DNA of 48,348 nt, taken from contig JBFMHD010000001.1 of NCBI GenBank assembly GCA_040752395.1, forward strand, positions 1 to 48,348. The letters run 5' to 3'. The notes beneath the pieces were generated by a model. The model was not told the DNA's origin. It saw only the letters and a list, made by a program, of their open reading frames with translations, and ran no database searches. The position numbers and the translations under genes were made by a program. This stretch comes from Candidatus Hydrogenedentota bacterium. GTDB lineage: Bacteria > JBFMHD01. Below, one piece after another: positions 1 to 48,348 of this stretch. Each line of letters begins with the position of its first letter. Positions within the stretch are counted from its first letter, which is position 1.

Positions 1-2
1 CC

Positions 3-113
3 ATAGCAAACGCGATATATCATCCGGTAGAGGTTCGATTACGTAGAGCTCCGTTCACGCCGGAGCGGGTTTTGAATGCTATTAGCAACAAAAATTCAAA
101 GCGGTCGTCATGA
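3..113 (+). CDS. 3' end (partial, cut by window edge) of a molybdopterin-dependent oxidoreductase large subunit (xanthine dehydrogenase / aldehyde oxidase family)
   Basis: Frame 3 reads IANAIYHPVEVRLRRAPFTPERVLNAISNKNSKRSS followed by TGA at 111-113. The IANAI...R.R..P.TPE.VL pattern resembles the conserved C-terminal tail of this family. Only 36 aa are visible. Confidence 0.4.
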   Translation: MANAIYHPVEVRLRRAPFTPERVLNAISNKNSKRSS

Positions 114-219
114 GCGCAGGTTGCGCTCTACACAAAGGATGAAAAACAGGTTTTTCCCTTACTTTTAACTTTTAACTTTCTAGCTGATATTATTAGAGTT
201 ACAACGTTTTTCAGAGGAG
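109..219 (+). repeat. Mosaic intergenic repeat, copy A (hairpin module H + ACTTTTA heptamer words + 35-nt P module)
   Basis: It contains GAGCGCaggttGCGCTC followed by TACACAAAGGATGAAAAAC, then ACTTTTA ACTTTTA ACTTTC (161-180). It ends with TGATATTATTAGAGTTACAACGTTTTTCAGAGGAG (185-219), which stops 4 nt before the ATG at 224. The same modules recur at the other copies listed. Confidence 0.85.
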
Positions 220-223
220 ATAA

Positions 224-1096
224 ATGGTTGATATAAAAGAGAATTTAAATAATTTAATCGATACTATTAAAGAGCTACCCTCTCTACCTATTATTGTAAC
301 TCAGCTTATCCAGACAATAAATAATGAAAAGAGTAGCGCTATAGATGTAGCAAAGATTATAAGCAATGACCAGGCTGTAACTTCAAAAATATTGAGGCTT
401 GTAAATTCAGCATATTTTGGGTTCCAAAAAAAGATTACAACGGTTCAGCATGCGATCTCGATTCTTGGATTTGATACTATACGTTCAATAGCATTGAGTC
501 TTTCGGTATTTGAGGATATAAAGGGTGATCTTGGGTTGTTTAATAAAGAAAGTTTCTGGGCGCATTCAATCGGCACAGCGGTTTCTTCAAGGGAACTTGC
601 AAAAATAATAAATATGGAGGATTTAAGTGGCACGGCTTTTGTATGCGGACTTTTACACGATATTGGCAAATTGATTGAGTTTAAATATTTTATAAATGAT
701 TTTAATAATGTCGTACGTCTTTCCGCAGCACAAAATATATGTTTTTATGAAGCGGAGATGCAAATATTTAGAATATCTCATACTGAGATAGGTTACAAAT
801 TAGGAACAAAATGGGATTTTCCGGATGAGATTTGTATCCCTATATTACATCATCATACCTTCACAGATAAGTTTAATAATTATACTCATAATGAAAGAAT
901 TCTAATCGCTATAGTACATCTTGCTAACATTATAAGTAAATCAAGGAATTTTGGTTATAGCGGTTATGAAAAGATACCAGATTTGCTAAAAGAGTATTAT
1001 GAGGTATTACAGGTAAACAGACAACAGCTCGGCGTATTAATAGAACGTACAGAAGACGAATTTAACAAATCTCTGGAACTTTTAAAGATTATATGA
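224..1096 (+). CDS. HDOD domain signalling protein
   Basis: The N-terminal LPSLPIIVTQLIQTINNEKSSAIDVAKIISNDQAVTSKILRLVNSAYFGF...ISILGFDTIRSIAL matches the HDOD signature. A degenerate HD motif (GLLHDIGKL) is present. A GGAG Shine-Dalgarno lies 4 nt upstream. Confidence 0.85.
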   Translation: MVDIKENLNNLIDTIKELPSLPIIVTQLIQTINNEKSSAIDVAKIISNDQAVTSKILRLVNSAYFGFQKKITTVQHAISILGFDTIRSIALSLSVFEDIKGDLGLFNKESFWAHSIGTAVSSRELAKIINMEDLSGTAFVCGLLHDIGKLIEFKYFINDFNNVVRLSAAQNICFYEAEMQIFRISHTEIGYKLGTKWDFPDEICIPILHHHTFTDKFNNYTHNERILIAIVHLANIISKSRNFGYSGYEKIPDLLKEYYEVLQVNRQQLGVLIERTEDEFNKSLELLKII

Positions 1097-2379
1097 GTTA
1101 CGACCTGCTTAAAAAACATATTGATAAATTTTATGATAAAAAGAGAAAAGACTGGAATAATCTACCCTGTGACGAAAATTTTAAATCTTTTCTTTTAGAT
1201 TGTCTTAATAAATGGGATGAATTATTTAATAATGTTTTTTTAAGAAATGAGAAATTCTTGAAAATAGCCGCTCCTTTTACAGAACATACCCTGTTTAATC
1301 CCTGCCAGTATTATATGAGATTTGATGGTTCCATAGTATTTATAGAGAATATCCTGCTTGATGATTATGGTGAACTTATCGCAGGTCACCCTTTACGTTT
1401 CCCTTATATCGATTCAATCCCAGGATGGTATTACAGCAATAATATAGAACCTGATATCTTCGGCATACCTATGAAATGCACAACACGGGTCTTCTTTAAT
1501 GGAAGAAAGGATTACCAGAAACAGACCGAAGATTGCCTGAAAATTATAAATTATCAAAGAAATAGTAAATATCCTATACTCCCGCTTTATTTCCATAATC
1601 AGAAGGTCAATGACCAAAATTTAAGGATTACTCAAACCCCGATATTTCGTAGAGAAAATTTTATCGTATATTTCCCTGTAAGAAGGGCTCTTGATTATAT
1701 GTATAATATTATAAAATTTGAGCCTGTTGTGAAAGGAACAGAGTGGTTACTTTCAAAAAGTCATACCTATCCATTTAGCAAGTTCGAGGCTTTAGAATAT
1801 GATTCACTTGGTGTTACAGGTTCTTCATCTTTTGGCGATACGAATGATAAAGAAGATTTTGATGTAATGTTTCTTGATAGTTTAGAAAATCTCCAAAAAT
1901 TCAGAGATTTCATTAACGAGGCCGTAAAAAATGATTTATTTACCTTTGTCTCAAAGAACAGGGGGTTACGCGTAAAACTTAATGAGATAAAGATTGAATG
2001 TAATAATAATCAACCCCTTATACTCTGCACTTTTCTGAATTTAAACAATATAAGAGACGATATTTTATATAGAAGCAGATTCAACATTCTTGGTAAAATC
2101 GATTATTTTGAAGCTCGTGTTCAAGATGACTCGGAAAATATGATAAACCCGCCAAGAATAAAGATAGCGGATTTTAGAAATGTGCAGAATAGAGATAGCC
2201 TGATTCTTGAAGATAATATGTTATTAATAGCGATGACAGGCACTGCAAGAGGATTATATTACAAAGATATGTATATAAGTGTAAAAGACTCGATAGTTGT
2301 AGAATTCAAACCAGAAAATGCCGATCCTTTTAGAGCTATCGTTTCTATAGGCTGGTACGATATAGAGATTCTAAATTAA
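1093..2379 (+). CDS. Hypothetical protein with a Pol-beta-type nucleotidyltransferase signature; family not recognised
   Basis: This is a long ORF whose start overlaps the HDOD stop (ATGA). Residues ~239-260, LGVTGSSSFGDTNDKEDFDVMF, fit the hG[GS]-x9-13-DxD minimal NTase motif (nt ~1807-1872). I do not recognise the remaining ~240 aa N-terminal and ~160 aa C-terminal regions. Confidence 0.6.
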   Translation: MSYDLLKKHIDKFYDKKRKDWNNLPCDENFKSFLLDCLNKWDELFNNVFLRNEKFLKIAAPFTEHTLFNPCQYYMRFDGSIVFIENILLDDYGELIAGHPLRFPYIDSIPGWYYSNNIEPDIFGIPMKCTTRVFFNGRKDYQKQTEDCLKIINYQRNSKYPILPLYFHNQKVNDQNLRITQTPIFRRENFIVYFPVRRALDYMYNIIKFEPVVKGTEWLLSKSHTYPFSKFEALEYDSLGVTGSSSFGDTNDKEDFDVMFLDSLENLQKFRDFINEAVKNDLFTFVSKNRGLRVKLNEIKIECNNNQPLILCTFLNLNNIRDDILYRSRFNILGKIDYFEARVQDDSENMINPPRIKIADFRNVQNRDSLILEDNMLLIAMTGTARGLYYKDMYISVKDSIVVEFKPENADPFRAIVSIGWYDIEILN

Positions 2380-2417
2380 CGTAATTCCTCATAATTATTC
2401 GGCCTTATATTTTTTGT

Positions 2418-3869
2418 TTATTCTTCGAAGTGTTTGGCTTTGTCAACAAATATAGATTTCTTTAATAAATAGAAGATTTGACGTAAGGTTAATTTATGTG
2501 GATAGATTTTTGTCTTAATAAGATAAATTTTTGTTAATAAATAAGCATAAAAGAATAGCTTGTTTACTGGTAGATAAATAAGAAATTTATAGCAGATACT
2601 TTTTAACCACGGCTGCCAGACTATAACAGTCCCTAATAATGACAGATTCTGCTGTATATCTTTTTGTTTTTCAGTAAAGCAACTTAATGGTGAACGGGTC
2701 TGATATGAAAAATGTAGTTTGGTATAATCACCTTCAAAATACCCCTTCTCTTTACAATACTCGCCAAGCTCAGTTTTAGGATATGGGTATAGCACAGGGA
2801 ATTCTGCAAATGTTACCTTACATTCTACATTCAAATCTATGGTTTGTTTATCATCCTTAATTGAACTATAAGGTAACCCCAGTATACTATTACAAAAGGT
2901 TTTAATATTATATTTTTCACATAGTCTGAACGCATTTTTAATCTGTTCATCAGTCATATTTCTTTTTAGAAGGTCGTTTCGTAGATGTGGCGTTCCTGAT
3001 TCTATCGACATATTGATTGAATAACAGCCAGCTATCTTCAAAAGTTTAATTATATCTTCATTTAATATATCGCATCGTGAAGCACAATGAAATGGGATTT
3101 TGACTCTCGCTTGATATTCTTTACAAAATTTTTCAAGCCATACATCATTAGGAAAAGTAAATATATCATCATAAAATTTAATCAGATGTATAGGGTATTT
3201 TGCTTTGACTGAGAGAATCTGTTCTATCGCATACTCAACACTTGTTCTTCGAACAGGTTTCATTTGAAAATTATAGAGTTTTCTGTATGAGTGATTGAAA
3301 CAATACGTACAGGGATACGGACATCCCCGGGAAAACATAAAACTTTTAACCGGGAACCAGCTCATCTCAGTATTTTTATAAAAAATGTCTCTATCTGGGA
3401 AGGGGAGTGAATCGAGGTCTTCAATTAAGGGGCGCAATTTATTGATACCCTTTTCTGTAACAATATTATCAAGAGATGAAAAATCTCTCCCATTGGCAAT
3501 ACAATCAAGAAATTCGTTAAAAAAATTATCTCCCTCGGCCCGACAAAAAGCACTCATATTACTTTTATTAAAATCTTCAGGAAAAAAGGTAGGATGAGCA
3601 CCACCAAGAATAGAAACTATATTAAAATGTTTGTTAACTAATTTTTGAAACTCAAAATAAAACTTATGTTCACCTGTGGATGCGCTGTAGCACAGGATGT
3701 CGGGTTTGAGCTTTTTAATCTTATCTAAGACATTCTCACGTGTAAGGATACCAAGATATGTTGAATGTCCCTTTTTCTTTGCTATGGCTGATAATTGCAT
3801 TATCCCTTGCGGGTCAATAAAATCAATATGATTCACAATAAATAAAATGTTCAGCTTATCTATCATCAT
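2418..3869 (-). CDS. B12-binding domain radical SAM enzyme (class B)
   Basis: The N-terminal Rossmann-like B12-binding region reads ILFIVNHIDFIDPQGIMQLSAIAKKKGH. The CxxxCxxC radical SAM motif is present in FSRGCPYPCTYCFNH. The track start at 3899 is a TTG inside the upstream repeat, so I place the start at the ATG at 3869 (MMIDKLN). Confidence 0.85.
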   Translation of the reverse strand: MMIDKLNILFIVNHIDFIDPQGIMQLSAIAKKKGHSTYLGILTRENVLDKIKKLKPDILCYSASTGEHKFYFEFQKLVNKHFNIVSILGGAHPTFFPEDFNKSNMSAFCRAEGDNFFNEFLDCIANGRDFSSLDNIVTEKGINKLRPLIEDLDSLPFPDRDIFYKNTEMSWFPVKSFMFSRGCPYPCTYCFNHSYRKLYNFQMKPVRRTSVEYAIEQILSVKAKYPIHLIKFYDDIFTFPNDVWLEKFCKEYQARVKIPFHCASRCDILNEDIIKLLKIAGCYSINMSIESGTPHLRNDLLKRNMTDEQIKNAFRLCEKYNIKTFCNSILGLPYSSIKDDKQTIDLNVECKVTFAEFPVLYPYPKTELGEYCKEKGYFEGDYTKLHFSYQTRSPLSCFTEKQKDIQQNLSLLGTVIVWQPWLKSICYKFLIYLPVNKLFFYAYLLTKIYLIKTKIYPHKLTLRQIFYLLKKSIFVDKAKHFEE

Positions 3870-3876
3870 TACTAAT

Positions 3877-4198
3877 GAGGCAGTGAGGCAGTGCCTCAAG
3901 CCACTCTACCGTTTGATAACTGCTATGCCATATAGAAGCAGCAAATTATCTCCGTAAGAAGCGTAATTTTGTTGACAAAGAGACGGATGAGGCAGTGCCT
4001 CAACCCATTCTACCATCAGCTAGCTGCTATGCCATACTGAAAGAGCGAATTCTCCACGAAAAAAAGCGAAAAATTCTTTACAAAGAGACGGATGAGGCAG
4101 TGCCTCAAGCCACTCTGCCATTATATGGCTGATATTCCATAATATGTCAGCAAATTATCTATGCAAAAAGCGTAGATAATTTAAATATATTATTTATA
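3877..4198. repeat. Tandem array of three ~105-bp units, each headed by the palindrome GAGGCAgTGCCTC
   Basis: Units start at 3885, 3989 and 4094, giving periods of 104 and 105 bp. They share GAGGCAGTGCCTCAA(G/C)CCA(C/T)TCT, then CAGCAAATTATCT / AAGCGTA, then CAAAGAGACGGAT. An extra partial GAGGCAGT lies at 3877-3884. Confidence 0.85.
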
Positions 4199-4282
4199 TA
4201 GAGAGTTTAATAATAACCCATATTTCTAAAAAGTAAAGAATTATTATAAATCCCCCATTCAATAAAAATAACCCTACCGTCT

Positions 4283-4519
4283 CTCCTCTGAAAAACGCTG
4301 TAACTCTAATAATTCGGGGTACAGGCTACGGGCTACGGACTACAGCCGGCTGGAGACAAAAGCCCAAAAGCCTGCTGATAAGTCTTGAGTCATGAGTCCT
4401 GTTTTGACTCACGACTCACGACTCTTTTTATATCATCCTTAGTTTTTCATATATTGTGTAGAGCGCAAACCGCGCTCATGTTTGACTCCTTTGAAAAACT
4501 TCGCGACCCTAATAATTTT
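4283..4519 (-). repeat. Mosaic intergenic repeat, copy B (full-length, inverted orientation)
   Basis: The reverse complement aligns module by module with copy G (38693-38984). The shared modules are the P-like TTTTTCAAAGGAGTC, CATGAGCGCGGTTTGCGCTCTACACAA, the GAGTC/GACTC word hairpin, the GGCT/GTAGCC heptamers with CAGCCGGCTG, and the P core (4283-4313). Confidence 0.9.
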
Positions 4520-4644
4520 ACGAAGTAAGAAGTATCAGAAAAATGCGGCATGCTGAAATCTGTGGTCAACAGCCAGAATTTCGCTATTTTTATAGCTGGA
4601 TTGTGAATTTATAAATCTTGACTGGAATTTATTGCCAAGGGGTG

Positions 4645-5052
4645 TTATAATCCTATAAAACCTTGATTTTTTAGTTTATTCAATACAAAAACTTTAACTT
4701 TTTCAGCGATTTCAATCGCCTGTCTGCTCTCATCTAAAGATGGAAATAATATCTCCGACGGATACCGTAATTCAATAGCATATTCAGTCAGTCTGTCAGC
4801 TTTTATTTGATACAGATTATTAAAATCGGGTTCGATAGCTGTACATAGTTCTATCAATTCAGTAATATCATGCGTTTTTCTTATCTCCTTTTTATTGAAA
4901 ATAATAAAAGCTTTTAAATATTTTTCCACACATTGTTGCATATGAAAACACACTGCATCTGTTGCAGGTGATACTGTGGCAAACTCATCTTTGCCAGTTT
5001 TTAAGTCACTTTCTGCTTTCATAATCCAGTATTGTGTACCACGGCCATTCAT
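4645..5052 (-). CDS. HEPN domain protein (putative toxin of a HEPN/MNT pair)
   Basis: This 135-aa helical protein (ESDLKTGKDEF...QQCVEKYLKAFI...IRKTHDITELIELC...AIELRYP) shows the typical stand-alone HEPN pattern. It overlaps the upstream MNT gene by 4 bp. Confidence 0.8.
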   Translation of the reverse strand: MNGRGTQYWIMKAESDLKTGKDEFATVSPATDAVCFHMQQCVEKYLKAFIIFNKKEIRKTHDITELIELCTAIEPDFNNLYQIKADRLTEYAIELRYPSEILFPSLDESRQAIEIAEKVKVFVLNKLKNQGFIGL

Positions 5053-5363
5053 ACCTGCACACCATATTTGAGAGCATAATAAGTGATAAATCCTGTATCC
5101 TCAGCTCGTTCTTCAATTTGTTTAACCGAATTGATTACAATGTCATTGGGAATCCTTAATTTTGCAAGACGTCTTTTAATTTTTAAAATAATGGACCACT
5201 TCTCATCCCTGTTAAGTTCCTTGTTTATTATTACCAAAAAGTCCCAATCACTCTTATTATCTGCTCTGCCGTTAACCTGGCTCCCAAAAAGATAAATTTT
5301 AACAGGTTCAATCCCCTCTCTTTTAAACTCCTCTCTAATTATTTCAATTGCTGTTTCTTTCAT
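5049..5363 (-). CDS. Minimal nucleotidyltransferase (MNT, putative antitoxin partner of HEPN)
   Basis: IYLFGSQVNGRADNKSDWDFLVI matches the GS-x9-11-DxD motif of MNT proteins. The protein is 104 aa and lies in the classic MNT-then-HEPN order with a 4-bp overlap. Confidence 0.85.
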   Translation of the reverse strand: MKETAIEIIREEFKREGIEPVKIYLFGSQVNGRADNKSDWDFLVIINKELNRDEKWSIILKIKRRLAKLRIPNDIVINSVKQIEERAEDTGFITYYALKYGVQV

Positions 5364-5374
5364 ATATCAATCAC

Positions 5375-5401
5375 ATTATAATATTTTTTCTTAATTGTCA
5401 A
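5375..5401 (-). promoter_or_regulatory. Candidate sigma70-type promoter of the MNT/HEPN operon
   Basis: The minus strand reads TTGACA (5401-5396), a 15-nt spacer, TATAAT (5380-5375), then 11 nt to the ATG at 5363. No Shine-Dalgarno is present, so the mRNA would be near-leaderless. The short spacer lowers confidence. Confidence 0.4.
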
Positions 5402-5433
5402 TTTAAAATGGTTTTTAATATAAATTCCCAATC

Positions 5434-5605
5434 CACCCCTGAAAAACATTGTAACTCAAATAATTCGGGCTACAGGCTACAGGCTACGGACTACAGCCGG
5501 CTGGAGACAAAAGCCCGGAGCCTGAAGCCAACATATCATCCTTAGTTTTTCATATATTGTGTAGAGCGCAACTCGCGATTATGTTGACTCCTCTTGAAAA
5601 AGTTT
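5434..5605 (-). repeat. Mosaic intergenic repeat, copy C (inverted orientation; lacks the GAGTC word hairpin; hairpin H degenerate)
   Basis: Its order is CCCCTGAAAAACATTGTAACTCAAATAATTC, then GGCTACA GGCTACA GGCTACG GACTACA GCCGGCTGGAGAC, then CATATATTGTGTAGAGCGCAACTCGCGATT, then GACTCCTCTTGAAAAAG. This is collinear with copy B. Confidence 0.85.
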
Positions 5606-5630
5606 GGAGTTCGGAGCGAGGAGAGTATAA

Positions 5631-6881
5631 TTAAGAAACTATAAATAAATGATAAGCCTCAGGCTTTAATACAATATTGTTTTCAACAATAAGAGGGTTG
5701 TTAAATGGGTCGTAAGCCTTATTAAAATATCTCATAATGGTTTTCAGTTTTTTAATAGGTACATTAAAAATGTCTTTTTTTGAACGGTTAATAATAAACA
5801 TAGCTTCCTGATCACCAAGTTTTTTAATTAAACAGAGAACCTCAAGGAATTCATATTGCTCGATTTCTACTTCATTCATAAAAATTTTGTTGTTTTCTTT
5901 CAAGTTGTTTACTTTTTTTATAAAATCTACAAGATAAAAACGAGTGGGTTCTCTATCTCCGGGCATCTGATACAAGACATTACATCGTTTTTTAAATCCA
6001 TACTCAAACCCTGAAGTAATCATTATCCCTTCTGCTATGAATGCTGAAAAAATATATCTCATTTTAACCAGATCAGTCCTGTCTTTTAATTCTGTCATCA
6101 GTCTTTCAGTATCATGATTTTCAGGGAAAGCCACAGAATGAGCAAGTCCGACAAACTTATTATGTTGTGGGATGCACCACTTTGCTTCAAAATCCCACCA
6201 TTTACTGCTCTCCATAACATAGTCAAACCCGCTTTTACATAAAACCATAACTTCGTCAAACTCACAACCCAGGCTCTCAGCCCAGAATATAGCTTTGTTA
6301 TCTATTTTTTTGACCTTATCAATGAGATATAACCAGAATTCTTGTGGTATCTGATAAGCAGCATCGCATCTGAACCCCTGTATCCCAAGCTCAATAAACC
6401 ATTTTACTAAATTAAAGATATATTCCCAGAGTTCTTCTTTGTTTCCCTCCTGTCGATAATCAAGTTCAGCTAAATCACCCCATTCAACCCAGCCCTCTCC
6501 ATCTTTTGCACGCGGATGTTTTATCTTACCGGATTCATCTTTTTTATACCACTCTTTATGCTCTTTGACAATGTGTGCATCAATAGCAGTGTGGTTAATT
6601 ACAAGATCAACCATTACCTGTAAGCCATTCTTGTTACAGAACTCTACCCATTCCTTTAAACTTCTATAAGATTCCTCTTTGTTTCTTTTACCAAAAAATA
6701 GAGGATTAAATAAATAATAGTCTTTTGGTGCGTACAAACTACCTGAAAACCCTGGATAATGAATCGGGTTTATATAGACCCAGTTAAATCCCATCAGAGC
6801 AGCTCTTAATGCAGGCGTGTACCAGTTATTTATATCGCCATACAATCTCTGAAACAGGTTATAGACAAAAAATTTTTTCAT
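5631..6881 (-). CDS. Glycoside hydrolase family 13 (alpha-amylase superfamily) enzyme, possibly GlgE-like
   Basis: The GH13 conserved regions are present: VDLVINHTA, GFRCDAAY, FWAESLG and FPENHD. The start is taken at the ATG for MKKFF (6881). The track's GTG at 6896 is an alternative. Confidence 0.8.
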   Translation of the reverse strand: MKKFFVYNLFQRLYGDINNWYTPALRAALMGFNWVYINPIHYPGFSGSLYAPKDYYLFNPLFFGKRNKEESYRSLKEWVEFCNKNGLQVMVDLVINHTAIDAHIVKEHKEWYKKDESGKIKHPRAKDGEGWVEWGDLAELDYRQEGNKEELWEYIFNLVKWFIELGIQGFRCDAAYQIPQEFWLYLIDKVKKIDNKAIFWAESLGCEFDEVMVLCKSGFDYVMESSKWWDFEAKWCIPQHNKFVGLAHSVAFPENHDTERLMTELKDRTDLVKMRYIFSAFIAEGIMITSGFEYGFKKRCNVLYQMPGDREPTRFYLVDFIKKVNNLKENNKIFMNEVEIEQYEFLEVLCLIKKLGDQEAMFIINRSKKDIFNVPIKKLKTIMRYFNKAYDPFNNPLIVENNIVLKPEAYHLFIVS

Positions 6882-6997
6882 AAAAAACAGAACCACCTTT
6901 TTTATATATTATCTTTTTTTATTATAATTACAACTAATTTTTTTCTTGCTTAAATTGTTATTTTAGTTAAACTCTAACCACTTAAGTATATTGTTTT

Positions 6998-7053
6998 ATC
7001 TTGCTTCTTGCTTCTACTTGATATTATTATAGTTACAACGTTTTTCAGAGGAG
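6998..7053 (+). repeat. Mosaic repeat, copy D (TTGCTTC word block + P module only)
   Basis: It reads ATC TTGCTTC TTGCTTC TACT followed by TGATATTATTATAGTTACAACGTTTTTCAGAGGAG (7019-7053). This differs from copy A at 1 of 35 positions and lies 8 nt before the ATG at 7062. Confidence 0.9.
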
Positions 7054-7061
7054 GTAGTAAA

Positions 7062-7280
7062 ATGATTAAGGTAGTATTAAAACTTTCGTTCCCTGCGAAA
7101 CTGGTAAAGAAACCAGTAATGCACACTTTAGTAAAAAAGATGGATGTAAAGCCTAATATTTTGGCGGCGAGTGTGACTCCGCGTGGCGGCAAAGTCACAC
7201 TGGAGATTACAGGCAGAAAATCCAATGTAAAAAGAGCAGTAACATATCTTAAAAAGATAGGGGTTAAAGTTTTAGAATAA
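7062..7280 (+). CDS. Stand-alone NIL domain protein (sulfur/methionine-related ferredoxin-like domain)
   Basis: The 72-aa sequence MIKVVLKLSFPAKLVKKPVMHTLVKKMDVKPNILAASVTPRGGKVTLEITG...YLKKIGVKVLE matches the NIL domain pattern. The track ORF's 18 N-terminal codons (from 7008) read through the P repeat and are discarded. The true ATG has the GGAGG Shine-Dalgarno. Confidence 0.75.
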   Translation: MIKVVLKLSFPAKLVKKPVMHTLVKKMDVKPNILAASVTPRGGKVTLEITGRKSNVKRAVTYLKKIGVKVLE

Positions 7281-7919
7281 GTGTTTAATAGAATTAAAGA
7301 AGATATAGAAACTGTTTTTAAAAAGGACCCTGCGGCAAGAAGTTTAATAGAGGTGATCTTCTGTTATCCGGGTTTACATGCTATCTGGCTGCATCGGGTG
7401 GCACATTTCTTATGGGTTCATAATTTATTTTTTCTGGCTCGGTTACTCTCACATATCAACCGTTTTTTAACAGGTGTAGAGATACATCCAGGCGCTAAAA
7501 TAGGCAGAAGAATTTTTATAGACCATGGCATGGGTGTGGTTATTGGGGAAACCTCTGAGATAGGAGACGATGTTTTACTTTATCAGGGCGGTGTTTTAGG
7601 TGGGACTACTTTTGACAAAAAGAAACGTCACCCAACTATCGGGAATAATGTTGTTATCGGAGCTGGTGCAGCGGTTCTTGGTCCTATTACTGTAGGTAAC
7701 CATGTTCGTATTGGCGCTGGTGCGGTTGTAGATAAGGATGTTCCGTCGGACACAACAGTTGTTGGGGTACCAGGAAAAGTAAAGATTTGTATTACTCCTT
7801 CCGAGATTGATACCCTGACTCTGGGTAATTTACCGGACCCTATGCTTGAAGGCATCACACGACTTGTAAAACGTGTTGAAGAACTCGAAGAAAAGATAAA
7901 AAACCTGGAACAAAAGTAA
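7281..7919 (+). CDS. cysE: Serine O-acetyltransferase
   Basis: The left-handed beta-helix hexapeptide core [45 protein letters not shown] is typical of CysE. The GTG start directly abuts the NIL gene stop. Confidence 0.9.
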
Positions 7920-8019
7920 TATAGTTGATTCAAAATATCTTTTCTTATGTCAACATAAAAATCAGCTTTCTTTGGGAAATTTGCATCAGAAATTCGCTAT
8001 TTAAGAATTTTTTGCATAT

Positions 8020-8048
8020 TTGATTTTTTGTTATCTTTGTTGTATAAT
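8020..8048 (+). promoter_or_regulatory. Candidate sigma70-type promoter upstream of the aspartyl-protease remnant
   Basis: It reads TTGATT (8020-8025), a 17-nt spacer, then TATAAT (8043-8048). An AAGGAG Shine-Dalgarno follows, 9 nt before the ATG at 8074. Confidence 0.35.
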
Positions 8049-8073
8049 AAATATTATAAGGAGAATTTGAGTT

Positions 8074-8308
8074 ATGGGAACTTTTTATGTCAGTTGCGAG
8101 ATACAAAATCATATACAAAGAAACAACTCGTTTCATATTAAAAATATATTAGTTGATACTGGTAGTGAATATACATGGATTAATGAAGATATTTTGAAAA
8201 AAGTTGGAGTTGTGCCAGAAAAAAAAAGATATAACTTTTATTATGGCAAACGGTCAATACATAATACGTCAAGTCGGATTTGAAGAATTAAAACTTTTCG
8301 GGTGCTGA
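8074..8308 (+). pseudogene. Retropepsin-like (clan AA) aspartyl protease remnant, frameshifted in an A9 run and C-terminally short
   Basis: The active-site motif LVDTGSEYTWI is present. The frame breaks at the A9 run (8219-8227). The +1 frame continues the family-like KKDITFIMANGQYIIRQVGFEELKLFGC and stops at 8306-8308. Confidence 0.55.
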
Positions 8309-8416
8309 CATTTTAGCCGCAATATCTATCTTTAAAATTCTTAATATATAAAACTTATGAAAATAGAGGGGTTGGCGACAAATAGATTTATAATTTTTTA
8401 TATATATCAATGATTT

Positions 8417-9064
8417 TTATTTTATCATTATGAAGTTGGGATATAGTAACATACTAATTGGTTCACTGATAGCGACTGCAGTTGAGATTTCGCTACGGGA
8501 GAACTTAGTATCCCTTGTAAATTCAAGCACACCGATACTTTTTTCTCTTACAAATAATGGCAGACTTAAAACAAATAAATTTTTATCCTTTTCTGTCGAA
8601 AATTTTTCTTTAACAAGTGTCTCACCTGTAAAATATATTTTTCTATTATTAAAAGAATAAATAATAGCAAGACTATTATCGATACTTTCGTTTATCTCAT
8701 ATTCGCGAAAATCATTATTTTCAGGATACGAAACGATCTTTTTAAGTTTATTATTTTTGTATTCAAAGAGATTGATATTTTTAAGATTTAATAATTCTTT
8801 TATGAGTTCGAAGGTTTTAATCAATCTCGAACCATTTTTTTGTTCTCTTATCTCATTTAAGATATTTACAAAAATATTTATCTCAGCCTCACGCCTTTTA
8901 ATATTATCCTCTCTAAGTTTAAATTCTTCTATCTCTTTTTTTAGTTTGTAAATATCTTCGTAAGCCTTGTCTCTTTCTATTAACAATTCAAAATATCTTT
9001 TATTTTTAAGCTTAATAATGTAATAGACTAAAATTACTATTATTATAAAAAATATTATTTCCAT
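8417..9064 (-). CDS. Membrane-anchored coiled-coil protein with a GAF-like C-terminal domain (hypothetical)
   Basis: It has an N-terminal TM helix (IIFFIIIVILVYYII) and a charged coiled-coil (KLKKEIEEFKLREDNIKRREAEI). The C-terminus has a GAF-like pattern (FVLSLPLFVREKSIGVLEF). It overlaps the upstream gene by 10 bp. Confidence 0.5.
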   Translation of the reverse strand: MEIIFFIIIVILVYYIIKLKNKRYFELLIERDKAYEDIYKLKKEIEEFKLREDNIKRREAEINIFVNILNEIREQKNGSRLIKTFELIKELLNLKNINLFEYKNNKLKKIVSYPENNDFREYEINESIDNSLAIIYSFNNRKIYFTGETLVKEKFSTEKDKNLFVLSLPLFVREKSIGVLEFTRDTKFSRSEISTAVAISEPISMLLYPNFIMIK

Positions 9065-9948
9065 AAACTCAAAATCTTGCTGACTATTCTTTCAGCCCCT
9101 TTACCGTCAATTATTCTTCTTGCTTTTCTTGAGAACCCTTCTCGAAATTCTCTATTATAAATCATTAATTTTGATTTTAAATCAAAAGGTGAATAAAGAT
9201 ATGGAAAGACTTTTCTTAGACTCTCTATATTTTTTTTCTGCTCCCTGTTTTTAGGAATAGCAAGCATAGGTTTACCTATGGCTAAAGCTTCAAACATACT
9301 TAAACCGCCACAAACGATTACGAATGAGACCCTCTTTAGTATTTTTAGATATTCTGATTGAGGTATAAAATTTATAGAGGGATATCTCTTATTCCATTTA
9401 CCTGCAACGTATAACTTGCCATTGTAGCTTAATCTTTTTAATGCACGCAATACTTTTTTCAACCATTTATAATCACCAAACCCACCGGGGATTATCAGAC
9501 AACTCATTTCTGTGTCAGTGGTAATTTTTTCTTTTTTTAATTTTAAAATGTCTTTTCTAATTACTACATATTTATATCCATAAAGAGCAGTAGCTTTTTT
9601 ACGGGTTTTTCTATTGATATTACTGTCTATAATAAGGTTTAATGCGTTACGATATTTACCGGTGTTTTCTAATCCAACTATTTGGAAGTATCTCTTTTTT
9701 AGTTTCGGTATATATTCTTCACCGACTTCTTTTGTGTCAAGTAGAAGAATTGTCTTATTATTCCCCATCTTTAGGAGTTGAGCAAATGATTTAAGTCCTG
9801 GAATATTTATATTTTTCATCCTTTTCCCATAGTGAAATATTTCTGTTTTAATTTTTCTTTTTTGGAACCTGTTTTTCAATTCAAGGGACCTTACGATATG
9901 TCCCATCCCTATCTTTTGACTTCCTATACAAACTATAACAATTTTCAT
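9055..9948 (-). CDS. PseG/SpsG-like glycosyltransferase-fold protein (nucleotide-sugar hydrolase/transferase family)
   Basis: The N-terminal IVCIGSQKIGMGHIVRSLEL resembles the GxGHxxR motif of the PseG/SpsG family. It directly abuts (no gap) the SpsF-like gene upstream. Confidence 0.6.
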   Translation of the reverse strand: MKIVIVCIGSQKIGMGHIVRSLELKNRFQKRKIKTEIFHYGKRMKNINIPGLKSFAQLLKMGNNKTILLLDTKEVGEEYIPKLKKRYFQIVGLENTGKYRNALNLIIDSNINRKTRKKATALYGYKYVVIRKDILKLKKEKITTDTEMSCLIIPGGFGDYKWLKKVLRALKRLSYNGKLYVAGKWNKRYPSINFIPQSEYLKILKRVSFVIVCGGLSMFEALAIGKPMLAIPKNREQKKNIESLRKVFPYLYSPFDLKSKLMIYNREFREGFSRKARRIIDGKGAERIVSKILSLWK

Positions 9949-10677
9949 TCACTCACCCAATATTTTTTGTTTTACATTTTTATTCCAGTCAAAGGGCTCT
10001 GGATTTTGTTTATAATATGCGAATACTCTTTCAATCGGCAAAAAGTCTTTGTTTTCTTTTAATAATTTTTCGTAGAGGTGATTTATCAATTTATAATCAT
10101 TTTCTTCATCTACGGTTAATCTTAAGAAAGAATAATCGCCATAAGGTGAGATAACTTTACCGAGTTTAAATTTATCCGGGTTAAGATAGAAATATGGTGT
10201 TACGTGTTCATGTTCATAAACATTTGTTGCTTGCTTGAAATTATTTTCCAAAGCAGAAAAAGTAAAACCCTCAACCCCACCACCAACAGGTAGCCCTTCG
10301 ATATTAACATAGTCACATTTTTCCCGGATCAATTTATCGATAACCATCTCTGCGGTAACTATATCAATGAGGGGATTATCACCTGTGGCACGGAGTATAA
10401 CATCAAGCTTAAACTTCCGGGCTGCATAATAATATCGTGCGAGCACATCATCGAGTGGTCCGACAAACCAATTAACGTTTCGGTTTTTAGAGATTTCAAT
10501 TAGTGGTTCGATGCCGGGTTCATCTGCGATGGCTACTATAACAGTATCGACGTTTTTGATTCTTAAAAGACGTAATATAATCCAATCAGTCAGTGTTTTA
10601 TCTTTAATCAAAAGGAGTGATTTATTCTTCAATCTTATGGAAGATATTCTTGTTTGTAAGATAGCACCTGTTTTCAT
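9949..10677 (-). CDS. SpsF-like cytidylyltransferase (acylneuraminate/CMP-sugar cytidylyltransferase family)
   Basis: The N-terminus GAILQTRISSIRLKNKSLL, VDTVIVAIAD and LRATGDNPLID are typical of SpsF/NeuA-like cytidylyltransferases. Confidence 0.7.
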   Translation of the reverse strand: MKTGAILQTRISSIRLKNKSLLLIKDKTLTDWIILRLLRIKNVDTVIVAIADEPGIEPLIEISKNRNVNWFVGPLDDVLARYYYAARKFKLDVILRATGDNPLIDIVTAEMVIDKLIREKCDYVNIEGLPVGGGVEGFTFSALENNFKQATNVYEHEHVTPYFYLNPDKFKLGKVISPYGDYSFLRLTVDEENDYKLINHLYEKLLKENKDFLPIERVFAYYKQNPEPFDWNKNVKQKILGE

Positions 10678-10722
10678 AATAATCAGAAGTAAGAAGTATA
10701 CTGAGGGAATACGGGTAAACGG

Positions 10723-13700
10723 CTAAAAATCAAGTCTGAAACGGACCCAGTAATCACCACCCGAATCTTTAACACCCTCTAATTTTAAGTCCTCTCTAAG
10801 TTGTAACCCGAAGCCGTATTCAGTAGTTTTGTCTTCGACACGTTTTGTTATGCTTGTTTGAAATCTGGAAGTAATATCCTTTTCAATTCTGATCACAGCC
10901 TCTTCAACCTCACCTGTTTCTTCTTTTCTGACATAAGGTTCTATCATAAGATAATCAAGCCCAAATGCACGTGAAACATTCTCACCAACTGTACTTACTC
11001 CTGGTAAAGAGCTTGCCACACCACTTGTTATCTCAGAAGATAAAATATCAAATATAACGTTTTTCTCTGTTCTATTAAAAAACAGCAGGGAATAAATATC
11101 CTCTTTGCTCATCTCAGGCATACTATAAAAATTATAGGTTGGTGAAGATAATAGTCCGCTCAGTTTAAGATAAATATTTATTTTTCTTATATTGGTTTTA
11201 CAGATAAGCTCGATTGTTGGTTTTGTTTCGTCATCAGGGTACACAATTTTGCCTTCAACTACTTCCATATAAAGTTCAGGGGTCAGGGCAAATTCGCCAC
11301 CAGTAACAATGAACTCAGCTACAAGTTTAGGGTTATCAAACGTATTTTTCAGTCTGAATCCTCCCTGCAGTTCGAGCTTCCATCTATCGGTTAAAAGATA
11401 GAGTATGCCCTCTTGAAGAAAAAGCAGGTTCAATTGTATATTTCTATCCTGTTTTGGTATTACTCGTTGAAGTTTTCTGGGGTAAAACCTTATGCCATCA
11501 GCAAGAATAACTTTTCCTTTTATTTCATTTTTCATTTTAGCTGACTGCAGAGTAATATTAGCACTGAGTGTTCCCTGTAATCCGAAATCATCAAACTCAG
11601 CTCCCTGGCCTGATAAATTCAGGGTATAATTTTCAAGGTCAGGCATATAACCTGTAAACTCAACACTCCCGCCTTTAAAGATTGATTTACCGAATAATCT
11701 GACGTGGCCTGTTTTGTCGCCGTATAAATGGAATTCTCCATTAGCAAAATTATCTTTAAAACTACCGATAGTGAATGTAACATCAGTTGCATCAACCCTG
11801 CCTTTTATAGTCGGATTATCTTTTTTCCCGAAGATCTCAAGTTTCCCCTCTATAAATCCTTTCATATTTTTAAATAGTCCCCACGATGACAACATAAATT
11901 CTCTGCCTTTAATAAAGAGTTCGATATCAAGAACATCTCTTAATATACTCTTTCCCTTGACTTCAAAGGGCAATCCCTCAAGAAAACCGCCGACGTTCTC
12001 TATCGTGACGGTTTGGCCGTGAAATAAAAACCTGCCTCTATCTAATTTTAGTTCAAGGTCTCTATCAATAAGAAGGCTTGATTTAATATAAGTAGTTGTA
12101 TCTATATTTAATTCGCCTGAGATGTCATCTTTACCATCGACTGTTCTACTTAAAGAAATCTTTCCACTTAGCTCACCATCCCCGAAATATTCTTTCCCAA
12201 GTATCACATTTATCAAGGTAGGATTAAATTTATACAATTCTCCTATGAGTTTATACATACCGGTATCTTCGAAAGAATAATCTCCTGTTAAGCTCATTTC
12301 TCCTTCTTCACTTTTTACATAAAATTTATCAAGAAAGATTTTATTTTTCTGTATTTTACCATCAATATCAACTACCATTTGTTTATTCTGGAACATAAAG
12401 ACTCCACCCTGTAAATACACACTGCCTTCAATATTATTTATATCACCATACAATTCCATTCTGACATCTCCCTTAATTTGAGTTAGTTGAGGTCTTACTA
12501 ATTCAAAGATACGGGTGGATAGTTTAGGGGTATTTAGATAGAATTGTGCGGCTTTATCCGATCCAAAATTTAACTTAAGAGTAAATTCTCCATAATCTCC
12601 TTTAACTGTAAACTTATCTATTACTAAATTTTCATTAAGAAAAGCGAGATTCATTGAATCGATATTTCCGATAAGATTGTTTTTGTAATAAAAGGCTATA
12701 TTTTTCAGATAGGCTTTATTATCTTTATATATGACTTTACTTTCATTAATTACTTTCAGATAATATTCTTTGCTTAATATCTCACCTTTTTCAAGCGTTA
12801 TATTTTCCTTAAAATAATTTCCCTGACCAGCTATAAAATCAGCTAATTCTCTGCTATTTTTTTTAAGATTAAGCAAGGTAAAAGCAAACTCTTTTTTACT
12901 TTCATCTGAAAAAATGTTTTTTAATTCTATTCTTAAATTTTTGCTTACTGCGCCACATATTTCAGCCCCCCTTGCTATAATGATTTCTTCATCGATTATG
13001 TTTTTATAATCGCAAATAATCTGTGAAGAGAATTCAAAATCATTTAGAATAAACTTATCAGAGAATCCTTTCAACCAGTTACCTCTGTCTTTGCCGGCAC
13101 CAAAGACCATAAATTGATACAGATTCTCATTTATAAAACCAATGGACTTAATGGACAACCTTTCAGTTTTTGCTTTTATTTCAGGGAATCTTATACAGGT
13201 ATTATCTCCTTCAAATCGAAAGGTGCAATCAAATTCAGGATAATCTTTATAGATTATTTTACTTTTATCTATTTCTCCGCGCAGATATTCTTCGCCCCTG
13301 GTATTAATATCAACAGAGAGAAGCATTTTGGCTTCTTGGACCTTTATCTTTTTATCAGGCAGAATAAACTTATTTATATCAGCTCTTGATTCGATCCTTA
13401 TCTCTCCTTTAGTATCTCTTCTGAACTTACCAAGGAAGTCTATATCAAGTTCGCGGCTATTTTTAAAAGTCTTATTTCCTGCTATAGATATCTTCGCTTC
13501 CTGTATTTTTTTGTTTATAATCACGCTCTTCCAGTCAAAGAAGAGGTTTCCCACCCTGTAAAAGAAATCTTCAAGGAAGATAGCATCGTCAATAAATAAA
13601 AGACTCAATCTGTATGGGCCCATAAATTCTTCAAGAATTTTTAAATTATCGCCCTTTAACGTAATGCGTTTATCTTTATAATCATATTTACCTTCAATTT

Positions 13701-14520
13701 TTCCATCTATTACAAAATCATCCCTGCTTATATTTAGATTATATCTCTGTAGATTAATTCTTTTTGGTAGAGCCTCAACCTCTTTAAAAATTCTTATAGC
13801 TTTAAATAAAAAACTGAAATCTACTTTCTTTTCAGAAACAAAATTAATTCTTCCTTCTTTAAACTCATCATCATTAAACCTACCAAAGATGTTTTCCACA
13901 AGCATCTTACCTTTATCATCGCGTTTTATTGTTCCTCTCAAACCATCGATCGAGAAAAAACCTGATACTTTCAGATCAAAGTCTTCTATCTCGCCTGAAA
14001 AATATCCGGGTTCGAGTTTTAAATAAAATCCGAAGTCCTGTATCGGATAAGTCTTATCCTTGTATATAACCACACCCTTACCATTTATTATCCGTATCCT
14101 TTTCTTTTCATAAACAATATCCTCAGGATTCATACGCGGTGGCTTGATTGTAACAGGGAATGGGAACTTTGTATGTAGAATTGGTTTATTCAGTAGTATT
14201 TTAGTCCATTTAAATTTACCTCTAAGCAATGCGAAAAATTTATAATTAATGTCGAGTTTGGGGATTCTTGAAGATAAAACCTCTTCATTATTTTTTATTT
14301 TTCTCAATACCACATTGTAAAGAGATACTCTGCCAGGCAATATAATACTGCGCTTATAGAATAATTCCATATCAAATGTCTGTCTTACAGCTGTTTTTAA
14401 ATGTAGGTCTATTGTCTTTTTTATAAATGGTAGATAACGCTTTGCTATAAGAAAGACAGTTACAAAGATTAGAAGATATAATAAAATTATCTCGAATCTA
14501 ATCTTTAATTTTTCTTTCAT
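10723..14520 (-). CDS. tamB: TamB-like translocation and assembly module protein (AsmA-like / DUF490 family)
   Basis: The protein is 1265 aa with a single N-terminal TM anchor and a long repetitive beta-rich body. The C-terminal DUF490-like region ends in an aromatic tail (...GGDYWVRFRLDF). Confidence 0.7.
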   Translation of the reverse strand: MKEKLKIRFEIILLYLLIFVTVFLIAKRYLPFIKKTIDLHLKTAVRQTFDMELFYKRSIILPGRVSLYNVVLRKIKNNEEVLSSRIPKLDINYKFFALLRGKFKWTKILLNKPILHTKFPFPVTIKPPRMNPEDIVYEKKRIRIINGKGVVIYKDKTYPIQDFGFYLKLEPGYFSGEIEDFDLKVSGFFSIDGLRGTIKRDDKGKMLVENIFGRFNDDEFKEGRINFVSEKKVDFSFLFKAIRIFKEVEALPKRINLQRYNLNISRDDFVIDGKIEGKYDYKDKRITLKGDNLKILEEFMGPYRLSLLFIDDAIFLEDFFYRVGNLFFDWKSVIINKKIQEAKISIAGNKTFKNSRELDIDFLGKFRRDTKGEIRIESRADINKFILPDKKIKVQEAKMLLSVDINTRGEEYLRGEIDKSKIIYKDYPEFDCTFRFEGDNTCIRFPEIKAKTERLSIKSIGFINENLYQFMVFGAGKDRGNWLKGFSDKFILNDFEFSSQIICDYKNIIDEEIIIARGAEICGAVSKNLRIELKNIFSDESKKEFAFTLLNLKKNSRELADFIAGQGNYFKENITLEKGEILSKEYYLKVINESKVIYKDNKAYLKNIAFYYKNNLIGNIDSMNLAFLNENLVIDKFTVKGDYGEFTLKLNFGSDKAAQFYLNTPKLSTRIFELVRPQLTQIKGDVRMELYGDINNIEGSVYLQGGVFMFQNKQMVVDIDGKIQKNKIFLDKFYVKSEEGEMSLTGDYSFEDTGMYKLIGELYKFNPTLINVILGKEYFGDGELSGKISLSRTVDGKDDISGELNIDTTTYIKSSLLIDRDLELKLDRGRFLFHGQTVTIENVGGFLEGLPFEVKGKSILRDVLDIELFIKGREFMLSSWGLFKNMKGFIEGKLEIFGKKDNPTIKGRVDATDVTFTIGSFKDNFANGEFHLYGDKTGHVRLFGKSIFKGGSVEFTGYMPDLENYTLNLSGQGAEFDDFGLQGTLSANITLQSAKMKNEIKGKVILADGIRFYPRKLQRVIPKQDRNIQLNLLFLQEGILYLLTDRWKLELQGGFRLKNTFDNPKLVAEFIVTGGEFALTPELYMEVVEGKIVYPDDETKPTIELICKTNIRKINIYLKLSGLLSSPTYNFYSMPEMSKEDIYSLLFFNRTEKNVIFDILSSEITSGVASSLPGVSTVGENVSRAFGLDYLMIEPYVRKEETGEVEEAVIRIEKDITSRFQTSITKRVEDKTTEYGFGLQLREDLKLEGVKDSGGDYWVRFRLDF

Positions 14521-15358
14521 ATATCTTCCTTATCTTTTTAATAATCTCATTATGAACATCGAATTTTCTTATATCTCTTATTTCTTTTACCTCAGCTATG
14601 CCGGTAAGACTTCCAGTAAGAAACATACTATCGAAGTTCGAAATCGAATCCTTATAAATAACACCACCTTTAAGATGTATCCCTTCAGATATCGCTATAT
14701 CTATTATAATACTTCTCGTAACTCCTGCCAGTATATTTTTATCCGGATAAAAGATAGTATTATTTTTTATAAAAAATATGTTTGTATGAGAGCCTTCAAG
14801 CAAAGCACCAGCTCTATCCACTAATATCGCCTCGAAACAATTATTCTCTCTTGCTTCTTTTTGTGCTAAAGCAAATGATAAATAGTGATTTATACTTTTT
14901 ATATCACAAGAAATACCTAATGAATAAGGTGAAATAAACTTCGAGATGATACAATTAACACCATCGTGTGGTATAATCACTCTCTTTTCTTTTATTAATA
15001 TTACATATATTATGTCTTTTGCTGTATTATAAAGTAATCTACATCTATAATATCCTTTATTGAACCTTTTGAAAAAATTTATAAGTAGAGGATATAATTT
15101 TTCGATATCTATTTTACTTTGTATATTTAGTATTTTCTGAGCTTTGTAGGTTCTAATCAAATGCTCTTTTAAAAAGTAGGTTTTTCCATAATCGCAAGCA
15201 AATGTCTCAAAAAGGATAATAGAACCAGGGTCAAGAAACCATACAGGGAACGAATAGCGTTCTTTTATTTTATAATTATTTGTCTCGAATAATCTCAAAG
15301 AAAGCCTCTGCTTTGCGTAAAGTCTCTTTGTACTCATTTCGCGGTATAGAATCAGCAA
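14498..15358 (-). CDS. pabC: Class IV aminotransferase fold; aminodeoxychorismate lyase by context
   Basis: FLDPGSIILFETF, LLEGSHTNIFFIKNNTIFYP and ILAGVTRSIII are class IV motifs. It lies immediately downstream of pabB. The true start is uncertain, because the ORF overlaps pabB by up to 83 nt. Confidence 0.7.
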   Translation of the reverse strand: MLILYREMSTKRLYAKQRLSLRLFETNNYKIKERYSFPVWFLDPGSIILFETFACDYGKTYFLKEHLIRTYKAQKILNIQSKIDIEKLYPLLINFFKRFNKGYYRCRLLYNTAKDIIYVILIKEKRVIIPHDGVNCIISKFISPYSLGISCDIKSINHYLSFALAQKEARENNCFEAILVDRAGALLEGSHTNIFFIKNNTIFYPDKNILAGVTRSIIIDIAISEGIHLKGGVIYKDSISNFDSMFLTGSLTGIAEVKEIRDIRKFDVHNEIIKKIRKIYERKIKD

Positions 15359-16604
15359 CTATACCAGCACCTGTATAGAGCCGACCTTCTATCCCTTTAA
15401 ATACAAGCGTCCTTATAATAATATTAAAATCCATATTAGAGTCAAAACTTATATATCCTGCGGCACCTGTATAAAATTCTCTTGGATAACTTTCGAGTTC
15501 ACTTATAATTTGCATAGCTCTTACTTTAGGGCATCCTGTAATTGTGCCACCGGGGAAGATAGCTCTGAATATATCTTTTATCGTTATATTTTTTTTTAAC
15601 TTAGTGGTTATTCTCGAGACAAGGTGTATAAGATGGGAATATTCTTCGATTTCAAGTAGGTCTTGGACTTTCACAGAGCCTGTTTCTGCGATTCTGCCAA
15701 GGTCATTACGTTCAAGGTCAACAAGCATAATGTGTTCAGCGAGTTCCTTGGTATCTCTTTTAAAGGAATTTTTTTGTTTTATAGGATAGGTTCCTGCTAT
15801 GGGTCGGGTCTCGATATAATTACCTGATTTTTTAAATAGTCTCTCAGGAGAACAGGAGATGACCTCTATCTCATCTTTATAATTCAAATAACAACTAAAT
15901 GGTGATGGATTAACGTTCATTAATTTTCTAAAGATATGAAAAGTATTATTTTTACTGTTTTTGTATAGTTTAAATGGTTGTGCGAGATTTACCTGATAGA
16001 TATCACCCTCTTTGATATAGTATTTGGCTTTTTTCACCATTTTTAAGAATTTATTTTTTGGAACCATTCCGGTCCATTTCGTGTCACGGATAGTGCAGCA
16101 TGGCAAATGATAGCCAGGAGACTTAATTTCTTTTAATATTAAATCTACTTCTTTATTATTGTTACCAAAAACGTATAGTATGTTAGTGTAATTATCAATG
16201 ATTATACCTTTCTTGAAAAGACCAAAAATGTAATACGGTAGATTTAATTTCTTATCAATTCGTGCTATGTGGATATTTTCAAACAGACCGAGCATCTCAT
16301 AAGACATTATACCTGCCCATCCGCCAGTAAACGGCGGTCTCAAGACAGTCTTTTTTGTTGAAACAGGGCAGATGTTTTTTTCGATTATTTTAAAGATATC
16401 ATCATTTAATGTTTTAGAGGTTACAATTTTTTGTGGCTCTTTGAGTATTATAGAATATCTTGAGGCATCTTTTATCCAGGATTTAGTTCTTTTAAGTTTC
16501 AATTTAGGGCTGTAAAAAAATATATTTAGTGTCTTATTGTCAAAGATACGTTCAAAAATATCTATTGCGTTGCCATTAAAAGGAATTTTTTCAATATAAT
16601 TCAT
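15276..16604 (-). CDS. pabB: Aminodeoxychorismate synthase component I (chorismate-binding enzyme)
   Basis: Chorismate-binding motifs are present: SPERLF, RPIAGT, PGGTITGCPKVRAMQII and GAGIVADSIPRNEYKET. Confidence 0.8.
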   Translation of the reverse strand: MNYIEKIPFNGNAIDIFERIFDNKTLNIFFYSPKLKLKRTKSWIKDASRYSIILKEPQKIVTSKTLNDDIFKIIEKNICPVSTKKTVLRPPFTGGWAGIMSYEMLGLFENIHIARIDKKLNLPYYIFGLFKKGIIIDNYTNILYVFGNNNKEVDLILKEIKSPGYHLPCCTIRDTKWTGMVPKNKFLKMVKKAKYYIKEGDIYQVNLAQPFKLYKNSKNNTFHIFRKLMNVNPSPFSCYLNYKDEIEVISCSPERLFKKSGNYIETRPIAGTYPIKQKNSFKRDTKELAEHIMLVDLERNDLGRIAETGSVKVQDLLEIEEYSHLIHLVSRITTKLKKNITIKDIFRAIFPGGTITGCPKVRAMQIISELESYPREFYTGAAGYISFDSNMDFNIIIRTLVFKGIEGRLYTGAGIVADSIPRNEYKETLRKAEAFFEIIRDK

Positions 16605-18946
16605 CCAATGCTCTCTTTTTTAACCAACGCGAGATTAAGAACTTCATCCATATGTTTTACATAATGAACAATTATTCTTTTTTGAATCTTTTTTGGTATT
16701 TCTGAGACATCTTTTTCATTTTTATAAGGAACAACTATTTCTTTTATGTTGGCACGAAGACTTGCTAAAACTTTTTCACGTAAACCGCCAACAGGCAATA
16801 CCTCACCAATTAAATTTATCTCACCAGTCATAGCGATGTCACCACGCACAGGTATGTTTGATAATGCGGATATCATACTTGTGGCAATAGTTATGCCTGC
16901 TGAGGGGCCGTCTTTTGGTATCGCACCTTCAGGAACATGTATGTGCATATCACTTTTATTATAGAAATCACGTGGTATCGAATATTTTTTTGCTTCTTTT
17001 CTTGCATAAGATTTAGCTGCATAACAAGACTCTTTCATAACTTCGCCTAACTGACCTGTAAGCGTTAATTCTCCTTTACCCTCAAAAACAGAGGTCTGAA
17101 CCTCAAGCACCTCGCCACCAAACTCTGTCCAGGCAAGACCACGGGCTATTCCTATACGCGAGTCTTTTATAAAATCAGCATCAGAATATCGTGGTTTTTT
17201 AAGATATTTGTATATCGAGGGTTTGGTTATCTTTATTAATTTTGATTTACCCCCTTTTAAAAGAACCATATCTTTTGCTAATTTGCGAACTACTGATGAG
17301 AGTTCACGTTCAAGATTTCTTACCCCGGCTTCACGAGTGTATCCTTTGATTATTGTATAAATAGCTTCATCAATAAATTTGACTTTTCTCTTTGATAATC
17401 CGTTATCTTTTAATATTTTGGGTATAAGAAACCTTCTTGCTATCTCGAATTTCTCATATTCAGTATAACTCGGCAGATGTATAATTTCCATTCTATCCTG
17501 CAGGGGACGTGGTATCGGGTCAACAAAATTGGCTGTTGTAATAAATAATACTTTTGATAGGTCAAAATCTATTTCAAGATAATGGTCGCTGAAATGGATA
17601 TTTTGTTCAGGGTCAAGTACTTCGAGTAGTGCAGCCGAAGGGTCTCCTCTGAAATCCATTGACATTTTATCAACTTCATCGAGTAAAAAAACAGGGTTCA
17701 TACTTTCTGCTTTTTTCATAAGTTGTATAATTCTACCTGGTAGAGCACCGACATAAGTTCGTCTATGTCCGCGTATCTCAGCCTCATCTCTTACACCGCC
17801 AAGCGAGACCCTTACGAATTTTCGATCAAGTGCTCGGGCTATTGATTTAGCAAGCGAAGTTTTACCAACGCCAGGTGGTCCGACAAAACATAGAATAGGT
17901 GTTTTTGTTCCATCGGAAAGTTTTTTGATAGCAAGATATTCAAGGATTCGTTCTTTAGGGTCTTTTAAACCATAGTGGTCTTCCTCAAGAATTTTCTGTG
18001 CTCTTTTTATATCAAGTTTATCCTGAGTATAAACGTTCCATGGGAGGTCAAGTAACCAGTCAATATAGGTTCTTATTACGCCTGCCTCGGCACTTACAAA
18101 ATGCATTTTAGCAAGTCTATTAACCTCTTTGAGTGCTTTATTTTTTGCTTCCTCTGGCATTTTAGAACCATTAATTTTTTTTCTCAGCTCTTCAATTTCG
18201 TCTTCTTCATCACTACTTGCGCCGAGCTCTTTTTTTATTACCTTCATCTGCTCGTGAAGAAAATAATCACGTTGAGCTTTTTCAAACCTGTCTCTTACCT
18301 CGATGCGAATCTTCTGGTCGAGTTTTAATATCTCAAGTTCTGCCTGTAATTTCTCTATTAGTTTTTGCAGTCTCTCTTTTAGAGTTATGGTTTCAAGTAT
18401 TTCCTGCCTATCTTTAACCTTTAATAATGTATGAGCTGCGATACTATCACAAACCTGGGATGAGGACTCAAGATTGGATATCATAGCGAACGTTTCTTTC
18501 GGTATCTTTTTATTAAGAGATATGTATTCTTCAAACATCTCAATACATGTTCTTGTAAGAACAACTATATCTTTTGATTCATTAAGCTCTTCTTTTATTT
18601 CTTTAACGATTACCTGATAATAATTTTCATTTGATAAAAATCCGAGTAATAAACCGCGTCTTTCACCCTCAAGAAGAACTTTATAAGTACCATCAGGTAA
18701 TCTTAAGAACTGCAACACTTCACTCAGACAACCAACTTTATAAACCTGATTTTCATCAGGTTTATCTATGGTAGAATCAAGTTGTAAAGATATGAATATT
18801 TTTCTATCTACCTCCATAGCTTTTTCTATCGATCTGATAGAATTAGTTCTACCTACAAACACAGGAACAATCATTCCCGGGAAGATAACAATATCTCTTA
18901 GCGGCATCATTGGCAGTATATGTTCTTTATTATCAATTTGTTGCAT
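16601..18946 (-). CDS. lon: ATP-dependent Lon protease
   Basis: It has a LON N-domain, Walker A GPPGVGKTS and Walker B FLLDEVDK. The protease Ser site PKDGPSAG is present, and the length is 781 aa. Confidence 0.95.
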   Translation of the reverse strand: MQQIDNKEHILPMMPLRDIVIFPGMIVPVFVGRTNSIRSIEKAMEVDRKIFISLQLDSTIDKPDENQVYKVGCLSEVLQFLRLPDGTYKVLLEGERRGLLLGFLSNENYYQVIVKEIKEELNESKDIVVLTRTCIEMFEEYISLNKKIPKETFAMISNLESSSQVCDSIAAHTLLKVKDRQEILETITLKERLQKLIEKLQAELEILKLDQKIRIEVRDRFEKAQRDYFLHEQMKVIKKELGASSDEEDEIEELRKKINGSKMPEEAKNKALKEVNRLAKMHFVSAEAGVIRTYIDWLLDLPWNVYTQDKLDIKRAQKILEEDHYGLKDPKERILEYLAIKKLSDGTKTPILCFVGPPGVGKTSLAKSIARALDRKFVRVSLGGVRDEAEIRGHRRTYVGALPGRIIQLMKKAESMNPVFLLDEVDKMSMDFRGDPSAALLEVLDPEQNIHFSDHYLEIDFDLSKVLFITTANFVDPIPRPLQDRMEIIHLPSYTEYEKFEIARRFLIPKILKDNGLSKRKVKFIDEAIYTIIKGYTREAGVRNLERELSSVVRKLAKDMVLLKGGKSKLIKITKPSIYKYLKKPRYSDADFIKDSRIGIARGLAWTEFGGEVLEVQTSVFEGKGELTLTGQLGEVMKESCYAAKSYARKEAKKYSIPRDFYNKSDMHIHVPEGAIPKDGPSAGITIATSMISALSNIPVRGDIAMTGEINLIGEVLPVGGLREKVLASLRANIKEIVVPYKNEKDVSEIPKKIQKRIIVHYVKHMDEVLNLALVKKESIG

Positions 18947-19050
18947 AGCGGTGCTCGCCTCTTGCTTCGGGCAGACACTGGGGTCTGCACCTACATTGTT
19001 TTTTGATACTTCTCACTTTTTCCCCATCTTTAACCAGTGACATAACACAG

Positions 19051-20565
19051 CTATATCGGTATTTTACCCTCGAAACTCCTTATAATTTCCATTACCTCAT
19101 TAGAGTTTTTTGCAGTGAGAAAACGGCTTTTCAGAGTAGGGTTGGAAAGCAGGCGCGAGAGCTGGGAGAGTATCTGGAGATGAATTGTTGTCTTTTCTAA
19201 AGGCGTTAAGAATAAAAAAATTAAACGAACAGGAAGATTATCTGGTGCTAAAAAATCTATACCCTCTGATACCCGTGCAAATGTTAATAACGCATTTTTT
19301 AAAGATGGTATTCTGGCATGAGGGAGTGCTAAAGATGAACCGACACCTGAAGTGAATTTTTTTTCGCGCTCAATTAATAGTGTGTTAGCCTCATCTAAAC
19401 TAAATAAAGGTCTACATAAGTGTAAATTAGCAAGAATAGTTTTTATCGCAGTGAATCTATCCTCTGCTGTAACGTCAAATAACAATGAGTCCGTGATGAT
19501 AATATCGCTTAATGGTATCATTGGTCGCTCTTCATACCCGTCTCTTATCTCGCCAACTATCTCTTCAATAACGTCTTCAACAGTTATAATACCGACTATC
19601 TTGTTATCATCTGAGATAACAATAGCCATATTCTGGGTATTGTCCTGGAGACAGCGGAGACAATATTCAAGTCTATCCTCTGGATGAAACTGTAATATAT
19701 CTTTTTTTATTTTTTTAAGGTCAGGGTTCTGGTTCTCAGGTTGTGGTAGCAGAACCAAATCTTTAAGGTGGATATAACCAATAACACTATCGAGCTCATT
19801 TTCACATAACGGGTATTTTGAATATTTTCTATTTTTTATTATCTCTAAATTATCTTTCCAGGGTTTTGAGAGCGAGAGATAAGCTATCTTTTCTCTTGGG
19901 GTCATTGCATCTTTTACTTTAGTGTTACCAAAATCAAAGAGATTTTCAAACATTACTAATTGATCAAGTGATAGTTTCCCTGCTTCTTCACTGCGGTTAA
20001 GTAAAATCTTTATCTCTTCATTTGAGAGGATGTGGAGAGATTGCTCGGGTTTAATTTTGAATATTTTTAAAAAGAATTGCGCTAATTTATTTAAGATTAG
20101 CATCGGAACATAAGAAACGTAATAGATAAACGTCATAGGTAGAACAGTAGGGAATATCATTTTTTCAGGCATTTTTATAGCAATGAGTTTAGGTAACTGT
20201 TCACCGAAAAGGATGTGCAAGCTTGTAATAAAAACAAACGCGATAGCAAATGAGATTGTATACGAGAGTGCTTTTGAGACCAAAAGTGGTATATCGGGTA
20301 ATATTTGATAGATCAGCTGAGCTACTACAGGTTCGCCAATCCAGCCAACCCCAAGACTCGTCATAGTTATACCGAGCTGAACTGCTGCAAGATAATCGTC
20401 TATGTGTTTAAGAGCAAATTTAACGAGTTTTGCTCGTCTGTTGCCTTTACGAATCAGCTCCTCGACGCGACTCGAACGTATGGTAATAAGAGCAAATTCA
20501 ACAAGAACAAAAAATGCATTCAGTAATATCAAGATAATAGTAATAAGAATTTTAAGTAATACCAT
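19051..20565 (-). CDS. DUF21 (CNNM/CorB-type) membrane protein with a CBS pair and a C-terminal PTS EIIA type-2 domain
   Basis: The N-terminal 4-TM DUF21 region includes LLNAFFVLVEFAL. The CBS pair includes DAMTPREKI and IVGIITVEDVIEEIVGEI. The C-terminus VGSSLALPHAR matches the EIIA-2 phosphorylation-site signature. The start is taken at MVLLKIL (20565). Confidence 0.75.
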   Translation of the reverse strand: MVLLKILITIILILLNAFFVLVEFALITIRSSRVEELIRKGNRRAKLVKFALKHIDDYLAAVQLGITMTSLGVGWIGEPVVAQLIYQILPDIPLLVSKALSYTISFAIAFVFITSLHILFGEQLPKLIAIKMPEKMIFPTVLPMTFIYYVSYVPMLILNKLAQFFLKIFKIKPEQSLHILSNEEIKILLNRSEEAGKLSLDQLVMFENLFDFGNTKVKDAMTPREKIAYLSLSKPWKDNLEIIKNRKYSKYPLCENELDSVIGYIHLKDLVLLPQPENQNPDLKKIKKDILQFHPEDRLEYCLRCLQDNTQNMAIVISDDNKIVGIITVEDVIEEIVGEIRDGYEERPMIPLSDIIITDSLLFDVTAEDRFTAIKTILANLHLCRPLFSLDEANTLLIEREKKFTSGVGSSLALPHARIPSLKNALLTFARVSEGIDFLAPDNLPVRLIFLFLTPLEKTTIHLQILSQLSRLLSNPTLKSRFLTAKNSNEVMEIIRSFEGKIPI

Positions 20566-20847
20566 ATAAATAATTAGTATTCTGCAATTCAGACAGTAGT
20601 CCAAAGTCCAGTGTCTAAATCACAGATACTTAAGAATATAATATTAAGTGAGAGAATAGAGGTCAAGCCCAAATGAGGCTAAAATTTACAATGAACATCG
20701 CTTTAAAAACTACTTTTTCAGAACTTTTCCAATCACAGAAATTTAATACTTGACTATAAATAAAATTTACAATTTAAATCAATATTCAGTAAGGTCGCGA
20801 TTACACAAGGACATACGTGTTAAAACCATAATTTTAATGGAAAGACA

Positions 20848-21657
20848 ATGGATGATAAGAGATTACAAGAGATAGCTCATAAGGTAAGAAAGTATGTTAT
20901 TGAGATGACATTTAATGCTGGTAGTGGTCATCCTGGTGGGTCATTATCAGCTACAGATGTATTGACGTTTTTATATTTTGAAGAAATGAACGTTGATCCA
21001 GCTAGTCCGGATTATCCGGAACGTGATAGATTTGTGTTATGTAAGGGTCATTCAGCGCCGGCGCTTTATGCTGTGCTTGCTTTAAAGGGGTTTTTTCCTG
21101 AAGAAGAATTAAAGACTTTAAGAAAACTTGGATCCCGCTTACAGGGGCATCCAGAGAGAACCCTGCCTGGTATAGAAGTTGGTACAGGCTCTCTTGGTCA
21201 GGGATTATCGATTGCGCTTGGGATAGCTTTGGCTGCACGGCTTGATAAACGGCAGAGCAGGGTGTATGCTTTAATGGGAGATGGTGAACAGCAGGAGGGC
21301 CAGGTCTGGGAAGCAGCGATGGCTTGCGCACATTATAAAGTCTCGAATCTTTGTGCTATCGTTGATAAAAACAGGTTACAGATAGATGGTTCTACTGATG
21401 AAGTGATGGACATAGAACCACTTGATGAAAAATATAAAGCATTTGGCTGGAACGTTTTAAAAATAGATGGTCATTCTTTTACCGAAATAAGGAAAGCATT
21501 TAATAGGGCAAGAGAATGTAAAGAGTGCCCCACGTTAATAATTGCTAATACAATCAAGGGGAAAGGGGTTTCATTTATGGAGAATTCGCTTGAATTTCAT
21601 GGAAGGGCACTAACAGAGGATGAACTAAAAAGAGCGCTTAATGAGTTGTTGAAATGA
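20848..21657 (+). CDS. tkt: Transketolase, N-terminal (TPP-binding) subunit
   Basis: SGHPGGSLS, CKGHSAPALY and GDGEQQEGQVWEA are present. The length is 269 aa, typical of the split form. Confidence 0.9.
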   Translation: MDDKRLQEIAHKVRKYVIEMTFNAGSGHPGGSLSATDVLTFLYFEEMNVDPASPDYPERDRFVLCKGHSAPALYAVLALKGFFPEEELKTLRKLGSRLQGHPERTLPGIEVGTGSLGQGLSIALGIALAARLDKRQSRVYALMGDGEQQEGQVWEAAMACAHYKVSNLCAIVDKNRLQIDGSTDEVMDIEPLDEKYKAFGWNVLKIDGHSFTEIRKAFNRARECKECPTLIIANTIKGKGVSFMENSLEFHGRALTEDELKRALNELLK

Positions 21658-21829
21658 GTCTCCAGGAGCGCGGGTTGCGCTCTACACTATTGTGTTATTG
21701 GGTTATTGGGTTATTGGGTTATTGCGTTCTTGCGCTCTACATAACGTATGAAAAACTAGATGTTTGTTTATCTTGCCTCTTGCTTCTACTTGATATTATT
21801 AGAGTTAGAATGTTTTTCAGAGGAGAACA
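21658..21829 (+). repeat. Mosaic intergenic repeat, copy E, inserted between the two transketolase genes
   Basis: It starts with GAGCGCgggttGCGCTCTACAC. It then has five tandem 8-bp units over 21692-21731: three perfect GGGTTATT (21700-21723) flanked by degenerate GTGTTATT and GCGTTCTT. After that come a duplicated TTGCGCTCTACATAACGTATGAAAAAC and CTTGCCTCTTGCTTCTACT. The P module (21791-25) has 2 of 35 differences from copy A and lies 4 nt before the ATG at 21830. Confidence 0.9.
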
Positions 21830-22780
21830 ATGGTAGAGAAGATAGCTACGCGTGAAACTTATGGTAAAGTATTAGCTGAGCTTGGAGAGACTCATCCTGA
21901 GATAGTTGTGCTTGATGCTGATCTCTCAGGTTCTACTAAAACATCTGTGTTTGCAAAAAAGTTTCCTGATAGATTTTTTCAGATGGGTATAGCTGAAGCT
22001 AATATGATGTGTGTAGCAGCTGGTTTAGCGTTATCAGGGAAGATAGCATTTGTCTCTTCTTTTGCTTTATTTGCAACAGGGAGGGTCTGGGAACAGATAC
22101 GAAATACAATAGCCTATTCCAATACTAATGTTCGGATAGCAGCGAGTCATGCTGGTGTCTCTGTAGGCGCAGATGGTGCGAGTCATCAGTCTATTGAAGA
22201 TATAGCTATTATGAGAGCTATACCGCATATGACAGTGGTTGTGCCTGCGGATGCTGTTGAAACAGAGAAAGTTATAAGAGCATCACTTGAGTGGTATGGA
22301 CCTATGTATATTCGTCTCGGTAGAGCAAAGATGCCTGTTATAATTGATAAGGATGCTCCTTTTGAACTCGGCAAAGCTTATTTTTTAAGAAGAGGCAAGG
22401 ATGCTACAATTATCGCCTGTGGTCAGATGGTTTATGAAAGTATACAGGCTGCTATTAAATTAGAGGAAGAAGGCATCAATGTTTCTGTTGTAAATATGTC
22501 AACAGTTAAACCGCTTGATGTTGAGAGTTTAAAGATAGCTTATAAAGAGACAGGTGCTATAGTAACAGCTGAAGAGCATTCTGTGATTGGTGGTTTAGGC
22601 AGTGCTGTAGCAGAAGAAGTAGTGAGGCGATTTTCCTGCCCCGTTGAGATGATAGGCATAAAAGATGTATTCGGCCAATCAGGTGAGCCTGAAGAACTAT
22701 TTGAGGTTTTTTCATTAAAGCCAAGACATATAGCAGATGCAGTTAAAAAGGTTATACAACGAAAACGAAAGAAAGTATGA
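21830..22780 (+). CDS. tkt: Transketolase, C-terminal (pyrimidine-binding) subunit
   Basis: FFQMGIAEANMM, HAGVSVGADGASHQSIEDIA and the C-terminal domain are present. The length is 316 aa. Confidence 0.9.
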   Translation: MVEKIATRETYGKVLAELGETHPEIVVLDADLSGSTKTSVFAKKFPDRFFQMGIAEANMMCVAAGLALSGKIAFVSSFALFATGRVWEQIRNTIAYSNTNVRIAASHAGVSVGADGASHQSIEDIAIMRAIPHMTVVVPADAVETEKVIRASLEWYGPMYIRLGRAKMPVIIDKDAPFELGKAYFLRRGKDATIIACGQMVYESIQAAIKLEEEGINVSVVNMSTVKPLDVESLKIAYKETGAIVTAEEHSVIGGLGSAVAEEVVRRFSCPVEMIGIKDVFGQSGEPEELFEVFSLKPRHIADAVKKVIQRKRKKV

Positions 22781-23457
22781 ATGTACAGTTTTGTGATGTA
22801 AGTAAAGTTTATACAAGGGACATAACAGCGTTACATAATTTAAAAGTAAATATTAATCAAGGTGAGTTTGTTTTTGTTATCGGTCCTTCTGGAGCAGGTA
22901 AAACCACATTTTTAAGATTAATGTATCGTGATATAATACCAAGTAAAGGTCAGATTCTTGTTGATAATAAAAATATCTCACGGATGAGAGAGAGCGAGGT
23001 GCCTTATCTGAGACGCAGGATGGGAATAATATTTCAGGATTTTAAACTACTATATACCAAAACTGTTTTTGAGAACGTTGCGTTTGCTTTGAAAATACTT
23101 GGCAAAGAAGCTAATGAGGTTAAACAGCGGACGTATAGCGCACTTGAGTTTGTAAAATTGCAGGATAAACGTAATTTAAATCCATATAAATTATCAGGCG
23201 GCGAACAGCAACGAACAGCAATCGCAAGGGCTATTGTTAATCAGCCTGAACTAATACTTGCAGATGAACCAACAGGTAATCTTGATGACTCAATAGCAAG
23301 AGAGATATTTGAGTTATTTTTATATTTAAATAGCAAAAATACAACGGTTATTATTGCTACTCATAATATTGCTATTGCAAAAGCGATGAATACACGTGTG
23401 ATTTATCTAAAACAGGGTGAACTCATTGCTGATGGTTTTGCAGAGGACGTATTATGA
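22777..23457 (+). CDS. ftsE: Cell division ABC transporter ATP-binding protein FtsE
   Basis: Walker A GPSGAGKTT, signature LSGGEQQR and Walker B LILADEPT are present. It overlaps ftsX by 4 bp. Confidence 0.9.
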   Translation: MNVQFCDVSKVYTRDITALHNLKVNINQGEFVFVIGPSGAGKTTFLRLMYRDIIPSKGQILVDNKNISRMRESEVPYLRRRMGIIFQDFKLLYTKTVFENVAFALKILGKEANEVKQRTYSALEFVKLQDKRNLNPYKLSGGEQQRTAIARAIVNQPELILADEPTGNLDDSIAREIFELFLYLNSKNTTVIIATHNIAIAKAMNTRVIYLKQGELIADGFAEDVL

Positions 23458-24341
23458 TTTTATTAAGAAAGTGGTATTACATTCTGCAGGAAGCTATTAC
23501 AACTTTTAAAAGAACGCCTGGACTTGCTATAATAACAATTACTACACTTTTTTTTACTTTATTTATACTTGTTATTTTTATTATTGCAGGGATAAGCTTG
23601 AATAGCATTATTGAATCATATAAGGAGCATGCAAAGATTGTTATTTATTTAAAATCGCCGATTAATCTCTCGGCATTTAATGATATAAAAGATGAATTTA
23701 TTAGAAATAATAATGTAAAGAGTGTTGAATATATCTCGAATGAAAAAGCATTAGAGAATCTAAAGAATGAATGGGGCAGAGATAATCCGATATTTCAGGC
23801 CTTACCCGAGAACCCGCTTCCAGCGAGCATAGAAATCCAATTAAAACGGGGTGCTGAAGAGATCGATTCTATAATTGAGCTTTCAAAGAAAGTACCCGGG
23901 GTCGATGAGATACAGTATGGTCAAAAGACTTTTTCTAAACTTTTAAAAATATCAAAAGTGATCAGAACAAGTTTTTTATTTTTTGGAAGTATTTTATGTT
24001 TTATTGTTATGCTTATAGTTGCAAATACTATCAAACTTACAATTGTTGCGCGGGCTGATGAGATAGAGATTATGAGGCTGGTGGGTGCGGAAAACTGGTT
24101 TGTTAGGTCTTCTTTTATACTTGAAGGCATAATATATGGCGTTATTGGTGGTCTGCTGACTGTTATCTGTGTGAAAATGTTTTTAATTTATCTTGACAGA
24201 GAGTTTGAACTTATGAGGTTTTTATCATTTATAGAAACTGATAATATTCGCTGGATGTTTTATACTGTATCACTGGGGATAATCATCGGTTTTATAGGGG
24301 CTGTTGTTTCGATTGTAAGGCTGGAAGCAAATGAAGAGTAA
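23454..24341 (+). CDS. ftsX: Cell division permease-like protein FtsX
   Basis: It has an N-terminal TM helix, a periplasmic loop and a C-terminal three-TM FtsX domain (IEIMRLVGAENWFVRSSFILEG). It is in operon with ftsE. Confidence 0.85.
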   Translation: MILLRKWYYILQEAITTFKRTPGLAIITITTLFFTLFILVIFIIAGISLNSIIESYKEHAKIVIYLKSPINLSAFNDIKDEFIRNNNVKSVEYISNEKALENLKNEWGRDNPIFQALPENPLPASIEIQLKRGAEEIDSIIELSKKVPGVDEIQYGQKTFSKLLKISKVIRTSFLFFGSILCFIVMLIVANTIKLTIVARADEIEIMRLVGAENWFVRSSFILEGIIYGVIGGLLTVICVKMFLIYLDREFELMRFLSFIETDNIRWMFYTVSLGIIIGFIGAVVSIVRLEANEE

Positions 24342-25488
24342 ATTATTACTGATTTTACTTTTATTTTCAGTGCCTTTATTTTCAGAGGACATCTATCAAA
24401 GGATACAGGAAACAGAAAAAAATATAAATATCTCGTATTCTAAAAAAGGTGACCTTGAAAAAGAAAGTAAAGAGATACAGGAAAAAATAAAAGAAGTTAT
24501 TAAAAAAGAGAAAGGCTATACCGCATTGAGAGACAGGACCGAGAGGGAATTGTATAAAATAGAGAAAGAAAAAAATATTATTGAGAAGAATGTTGAGAGA
24601 ATAAAAAAAGATATAATTAAAACAGAATACGAGATAGGCGAATTAAATGTTTCACAGAAACAGCAGGAACAGGCTTTAACAAGAAGGGTAGTAGCGCTTT
24701 ATAAACTCGGGAAATATGGCTATGTTGATATACTTTTATCTTCTGAAGACATACTTGATTTCGAATCGCGGATAAAATATCTGATGCTTATCTCTGAAGC
24801 TGATGCAAAACTTATTCAGAATATAATAATAGCAAGAGATAAAAAAGAAGAAACAAAAATATTACAAAAACAGAATTTTGATAAACTTAAAATAGAATTC
24901 AGTAAAAAAATTGACTGCGAAAATAAAATGAAATCTAAAACCAATGAATTAAAGACTATTGTCAATAATTTGAAAGATAATAAAAAGCTTTTAGAGATAA
25001 GAAACCGGGAGATCCAGGAATCCTTAGATAATCTTAACAAAACTATCGAGAATTTATTGAAAAAAAGAAAACTGCTGGAAGAAGAAGAATTGGCTCTGAA
25101 AAGAGAATTCGATGCAAAGAGAGGGAACCTTATATGGCCATGCGATAGAAATAAAATTATAGGGTATCAGTTCAACCCTTATGAAAACAGTAAGGGAATA
25201 AAGATTACCATACCAGAGGGTTGTAATGTTTATGCTGTATCGCCCGGAAAAGTTGTTTATGCTGATTGGATGAAAGGGTTTGGTAGACTAATTTTAATTG
25301 ACCACGGCGGCGGTTATTATACTCTTTATGGGCACTTAAGTAGTATAGATATTGAGGTAGATAAAGAAGTAAAAACAAAGGATGTTATTGGTAAAACAGG
25401 CCAGACCGGTTCTGATGAAGGTCCGGTACTTTATTTTGAGATAAAGTATACGAATAAAAGTGTTGAAGTAAAAAAATGGTTGAAATAA
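24331..25488 (+). CDS. envC: EnvC-like murein hydrolase activator (coiled-coil + degenerate LytM/M23 domain)
   Basis: It has a signal peptide, a long coiled-coil and a C-terminal M23 fold. The catalytic His residues are replaced (GPVLYFEIK instead of PHLHFE), as in non-catalytic EnvC. It follows ftsEX. Confidence 0.75.
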   Translation: MKSKLLLILLLFSVPLFSEDIYQRIQETEKNINISYSKKGDLEKESKEIQEKIKEVIKKEKGYTALRDRTERELYKIEKEKNIIEKNVERIKKDIIKTEYEIGELNVSQKQQEQALTRRVVALYKLGKYGYVDILLSSEDILDFESRIKYLMLISEADAKLIQNIIIARDKKEETKILQKQNFDKLKIEFSKKIDCENKMKSKTNELKTIVNNLKDNKKLLEIRNREIQESLDNLNKTIENLLKKRKLLEEEELALKREFDAKRGNLIWPCDRNKIIGYQFNPYENSKGIKITIPEGCNVYAVSPGKVVYADWMKGFGRLILIDHGGGYYTLYGHLSSIDIEVDKEVKTKDVIGKTGQTGSDEGPVLYFEIKYTNKSVEVKKWLK

Positions 25489-25535
25489 CTACGAAGAAAG
25501 TATAAAAGGTAGAAGACAGAAGACAGGAGTGAAAA

Positions 25536-26942
25536 ATGAGAAGATTTTCTTTAGGCTTGTTGATTGTTATATTGATAGTCTCATCTGTTAGTATCTCGGG
25601 TATATCACAGAATACAAGTAATGAAATTTTGAATAAGCTTGGTCTTATACCTGAGGTAATAAAAATCATTGAGGATGATTTTGTAACCGGGGATGCTATT
25701 GATAAAAAGGAATTGATTTATGGTGCGTTGAGAGGAATACTTTCTACTCTTGAAGACCCGCACACAAGATTTGTGCCACCTCAAGATTTTATTGAAATGA
25801 AAGAAGAGACAAGCGGAGAGTTTGGGGGGCTCGGGATGTACATCGGTATAGAAGATGGTATCTTGACTGTAATTTCTCCGATTGATGGGACACCGGCTTT
25901 TAAAGCAGGTGTAAAAGCAAAAGATAAAATAACAAAGATTGATGATGTCTCCACTGAAGGGATAGATGTACATCAAGCAGTCTCAAAATTAAAAGGTAAA
26001 CCAGGAACAAAGGTAACTATAACCATTTTAAGACGAGGTATAGAAAAGGAATTTGATCTAACTATTACAAGAGATATTATTAAGATACGTAGTGTCAAAT
26101 CCATTATGTTAAAAGATGATATAGGATATATTAGGGTAAGTACGTTTAATGCGCATACACAAGATGAAATAAAAGATGCATTTAATGATTTACAGAGAAA
26201 GGGTATGAAGAAATTGGTAATTGATTTGAGATATAATGCAGGTGGGTTGTTAAAGTCTGCTGTTATGGTCTCGGATTTATTTTTAAAAAAAGGGTTGATT
26301 GTATCTACAAAAGGAAGAGCCTTTGATCAGAATGTAAATTACGAAGCACAGGATGGTGATCCGCTTGAAGAGATACCTGTTGTTGTAATAATCAATGACA
26401 GGAGTGCATCGGCATCAGAAATCGTTGCCGGTGCTTTGCAGGATAATAAGCGAGCAACCATTGTTGGTAGGCAGAGTTATGGCAAAGGCTCTGTTCAGTC
26501 CGTAAAAGGATTAAGTGATGGGTCTGCTGTATCATTAACAACAGCTGAATATTATACTCCTTCCGGAAAAAATATTAACATAGATTATTTAAAACTAAAA
26601 AAAGATAAAGAGTATGCTAAAAATAAACCCTGGGGTATAAAGCCTGATGTTATTGCAGAAAACTCGCTTGATAAAGAATTTACAGCTTTAGAACTTTTAC
26701 ACATGTACTATTTAGCTGAAACAAAAATAATATTTGAGTTTGCTAAAGAAAACACTGATTACACTGATACTGATGTTAATGAGATTATGAATAAGCTAAA
26801 GGAAAAGAATATAAATATTGAAGAGGATAGAATAAGGCTGAGTCTTATTGATGAGTTGTCAAGACGGAATGAAAACAGAGTCTATTTTGATCTGAAAGCT
26901 GATTCACAGCTTTTAACAGCTGTTAATATATTACAGAAATGA
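25536..26942 (+). CDS. ctpA: Carboxy-terminal processing protease (peptidase S41) with PDZ domain
   Basis: A PDZ region (GGLGMYIG...SPIDGTPAFKAGVKAKDKITKIDD) is present. The S41 core includes DLRYNAGG and RSASASEIVAGALQDNKRATIVG..SYGKGSVQ. Confidence 0.9.
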   Translation: MRRFSLGLLIVILIVSSVSISGISQNTSNEILNKLGLIPEVIKIIEDDFVTGDAIDKKELIYGALRGILSTLEDPHTRFVPPQDFIEMKEETSGEFGGLGMYIGIEDGILTVISPIDGTPAFKAGVKAKDKITKIDDVSTEGIDVHQAVSKLKGKPGTKVTITILRRGIEKEFDLTITRDIIKIRSVKSIMLKDDIGYIRVSTFNAHTQDEIKDAFNDLQRKGMKKLVIDLRYNAGGLLKSAVMVSDLFLKKGLIVSTKGRAFDQNVNYEAQDGDPLEEIPVVVIINDRSASASEIVAGALQDNKRATIVGRQSYGKGSVQSVKGLSDGSAVSLTTAEYYTPSGKNINIDYLKLKKDKEYAKNKPWGIKPDVIAENSLDKEFTALELLHMYYLAETKIIFEFAKENTDYTDTDVNEIMNKLKEKNINIEEDRIRLSLIDELSRRNENRVYFDLKADSQLLTAVNILQK

Positions 26943-28060
26943 GAAAAATCACAGGCTCACAATTAATATTCGTATTGTTAATAATTACATCTGTGCTTAT
27001 TTTGATACTTTTTTATTTTGAGTTTCAATTACATAAAAAAGTGGTTAAAGAAGAAAAGATAGCGCAGCAGCAGGAACAGCAGATTTATAGTAAAATCTGG
27101 AAAGATATAGAAACTATTATAGATGATTCGATTTTGAATTTACCCGATGGTGTCAGGTTTGTAAGAAAAAAGGTTATATTTAATAATAATCAACCCACAG
27201 GTGATTATCTTTTCTTGTTAAAAAACGAGGATACGTATAAAGAATTAAAAGATTTTTTAAAAAATCAGATAGAAAAATCTCAATATGAAGTAAAGTTCAA
27301 AATCGAGGAGAATAAATATATAGTTAGATATAAGGACAAGATTTTGTTTTCGCTCAGCTCTATACTGAATTATGTTTCAAGTATCAATGTAATAATAGAT
27401 GATTGTGGTTATGGTACTTCGCTTGAAAAGAAGTTTCTTGAGCTTGATAATAGAATCGCTTTTGCTGTTTTACCGTATCTTAGGGCGAGTAAGAGATTTG
27501 CAGAAGAAGCTAAAGATAAAGGCTTTGATGTAATGCTTCATCTCCCGATGGAATCACAAGCTGGAAATAACCCGGGACCGTATGCTGTTTTAACAAATCT
27601 ATCTGAAAACGAGATATTACTTAGACTTGAGAAAGCATTTAATAATATCGGGATTGAGAACATATGCGGTGTGAACAATCATATGGGGTCTAAGGCTACC
27701 TCTGATGAAAGAACAATGAGAATCGTTCTCTCTTGCTTGAAGAACAAAGGATTGTTTTTTATTGATAGTTTAACCTCGAATAAAAGTGTTGGATTACAGA
27801 TCGCTAAAAAACTCGGGATACCAACCGCAGCAAGAGACGTATTCCTTGATAATACCATCACAGAAGAATATGTAAGAAAACAGTGGAACCATTTACTTAA
27901 TCTTTCAAAAAAAAACGGGAACGCCATCGCTATAGGCCATTGTATAAGTTTACCAACCTATACAATTCTTAAAGAAGAGCTGCCACTTCTAAAAGAGAAA
28001 AATATCTATCTTTTAAGGGTTACTGAAAAGGTTGGGGGGTATGAATTTTATGGTAATTGA
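26939..28060 (+). CDS. Divergent polysaccharide deacetylase (YibQ family)
   Basis: The C-terminal half has VIIDDCGYG, AVLPY, MLHLPME and NNHMGS, typical of YibQ-like proteins. It lies in the conserved envC-ctp-yibQ context. Confidence 0.75.
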   Translation: MRKITGSQLIFVLLIITSVLILILFYFEFQLHKKVVKEEKIAQQQEQQIYSKIWKDIETIIDDSILNLPDGVRFVRKKVIFNNNQPTGDYLFLLKNEDTYKELKDFLKNQIEKSQYEVKFKIEENKYIVRYKDKILFSLSSILNYVSSINVIIDDCGYGTSLEKKFLELDNRIAFAVLPYLRASKRFAEEAKDKGFDVMLHLPMESQAGNNPGPYAVLTNLSENEILLRLEKAFNNIGIENICGVNNHMGSKATSDERTMRIVLSCLKNKGLFFIDSLTSNKSVGLQIAKKLGIPTAARDVFLDNTITEEYVRKQWNHLLNLSKKNGNAIAIGHCISLPTYTILKEELPLLKEKNIYLLRVTEKVGGYEFYGN

Positions 28061-28106
28061 TCAGTTATAAGTGGGTAGAAAGTTAAAAGTGAGAAGTAGC
28101 AGGATA

Positions 28107-28187
28107 GGCTCCGGATTGCAGACTACAGGCTACGGGCTTTTGGCTCCAGCCGGCTGGAGCCTCCTATGAAAAGCCTTGAATCCTGTT
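28107..28187 (-). repeat. Mosaic intergenic repeat, copy F (partial word block containing a perfect 20-bp palindrome)
   Basis: GACTACAGGCTACGGGC...GGCTCCAGCCGGCTGGAGCC...AAAAGCC..TGAATCCTGTT is collinear with 4330-4405 of copy B. The palindrome is at 28142-28161. Confidence 0.75.
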
Positions 28188-28202
28188 AATGTAATTCAAA
28201 GA

Positions 28203-28230
28203 TTAACACCATACTCCTTGTTTTTATAAT
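28203..28230 (+). promoter_or_regulatory. Candidate sigma70-type promoter for tsaD
   Basis: It reads TTAACA (28203-08), a 16-nt spacer, then TATAAT (28225-30). This is 83 nt upstream of the ATG at 28313. Confidence 0.3.
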
Positions 28231-28312
28231 CTTTCAATCTTTGAACATTCTCATTTCTTTGAGCCTTTGTTACTATGTGCCTTTGTGCCTCAAACTGAGG
28301 AAATATTTTTTT

Positions 28313-29362
28313 ATGATTATTCTTGGGATTGAAACAAGCTGTGATGAGACCTCCTGTGCTATTGTTGAGGATGGCAATTTATTAGCAAATGTTGTAATAT
28401 CACAGGTTGAGATACATAAAGAATATGGTGGTGTGGTTCCTGAAATCGCTTCAAGGAATCATATTGAAAATATTATTCCTATTCTTAACCAGACACTTGA
28501 GGATGCAAATAAAAGAATTGAGGATATCACAGCTTGTGCTGTGACAGTTGCACCTGGATTAATAGGTGCTTTATTTGTGGGAACCTGTTTTGCCAAAACA
28601 CTCAGTTATGCTTTAGATATCCCGTGTCTGCCTGTCCATCATATCGATGCACATATCCAGTCAATATATCTGGAGCACAAAGATATTAAATACCCGTATG
28701 TCGCTTTTATTTTATCCGGTGGTCATACACAAATTGTATTTTGCAACAGTATTGGAGATTATAAAATTCTTGGTACCACACTTGATGACTCTGTTGGTGA
28801 AGCATATGATAAAGTAGCAAGGCTTTTAAATCTCGGATATCCCGGAGGCCCAATTATAGATTCCATAGCAAAAGATGGTGATAAGGAAAAAATAAAATTT
28901 CCAAAGGTGTTTTTAGATGAGGGGTCACTTGATTTCTCTTTAAGTGGATTAAAGACAGCTGTTTATTATTTTCTAAAAAAGAACAAGGGTGGCTATAAAG
29001 TAGAAGATATATGTGCAAGTTTTCAAAAATCAGTTAGTGATGTTATATTGAAACGCATAGAACAGATATATAATAGAACCGGGTGCAAGCGTTATATTTT
29101 ATGCGGTGGGGTTGCGGCTAATAGCTTTTTAAGAAAAGTTATGAAAGAGAAGATCAGTGAATACGATGGTGAATTTTACGTACCATCATTAGAATATTGT
29201 ACCGATAATGCAGCAATGGTTGCTCTTGCAGCTTACAGAAATTATGTGAACTCACTTATCACTTCGTCAGCACTGGATTTAAATCCCGAGGCATATCTTA
29301 ACATCACTGATTTTTTCAAAATTCAATCTGCCTGCTCGATGCCACGGCATCCAGGTTCATAA
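28313..29362 (+). CDS. tsaD: tRNA N6-adenosine threonylcarbamoyltransferase
   Basis: ILGIETSCDETS, EIASRNH, HHIDAH and SGGHT are present, and the C-terminal GGVAANSFLR is typical of the Kae1/TsaD family. The start is moved to the ATG at 28313 (GAGGA Shine-Dalgarno). The track's 24 extra codons lie in intergenic repeat sequence. Confidence 0.9.
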   Translation: MIILGIETSCDETSCAIVEDGNLLANVVISQVEIHKEYGGVVPEIASRNHIENIIPILNQTLEDANKRIEDITACAVTVAPGLIGALFVGTCFAKTLSYALDIPCLPVHHIDAHIQSIYLEHKDIKYPYVAFILSGGHTQIVFCNSIGDYKILGTTLDDSVGEAYDKVARLLNLGYPGGPIIDSIAKDGDKEKIKFPKVFLDEGSLDFSLSGLKTAVYYFLKKNKGGYKVEDICASFQKSVSDVILKRIEQIYNRTGCKRYILCGGVAANSFLRKVMKEKISEYDGEFYVPSLEYCTDNAAMVALAAYRNYVNSLITSSALDLNPEAYLNITDFFKIQSACSMPRHPGS

Positions 29363-29616
29363 GCTGTTTATTTGTTTTGGGAGGATGATAATTTTAAATA
29401 AACGCAGGTTTTTTTTCTTTACGTATAAAATAAAAAGTGTATAATAAATCTTATGCTGGATAAAAAATTGATTGTGAGTTATTTAAAAGGATATAAAGAA
29501 GCGGACAAATTGATACAGAAGATACAGATCAGTCTTAAAACTATTGTATAAAAACTCATAATAGAGCCCCCTAGCTAAAAAATGCATAAAATTCTAATTT
29601 TAGTTATAAAATATTA

Positions 29617-30783
29617 TTATAAAAATTCTATAAAGAGCAAGAAAAATATTAAGGATAAAAAATGTTCGTTTATGTATTCGATTGCGTTTTTTGTGTCAAG
29701 TTGCTGGGTTAGATTACCGGTTCGGATAAAGAAAGCTGACTCGTGCTGATGGGCTGTTACATAGACCGGTTTATGGAAAGGTTTGATGCGCACTAAACAT
29801 ATTTTCTTATCTTCAACATCAATAAACGAGATTTTAATGTTCTGACATGTCTCAGCACCTATTTTCTGTGAGATCAGTTGAACTAAAACCTGTTCAAAAC
29901 CGTCAGCATCCTTTTTCTTTAACGTTAGAAAATCTTTCTCTAAACCTATTATATTGCCTCTATCATCTACCCCAAGAATAATTGCCCCACCCTCACTGTT
30001 TAAAAAAGAAGCTATCTCTTTTAGAACAGCTATCTCTAAATTAGAATTGATCTTTTCCTGATGATAGTCCCAGCGTAATGAAGACTTAAATTCTAAGTGT
30101 TGTCCCTCGGATCTGGCTAAGAGACCAGTAATATCTTCAAGGTCTTCTTTAGCTGATATAAGTTTTAATGTAGAATAATAAATACCAAGCTGCATATTTA
30201 AGATCGCACTTCTAAAGAAAAAAGTGATAAGGGTTAAGCCTGAGAATTGAACAATAAGCCAGAAAATATGTGTATTATATCTCGGGTTTACAACGATACC
30301 AAGATATTTACAGGTGAATATAATAAAAAATATACCGAACATACCGAATAATAGAATAATATAAGGTCTATAAGGCATAAATGTAAAAGCAATGAAGCAT
30401 AATGAGGCGATAAATAAACCAAGTTGTGTCTTATGATTTGCAAAAAGAGTAAGTTGAGAATAAATATTATCAGCAATTAAATAAAATATTGAGATTAAAA
30501 GTATTAATCTTGATACTTTTTTGATAAAAGGAAGAAACGAGATTAATAACAGTGATACGCCTAAAATAATAAATTTTAAACTTATGATAGTGCCATGTTC
30601 CTGAGAGGTCGGGATGGAGAGAATGATTATCTGTGAGATAATTGAGAGAAGAATAAGAACAGAACCTAAGATTTTTAGACAATTTAATGCCTGGCTATAC
30701 CATAATTCTTTTAAGGCGACATCTAATTTAGGATGAAAGAGCCTGATGATTTTTAGTAATTTAGCTTTATTCATTATTTTCAA
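29617..30783 (-). CDS. Polytopic membrane protein with a C-terminal AlbA_2 (Schlafen-type, 'divergent AAA') domain
   Basis: About 6 predicted TM helices lie in residues ~35-200. They are followed by EGQHLEFKSSL...AVLKEIASFLNSEGGAIILGVDDRGNIIGL, the hallmark of the AlbA_2 domain. Confidence 0.65.
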   Translation of the reverse strand: MKIMNKAKLLKIIRLFHPKLDVALKELWYSQALNCLKILGSVLILLSIISQIIILSIPTSQEHGTIISLKFIILGVSLLLISFLPFIKKVSRLILLISIFYLIADNIYSQLTLFANHKTQLGLFIASLCFIAFTFMPYRPYIILLFGMFGIFFIIFTCKYLGIVVNPRYNTHIFWLIVQFSGLTLITFFFRSAILNMQLGIYYSTLKLISAKEDLEDITGLLARSEGQHLEFKSSLRWDYHQEKINSNLEIAVLKEIASFLNSEGGAIILGVDDRGNIIGLEKDFLTLKKKDADGFEQVLVQLISQKIGAETCQNIKISFIDVEDKKICLVRIKPFHKPVYVTAHQHESAFFIRTGNLTQQLDTKNAIEYINEHFLSLIFFLLFIEFL

Positions 30784-30858
30784 TAATAATTAATCCTGAC
30801 AAAATAGTCAATTAAATCGTTCTTGACCAGATGAAAATATTTAAAATATAAAGTTCTA

Positions 30859-32472
30859 ATGAGAAATGAATTAGTGATTTCTAATGAGAGGAAGTTTGCG
30901 TTAATATTATTTATTAGTATCCTTGGTCTTGGTTTATTTGTAAGATCAGTCTTTGTTTCTTGTGATATAGAACATCTTTTAACAATAATCCCTGATGATG
31001 CATTCTATTACTTTAAAATAGCTTATAATATTATATCTAACAAGGGTTCATCATTGGATGGGATTAATCTTACTAATGGCTATCATCCTCTGTGGATGAT
31101 TATTATTTTACCGTTTGCTGATCTTATTAAAAATGAATATTTTTTTATAAGGGTCATTATTTGTATTTGTATATTTTTGAATTATATTTCAGCTTTATAT
31201 CTATATTTACTATTAAAGAAAATAGTGGATAAATGGTATATTCCATTGACAGGTCTTTTGTTATATTATTTCAACCCGCGGATAATTATAGAGAGTTTAA
31301 ACGGTCTTGAGACCAGTTTAAGTAATTTAATATTTATCTACATACTTTATTATCTTGTAGCTTATTATGAAAAGCTAAATTTAAGTAGATATAAGATAAT
31401 TTTCGGTATTTTACTTGGGCTTCTTTTTCTTTCACGAACTGATAATGTGTTTTATATTATCAGTTATTTTTTTATTTATCTGTTCTTGTCCGGGAGAGAT
31501 AAAATAAGGAATGGTTTCTTTATATTTATTGTTTTTATTGCTGTAACATTGTTATGGTTTATCTGGAATTTAATTAAATTCAGGACTATTTTTCAAAGCA
31601 GCACGTTTACTATACCCTCTCTGGACTATGTTTTGATTTTCGAGAAAAATGGTTATTTCAGCAGAATTATTTTAACAAATAGCTTAATAAGATTTACAGA
31701 CTTTTTTAATAAAAATCTTGGGCATTTTCTTGGCTTTAATCCCTTGCCGTACACTTTTTTTATGTGCATAACAATATTTTCAATTGTTGCCAGGTGGGGG
31801 GTCGCATCAGCGTTGATACGCAAATATTTAATGTGTTTAATATCCCTTTTAATTGCGGGCCTCGTTTTAATTTTTTTGCACACAGCTATAAGATGGTATC
31901 CACGCTCTTGGTATTTTAATCAATTTACAATCCTTTCTGTATTATTATTTTTATTGAGCATATCACTTTTTGATTTAAAACACATTCTGCCATCAAGCCA
32001 GCGCCTGGTTGGGTTTCTAACTGCGTCGCTTGTATTTTTAATTTTATTTTTATCATTATTAAATACGATCAATCATTTGAAAAAAGGTATTTATCCGTGG
32101 CAGGTTGAGATGTATGACGCAGCACGATGGTTAAGGATGAATGTGAAAAGAGATGAACGAGTCGGCGTATTTAATGCAGGTATAATCTCGTTTTTTTCAA
32201 AAAGAACGGTTATTAATTTAGATGGAGATATAAATAATACTGCTTATGAATCGTTCAAAGAAAAAGAGCTTTTAGAGTTTATGCATCGGATGTCAATAAC
32301 TTATTATCTTGACTATGAACCCATTATGATGAGTCTGTATAAAAAATTTTTTGGTGAGTATAGAGATAGATTAAAAGCCATACCTATACAGGTCATCGAT
32401 AGACAGGATGTAGATTGGTTGAATAGCAAGATAAAAGTATATAAGTTAGAATGGAAAGATGGAATTTTGTAA
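30859..32472 (+). CDS. Putative GT-C fold membrane glycosyltransferase (ArnT/PMT-like)
   Basis: The protein is 537 aa with >10 TM segments. A DD motif follows the first TM segment (IPDDAFYYFKIA), as in GT-C enzymes, and a soluble C-terminal domain follows. Confidence 0.5.
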   Translation: MRNELVISNERKFALILFISILGLGLFVRSVFVSCDIEHLLTIIPDDAFYYFKIAYNIISNKGSSLDGINLTNGYHPLWMIIILPFADLIKNEYFFIRVIICICIFLNYISALYLYLLLKKIVDKWYIPLTGLLLYYFNPRIIIESLNGLETSLSNLIFIYILYYLVAYYEKLNLSRYKIIFGILLGLLFLSRTDNVFYIISYFFIYLFLSGRDKIRNGFFIFIVFIAVTLLWFIWNLIKFRTIFQSSTFTIPSLDYVLIFEKNGYFSRIILTNSLIRFTDFFNKNLGHFLGFNPLPYTFFMCITIFSIVARWGVASALIRKYLMCLISLLIAGLVLIFLHTAIRWYPRSWYFNQFTILSVLLFLLSISLFDLKHILPSSQRLVGFLTASLVFLILFLSLLNTINHLKKGIYPWQVEMYDAARWLRMNVKRDERVGVFNAGIISFFSKRTVINLDGDINNTAYESFKEKELLEFMHRMSITYYLDYEPIMMSLYKKFFGEYRDRLKAIPIQVIDRQDVDWLNSKIKVYKLEWKDGIL

Positions 32473-32474
32473 AT

Positions 32475-35363
32475 TTATTTACAGCAAATGTCTTTATAAT
32501 GACAATATTTGCAGGTGTCAGCGTCTTCGATTTGGATAAACGGTTTATTTATGTCAAAGATATCTGTAAATATCATACCGATTAATTTTTTAATTTTTTC
32601 TAAATCATTAAGACCTAATAGATAAGGTTCTTGATGGGGTTTGCGTAAAAAATTTATACCATCTACAATCTTTCTTATCGGATAGATTCCGAGTTTAAAT
32701 CTATCATTTTTGCTTAAGTTTTCAGTAGCTAAATAGAGATAGAAATAAAATAATAGCTGCAGGACATCATTCTTTTTCTGGAGTCTCTCAATCAGGGTTT
32801 CATTATCAGGAATAGAATCCATATTAAAAACAGCGTCTCCAGTAGCTCCAGTTTTATAGTCGATTATTCTATATACATCATCTTCTTTATCTATCCGATC
32901 AATAATTCCCTTTAAGATTATAGAATATTTTTTACCAGCTATTGCAAAATCAAATCCAACTTTTGTAGTATCGTCGTATTTCTTTTCAAGAGCGATTATT
33001 TTAATATTATTCTGTTTTGATTCATAAGAGATAGTTCGCTCGATAATTCTTGTCACTATCTCTATATTTATCTGATTTTTTCCTGTTTCAATATTCGGGA
33101 TATGATTTTTATATTCTGTGATTACAGATTCGGCCAGTGTTTTCTTAATTTCTGAGAGTTTATTTTTGTTGATAATTTTATCAATAAAATTTGAATATAT
33201 CTGATAAAGGATCCGATGAATAATAATCCCGAATACGCTGCTATCGGCACTCTCAATAATTTCTTCTTTTTCTTTGATTTGAAGAATATATTTAAAATAA
33301 AAAGAGAGGGGGCAATTTATATATGTTAATAAAGAGGTTGCTGAGTAAGATAGATTAGTTAATCTTTCTATAAGACCGCTATCCTTTTTTATTATTATTG
33401 GTTTTGGGGTCTCACTTTTGACAGGTAATGTGATAATTTCTTCTTTAATAGTTAAATTTGGATTTTTCTCACTATACTCATAGATGAGCTGTTCGATGTA
33501 TCTACTTTTGCCGCTTTTACCAAGTTCATCGGATTCGGTATTATAGAAGAGATAGATATTTTCTGCTCGTTTAATAAGACGATAGAAATTATAAGAATAA
33601 ACCGCGTCTCTTAACCCTGGGGTAGGAAGCCCGATATGGTTTCTTATCTCGTATGGGATAAATGTTTTATCGTGTTTTCCAGCTGGCAGGATGCCATCGT
33701 TTACAGAAAGGATAAAGACATTCTTAAAATCAAGTGCCCGTGTCTCAAGAAATCCCATAATCTGTAATCCTTCAAGCGGCTCACCTGTAAACGGTATCCT
33801 CGTATCAGAGATAATCCTTTTTAACAAACGCCAGAATGTAAAAACATCTATTTTTATATCACACTCTTTTATCTCATCCTGGATTTGCTGGATAATAATA
33901 AAAAATTGATACAGGTATTCATACTCGATTATTCTCCAGTCTTTTTCTTTATCTTTAGATATCTCTGAGCGAATTTGGATGAGTAGATTATAGATATTTT
34001 CAATAAAATTATCTACGCTTTCTGGCTTTTTGAAGATTATGTTAAACACCTCGTCTTTTGTAGAGATAAAATCCTCTTTAACAAAAGAGATATTTTTGTT
34101 TTTAATCTCATTAATCAGTTGAATAGATTTATCTTTTAGTAAAAGATTTATATAAGGATGCATTAAAATTTCGATGACATCTTTATAATATAGAGTGGTG
34201 CTGGTTTCGGAAGATAGAGACGATAATTGTTTTTCATTTTCATACATCTTTATAATTGAAGAGATAAGAGCATAGATAGGGGTAGATTTAAGCGGATAAC
34301 CCATTGAGACATTTATTTTTTTTATTTCTGGAGGTAATGAATTAAGCAAAGGGAAAAGTAGAGTCTCATCAGAAAGAACAAGAACGGTATCAGTAGTATC
34401 TGCATCAATTTCTTCAATGAAACCTTTAATTATTGACCCGGCAATCTTTGCCTGACTTATATCTCCAGCGCTACCTATAATTCTAATATTTTTTTTAGTT
34501 TCGGTCAGAATATCATCAATCCAGCACCATCTGGCAATATCTCTGCCGGTAGCTGACATCATTTTTCTGAAGAAATAGCCGGCCTCATGAAGAAAATCAT
34601 CCACAAAGTATTTATCCATATCCCAGTAAATTTCTGCATTATGGTTTTTAATAAAAGTATTAATAATTTTTTCTTCTGCTGTTGTTAAGGCATTAAAACC
34701 TGCAAAAATAATTTTTTTATTCGCAGGCCAGAATGGTTGAGGGGGTGGGTTTTCTATGATCTGGCGTAGTGCAAGGCCATAGTATGCTTCTCTTTTTTCT
34801 CTCAGTAAATTAGTAAAATTATCATAGAGATTTTCCATCCTGGTAGAAAAATATTTATATCGTTTGTAGATATCTTTTTGAGTAAGGTTTTCACGAATAT
34901 CAGAGATTTCATCTTTATTTTCAAAATATGTATCAATCTGTGTTAACTCATTCAAGTTTCTAAATATACCCTCTGGATTTAGTAAATACATATCTATCTC
35001 GTTAAAATCAGAGAGTAACATATCACCCCAGAAATAAAATTCATCAAATTCTTTTGGCTCATCCTCGGGATATAATGTTTTATAGACTTTAAATAGTTTA
35101 AAAAGCAGTGATATTTGACTTGGGAATATCAAGTTAGAAAGTTTTTTTATAAAATCTGGTAGAGAATAGAGCCTGGGTGACCACAATGGTTTTTTTAGTA
35201 AGTTATCTTTTTGAAGGTATTTTTTAAAAAATAACAGAGACCGGTGTGTTGGAAGGACTATAATAAGATCAGCTATCTTTATATCTTTTCTATCTATAAG
35301 TTCTTTAACTAATTTTTGTAAAAATTTAGACTCTGACAATTTTTTCGACCTCGATATATACAA
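32475..35363 (-). CDS. AddB-like PD-(D/E)XK nuclease subunit with a C-terminal Fe-S cysteine cluster
   Basis: The C-terminal nuclease motif (IIDRIDK...RIIDYKTG) is followed by a terminal CKYCHYKDICC (CxxCxxxxxC). It is paired with the upstream UvrD-like gene with a 38-nt overlap. Confidence 0.7.
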   Translation of the reverse strand: MYISRSKKLSESKFLQKLVKELIDRKDIKIADLIIVLPTHRSLLFFKKYLQKDNLLKKPLWSPRLYSLPDFIKKLSNLIFPSQISLLFKLFKVYKTLYPEDEPKEFDEFYFWGDMLLSDFNEIDMYLLNPEGIFRNLNELTQIDTYFENKDEISDIRENLTQKDIYKRYKYFSTRMENLYDNFTNLLREKREAYYGLALRQIIENPPPQPFWPANKKIIFAGFNALTTAEEKIINTFIKNHNAEIYWDMDKYFVDDFLHEAGYFFRKMMSATGRDIARWCWIDDILTETKKNIRIIGSAGDISQAKIAGSIIKGFIEEIDADTTDTVLVLSDETLLFPLLNSLPPEIKKINVSMGYPLKSTPIYALISSIIKMYENEKQLSSLSSETSTTLYYKDVIEILMHPYINLLLKDKSIQLINEIKNKNISFVKEDFISTKDEVFNIIFKKPESVDNFIENIYNLLIQIRSEISKDKEKDWRIIEYEYLYQFFIIIQQIQDEIKECDIKIDVFTFWRLLKRIISDTRIPFTGEPLEGLQIMGFLETRALDFKNVFILSVNDGILPAGKHDKTFIPYEIRNHIGLPTPGLRDAVYSYNFYRLIKRAENIYLFYNTESDELGKSGKSRYIEQLIYEYSEKNPNLTIKEEIITLPVKSETPKPIIIKKDSGLIERLTNLSYSATSLLTYINCPLSFYFKYILQIKEKEEIIESADSSVFGIIIHRILYQIYSNFIDKIINKNKLSEIKKTLAESVITEYKNHIPNIETGKNQINIEIVTRIIERTISYESKQNNIKIIALEKKYDDTTKVGFDFAIAGKKYSIILKGIIDRIDKEDDVYRIIDYKTGATGDAVFNMDSIPDNETLIERLQKKNDVLQLLFYFYLYLATENLSKNDRFKLGIYPIRKIVDGINFLRKPHQEPYLLGLNDLEKIKKLIGMIFTDIFDINKPFIQIEDADTCKYCHYKDICCK

Positions 35364-38300
35364 GATATTTTTCGATATTTTTATATCCCATATCTTTGAG
35401 AGTCAGAGCGTATTCATTGATCTGCTTTAGATCATCCTCAGATTCTTTTCCTGTCTTATAATCAATAACAACAATTCTGTCCGGGTAAATTATCACTCTA
35501 TCAGGCCGTATTTCTTTATCTTCAAGCAGTATTGAAGCTTCTGTTTTAATACTTAAACCTTCTTCAAACCAATCTTTTACCTTAATATTTTCAGAGGCTA
35601 TATTCATTAATTTTGTTATTTTATCGAGCAAGATGGGTTTTTCTTGTCTTTTTATAACCCCTGATAAGATAAATTCATCAATCGATTTTTCTATATCTTT
35701 TTCAAGTATTATTTTAGATAGTATTTGATGAATAATAAGACCTTTATCTATCCTTGTTTTTTTATCATCACTCTCAAGGTTCCATATCTCTTTTGCTTTT
35801 CTTGTTATAGTAAGTTTTGACCGCCATTCATTAAAAATGTATTCGTCAATTTCAATAGTCTGATAGAACTCTATATCTTTTTCTTTCATAGTAGGGGAGC
35901 CCATTATTAAAATGTTATCATATCGAGTAAAAAATTCATTATGTTTTTCAGAAATCATATAATTGTTAATCGTTTCAAATATTACTTTTGAGACTAAATC
36001 TTTTTTACTTGAAGGGTTTTCTAATAGTATGTATAGACGATCGATTGCTCGTGTAAATGCTACGTAGAGGAGATTTATATTATCAATATAACATTTCTTC
36101 AGTTCTTCATTATAAACATTAGCGAAATATGAATTTTCAATTTTAGAGGTCATATTGACTAAAAAATCAATATCTGCATTTTTTATTAGATTTTTATTAT
36201 TTTTTACCCAGATAAGATTCTGGATATAGCCCGATGTTTTTAAACCGAGTTTCCAGGTCGGGAATGGAATAATAACAATTGGGAATTGTAGTCCTTTTGC
36301 TTTATGTATTGTCATAATATTTATTGCGTCTTTACCCTTTGGTACAATTATGGATTGTTTATCTTTATTTTCATCCCACCAATCAAGGAATCCCGATATA
36401 GAGGTGTTATATTTCTCAGAATAACTATGAACAACTTCAAGGAGACCCACTAAATAGCCGTATCGGTCTCTTGTTTTTGATAGTTCAAATAGTTTGATTA
36501 TTTCTTCTAGAGTTTCTATGAGAGGTCGTTTGCCGCGGCACTCTACACTATTCAGTTTGTGTATTAATGTTGGTTCAATTTGTGGCAAGAGGTAACGCAT
36601 CTCAATAAGACTAATCTCCTCTTTTTTAGCAAGATATTTTAGTGAGCTTATGATAAATCTTATAATCGGGCTGTGATTTAATAAAAGAGAATCGGGCGAG
36701 ACCACCTCGATACCTTCATTAAAAAGTTTTTCTGCTATTATATTCCCATCTTTGTTTTCTCGAACAAGTATAGCTATATCTTTTTTACTATAGCCTTTTT
36801 TTTCATTTAAGATTTCTTTTAGAATTTTAACTAATTGATTGAGAATTTTCTCTTTAATATTATTTTTCTTTTCTTCTTCTTCTATAATATTAATCCGAAT
36901 ATAGCCACCGACTTCACCAGTGCCTTTTTGCGAGGCTGATTTATATAATTCTCTTAATCCATCTAAATGAGAAGGAGTGATTTGCTTTATAACGTCTGCA
37001 ATTTTTGCAAAGAAAAAGTTATTAAATTCAATAATATTTTCTCTGCTTCTATAGTTTGTCTCTAAATATTTTGCTTCAAATAGGTGGCTGAATAAATCAG
37101 GAACATTGTTTTCCATAATATTAACATCGCCTCCACGCCATCTGTATATCGCCTGTTTCGCATCGCCGACTGCGAGATTAAAATTATTATAACCAAGCGA
37201 GTTTTCTATTAAAGGATATAGATTATTCCATTGAAGATGCGAGGTATCCTGAAACTCGTCAATGAGATAATGCTGATATTTTTCACCTATCTTCCAGTAT
37301 ATAAAAGGCACTGTCTCTTTATCTATTATCTCATTGACTTTTTGATTAAAATCCGAGATAGGAATGACATTGTTTTCTTTTTTATAAACCTCGATTAAAT
37401 CTTTTACTTTACCGATGAGAGCTAATGAATAGATCGTTTGATGTATCTTATGAACACTGTTAAGTGTGATGGCGTCTTCTCTGAGTTTTTTAAGATAATT
37501 TATAAATTTTTTATTCTTTGGGTATCTATCTTTGTATTTCTGAGTTACATTGATGATGGTTTTATTTTCTAAAATTATCTCATAGATTCTGTTGATATCA
37601 TTAATCTCAGAGAGTTTCTTAATAAACTTACAAAAATTTTCCCCCAACACTCTATCCTTTATGGTTATATCTATATCCTTCGCCGTTTTCTGTATATTAC
37701 TAATCAAAGTTTGTTTTAAACTAAAGATATGATTGATAATATTTTTGAAGTTATCATTGGATAGTTTATAGATTTTTTTTAATGATTCTATACTGTTTTC
37801 ATCAAAAATTTTTTCTGAGACATTCATAATATCTTTTTCAAAATTCCAGGTATTTGATGTTTCAAGTTTGGATTCTATAAACTGTATTATAATATCTTTT
37901 ATATATTTATCTTTTGTGACCTGCTCAATAAGATTGTCAACAATTCTCTCTATAAGTAAATCTTTGTTCATATCTACCTCAAAATTAAAAGGGAGATTCA
38001 GTTCAAGAGAAAATGATTTAACAATCCTGTAGATGAAACTATCTATCGTGGTTATGGCAAAATCAGAATAATTATGCAGGATGTTTTTTAATACTTTTTG
38101 ACAATTAGATTTTATCGTATCAGGATCATCAATATTTAGTTCTTTTTTTAGATTTGTAAGAAGGTCGGTATCCTCGTTTCTTGCGAGTTTTTTTAATGTA
38201 GTTATTATTTTTTCCTTCATCTCATTAGCTGTTTTATTTGTAAAAGTAATCCCGAGTATGTTCTTATATTTTTCAGGGTTTTCTACAACAAGTTTGATAT

Positions 38301-38364
38301 ATTCTTTAACCAGGGTATAAGTCTTTCCAGAACCTGCTGAGGATTTGTATAAAATAAATGACAT
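35326..38364 (-). CDS. AddA-like UvrD/Rep superfamily 1 helicase with a C-terminal PD-(D/E)XK nuclease domain
   Basis: Walker A SAGSGKTYTL, DEFQDTS, GDAKQAIYRWRGG and TIHKAKGLQFP are present. The C-terminal nuclease motif is RPDRVIIY...VVIDYKTGK. Confidence 0.8.
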   Translation of the reverse strand: MSFILYKSSAGSGKTYTLVKEYIKLVVENPEKYKNILGITFTNKTANEMKEKIITTLKKLARNEDTDLLTNLKKELNIDDPDTIKSNCQKVLKNILHNYSDFAITTIDSFIYRIVKSFSLELNLPFNFEVDMNKDLLIERIVDNLIEQVTKDKYIKDIIIQFIESKLETSNTWNFEKDIMNVSEKIFDENSIESLKKIYKLSNDNFKNIINHIFSLKQTLISNIQKTAKDIDITIKDRVLGENFCKFIKKLSEINDINRIYEIILENKTIINVTQKYKDRYPKNKKFINYLKKLREDAITLNSVHKIHQTIYSLALIGKVKDLIEVYKKENNVIPISDFNQKVNEIIDKETVPFIYWKIGEKYQHYLIDEFQDTSHLQWNNLYPLIENSLGYNNFNLAVGDAKQAIYRWRGGDVNIMENNVPDLFSHLFEAKYLETNYRSRENIIEFNNFFFAKIADVIKQITPSHLDGLRELYKSASQKGTGEVGGYIRINIIEEEEKKNNIKEKILNQLVKILKEILNEKKGYSKKDIAILVRENKDGNIIAEKLFNEGIEVVSPDSLLLNHSPIIRFIISSLKYLAKKEEISLIEMRYLLPQIEPTLIHKLNSVECRGKRPLIETLEEIIKLFELSKTRDRYGYLVGLLEVVHSYSEKYNTSISGFLDWWDENKDKQSIIVPKGKDAINIMTIHKAKGLQFPIVIIPFPTWKLGLKTSGYIQNLIWVKNNKNLIKNADIDFLVNMTSKIENSYFANVYNEELKKCYIDNINLLYVAFTRAIDRLYILLENPSSKKDLVSKVIFETINNYMISEKHNEFFTRYDNILIMGSPTMKEKDIEFYQTIEIDEYIFNEWRSKLTITRKAKEIWNLESDDKKTRIDKGLIIHQILSKIILEKDIEKSIDEFILSGVIKRQEKPILLDKITKLMNIASENIKVKDWFEEGLSIKTEASILLEDKEIRPDRVIIYPDRIVVIDYKTGKESEDDLKQINEYALTLKDMGYKNIEKYLVYIEVEKIVRV

Positions 38365-38496
38365 AACAATATGATTTTATATTTATTAAAAATGTCAATT
38401 GAAATCGCAGAAAAGAGGTATTCCCTCAGTTCCTCAACCTAAACCTTAACTTTTCTTTTCCGTTATCTGTCTCCTGCTTCTTCATTCCCCCTATAA

Positions 38497-38593
38497 CTGA
38501 GAACGTGTGAAAAAATTAGACTTTTTCAGAAAATAGGGGCTGATAATAAAAGAGTTGCCCAGTATTAATGACGATTATTTCACACGTTCTGAG
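38497..38593. repeat. 16-bp inverted repeat pair enclosing a 65-nt spacer
   Basis: CTGAGAACGTGTGAAA (38497-38512) pairs with TTTCACACGTTCTGAG (38578-38593), complementary at 15 of 16 positions. Confidence 0.7.
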
Positions 38594-38627
38594 GCATAAC
38601 AAAAAAGAGGTCTCTGAAAAACTGAGG

Positions 38628-38656
38628 TTGACAATAAATTTATAAATATATTAAAT
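38628..38656 (+). promoter_or_regulatory. Candidate sigma70-type promoter upstream of mosaic repeat copy G and the SDR gene
   Basis: It reads TTGACA (38628-33), a 17-nt spacer, then TTAAAT (38651-56). If active, the whole ~290-nt repeat copy G would be transcribed as a 5' leader. Confidence 0.3.
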
Positions 38657-38692
38657 AATTATTTTGATAATCAAGAAGAGCTTATGTTCTTG

Positions 38693-38984
38693 CTTTTTCA
38701 GAAACTCATCAACTTTTTCGAAGGAGTCCTCATGAGCGCGGTTTGCGCTCTACACAACGTATGAAAAACTAAAGATGATATGGAAAAGAGTCGTGAGTCA
38801 AAACAGGACTCGAGACTCAAGACTCAAGACTCAAGACTTTTCAGCAGGCTCCGGGCTTCGGGCTCCAGCTGGCTGTAGTCCGTAGCCTGTAGCCTGTCCT
38901 GATACCTCTCACTTCTTCCGTTATCTTGCCTCTTGCTTCTATTTTGATATTATTAGAGTTACAGCGTTTTTCAGAGGATGATTA
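38693..38984 (+). repeat. Mosaic intergenic repeat, copy G (full-length reference copy)
   Basis: In order: TTTTTCGAAGGAGTC; CATGAGCGCGGTTTGCGCTCTACACAACGTATGAAAAAC; GAGTCGT GAGTCAA aacagga CTCGAGA (CTCAAGA)x3. Then GGCTCCG GGCTTCG GGCTCCA GCTGGCT GTAGTCC GTAGCCT GTAGCCT, CTTGCCTCTTGCTTCT, and the P module at 38945-79. The ATG is at 38985. Confidence 0.9.
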
Positions 38985-39947
38985 ATGAAAAGTGTATTGA
39001 TTACTGGTGGCGCAGGATTTATCGGAAGCCATTTGGCTGAATTTTATTTAAAACACAAATACAAAGTCATTGTTCTTGACGATTTATCCACAGGAAGTAT
39101 TGATAATGTTATTCATCTTAAGGGAGATAGAAATTTCAGTCTTATTATTGATTCTGTATTGAAGAATAAAATAATAAATGAACTTACAAAAAAGGTTGAT
39201 ATAGTGGTCCATTTAGCAGCAGCAGTGGGCGTTAATTATATTATAGATAATCCGCTAAAATCGCTGGAGATTAATATTGAGGGTACGGATAATATATTAA
39301 AAAGCTGTAATAAATACAAAAAGAAAGTGATGATAGCCTCGAGTTCTGAGGTTTACGGGAAGAATGAAAAAGTACCGTTTAGTGAAAAAGATAGCAGTGT
39401 CATAGGACCGATAACTATCTCGCGCTGGAGTTATGCCTGTTCTAAAGCGATTGATGAGTTTTTTGCACTCGCTTACTATAGAGAAAAAAATTTACCAGTT
39501 GTCATAATGCGTTTCTTTAATACCTGTGGGCCAAGACAGACAGGCAGATATGGTATGGTTATACCAAGATTTGTTAAACAGGCATTGACTAATAAACCAA
39601 TCACTATCTATGGCGACGGTAAACAGACCAGGTGTTTCTCTCATATATATGATGTTGTTAAATATGTTTATTCGCTCTCAATTGATGATAGAGCAAATGG
39701 CGAAATCTTTAATATAGGCAGTACCGAGAGAATAAAGATCGTGGATTTAGCAAAACTTGTAGTAAAGAGGGCTAATAGTAAATCAAGAATAACTTTTGTA
39801 CCATATGAAGATGCTTTTGAAAAGGGGTTTGAGGATATGAGGCACCGGGTACCAGATATCTCAAAAATAGTAAAACTTACAGGGTTTAAACATGAGAAAA
39901 GATTAACCGATATAATTGATGACGTTATAGAGTATTATAGAAGATAG
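38985..39947 (+). CDS. NAD-dependent nucleotide-sugar epimerase/dehydratase (extended SDR; UDP-glucuronate decarboxylase-like)
   Basis: GGAGFIGSH, the catalytic YxxxK (YACSKAI), RFFNTCGPRQ and GDGKQTRCF resemble UXS/ArnA-C-type SDRs. Confidence 0.8.
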   Translation: MKSVLITGGAGFIGSHLAEFYLKHKYKVIVLDDLSTGSIDNVIHLKGDRNFSLIIDSVLKNKIINELTKKVDIVVHLAAAVGVNYIIDNPLKSLEINIEGTDNILKSCNKYKKKVMIASSSEVYGKNEKVPFSEKDSSVIGPITISRWSYACSKAIDEFFALAYYREKNLPVVIMRFFNTCGPRQTGRYGMVIPRFVKQALTNKPITIYGDGKQTRCFSHIYDVVKYVYSLSIDDRANGEIFNIGSTERIKIVDLAKLVVKRANSKSRITFVPYEDAFEKGFEDMRHRVPDISKIVKLTGFKHEKRLTDIIDDVIEYYRR

Positions 39948-39962
39948 AAGAGATAATATGTA

Positions 39963-40046
39963 GAGGCAAGATAACGAAAGAAGCAAGATTATCTTGCTTC
40001 TTGCTTCTACTTGATATTATTATAGTTACAGCGTTTTTCAGAGGAG
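39963..40046 (+). repeat. Mosaic repeat, copy H (inverted + direct CTTGCTTC word block forming a 12-bp-stem palindrome, then P module)
   Basis: AAGAAGCAAGAT t ATCTTGCTTCTT spans 39978-40002. The P module at 40012-40046 has 2 of 35 differences from copy A and lies 5 nt before the ATG at 40052. Confidence 0.9.
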
Positions 40047-40051
40047 TTGAT

Positions 40052-41332
40052 ATGCCCAAAAGATGGAAGACAGTCTCGGTTGTCGGCATGGGGTATGTGG
40101 GGTTACCATTAGCTGTTATTATTGCTAAGAAAGGTTATAAAGTATATGGGATTGACCTTGATCATACAAAGGTAAGAAAGATTAATAAGGGTATTAATTA
40201 TATCTCTGATGTAGATAATAATGATTTAAAAGAGGTTGTAAACCTGGGATTATTAAGGGCTTATGATAATTATAAACCAGTATCAAAATCTGATATTATA
40301 ATTATTGCAGTACCGACACCGATTGATAAAAATATGCAGCCTGATTTGTCCTGTGTTATCTCTGCGGCTTGTAATGTAGCTAAATATTTACGGAAAAATA
40401 CGGTGGTAGTACTTGAGAGCACAACTTTTCCAGGCACAACAGATGAGTTATTGAAACCCATATTAGAGAAGTCAGGCTTGGTTATCGGCAAAGATTTTTA
40501 TCTGGGGTTTTCGCCTGAGAGAGTGGATCCCGGTAACAAAGTCTATAAAATTGAGAATACACCCAAAATAATTAGCGGAATTACAAAAAGTTGTTTAAAA
40601 AGAATAAAAGAATTTTATGATACTATTATTGTTAAAACGATTCCTGTCTCGTCAACTAAAGTAGCTGAGATGGCCAAACTTCTTGAGAACATATATAGGA
40701 ACGTGAATATAGCACTTGTGAATGAAATAATGTTATTATGTGACAGGATGGGGATAGATATATGGGAGGTTATAGAAGCTGCTTGTACAAAACCATTTGG
40801 ATTTATGAAATTTAATCCTGGGCCTGGAGTTGGCGGGCATTGCATACCGATTGACCCGTTTTATTTATCCTACAAGGCTAAGGAACATAATTTTTTTACG
40901 AATTTTATTAATCTTTCAGCTGAGGTTAATGAAAACATCCCTTATTTTGTTGTTAATAAAATATTACGCGAGCTGGCAAAACGTGGTTTAACACCAAAGA
41001 GATCATCTGTGCTTGTTCTTGGTTTAACTTTTAAGAAGGATGTAGCGGATTTACGCCATTCACCAGCTTGTAAAATTATTGAGTTAATGTTACCTTATGG
41101 CTTTAGATTATTTATACATGACCCCTATTTTAAATCGGTATGTATAAAAGATAAAGAATTAAAAAGCGTTAATGATCCATATAACGTTGCTAATAAAGTA
41201 GATTTTATACTGATACTTACTGACCATAGTGTTTACAGATGGGATGATTTTGCAAGAAGAACAAAAGGGTTTGTATTTGATACAAGGAATGCGACAAAAA
41301 ATATAAAATCAAAAAAGATTGTTAAGTTGTAG
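40052..41332 (+). CDS. Nucleotide-sugar 6-dehydrogenase (UDP-glucose/GDP-mannose dehydrogenase family; WecC/TviB/WbpA-like)
   Basis: The N-terminal Rossmann motif VSVVGMGYVGLPLA and the catalytic Cys in GPGVGGHCIPIDP are present. The start is moved from the track's TTG at 40001, which lies inside the repeat, to the ATG at 40052 with a GGAG Shine-Dalgarno. Confidence 0.85.
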   Translation: MPKRWKTVSVVGMGYVGLPLAVIIAKKGYKVYGIDLDHTKVRKINKGINYISDVDNNDLKEVVNLGLLRAYDNYKPVSKSDIIIIAVPTPIDKNMQPDLSCVISAACNVAKYLRKNTVVVLESTTFPGTTDELLKPILEKSGLVIGKDFYLGFSPERVDPGNKVYKIENTPKIISGITKSCLKRIKEFYDTIIVKTIPVSSTKVAEMAKLLENIYRNVNIALVNEIMLLCDRMGIDIWEVIEAACTKPFGFMKFNPGPGVGGHCIPIDPFYLSYKAKEHNFFTNFINLSAEVNENIPYFVVNKILRELAKRGLTPKRSSVLVLGLTFKKDVADLRHSPACKIIELMLPYGFRLFIHDPYFKSVCIKDKELKSVNDPYNVANKVDFILILTDHSVYRWDDFARRTKGFVFDTRNATKNIKSKKIVKL

Positions 41333-41342
41333 GATGTGAAGT

Positions 41343-42434
41343 TTGATAACATTGTTTTTTTGTTTTTTAGTAATATTTTTTACAACATATATTTTTACAA
41401 TAATTCTTATACCGCTCATTATTAAACTATCATTGGCATCAGGAGCCATAGATAAACCTGGTTTAAGAAAGATTCATACGCATTCAAAACCGCGTCTTGG
41501 CGGTCTGGCTTTTTATTTTTCTTTCTGGGTGATTTTAAGTATATGCTGGATACTTGGGACCATTGTTGGCTGGACAGATTACAGTAATCATAAATTTCTT
41601 ACGAGTTTATTGATTGGGAGTTTTATAATATTTATTGTTGGATTATATGATGATATATTTTCTGGCGGGCCTTATATTAAATTAACAGCCCAGATAATAG
41701 GTAGTATTATTGTTATTTTAAGCGGGACACAGATTTATATGTTTATACCATATAAATTCATTGGGATAATTTTAACACTTATCTGGATAGTCGGTATAAC
41801 AAACTCGTTTAATCTTCTTGACAATATGGATGGCTTATCCGGTGGTTTAGGTGCTATCTGTTCTTTAATGATGTTTATTATGGGGATCCAGCAGGGCTCG
41901 GTTTTATTGATACTGATATCTGTTATATTTTGCGGGAGTATGGTTGGTTTTTTAAAATATAATTTTTATCCTTCAAAAATTTTTATGGGTGATTCCGGAA
42001 GTTATTTCATAGGATTTATTTTAAGTGTGATAAGCGTTGAAACAACTTACGTTATACCGGATATGAAAACTCCGATAGCGATTATTGCACCTCTTTTAAT
42101 TTTTTCTGTACCTATTTTTGATACTTTATCTGTAATATACATAAGAATAAGAGAAAAGAGACCTATATTTCGAGGTGATATGTCTCATTTTTCTCACAGA
42201 CTAACCGCTATTGGTATGACACAAAAACAGGCTGTATTATTCATATATCTTGTTTCATTTGTAATAGGGATAAGTGCTATTTTTTTACCCCATGTTAATT
42301 TTTATCAAGCTATAGTTCTTCTGGCTCAGGCTTGCACTATTTTTGCAATAATAGTTATACTGATGAGAACAGCAACAAATGTTGTTGAAAAGAATATTGG
42401 AAGAGATTTTGATGATTATTCAGAATATTATTAA
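41343..42434 (+). CDS. Polyprenyl-phosphate N-acetylhexosamine-1-phosphate transferase (glycosyltransferase family 4, WecA/MraY-like)
   Basis: It has 10-11 TM segments. NSFNLLDNMDGLSGG and FMGDSGSYFIGF are signature motifs. The start codon is TTG. Confidence 0.8.
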   Translation: MITLFFCFLVIFFTTYIFTIILIPLIIKLSLASGAIDKPGLRKIHTHSKPRLGGLAFYFSFWVILSICWILGTIVGWTDYSNHKFLTSLLIGSFIIFIVGLYDDIFSGGPYIKLTAQIIGSIIVILSGTQIYMFIPYKFIGIILTLIWIVGITNSFNLLDNMDGLSGGLGAICSLMMFIMGIQQGSVLLILISVIFCGSMVGFLKYNFYPSKIFMGDSGSYFIGFILSVISVETTYVIPDMKTPIAIIAPLLIFSVPIFDTLSVIYIRIREKRPIFRGDMSHFSHRLTAIGMTQKQAVLFIYLVSFVIGISAIFLPHVNFYQAIVLLAQACTIFAIIVILMRTATNVVEKNIGRDFDDYSEYY

Positions 42435-43290
42435 GTCAATAAGACTCTATCAATTTCATAAAAATATTATTATTTTTGCACCACTCTTTTTTGCCAATCA
42501 ACTTTTTAATTTAGAAAAAGTGTTATTGGTTCTGATCGCATTTATTATATTTATTTTAGCAAGTGGAGCTATATACATAATAAATGATATAAAAGACAAA
42601 AATAGAGATATTCTTCATCCTATTAAAAAAGATAGGCCGATCGCATCAGGCAGCCTTCGGATAACCTATGCCATTGTTATTGTTATAGTGTTATCAATTT
42701 TAGTTTTTTTTATTTCTTACAGGGCTTTAAGGCCAGACTTCTTTTATATTATACTTAGCTATTATTTATTAATGTTGTTTTACACTCTCAGTGGCAGGGA
42801 TATGGCTATTATTGATGTACTCGTGGTATCTTGTGGTTATGTATTAAGGGTATTAGCTGGTGTTGTTGTAATTAGTGTTGAGATATCTCCATGGTTAGTT
42901 ATCTGCACGTTTTTTGCCGCAAACATACTTCTTTTAGGAAAACGATATTCTGAAATAGAAATTATTGATAGAATGAAAGCGATGGAGTATCGGGCTGTCT
43001 TTAAAGTCTATGATGAAAATTTATTACAGCAATTTCTGAATATTAACTACAGTTGTGCCATTTTATCATATTGTTTATATACTATTTCAGGAAGGACCAT
43101 AGAGGTTCATCATACAAAATATCTTTATCTTACTATCCCATTTGTTATATATGGTATTATCAGATTTCAATATCTTTTGAAAAATACCAGATTATTAAAA
43201 GAACCAGAACTTTTTTTCTTAAAAGATAAATATAGTTTAGCGAATATTATATTATGGCTGTTATCGTTTTATATTATATCGAGGTTTTGA
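42412..43290 (+). CDS. UbiA-family prenyltransferase, decaprenyl-phosphate phosphoribosyltransferase-like
   Basis: YIINDIKDKNRDILHPIKKDRPIASG (NDxxDxxxD plus HPxKxxRPxASG) is present in a polytopic membrane protein. The start is taken at MIIQNII (42412) and overlaps the GT4 gene end. Confidence 0.75.
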   Translation: MIIQNIIKSIRLYQFHKNIIIFAPLFFANQLFNLEKVLLVLIAFIIFILASGAIYIINDIKDKNRDILHPIKKDRPIASGSLRITYAIVIVIVLSILVFFISYRALRPDFFYIILSYYLLMLFYTLSGRDMAIIDVLVVSCGYVLRVLAGVVVISVEISPWLVICTFFAANILLLGKRYSEIEIIDRMKAMEYRAVFKVYDENLLQQFLNINYSCAILSYCLYTISGRTIEVHHTKYLYLTIPFVIYGIIRFQYLLKNTRLLKEPELFFLKDKYSLANIILWLLSFYIISRF

Positions 43291-43300
43291 GGTTTTCAAG

Positions 43301-44338
43301 GTGAAGTGGAATAAGATATTTAATTATATATTCAGTTTTACTGTTATGGTGGTGGCTTTATATTATGTATTCAGATATGTCTCATTCAAGGAAGTATTAG
43401 AGCAACTCAGTTATGTTCGTATCTGGCCTCTCTTATTAGCTGTAACAAGTGGTATAACTGCGGTTATGATACGTGCTTACAGATGGAGATTGATTTTAAA
43501 AGATTTTAATACTATATCCGGGGTGAAACTTATATCACCCACATTTATAGGTTCGGTAGCAAATTTATTACCTGCGCGTCTTGGCGAGGTTTACAGGGCG
43601 TATATACTCTCAACAAAAGAACGAATCTCTTTTGCAGCAGCATTAAGCAGTATAATAGTTGAACGTCTTATTGACCTTTTATATTTATTTATACTGATAG
43701 GTAGTATTGTTTTTTTTAAAGGTGCGATCCCAAAGAAAGATTTAAATGTAATGGGGCAGATGGTAAATGTACATCTGGCTGTAATTTCGTTCAGTAAATT
43801 TACGATGATAATAGTTTTTGGTATATTATTATTTATTATTATTGTTACTCTCAGACCTCAAAATATAAGGAACATCATTATCAGGATTACAAAAAAACTA
43901 TCATCGATAGAGAAAAAAATATTACATTTTTTTGATGAGATGGTTCAGGGGTTGAGTCTTGTAAGGGATATAAAATCTATTATTTATGTGTTAGGTATCA
44001 GCATAATTGTATGGGTCTTTTTTTATTTATCTTATTATTTTGCCTGCATAGCTTTTAAAATACCCAATTATATTACTGCCGCGTACCTATTACTTGTATA
44101 TGTTGGTTTATTCATCACTTTGTTTCCAACGCCGGTGTTTCTTGGTTCATTTCAGCTTGGATGTTTTGTTGTCCTGCATCATATTTTAAACACAGATGAA
44201 AATATAGCAGCTGGTTATGGTATTGTTTTATGGGTTGTTTCACTTATTCCGTTGATCTCCATAGGTATCTCATTTATTATTAAAGACAATCTTAATTTTC
44301 ACAGTATAAAAGAAGGGATTGAGGATAAATCAGATTAA
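43301..44338 (+). CDS. Flippase-like membrane protein (LPG synthase TM / UPF0104 family)
   Basis: It has about 8 TM segments. RAYRWRLIL and ARLGEVYRAY are typical of this family. The start codon is GTG. Confidence 0.65.
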   Translation: MKWNKIFNYIFSFTVMVVALYYVFRYVSFKEVLEQLSYVRIWPLLLAVTSGITAVMIRAYRWRLILKDFNTISGVKLISPTFIGSVANLLPARLGEVYRAYILSTKERISFAAALSSIIVERLIDLLYLFILIGSIVFFKGAIPKKDLNVMGQMVNVHLAVISFSKFTMIIVFGILLFIIIVTLRPQNIRNIIIRITKKLSSIEKKILHFFDEMVQGLSLVRDIKSIIYVLGISIIVWVFFYLSYYFACIAFKIPNYITAAYLLLVYVGLFITLFPTPVFLGSFQLGCFVVLHHILNTDENIAAGYGIVLWVVSLIPLISIGISFIIKDNLNFHSIKEGIEDKSD

Positions 44339-44344
44339 AAAATT

Positions 44345-45499
44345 ATGATTGAAGGTTTTTATTTTGGCGCAGTACGAGCAGGATTAAAAGAGAGTAAAAA
44401 TCTTGATCTGGCGGGTTTTTATTCTGATATACCCTGTTATGTTGCGATACTCTCTACAAAAAATTCTTTCAAAGCAGCTCCAATTATTCGAAATAATGAT
44501 ATTATAAAAGAGAATAAATTCATCCGGGGGTTAATTGTTAATAGTGGGATGGCTAATGCTGCTACCGGTGAAGATGGGTATAAGGATGCTTGCAGTATGT
44601 GTGAAATATTTGCTCAAAAATTCAACATTAAAGAGAATGAGACACTTGTTGCATCAACAGGAATAATAGGTAAAAGAATTCCACTCACCAATATCAGAGA
44701 TTCTTTACCGCTTTTAAAAAAATCCATAAGACCAGATGGCTATAAAGATTTTGCAAAAGCTATAATAACAACAGATAAAAGAGAAAAAATCGTTATTAAA
44801 CAAGAAAACGGTGTGACCATACTCGGTATCGCAAAAGGCGCTGGAATGATATCACCTTCTATGGCAACAATGTTATGTTTTATATTTACTGATTTATCAG
44901 TGGACAGAGATTATTTGCAGGAAAGTTTATACAATGCTGTCTCTAATTCATTCAACATAATTTCAGTAGATGGAGATATGAGCACCAATGATACTGTAAT
45001 ATTATTTTCGCCTTTCAAGAATGAACATAATACCAAAAAGTATGAAATATTTAAGAGATTATTGTACGGGGTTTGTTTTGAACTTGCAATGAAGATTCTT
45101 GAGGATGGCGAAGGAGCCACAAAAATAATAAAAATAAGGGTTAGCGGTAATATTTCTAAAGACGATTGCAAAAAAATCGCTACTGCTATATCAAGGAGTT
45201 TACTTGTTAAAACAGCTATGTTTGGTTGCGATATGAACTGGGGAAGGATACTTGCTGCTGCTGGCGCGAGCGGTGTTAATATTGATCCTTTTAATGTATC
45301 ACTTATTGTCAATGGCGATATGATATTTCAAAGAGGAAAAGTTGCCCCTTATGATGAACAACTTGCTAACGTTAAAATGAAAAACAAAAACATTGTGATT
45401 GAACTTATAGTTGGTGAAAGCATTTATAACGAATATATCTTTTATACAAATGATTTATCCGTAGAGTATGTGCATATAAATGCCGATTACACGACATGA
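44345..45499 (+). CDS. argJ: Bifunctional glutamate N-acetyltransferase / amino-acid acetyltransferase
   Basis: NSGMANAATG, ITTDK, the autoprocessing site GMISPSMATMLCFIFTD and the C-terminal INADYTT are present. Confidence 0.9.
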   Translation: MIEGFYFGAVRAGLKESKNLDLAGFYSDIPCYVAILSTKNSFKAAPIIRNNDIIKENKFIRGLIVNSGMANAATGEDGYKDACSMCEIFAQKFNIKENETLVASTGIIGKRIPLTNIRDSLPLLKKSIRPDGYKDFAKAIITTDKREKIVIKQENGVTILGIAKGAGMISPSMATMLCFIFTDLSVDRDYLQESLYNAVSNSFNIISVDGDMSTNDTVILFSPFKNEHNTKKYEIFKRLLYGVCFELAMKILEDGEGATKIIKIRVSGNISKDDCKKIATAISRSLLVKTAMFGCDMNWGRILAAAGASGVNIDPFNVSLIVNGDMIFQRGKVAPYDEQLANVKMKNKNIVIELIVGESIYNEYIFYTNDLSVEYVHINADYTT

Positions 45500-45556
45500 T
45501 AAAAGATGCAGTGGACGGGATTTGACCGGCCGAATGAGTAAGCAAAGAGAAGCAAA

Positions 45557-46297
45557 ATGACAGAAGAGCAACAAAAGAAAAAATCTTTTATAAGAGATAC
45601 AATAGAGACTATAGTTGTTGCAGGAACACTCGCTTTAATTATAAGGGCTTTAATTGTTCAGCCTTTTTACGTTCCCTCAAGCTCAATGATGCCTAATATC
45701 CACGGTGGTGTTAGTTTAAAAGGCGAAAAAGCAAATGACCATCTTTTTGCTATAAAATTTATTTTTGGCTGGAGAATACCTAAAAATATTCATTTTAAAG
45801 GATGGAAGCCTTACTTTGATTTCTTAGAAAATAAGATATTCGATTTTTGCAAACCAGAACGAGGTGAAATAATTATATTTGAATATCCGAATAACCCATC
45901 AGTAGATTTTGTAAAACGAGTAGCAGCTCTTCCCGGTGATGTTATTGAGATGAAAAATAATATCGTATATGTGAATGGTAAAAAATTACCACGGAATTTT
46001 GTATCGACTTATTCTTACTCTGACCAGGAAGACCCTACGGATATAACTCAATGCAATATGTATGAAGAAGAGAATACCGGTGTTAAATATATGATAATTC
46101 AGCGCGTTGATGATGGCAGGGAAAGAAAATCGTCGTTTGGAAAAATCGTTGTACCAGAGGGACATTATTTTGTCCTCGGTGATAACAGGGATAACAGTCA
46201 GGACTCACGCATCTGGGGGTTCGTACCAGGAGATAGAATCAAAGGTAAACCTCTGTTTATATACTGGCCTATTTCTCGATGGGGGCTGATAAAGTGA
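45557..46297 (+). CDS. lepB: Signal peptidase I
   Basis: The catalytic Ser box VPSSSMMPN, the Lys box VKRVAALPGD and GDNRDNSQDSRIWGFV are present. Confidence 0.9.
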   Translation: MTEEQQKKKSFIRDTIETIVVAGTLALIIRALIVQPFYVPSSSMMPNIHGGVSLKGEKANDHLFAIKFIFGWRIPKNIHFKGWKPYFDFLENKIFDFCKPERGEIIIFEYPNNPSVDFVKRVAALPGDVIEMKNNIVYVNGKKLPRNFVSTYSYSDQEDPTDITQCNMYEEENTGVKYMIIQRVDDGRERKSSFGKIVVPEGHYFVLGDNRDNSQDSRIWGFVPGDRIKGKPLFIYWPISRWGLIK

Positions 46298-48231
46298 TAT
46301 CAAAAAGTGGGGATACAGCTTCACTTGTTGTGATAAAAAAAAGAATTAAAATAGTTTTTATAACACTGATAATATTTTTTATCATTGTATTTATTAGAAT
46401 ATTTTATATTCAGATCGCATATAAAGAAAAAATATTTGAATATTCTTCTTTTGATTATATATTTAAAGAAAGGGGTACAATATTTGACAGAAATGGTCAG
46501 ATATTCGCTATCTCAAACCCTACTCTCTCTCTTTATGCTAATCCGTCAAAAATTGATAAACACTCTATTAATAAAATAGCAGGAGATTTAGCAAGAACAC
46601 TTAATATAGATAAAAAAATAATTCAGCAGAAATTATCAAAAAAATCTAAATTTGTGTGGATAAAGAGAAACATAAGTGAAAAAGAAGCAAATACTATAAA
46701 ACAATTGAATTACACCGCTATAGGGTTTCGTAAAGAACACAACAGATATTATCCTTTTTCTTGTAGAGCATCTCATATACTTGGCTTTGTTGGGATGGAT
46801 AACCGCGGACTTGAAGGTATAGAGCTTTTGTTCGATGACCTCTTAAAAGGCGATATTAATCTTTTTACCAACAATAGCAATGAAACTACTGAAAATGAAT
46901 CTATATCAGACCTGTATCTAACCATAGACAATGTAATTCAAGGTATCGCTGAAGAAGAATTAAAAAAGAGTATAATAAAACATAATGCAAAAGAAGGGAT
47001 TGTTATAGTCAGCGACCCCTATACCGGCGAGATACTTGCTATGACTGTTTATCCGGATTTTGACCCAAATAATATAAACAAAACCAGCCAGGAATACCTG
47101 CGAAATAGAGCTATAACTGACATATTCGAGGCAGGGTCCATAATGAAGATTTTTAGTATGTCTTATGCTATTGAGAGAAATCTTGTTAACGAAGAAGAAA
47201 AAATTAATTGTACAGGTGGTATCAGCATCGCAGGACATAATATCCTCTGTACTCATAATCATGGCGCACTTAATCTTGAAGGCATACTTCAAAAATCCTG
47301 TAACGTAGGAATAATCTCTATTGCTAAAAGATTTAATGAGAGAGATTATTATAATTTTTTAAGAAATTTGGGATTTGGAGAACCTACGGGTTGTATGTTA
47401 CCAGGAGAACAGAATGGTATCCTTCATAAACCTGACAAGTGGTCATTGCTAACTAAAACACAAATCGCTATAGGCTATGGTATCTCTGTTACCCCGATAC
47501 AACTTGTTATAGCCTCGAACGTGATTGCCAATGGCGGCATATTATACAAACCTCGGCTTATAAAAAAGATAGTAAAAAGGAAAAATAACGAACTATTTTA
47601 TGTAAGTAACCCTGAAGTGGTAAGGTCAGTTTTATCATCAACAACAGCTTATAGAATGTCTCAGTTATTGCGAAGCGTCATTACAATTGACGGAACCGGT
47701 TATGAAGCACGGGTATCAGGATTTACTGTCAGTGGGAAGACAGGGACAGCTAAAATGGTTATTGAAGGAGAGTATGCTGAGGATAGATACATCGGTAGTT
47801 TTGTTGGATGGGTACCGGCTGATGACCCGGTGCTTACTATCTTAGTGGTGATAAAGGATCCAGCTGAGGTGGGTTATTACGGAGGTGTAATAGCTGCACC
47901 TGTATTTTCAAACATCGCCAGACGAACCTTAAATTATATGAAAGTTTATTCTACTCAGGATGCTCTGCTTATTTCACGGATGACCAAAGATATATCATCA
48001 AAGACAGACCCTGCTTTGAAAGTTATTACCGAGACAGCTATTAATAAAAGCGATACTGAGTTAAGAATGCCACACCTTAAGGGCTTATCTTTAAGAGAAG
48101 CAATTGAGGTTTTATCTCTATATAAAGTAAAGATACAAGTTCAAGGAAGTGGCAGAGTTAGTGGTCAGATACCTGAAAAAGGAGCTATCATTAAGAAGGG
48201 TCAAACTGTTATAGTTCAGCTCGGGTACTGA
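46279..48231 (+). CDS. Class B penicillin-binding protein (FtsI/PBP2-type transpeptidase) with a C-terminal PASTA domain
   Basis: It has a TM anchor and a dimerisation domain. The motifs SxxK (GSIMK), SxN (SCN) and KTGTA are present. A C-terminal ~60-aa PASTA-like module follows (MPHLKGLSLREAIEVL...GQTVIVQLG). It overlaps lepB by 19 nt. Confidence 0.85.
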   Translation: MGADKVISKSGDTASLVVIKKRIKIVFITLIIFFIIVFIRIFYIQIAYKEKIFEYSSFDYIFKERGTIFDRNGQIFAISNPTLSLYANPSKIDKHSINKIAGDLARTLNIDKKIIQQKLSKKSKFVWIKRNISEKEANTIKQLNYTAIGFRKEHNRYYPFSCRASHILGFVGMDNRGLEGIELLFDDLLKGDINLFTNNSNETTENESISDLYLTIDNVIQGIAEEELKKSIIKHNAKEGIVIVSDPYTGEILAMTVYPDFDPNNINKTSQEYLRNRAITDIFEAGSIMKIFSMSYAIERNLVNEEEKINCTGGISIAGHNILCTHNHGALNLEGILQKSCNVGIISIAKRFNERDYYNFLRNLGFGEPTGCMLPGEQNGILHKPDKWSLLTKTQIAIGYGISVTPIQLVIASNVIANGGILYKPRLIKKIVKRKNNELFYVSNPEVVRSVLSSTTAYRMSQLLRSVITIDGTGYEARVSGFTVSGKTGTAKMVIEGEYAEDRYIGSFVGWVPADDPVLTILVVIKDPAEVGYYGGVIAAPVFSNIARRTLNYMKVYSTQDALLISRMTKDISSKTDPALKVITETAINKSDTELRMPHLKGLSLREAIEVLSLYKVKIQVQGSGRVSGQIPEKGAIIKKGQTVIVQLGY

Positions 48232-48243
48232 TATATATAGTGA

Positions 48244-48348
48244 GGAGACAGGAGACAGAAGACAGGAGTGGAAGGCACAAAGGATATTAGGGGATGGGTC
48301 ATAGGGGATGGGGTATATTAGGGGGCGGCGGTTAGGGGTTAGGGGTCG
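48244..48348 (+). repeat. Heptamer word tract followed by a dense G-run cluster (runs to the window edge)
   Basis: GGAGACA GGAGACA GAAGACA GGAGTGG AAGGCAC spans 48244-48278. It is followed by GGGGatGGGtcataGGGGatGGGGtatattaGGGGGcGGcGGttaGGGGttaGGGG. Confidence 0.8.

Follow-up and report, generated by a model that had tools for sequence, protein, structure and literature searches.

Why do the spacers between unrelated genes in this stretch of DNA repeat the same short sequence modules in the same order, and what might those modules do for the genes beside them? Within the window (the whole 48,348-nucleotide stretch that was analysed), the P module was sought with the query TTAKAGTTASARYGTTTTTCAGAGG at three or fewer mismatches and was found seven times, at 193, 4285 (minus strand), 5436 (minus strand), 7027, 21799, 38953 and 40020, against an expectation of 0.00 derived from 100 dinucleotide shuffles. 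The H hairpin with its tail (GAGCGCNNNTTGCGCTCTACA) was found five times, at 112, 4457 (minus strand), 5560 (minus strand), 21666 and 38734, again with 0.00 matches expected by chance. An earlier note on this DNA had proposed at least eight copies of a mosaic family built from ordered modules that are present or absent as wholes. All eight copies are there, at or near the places it had given them, and a BLAST map, a MAFFT alignment and regular-expression coordinates for each module uphold the mosaic structure. The order is fixed: a P-like head, the H hairpin, a GAGTC/GACTC heptamer hairpin, a GGCT/GTAGCC heptamer hairpin, CTTGCYT heptamers and finally P. Copies vary by gain or loss of whole modules. 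The copies, lettered A to H, and their decayed relatives are as follows.

95–219, plus strand: copy A, upstream of an HDOD gene; degenerate head within the 3′ end of the upstream gene, whose stop codon TGA (111–113) overlaps the ATG (110–112) of a mini-ORF; H hairpin 112–128; H tail 129–147; AACTTTT heptamers 161–182; TGATATTAT 185–193; P core 189–217; GAGGAG 214–219; ATG of the HDOD gene 224.
4283–4538, minus strand: copy B, long type; linker CTGATACTTCTTACTTC 4522–4538; head, a diverged full P (ATTATTAGGGTCGCGAAGTTTTTCAAAGGAG), about 4486–4518; H hairpin 4461–4477; H tail 4430–4460; GAGTC/GACTC heptamer hairpin about 4381–4424; GGCT/GTAGCC hairpin about 4315–4375; P core 4285–4313, in an intact P that lacks a start codon at Shine-Dalgarno spacing; 105-nt tandem repeats and a radical-SAM gene lie downstream.
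5434–5611, minus strand: copy C; head 5586–5602; H hairpin 5564–5580 with a decayed left arm and the mini-ORF ATG lost; H tail 5533–5563; GGCT hairpin about 5468–5529; P core 5436–5464, in the most degenerate P of all (GGGGTG replacing GAGGAG); the ATG of a nucleotidyltransferase gene follows after 70 nt, with a TTGACA...TAATGT promoter-like site intervening.
6996–7053, plus strand: copy D, short type, in a divergent spacer upstream of a NIL-domain gene; CTTGCTT heptamers 7000–7015; TGATATTAT 7019–7027; P core 7023–7051; GAGGAG 7048–7053; ATG 7062.
21649–21825, plus strand: copy E, between the genes for the transketolase N and C subunits (tktN and tktC); head holding the tktN stop codon TGA (21655–21657); H hairpin 21666–21682; insertion of 55 nt of GTTATTGG octamers with TTGCGCTCTACA duplicated on both flanks, about 21683–21737; H tail 21738–21756; CTTGCCT heptamers 21772–21787; TGATATTAT 21791–21799; P core 21795–21823; GAGGAG 21820–21825; tktC ATG 21830.
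28100–28190, minus strand: copy F, partial and without P; on that strand it reads P-like tail CTTTTCATAGGAGG, GGCT hairpin (palindrome core 28144–28159) and TTTTAACTTTCTA (28076–28088), the last abutting the stop codon of a deacetylase gene; the sole copy aimed at a gene 3′ end.
38693–38984, plus strand: copy G, the most complete, in a divergent spacer upstream of an epimerase gene; head 38713–38728; H hairpin 38734–38750; H tail 38751–38786; GAGTC/GACTC heptamer hairpin 38788–38838; GGCT/GTAGCC hairpin 38843–38897; linker 38899–38915; CTTGCCT heptamers 38925–38940; promoter-like TTGCCT-16-TATTAT with TG, 38926–38953; P core 38949–38977; GAGGAT 38974–38979; epimerase gene ATG 38985.
39962–40046, plus strand: copy H, short type, between the epimerase gene and a UDP-glucose dehydrogenase gene; inverted AAGCAAG/CTTGCTT heptamer hairpin, terminator-like, 39978–40002; CTTGCTT heptamers 39993–40008; TGATATTAT 40012–40020; P core 40016–40044; GAGGAG 40041–40046; ATG 40052.
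38480–38625, upstream of copy G: decayed older fragments, comprising a plus-strand stretch resembling a heptamer block and P (..CCGTTATCTGTCTCCTGCTTCT..GACTTTTTCAGAAAATAGGGG) and, at 38604–38625 on the minus strand, an inverted P-like CCTCAGTTTTTCAGAGACC aimed at a divergent AddA-like gene.
38516–38545 (inside the interval just listed) and 20710–20722, both plus strand: decayed P-like fragments.

The bounds first proposed for the copies are close, except that copy B reaches approximately 4538 through the CTGATACYTCTYACTTC linker (4522–4538) and copy C approximately 5611; copy F is the inverted partial copy it was said to be, with the extent listed above. The family had been called intergenic, but in copies A and E the head runs into the 3′ end of the preceding gene, and because the stop codons of those genes fall inside the element, the family is not strictly so. 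A genome scan located at least one locus beyond the window. This ninth copy, L001, lies at the start of contig JBFMDD010000128.1 (‘MAG: bacterium isolate MAG210’), which opens within the H hairpin and continues through the H tail, the GGCT hairpin and P to an ATG. The modules are thus not confined to this window, and the P pieces total eight. Family pieces occupy eight of the 11 intergenic regions longer than 100 nt and so fill most spacers of the window; because contigs also break in these repeats, high abundance throughout the genome is plausible. Two contig ends here lie in repeats, which fragment MAG assemblies.

P itself (ATTATTAKAGTTASARYGTTTTTCAGAGGAG) forms the last 31–38 bases of the element. 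The family had been described as lying in both orientations, which stands with respect to the window strand, but every P-bearing copy is oriented alike with respect to the next gene. In six of the eight P copies the GAGGAG ends 4–9 nt before an ATG (A, 4 nt; D, 8; E, 4; G, 5; H, 5; L001, 9), and the genes that follow are unrelated, encoding HDOD, NIL, transketolase C, epimerase and UDP-glucose dehydrogenase proteins and, for L001, a small membrane peptide. The two P copies that stand away from a start codon are B, in which P is fully intact, and C. Wherever copies lie between tandem genes P is aimed at the downstream gene (5/5), and seven of the eight window copies are directly upstream of, and co-oriented with, a gene start. 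By a rough estimate rather than a computation, the chance that five copies placed at random in spacers as long as these would all end 4–9 nt from an ATG is below 1e-6. The function of the family had been called unexplained, which is not wholly so, since its 3′ module occupies the position expected of a ribosome-binding site and possibly of a promoter.

All five P-linked genes examined for it have a Shine-Dalgarno consensus match (4–7 nt), which is absent from positions −21 to −4 in 20 of 31 other window genes. Given that most genes here do without such a match, translation initiation might not depend decisively on GAGGAG. Copy F, which alone is wrongly oriented, has no P and the displaced copy C has the most degenerate one, a pattern of decay that suggests selection on P where it serves a gene. 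As a separate observation on gene starts, a TTG start at 40001 reads through P, and repeats of this kind can mislead start-codon calling.

P may also bring transcription signals. TGATATTAT, an extended −10-like motif, occurs in five of the eight P copies, and its TG is absent from the three CCCGAATTATT-type copies. A consensus scan called TTGCCT-16-TATTAT with TG in copy G and TTAACT-17-TATTAT with TG in copy A; it called no promoter in D, E or H because the promoter-like spacing there is just 15 nt. By eye, ordinary TTGACA/TATAAT-like sites can be read before other window genes, and for this reason the sigma-70 consensus should apply. Judged from these motifs, the TGATATTAT subtype, preceded by CTTGCYT or AACTTTT heptamers, probably supplies an extended −10 promoter.

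On balance, and with modest confidence, we favor the interpretation that the repeats are copies of a portable gene-start cassette, serving as a 5′ leader or intercistronic unit, that is dispersed as a mosaic family and propagated duplicatively. Direct support comes from the family and its grammar, its subfamilies, the orientation and start-codon distance of its members, the expansion of a spacer and a folding bias toward the sense strand; use as a ribosome-binding site, promoter activity, roles for RNA structure and mobility would be its consequences. P would give the next gene a strong Shine-Dalgarno sequence 4–9 nt before its ATG, and the upstream modules (H and the two long hairpins) would be co-transcribed, on the sense strand, as structured RNA whose hairpins most likely would act as stabilizer, processing or insulator structures between cistrons. 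Module length would drift by slippage of heptamers or octamers and by deletion of whole modules. Because a ribosome-binding site would travel with the element, as would a stop codon for the upstream gene in some copies, the element could enter gene starts and operons without polar damage, and the absence of such damage would explain how it came to occupy most spacers.

Evidence for propagation comes from the relationships among the copies. Identity runs at 85–98% across all modules, not P alone. Copies C and L001 share one deletion architecture and are 93% identical over 136 collinear nt, D and H are 98% identical over 58 nt, and B and G are 92% identical over 208 aligned columns. The members of each pair are alike yet stand beside unrelated genes, which argues for duplicative spread of variants. 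These nine copies come from one lineage and possibly from one MAG; they are not independent observations. A second line of evidence is the tktN-tktC spacer, which in the window is 172 nt long and consists entirely of the element. Desulfothermobacter keeps the order tktN-tktC-ftsE-ftsX-M23 peptidase with a spacer of 12 nt, and Ca. Loosdrechtia keeps tktN-tktC-S41 peptidase-tsaD with one of 56 nt; by comparison with these distant relatives, copy E is an apparent expansion of a compact spacer. No identical proteins are on record for three window proteins, the best non-self homologues are 63% (transketolase C) and 56–57% (Lon) identical, and the searched collections hold no close relative for an empty-site comparison. 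The window likewise encodes no mobilizing gene, and the statement in the earlier note that it holds no terminal inverted repeats, target-site duplication or transposase stands, the Pfam scans having covered 36 ORFs. The case for mobility is therefore built from the subfamily structure and the distant relatives.

Might the element be purely selfish? We consider it rather unlikely, and yet worth weighing first, that it is a REP/BIME-like or IS200/IS605-type non-autonomous element moved by a RAYT/TnpA-like single-strand transposase or a site-specific recombinase encoded elsewhere, with adjacency to start codons reflecting target preference (for example, for a TTTTTCAGAGGAG-like ribosome-binding region, which would give direct terminal repeats) and not host function. 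The element does combine subterminal hairpins with a lack of terminal inverted repeats and target-site duplications, and this combination is a hallmark of IS200/IS605 and REP-type elements. Descriptions of both are available for comparison (cf. PMC6006769, PMC2817692). On the antisense strand, the H hairpin of every copy is a GTAG followed by a GC-rich stem (GTAGAGCGC-N5-GCGCTC), and GTAGCCY heptamers form one arm of the second hairpin, both with some resemblance to GTAG-tagged REPs (PMC3733652). A REP unit, however, is a GC-rich palindrome of 20–40 nt whose GTAG (or CGTC) tag is unpaired at one end; the H unit (GTAG-AGCGC-N5-GCGCT-C) is only about 20 nt, and the last G of its GTAG is paired. 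An imperfect direct repeat of about 13 nt bounds the long copies, with TTTTTCARAGGAG standing in the head and once more in P, decayed copies have accumulated in spacers, and the perfect P of copy B has no gene start beside it. Known REPs, in contrast, lie mostly downstream of genes, often as inverted dimers (PMC3733652, PMC2817692), whereas H here is single and has one orientation relative to the other modules, and the family sits at 5′ ends. None of the 36 ORFs is a RAYT, TnpA or integrase, and the selection on P suggested by its decay in C and loss from F speaks against a purely selfish unit.

A related scheme, which we judge improbable, is that a trans-acting enzyme integrates the non-autonomous unit specifically at ribosome-binding regions, the TTTTTCARAGGAG direct repeats being duplicated or recombined target. 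If this were true, a unit comprising a promoter, a Shine-Dalgarno sequence and insulator hairpins would rewire gene starts genome-wide and cause no polar damage, in effect as a natural ‘promoter-RBS knock-in’ in an uncultured bacterium of a deep-branching lineage.

We assign similarly low credence to the idea that the repeats are a conserved cis-regulatory leader. Here P, with or without the head, would bind a global post-transcriptional regulator (CsrA-, CspA- or S1-like, or a small RNA) or would form a structural switch in which UGAAAAAC of the H tail changes partner between the GUUUUUCA of the head and that of P; the genes next to P would be a regulon, and identity would be held by selection and not by recent copying. 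P does overlap the ribosome-binding site, an argument of the kind made for the TAACTGA repeats of Beggiatoaceae (PMC4679880), and both the head and P contain GUUUUUCA, the complement of UGAAAAAC. When copy G is folded to minimum free energy, its H tail is base-paired to P, and UCCUC is paired to the GAGGA of the Shine-Dalgarno sequence; in the fold of copy B the partner of the H tail is the head instead. A 10-codon mini-ORF (MSAVCALHNV) with its own AAGGAG lies between the head and the H tail and has its UGA stop inside UGAAAAAC. Against this idea, the anti-Shine-Dalgarno pairing is not kept among copies, and the mini-ORF ATG is missing in two of five. The downstream genes have no common functional theme, and 85–98% identity in every module, indels common to variants, and decayed copies are the pattern of a repeat and not of operators.

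Folding as such points to the sense strand. Whole-element folding there gave z = −4.2 and −5.4, against −1.9 for the antisense strand of copy G, and in all four GGCT hairpins the sense RNA is more stable by 4–9.5 kcal/mol, with three variable base pairs that remain paired via G-U wobble. The arms of the long hairpins are mutually complementary heptamer repeats, giving 6-bp helices broken every 7 nt. Compensatory base-pair changes are not seen among the copies, which are too similar to reveal them; this lack of covariation, and the lack of an Rfam match, likewise count against a conserved leader. UUUUUCAG or the hairpins may be candidate RNA processing sites. H was considered as an intrinsic terminator and rejected: no T-run follows it on either strand and terminator scans call none. 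All four perfect period-7 arrays of at least 2.5 units in the window are intergenic. AGRAGAC heptamers adjoin the ATG at 25536.

Very unlikely, in our estimation, is a translational coupling device like that of MIRUs, which insert at start codons with a −4 overlap (PMC12548453), in which a short ORF running from the upstream stop to the downstream start would deliver ribosomes. Copy E carries a 60-codon ORF (21654–21836) whose ATGA start overlaps the tktN stop and whose end lies 4 nt past the tktC ATG, and just 120 of 5000 shuffles kept this frame open (p ~0.02, a post hoc value). In copy A, too, the upstream stop overlaps the mini-ORF ATG as ATGA. A full bridge is nevertheless found in copy E only, the frame through H differs between A and E, and the mini-ORF of A, B and G stops after 10 codons, 70–230 nt short of the gene. 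Copies D and G, moreover, occupy divergent spacers, where no upstream gene is available for coupling. Finally, an assembly artefact or local duplication is scarcely credible: the window is a MAG contig whose right end, like the start of L001, lies in repeats, but the copies differ in substitutions and modules, sit between intact unrelated genes with conserved synteny, and recur on an independent contig.

Database searches placed the family in no described group. Rfam gave no match at gathering score over the whole window, and permissive E-values yielded chance-level matches far below the gathering scores. The P and H patterns had no matches in JGI metagenome contigs or IMG/VR, two further modules had none in IMG/VR, aligned antisense ORFs of 40–47 aa from the element retrieved no candidate from a 5.8-billion-protein database, and neither a plasmid collection nor a literature search for the module sequences returned anything related or relevant. 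One phage match, of AAGACTC heptamers to the neuO heptanucleotide repeat of coliphage CUS-3, is due to chance and unrelated. A methylation or restriction-site reading of GANTC/GAGTC was set aside, since GAGTC/GACTC occurs at 0.77 per kb in coding DNA, where by our own composition estimate about 1 per kb is expected, and so is not strongly avoided. Integron attC, retron, group II intron and CRISPR assignments were likewise rejected, there being no core site, reverse transcriptase, integrase or repeat-spacer structure. The direct termini (TTTTTCARAGGAG), the sharp boundaries of D and H with no flanking duplication visible, and the absence of an IS from the window are unlike a MITE.

The earlier note had likened the behavior of the family to E. 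coli BIME/REP or pneumococcal BOX elements, a comparison not supported by the co-orientation of P with the downstream gene and its position at a start codon in six of eight cases. The family shares with REP/BIME its small GC-rich hairpins, plausibly active as RNA, its abundance as an intergenic mosaic, and the lack of terminal inverted repeats and target-site duplications; the antisense GTAG beside the H stem may be a further likeness. REPs, however, favor positions downstream of coding regions and between unidirectional or convergent ORFs (PMC3733652), and successive REPs of a BIME have alternating orientations (PMC2817692); in this family H is single, the module order is fixed and, with seven of eight copies upstream of a gene start, the element is locked to 5′ ends. 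With BOX (boxA-boxB(n)-boxC) the only likeness is a modular build in which internal modules vary in number. The pneumococcal repeats are enriched between convergent genes, BOX carries both terminal inverted repeats and target-site duplications, and BOX-encoded ORFs are without good Shine-Dalgarno sequences (PMC3049150). Neisseria Correia elements also have both of those terminal features, whereas the family here has none of these properties, nor any related sequence in plasmid collections, phage collections or the literature. Operon transcripts include BOX as a 5′ or 3′ adduct, and Correia elements, which can create promoters, undergo RNA processing (PMC3049150, PMC3575422).

The closest analogues appear to be MIRUs, TAACTGA repeats and putative mobile promoters. 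MIRUs are short dispersed repeats that lie in operons at gene starts, co-oriented, with downstream expression preserved (PMC12548453), and the family resembles them in that co-directional genes flank E and H, an ATG follows 4–9 nt after A, D, E, G, H and L001, and A and E overlap the upstream stop codon via ATGA. MIRUs differ in being a short ORF coupled at −4 and in forming tandem variable-number units, whereas here a bridging ORF exists in E only, the copies are not tandem units, a non-coding P would give the Shine-Dalgarno sequence (and perhaps a promoter), the build is a hairpin mosaic and there is no sequence similarity. The family is like the TAACTGA repeats of marine Beggiatoaceae, some Cyanobacteria and Bacteroidetes (MacGregor 2015, PMC4679880), and like long heptanucleotide simple repeats more generally, in having tandem heptamers that are confined to intergenic DNA and run forward just before the start codons of genes with no functional relationship, against a genomic background of few canonical Shine-Dalgarno sequences. 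The heptamers here (GAGTCGT/GACTCAA, GGCTNCG/CGTAGCC, CTTGCYT and AACTTTT) are instead mostly inverted as hairpin arms, and the piece at the start codon is not the heptamer itself but a unique 31-nt P with a canonical Shine-Dalgarno sequence. Putative mobile promoters are recognized when the regions upstream of non-homologous genes of a single genome are 80% or more identical across 50 nt or more (Matus-Garcia, Nijveen, van Passel 2012; PMC3575422), and the B/G, C/L001 and D/H pairs all exceed these values; the two groups are also alike in having no link to known mobile elements. That class is an operational one scored at −150 to −50, whereas the shared block here extends to the ribosome-binding site, follows a modular grammar and is present in most spacers.

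If the gene-start cassette interpretation is true, a mobile or copy-pasted sequence would supply many unrelated housekeeping genes with their translation-initiation region and probably with their promoter, conserved operons included, in a genome most of whose genes are without a Shine-Dalgarno sequence. The family would then offer a natural system for studying how a repeat spreads harmlessly into 5′ regions, how the reuse of promoters is linked to that of ribosome-binding sites, and why heptamer slippage is so favored.

The repeat family described in the earlier note is real. Its eight copies and their ordered modules were recovered by repeat finding, by a short-word BLAST search of the window with the two longest copies as queries, by MAFFT alignment of six long copies and from regular-expression coordinates for each module, and the alignment gaps by which copies differ correspond to whole modules. 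The 25-nt core of the P module, TTAKAGTTASARYGTTTTTCAGAGG, occurs seven times in the 48.3-kb window (at most two mismatches) and never in 100 dinucleotide-preserving shuffles, and the H hairpin-plus-tail pattern GAGCGCNNNTTGCGCTCTACA occurs five times with none expected. Some details required amendment. Copy B extends to about 4538 and copy C to about 5611; the head of copy A and that of copy E both enter upstream coding regions. Copy F, described as inverted and partial, is best read as minus-oriented and lacks P. The evidence comes from nine copies, all related and all from a single uncultured organism.

Modules of copy G (38693-38984, plus strand), the most complete copy, followed by decayed P-like fragments
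38713-38728: P-like head, CTTTTTCGAAGGAGTC
38734-38750: H hairpin, GAGCGC-N5-GCGCTC
38751-38786: H tail, TACACAA-N3-ATGAAAAAC-TAAAGATGATATG
38788-38838: first heptamer hairpin, arms (GAGTCGT)n and (GACTCAA)n
38843-38897: second heptamer hairpin, arms (GGCTNCG)n and (CGTAGCC)n flanking CCAGCYGGCTG
38899-38915: linker, CTGATACCTCTCACTTC
38925-38940: CTTGCYT heptamers
38949-38977: P core, then GAGGAT at 38974-38979
38516-38545: decayed P-like fragment
38604-38625, minus strand: decayed P-like fragment
20710-20722: decayed P-like fragment

Pieces of the family occupy 8 of the 11 intergenic regions that exceed 100 nt in a window of about 33% G+C with densely packed housekeeping genes. These encode an HDOD protein, a radical-SAM/B12 enzyme, a HEPN/nucleotidyltransferase pair, TamB (which suggests a diderm cell envelope), Lon, a split transketolase, FtsEX, M23 and S41 peptidases, TsaD, AddAB-like nucleases, sugar-nucleotide enzymes, ArgJ and a PBP. 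The best non-self homologues reach only 63% identity for transketolase C and 56-57% for Lon, and therefore the organism represents a deep branch whose close relatives are absent from collections. No tRNA or Rfam family was found in the window. Copies B and C flank the HEPN/minimal-nucleotidyltransferase pair (4645-5363), which is toxin-antitoxin-like. Among the few spacers without the family is 7920-8416, where a 69-aa ORF (8074-8283) with a DTGS motif and an overlapping frame next to it weakly matches retropepsin-like aspartyl protease families (E about 2e-3, below the cut-off) and is probably a frameshifted pseudogene. Cumulative GC skew reaches its minimum at about 20605-20847, where mostly minus-strand genes (2418-20604) give way to plus-strand genes (20848 onward); a replication origin or plain coding-strand bias could account for this, and no dnaA lies nearby.

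A feature that the earlier note overlooked is that every P copy is oriented toward the next gene. The last six bases of P are GAGGAG, except in G (GAGGAT) and C (GGGGTG), and a start codon usually follows within a few nucleotides.

Distance from P to the ATG of the following gene
Copy A (about 95-219, plus strand): 4 nt, HDOD
Copy D (about 6996-7053, plus strand): 8 nt, NIL
Copy E (21649-21825, plus strand): 4 nt, transketolase C
Copy G (38693-38984, plus strand): 5 nt, epimerase
Copy H (39962-40046, plus strand): 5 nt, UDP-glucose dehydrogenase
Ninth copy (contig JBFMDD010000128.1): 9 nt, small hydrophobic ORF

Pfam domains begin at residues 4-7 of the encoded proteins, in support of these start codons. 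A Shine-Dalgarno match of 4-7 nt precedes all five P-linked genes of the window, whereas 20 of the other 31 genes lack one (at least 4 nt, -21 to -4); the mechanical rule used to call ORFs probably misplaced some starts (TTG at 3899, 20604, 28241, 30783, 35363). Two copies depart from this arrangement: C, the most degenerate P, has a promoter-like site (TTGACA...TAATGT) between P and the gene, and the intact P of B is followed by a 380-nt leader with 105-nt tandem repeats. Copy F, the one without P, is also the sole copy facing the 3' end of a gene. These positions strongly suggest that P supplies a ribosome-binding site. One P subtype probably also supplies a promoter, a proposal with moderate support. 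The extended -10-like sequence TGATATTAT opens five P copies, and a consensus scan called TTGCCT-16-TATTAT in G and TTAACT-17-TATTAT in A, both with TG. The scan called no promoter in D, E or H because their spacer is 15 nt, and for this reason we infer promoter function rather than observe it. Taken together, the best-supported reading is that the family is a portable gene-start cassette.

Other repeats also lie at gene starts, and this genome seems generally inclined to place tandem Shine-Dalgarno-like units there. The stretch from the intact P of copy B to the radical-SAM/B12 gene contains, at 3852-4172, 2.8 units of a 105-nt tandem repeat (75% matches), each with a perfect palindrome, TGAGGCA-G-TGCCTCA, adjoining TTGACA. 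The array resembles a phased series of operators or enhancers with a site every 10 helical turns. Because the TTG annotated at 3899 falls within the repeat, translation probably starts instead at the ATG near 3869. A second heptamer family, AGRAGAC, occurs at 25511-25535 and 48243-48270: at the S41 peptidase gene, AGAAGAC AGAAGAC AGGAGTG aaaa ATG covers the ribosome-binding site, and the series recurs at the right end of the window (AGGAGAC twice, AGAAGAC, AGGAGTG). Two units of GAGGTTTT precede the GTG at 43301.

Several comparisons indicate how the cassette may have spread. Gene order is kept for tktN-tktC-ftsE-ftsX-M23 peptidase in Desulfothermobacter and for tktN-tktC-S41 peptidase-tsaD in Ca. 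Loosdrechtia, yet the tktN-tktC spacer measures 12 nt and 56 nt in these organisms and 172 nt in the window, where it consists of copy E throughout. The wider order at 20848-29362 (tktN-tktC-ftsE-ftsX-M23-S41 peptidase ... tsaD) is partly common to both, with only about 60% protein identity; this cell-envelope/transketolase neighbourhood is unusually conserved. Copies of like architecture sit at unrelated loci: C and the ninth copy have the same module deletion and 93% identity over 136 collinear nt, D and H share a TATAG variant and 98% identity over 58 nt, and B and G agree at 92% of 208 aligned columns. Conservation is similar in all modules, P included, and decayed layers pile up in spacers. 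Duplicative dispersal fits this pattern better than independently conserved operators do. A rival is a selfish REP/IS200-like element that prefers ribosome-binding regions as its target. As the earlier note had observed, no terminal inverted repeat, target-site duplication or transposase was seen in the window; the 36 ORFs scanned include no transposase, integrase or RAYT, and neither an empty site nor a mobilizing gene was found.

The hairpin arms are built from heptamers. In the fold of the second hairpin, a single mismatch every 7 nt separates helices of 6 bp. Perfect tandem arrays (at least 2.5 units) number four at period 7 and one at period 8, all intergenic and within elements, and intergenic arrays at periods 5, 6 and 9-11 were not found. 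This is consistent with the excess of heptanucleotide repeats in bacteria, for which polymerase slippage is proposed as the cause in a passage of PMC4679880 citing Mrazek 2007. Arm length varies by copy (GAGTC/GACTC units 3 + 3 in B and 2 + 5 in G). The H module of copy E contains a 55-nt insertion (21683-21737) of GTTATTGG octamers (5.6 copies, TRF), flanked by a directly duplicated 12-nt sequence, TTGCGCTCTACA; the insertion is a footprint of slippage or duplication, not of transposition. The head of copy B is a full-length diverged P (ATTATTAGGGTCGCGAAGTTTTTCAAAGGAG versus ATTATTAGAGTTACAGCGTTTTTCAGAGGAG) preceded by the same linker as in G, and thus long copies end in imperfect direct, not inverted, repeats. 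The mosaic would arise from heptamer slippage together with module loss.

Folding asymmetry supports the proposal that the hairpin modules act as co-transcribed RNA structures. On the sense strand, whole elements fold significantly more stably than shuffles (z = -4.2 for G, -5.4 for B; antisense G, -1.9), and all four GGCT hairpins are more stable as sense RNA, by 4-9.5 kcal/mol. Three variable pairs in this hairpin remain paired through G-U; no compensatory double changes occur in the hairpins, whose copies are too similar for this test. By analogy with REP, BOX, ERIC and Correia elements (PMC3049150), the hairpins may serve as stabilizers, processing sites or insulators. Another rival would make the family a leader of a regulon or a structural switch. 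Head and P both contain GUUUUUCA, which is complementary to the H tail UGAAAAAC, and the predicted partner of the tail varies between the folds of G and B, which makes a possible alternative-pairing switch a lead. MIRU-like translational coupling is a further rival. A 10-codon mini-ORF follows the AAGGAG of the head in three of five copies, its ATG overlapping the upstream stop as ATGA in copy A. A 60-codon ORF (21654-21836) spans all of copy E, from an ATG overlapping the tktN stop (ATGA) to a stop codon 4 nt past the tktC ATG. This frame, a single post hoc case, stays open in 120 of 5000 shuffles (2.4%) and matches nothing in Pfam; either MIRU-like coupling or coincidence may account for it.

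The remaining rival, an assembly artefact, is countered by the genome scan, whose listed matches include at least one outside locus, on JBFMDD010000128.1 ('MAG: bacterium isolate MAG210'). That contig starts inside an H hairpin and continues through H tail, GGCT hairpin, P and GAGGAG, and the right end of the window likewise lies in heptamer repeats; evidently, the family breaks assemblies. The assembly probably broke at 48284-48346, where G-rich repeats (ATATTAGGGGATGGG x2.6 and GGTTAGG x2.4, GGGGTTA-like) have G-quadruplex potential. P, H and two other modules had no match in JGI metagenome contigs and IMG/VR, the element had none among plasmids, and the module sequences had none in the searchable literature. 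The sole phage match arose by chance: the AAGACTC heptamer of the first hairpin arm of G is the unit of the phase-variable neuO repeat of coliphage CUS-3 (83.6% over 53 nt), which is almost certainly convergence.

The earlier note was partly right in its interpretation. It likened the family to REP/BIME or BOX elements, but the location and pairing rules of REP/BIME do not hold here (a GTAG tag is only suggestive), and the lack of terminal inverted repeats and target-site duplications rules out BOX and MITE membership. Closest in working are MIRUs, which insert at start codons and preserve expression (PMC12548453). The family also resembles the TAACTGA heptamer repeats that cover ribosome-binding sites in Beggiatoaceae (PMC4679880), and falls within the operational definition of putative mobile promoters (PMC3575422). 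An element carrying its own initiation signals would be tolerated at gene starts and inside operons without polar effects, and such tolerance would account for its density. The combination of a unique Shine-Dalgarno-bearing terminal module, ordered complementary-heptamer hairpins and near-saturated spacers in a deep-branching lineage appears to be undescribed, and its anchoring to gene starts is both unusual and testable.

Follow-up and report, generated by a model that had tools for sequence, protein, structure and literature searches.

The near-identical 35-nt sequences that precede the start codons of five unrelated genes were found to be the 3' end of a dispersed mosaic repeat, and we consider it somewhat probable that the 3' module of this repeat, termed B below, is a compact promoter joined to a short unstructured leader and a strong ribosome-binding site. 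B would in this way pack the signals needed to express any adjoining ORF, in a poorly sampled diderm lineage with 33% GC. The stretch of DNA analysed here, 48,348 nt in full, is referred to as the window, and the census of copies is based on this one 48-kb window and one external locus. The DNA of the window is ordinary and chromosomal, from a diderm bacterium (GC 33%), and encodes Lon, TamB, FtsEX, TsaD, AddAB-like nucleases and a split transketolase; a search with the transketolase C subunit gave a closest relative of 63% identity at most.

As the initial annotation had stated, the 35-mer TGATATTATTAGAGTTACAACGTTTTTCAGAGGAG was present on the forward strand at positions 185, 7019, 21791, 38945 and 40012, with 0, 1, 2, 2 and 2 mismatches, respectively. 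The number of copies expected by chance is 0, as none of 100 dinucleotide-preserving shuffles gave any match. The annotation had also placed the 3' GGAG 4–8 nt before the ATG of five unrelated genes, and this was borne out, the spacers being ATAA (4 nt) at 185, GTAGTAAA (8 nt) at 7019, AACA (4 nt) at 21791, GATTA (5 nt, after a GGAT variant of GGAG) at 38945 and TTGAT (5 nt) at 40012. The ORFs that start there code for an HDOD protein, a NIL-domain protein (followed by a hexapeptide transferase), the transketolase pyrimidine/C subunit, an SDR epimerase/dehydratase and a UDP-glucose/GDP-mannose dehydrogenase, with no common functional theme. Pfam domains begin about 4–18 residues from the proposed ATG in all five ORFs, which makes these starts credible. 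On the 3' side, conservation ends exactly at GGAG. A role of B as a coding N-terminal extension was rejected, because only two copies share the reading frame of the ATG, and in the copy at 185 a TAA (221–223) intervenes.

A search with a 20-nt core added two copies on the reverse strand, at 4283–4313 and 5434–5465. These are the inverted copies of the initial annotation; both are real, and neither abuts a start codon. An nhmmer profile built from the seven copies matched at 4486–4543 on the reverse strand (E = 0.007) and so added one more, the diverged B' (4486–4548), which was backed by a separate local alignment (score 36 versus a null maximum of 22). The window therefore holds seven strong copies and one diverged copy in 48 kb, all of them intergenic. 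Each of the eight faces a co-oriented downstream gene, including both reverse-strand copies, and five of the seven strong copies lie 4–8 nt from an ATG. Coordinates are given in Table 1.

Table 1. Modules of the mosaic repeat in the window.
Feature	Position	Strand	Description	Context
B	185..219	+	Copy 1, 0 mismatches; AACTTTT array 161–179 precedes	GGAG 4 nt before ATG 224 (HDOD)
B, long form	6996..7053	+	TCTTGCT heptamers, TGATATTAT, leader, AGAGGAG	GGAG 8 nt before ATG 7062 (NIL); divergent intergenic region, without module A
B, long form	21768..21825	+		Intercistronic tktN/tktC; GGAG 4 nt before ATG 21830 (transketolase C-terminal subunit)
B, long form	38921..38979	+	One extra spacer T (TTGCCT-16-TATTAT with TG); SD variant AGAGGAT	SD variant 5 nt before ATG 38985 (SDR epimerase/dehydratase)
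B, long form	39989..40046	+		GGAG 5 nt before ATG 40052 (UDP-glucose/GDP-mannose dehydrogenase)
B, short form	4283..4313	-	CCCGA-ATTATTAGAGTTACAGCGTTTTTCAGAGGAG, without TG	No adjacent ATG; directly after GTAGCCY heptamer hairpin
B, short form	5434..5465	-	Degenerate (TTTGAG, CAGGGGTG)	~70 nt upstream of MNT ATG 5363
B'	4486..4548	-	Diverged long form (CTTCTTACTTCGTAAAATTATTAGGGTCGCGAAGTTTTTCAAAGGAG)	SD 6 nt before ATG of 10-codon mini-ORF opening module A
Module A	95..147	+	TTCAAAGCGGTCGTCATGAGCGCAGGTTGCGCTCTACACAAAGGATGAAAAAC	
Module A	21649..21760	+		Overlaps tktN stop codon
Module A	38714..38785	+	CTTTTTCGAAGGAGTCCTCATGAGCGCGGTTTGCGCTCTACACAACGTATGAAAAACTAAAGATGATATGG	
Module A	4430..4501	-		
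Module A	5533..5608	-	ATG changed to ATA, weakened hairpin	Starts ~25 nt past stop of amylase-like gene
H1 + H2 hairpins	38788..38897	+		Between A and B
H1 + H2 hairpins	4317..4424	-		4283 composite
H2 hairpin	5468..5529	-		5434–5465 composite
H2-type heptamer hairpin	28103..28159		Isolated, without A or B	Upstream of TsaD

The 35-mer had been described as a free-standing module, but alignment with its flanks showed it to be the 3'-terminal part of a family of modular repeats. In the six composites aligned, module A is followed by 0–2 hairpins built of heptamers, then by a short heptamer array, and finally by B. The conserved block measures 31–58 nt. Its universal core is ATTATTAKAGTTACARYGTTTTTCAGAGGAG (31 nt), before which some heptamer array always stands; four forward-strand copies share about 23 nt more on the 5' side (TTATCTTGCYTCTTGCTTCTAC), an extension that consists of 2.4 copies of the heptamer TCTTGCT. 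In place of this extension there is an AACTTTT array at 185, and one of GTAGCCY in both reverse-strand copies and in the external copy. Module A was found upstream of B at five loci, with the consensus CTTTTTCAAAGGAGTC-N3-CATGAGCGCGGTTTGCGCTCTACACAAYRTATGAAAAACTAARGATGATAT and a hairpin, GAGCGC-N5-GCGCTC, inside it; the copy at the tktN stop codon is split by an array of GTTATTGG (period 8, 5.6 copies), with TTGCGCTCTACA duplicated. The long imperfect hairpins between A and B are of two types, H1 (GAGTCNT/GACTCAA) and H2 (GGCTYCG/GTAGCCY). Modules also occur alone, namely B at 7019 and 40012 and H2 at 28103–28159. The 5' end of module A corresponds to a 3' end of B: it reads CTTTTTCRAAGGAG, with an ATG 6–7 nt further on in three of the five A copies, and in the 4283 composite the 5' segment of A extends into a recognisable, diverged long-form B.

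The 296-nt composite folds far better than shuffled sequences (z = -4.3), owing to the heptamer hairpins and to 8 bp formed by TGAAAAAC of A with GTTTTTCA of B. No compensatory changes among the H2 copies were detected in the composite alignment. We rejected module A as an intrinsic terminator, since it has no U-tract and was not called by terminator scans. A terminator-like hairpin does occur 3' of the SDR gene, where the heptamer extension of the copy at 39989–40046 pairs with an upstream inverted partial copy (39961–40002). The 4283–4313 copy is followed, on the reverse strand, by three tandem repeats of 105 nt and, beyond these, by a gene for a B12-binding radical SAM protein. Two sites in the 35-mer are polymorphic (position 12, G/T; position 20, A/G), and all four combinations of these alleles are present among the copies at 185, 7019, 38945 and 40012, which points to gene conversion or recurrent mutation.

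The energy of pairing with the anti-SD was computed for 36 genes, in each case over the 21 nt that precede the start. B supplied the SDs that ranked first to fourth (-13.3, -9.1, -9.1 and -8.6 kcal/mol), and the fifth gene fed by B, that of the SDR protein with the GGAT variant, took a mid-table rank at -5.8 kcal/mol. The genes without B had a median of about -3 kcal/mol (Mann-Whitney p = 0.0006 versus the B-fed genes), and in most genes of the window the SD is weak or absent. Several first genes look leaderless: AddA (TTGACA-16-AATCAT-6-ATG), a 537-aa ORF (TTGACC-18-TATAAA-6-ATG) and MNT (TTGACA-17-TAATGT-9-ATG). With the four top energies belonging to B-fed genes and the others weak or lacking, B is thus an outlier in the translation-initiation signals of this organism. 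The earlier suggestion that the element supplies the ribosome-binding site and the proximal leader agrees with this anatomy. Where a gene depends on a copy for its RBS, we would expect selection to keep that copy intact. The degenerate copy at 5434–5465 is separated from its gene by a native promoter, the TTGACA-17-TAATGT of MNT, and has lost its SD (CAGGGGTG); by contrast, the copy at 4283, an orphan with no adjoining ATG, is intact.

The 35-mer opens, at its very first base, with an extended -10 motif, TGATATTAT (TG-A-TATTAT), and closes with the Shine-Dalgarno sequence. TG-A-TATTAT is present in five of the eight canonical copies (seven in the window and the external one), the three short forms being without TG. 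In three copies a -35-like hexamer, TTGCYT, lies inside the heptamer array at a suboptimal spacing of 15 nt upstream; at 38945 the promoter scan called TTGCCT-16-TATTAT with TG. TGNTATTAT occurs 19 times in the window, mostly within genes. Promoters of the window that lie outside the modules are of the sigma-70 TTGACA/TAnnnT type, so that reading the motif as an extended -10 suits the organism. Judged from these motifs, the long form of B probably acts as a promoter, with a predicted transcription start near the TTAC of GAGTTAC and hence a predicted leader of about 25–30 nt. The long form would accordingly be made up of a TGnTATTAT promoter with TTGCYT 15–16 nt upstream, the leader (containing ACARCGUUUUUC) and AGAGGAG at the 3' edge. 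The short forms (CCCGA-ATTATT) are without TG and therefore probably provide only the leader and the SD, for transcripts begun upstream. A sigma-54 promoter was rejected, since there is no GG of a -24 element.

Whether or not the 5' extension is included, the leader shows no folding beyond that of shuffled sequences (z from -1.3 to +0.8), and this lack of structure fits an accessible ribosome-binding site. The initial annotation had proposed that an upstream CCTCT pairs with the AGAGG of the SD as an anti-SD. The folds gave it no support: the pairing appeared in the minimum free energy structure of only one copy. Moreover, transcription from the predicted promoter would begin only downstream of CCTCT. 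An anti-SD or thermometer-like structure of the leader was thus rejected, with fold z-scores near 0. A riboswitch or another known structured RNA was also rejected, as Rfam gave 0 matches in the whole window at gathering thresholds, and E-value searches gave only matches at chance level.

Between tktN (20848–21657) and tktC (21830 onward) there is a gap of 172 nt, filled by module A, the octamer array and B. The corresponding gap in three other bacteria with the conserved operon (tktN-tktC(-ftsEX / -S41-TsaD)) is +12, +56 and -10 nt. The composite has thus been inserted into the operon in this lineage specifically, and the SD of tktC now comes from its B. This insertion, together with the extended -10 at the start of the 35-mer, fits the anatomy expected of a portable expression cassette, a possibility that had been raised for the element from the outset.

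Outside the window, one true copy of B was found. A scan of genome contigs listed at least eight loci, and among those listed seven were chance matches and only one (L004; MAG210, JBFMDD010000128.1), at the very edge of a 2.2-kb contig from an independent, unclassified MAG, was a true copy. Its order is A, H2 and B in the short form, followed by an ATG 9 nt after GGAG. Nothing was matched in metagenomes, scanned once with the B pattern and once with the A pattern, in a scan of viral DNA, or in plasmids searched by blastn. The window itself begins and ends in repeats. A copy at a contig end and a window bounded by repeats are what would be expected of an abundant repeat family that breaks assemblies.

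On the preferred reading, the near-identity of the copies comes from duplication or spread by common descent, probably with gene conversion, and needs no shared trans-regulator. For all long forms of B and all composites, comparison of the first 30 nt with the reverse complement of the last 30 nt gave a score of at most 6 for terminal inverted repeats (TIRs), and the longest word common to the left and right flanks was 3–4 nt, the chance level for a target site duplication (TSD). Pfam revealed no transposase in the window. Mobility of the repeat is thus without mechanistic support, and a classical MITE was rejected for want of a TIR or TSD. The sharp boundary at GGAG and the spacing of 4–9 nt suggest either a target preference next to start codons or recombination at B; so tight a spacing is not obviously what random insertion followed by selection would leave behind. 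A bolder form of the explanation, which we regard as unlikely, is that B is an "expression adaptor" spreading through the genome, possibly by recombination between B copies that admits cassettes such as the HEPN-MNT pair, so that a translational regulon is built by a mobile element. If true, start codons in a lineage that is mostly SD-poor or leaderless would be equipped with a promoter, the same leader and a strong SD, and a large gene set would thereby share one translation-initiation region, open to control by a single factor.

Recombination at B has also been considered by itself. B might be an att-like site, at which recombination between two B copies inserts gene cassettes or A-hairpin modules and leaves a B on each side; B would then automatically come to lie beside a first start codon, whether that of the incoming or that of the resident gene. 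The HEPN-MNT toxin-antitoxin pair (4645–5363, reverse strand) does lie between the two most diverged copies, 5434–5465 and 4486–4548, as hybrid sites would look, and the same view is favoured by the sharp conservation boundaries at GGAG and by the correspondence of the A 5' end to a B 3' end, through which composites read B-A-hairpins-B. However, ordinary homologous recombination could equally yield such flanking repeats, Pfam found no integrase or recombinase in the window, and what B feeds are housekeeping genes of the core set that keep their synteny (tktC-ftsEX-S41-TsaD), not cassettes. B also departs from the attC core GTTRRRY/RYYYAAC, in that the positions which call for purines are pyrimidines in GTTTTTC. 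An integron attC site proper was rejected on similar grounds, namely the wrong purine/pyrimidine pattern of TGAAAAAC / GTTTTTCA, the flanking of syntenic core genes and the lack of an integrase in the window. We consider the att-like explanation quite improbable, slightly more so than the adaptor, though it is compatible with the preferred one. A CRISPR was rejected as well, given kilobase spacing and no array.

The preferred explanation, a dispersed mosaic repeat with expression signals in its 3' module, can be compared with several known systems; the repeat itself belongs to no named family. By architecture, the closest known system is that of the BOX elements of Streptococcus pneumoniae and S. 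suis, composite interspersed repeats of the form boxA - n x boxB - boxC (PMC3049150). In both families the end modules are fixed and the tandem units between them vary in number, size differs greatly and the location is intergenic, and both give predicted stem-loops when transcribed and insert in transcribed regions or operons; the B repeat, with its fixed end modules, variable internal units and modules that also stand alone, is organised as BOX or BIME-type repeats are. BOX end modules were reported to stimulate expression of the downstream gene (PMC3049150). However, BOX has TIRs and makes TSDs, and the ORFs that it creates are without good SDs (PMC3049150), whereas in the B repeat no TIR or TSD was found and the 3' module itself gives a strong SD 4–9 nt from real starts. 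The internal units also differ, being heptamers of several unrelated sequences in the B repeat. The likeness to BOX and REP is architectural only, and by eye there is no resemblance to boxA, boxB, boxC or the REP consensus.

By function, the closest systems are promoter-bearing MITEs such as Correia (CREE/NEMIS) of Neisseria, a group that also includes MITEAba12, BrickBuilt, QMITE1 and SonMITE_1 (PMC10969869). Like the B repeat, they are small dispersed repeats that lie mostly just upstream of genes, and their sigma-70-like promoters can drive the neighbouring gene. In size and number the B repeat resembles a MITE, being small, dispersed and non-coding (copies of 31–280 nt, seven strong and one diverged in 48 kb). 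Unlike it, however, these MITEs have TIRs, and Correia also has a TA target duplication, whereas B ends in an SD at RBS distance. A 2024 review of the functions of prokaryotic MITEs contains 0 mentions of supply of a ribosome-binding site or Shine-Dalgarno sequence (PMC10969869).

By position, the closest are the direct repeats of the heptamer TAACTGA in marine Beggiatoaceae, cyanobacteria and some Bacteroidetes, for which a role in translational regulation was proposed (PMC4679880). Most of these arrays are separated by no more than a few nt from a start codon; the genes concerned are functionally unrelated, and RBSs are rare in those regions (PMC4679880). They share with B the forward orientation, the proximity to starts of unrelated genes, the rarity of a canonical RBS and the heptamer periodicity. 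They differ in that they are tandem arrays of one 7-mer that usually replace the RBS, whereas B is a unique block of 31–35 nt with a canonical strong SD, and the heptamer arrays upstream of it (TCTTGCY, AACTTTT, GTAGCCY) differ in sequence. Among the many period-7 arrays listed by TRF in the window, none had the TAACTGA unit.

This likeness bears on a further possibility, raised in the initial annotation as common post-transcriptional control, that B is a shared cis-regulatory leader, the U-run and SD of which are bound by an RNA-binding protein or by an sRNA with a CUCCUCUGAAAAACG-like seed, so that unrelated genes are co-regulated and the copies stay nearly identical. B abuts start codons much as the TAACTGA arrays do (PMC4679880), and its identity in all copies spans leader positions outside the SD (ACARCGTTTTTC). 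In addition, the related motif CTTTTTCAGAA has three intergenic occurrences versus 0.1 expected, and the SD region of FtsX (GTTTTGCAGAGGAC) matches 12 positions of the last 14 nt of B. However, sites of regulators normally conserve 6–20 nt, whereas B conserves 31–58 nt including a heptamer array and a -10 motif, and it occurs together with other modules typical of dispersed repeats. Nor did the window contain a candidate regulator or sRNA, or an Rfam family, and the genes fed by B have no common function. We regard a shared regulatory leader as doubtful, about as much so as the adaptor; the two explanations, this one and the preferred one, do not exclude each other.

REP/BIME elements and REPINs are mosaics of short motifs in intergenic or intercistronic positions, with G+C-rich palindromes and a GTAG beside the palindrome, and they can stabilise upstream mRNA; GTAG followed by the G+C palindrome is the hallmark of REP. 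The B repeat resembles them in its mosaic motifs and in its intergenic or intercistronic position, and may do so in a G+C palindrome with GTAG adjoining. The reverse strand of module A reads GTAGAGCGCAAACCGCGCT, that is, GTAG and then a G+C palindrome (GTAG-AGCGC-AAACC-GCGCT), with a short stem of 5–6 bp and in five copies only, and H2, composed of GTAGCCY units, forms a long imperfect hairpin. These features would suit a non-autonomous derivative of a hairpin-dependent single-strand transposon (REP/REPIN with RAYT, or an IS200/IS605 PATE) that carries outward expression signals, a class in which the absence of TIRs and TSDs is expected. What argues against such a derivative is that the best conserved module, B, is not palindromic and occurs without A or H2 at 7019 and 40012; it is B, and not the hairpin, that has been best kept. 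The differences among H2 copies are not compensatory, the left boundaries have no conserved target tetranucleotide, and no Y1 transposase/RAYT or TnpB was found in the window. We know of no REP that provides a promoter or an SD. Of the explanations weighed here, we find this one the least probable.

Dispersed bacterial repeats donate promoters, terminator-like hairpins, IHF sites and sRNAs. In the literature we found no described family whose end module systematically gives an RBS at working distance from the starts of core genes, and B reaches such starts even inside a conserved operon. If confirmed, a repeat family would rewire the initiation of both transcription and translation of housekeeping genes in one step, which would explain the rise of SD-led genes in an SD-poor, partly leaderless genome, and B would represent a natural minimal part (about 45 nt) composed of promoter, leader and RBS. 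The spacing of 4–9 nt without TIR or TSD also hints at a novel mechanism of insertion or recombination. A heptamer-based arrangement was seen at one more start in the window, that of the S41 peptidase gene, which is abutted by an array of two AGAAGAC units and then AGGAG.

The HEPN-MNT (nucleotidyltransferase) toxin-antitoxin pair at 4645-5363 (- strand) has its own promoter, TTGACA-17-TAATGT. On both sides of the pair we found direct copies of the composite repeat, which consists of module A at its 5' end, up to two heptamer-built hairpins, a short heptamer array and finally module B, whose 3' edge is a Shine-Dalgarno (SD) sequence. These copies are 1151 nt apart, with identities of 93% over an 81-nt block and 83% over a 72-nt block, and the immediate borders of the pair are the two most diverged B copies. 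Because direct composite copies and diverged B copies border the pair, recombination at the composite repeat is suggested as the means by which it was inserted as a cassette.

Module A itself starts with a 10-codon mini-ORF, 6-7 nt beyond a B-like SD, with the predicted peptides MSAVCALHNI/V and MSAGCALHKG (see the table). The GAGCGC-N5-GCGCTC hairpin falls within the mini-ORF, which terminates at a UGA in the conserved TGAAAAAC. Since the ATG is missing in two of the five copies, the mini-ORF may be fortuitous. At 21688-21732, module A is interrupted by 5.6 copies of an octamer, GTTATTGG, with TTGCGCTCTACA duplicated on either side of the array; the arrangement resembles the outcome of slippage or of an insertion inside the repeat.

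Positions of module A mini-ORFs and leaderless-looking genes
Feature	Position	Strand
Module A mini-ORF	109-141	+
Module A mini-ORF	4442-4474	-
Module A mini-ORF	38747-38779	+
Leaderless-looking gene, MNT	5363	-
Leaderless-looking gene, 537-aa ORF	30859	+
Leaderless-looking gene, AddA/UvrD	38364	-

The SD is weak or absent in the majority of window genes. AddA/UvrD, the 537-aa ORF and MNT have sigma-70-like promoters. Their transcripts look, from sequence, like leaderless mRNAs, because the -10 hexamer ends 6-9 nt ahead of the ATG and no SD is present. The S41 peptidase gene, with its ATG at 25536, takes its SD from a heptamer array at 25511-25535, (AGAAGAC/AGGAGAC)n, terminating in AGGAGTG, and the same motif was found again at the contig end (48243-48270). 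Across the window, intergenic period-7 arrays are built from at least eight distinct units. In a further heptamer element, at 39961-40011, part of the TCTTGCY extension is repeated in inverted orientation, after the SDR gene and just upstream of the B copy at 40012. The resulting hairpin is strong (z = -3.2 for a 129-nt fold) and is followed by a T-rich tail; it is possibly a terminator overlapping the -35 region of the next predicted B promoter.

Upstream of the B12-binding radical SAM gene, a 105-nt unit is repeated three times in tandem at 3852-4172 (- strand) with about 75% matches, between this gene and the B copy at 4283, which adjoins no ATG. Every unit conserves a GAGGCAcTGCCTC hairpin and also carries the GGCATAGCAG motif. 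No Rfam family matched them; they could constitute a tandem cis-regulatory RNA. At the contig start, nt 1-85 look by eye markedly richer in G+C than the remainder of the window (33% GC), and neither a tRNA, a tmRNA nor an Rfam family was matched there. A gene truncated by the contig boundary may have its 3' end in this segment.

Sequences resembling B were also observed outside its copies. Three CTTTTTCAGAA sites were counted, where 0.1 would be expected (20713, 38521 and 38693, + strand); all three are intergenic and precede + strand genes, and TTTTCAGAAAA is a near-palindrome similar to GTTTTTCAGAGG of B. The CTTTTTCAGAA sites could be protein-binding sites or decayed B fragments. The ftsX SD region, GGTTTTGCAGAGGAC (23432-23453), is embedded in the ftsE 3' end and agrees with the final 14 nt of B at 12 positions, with the same distance to the ATG. 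The likeness reflects either chance or convergent evolution of a U-rich-plus-SD initiation region. Finally, a 25-nt fragment at 38457-38481, TTCCGTTATCTGTCTCCTGCTTCT, duplicates the 5' extension of the B copy at 38945, flank included, about 460 nt upstream within the same intergenic region, and is probably the remnant of an older copy.
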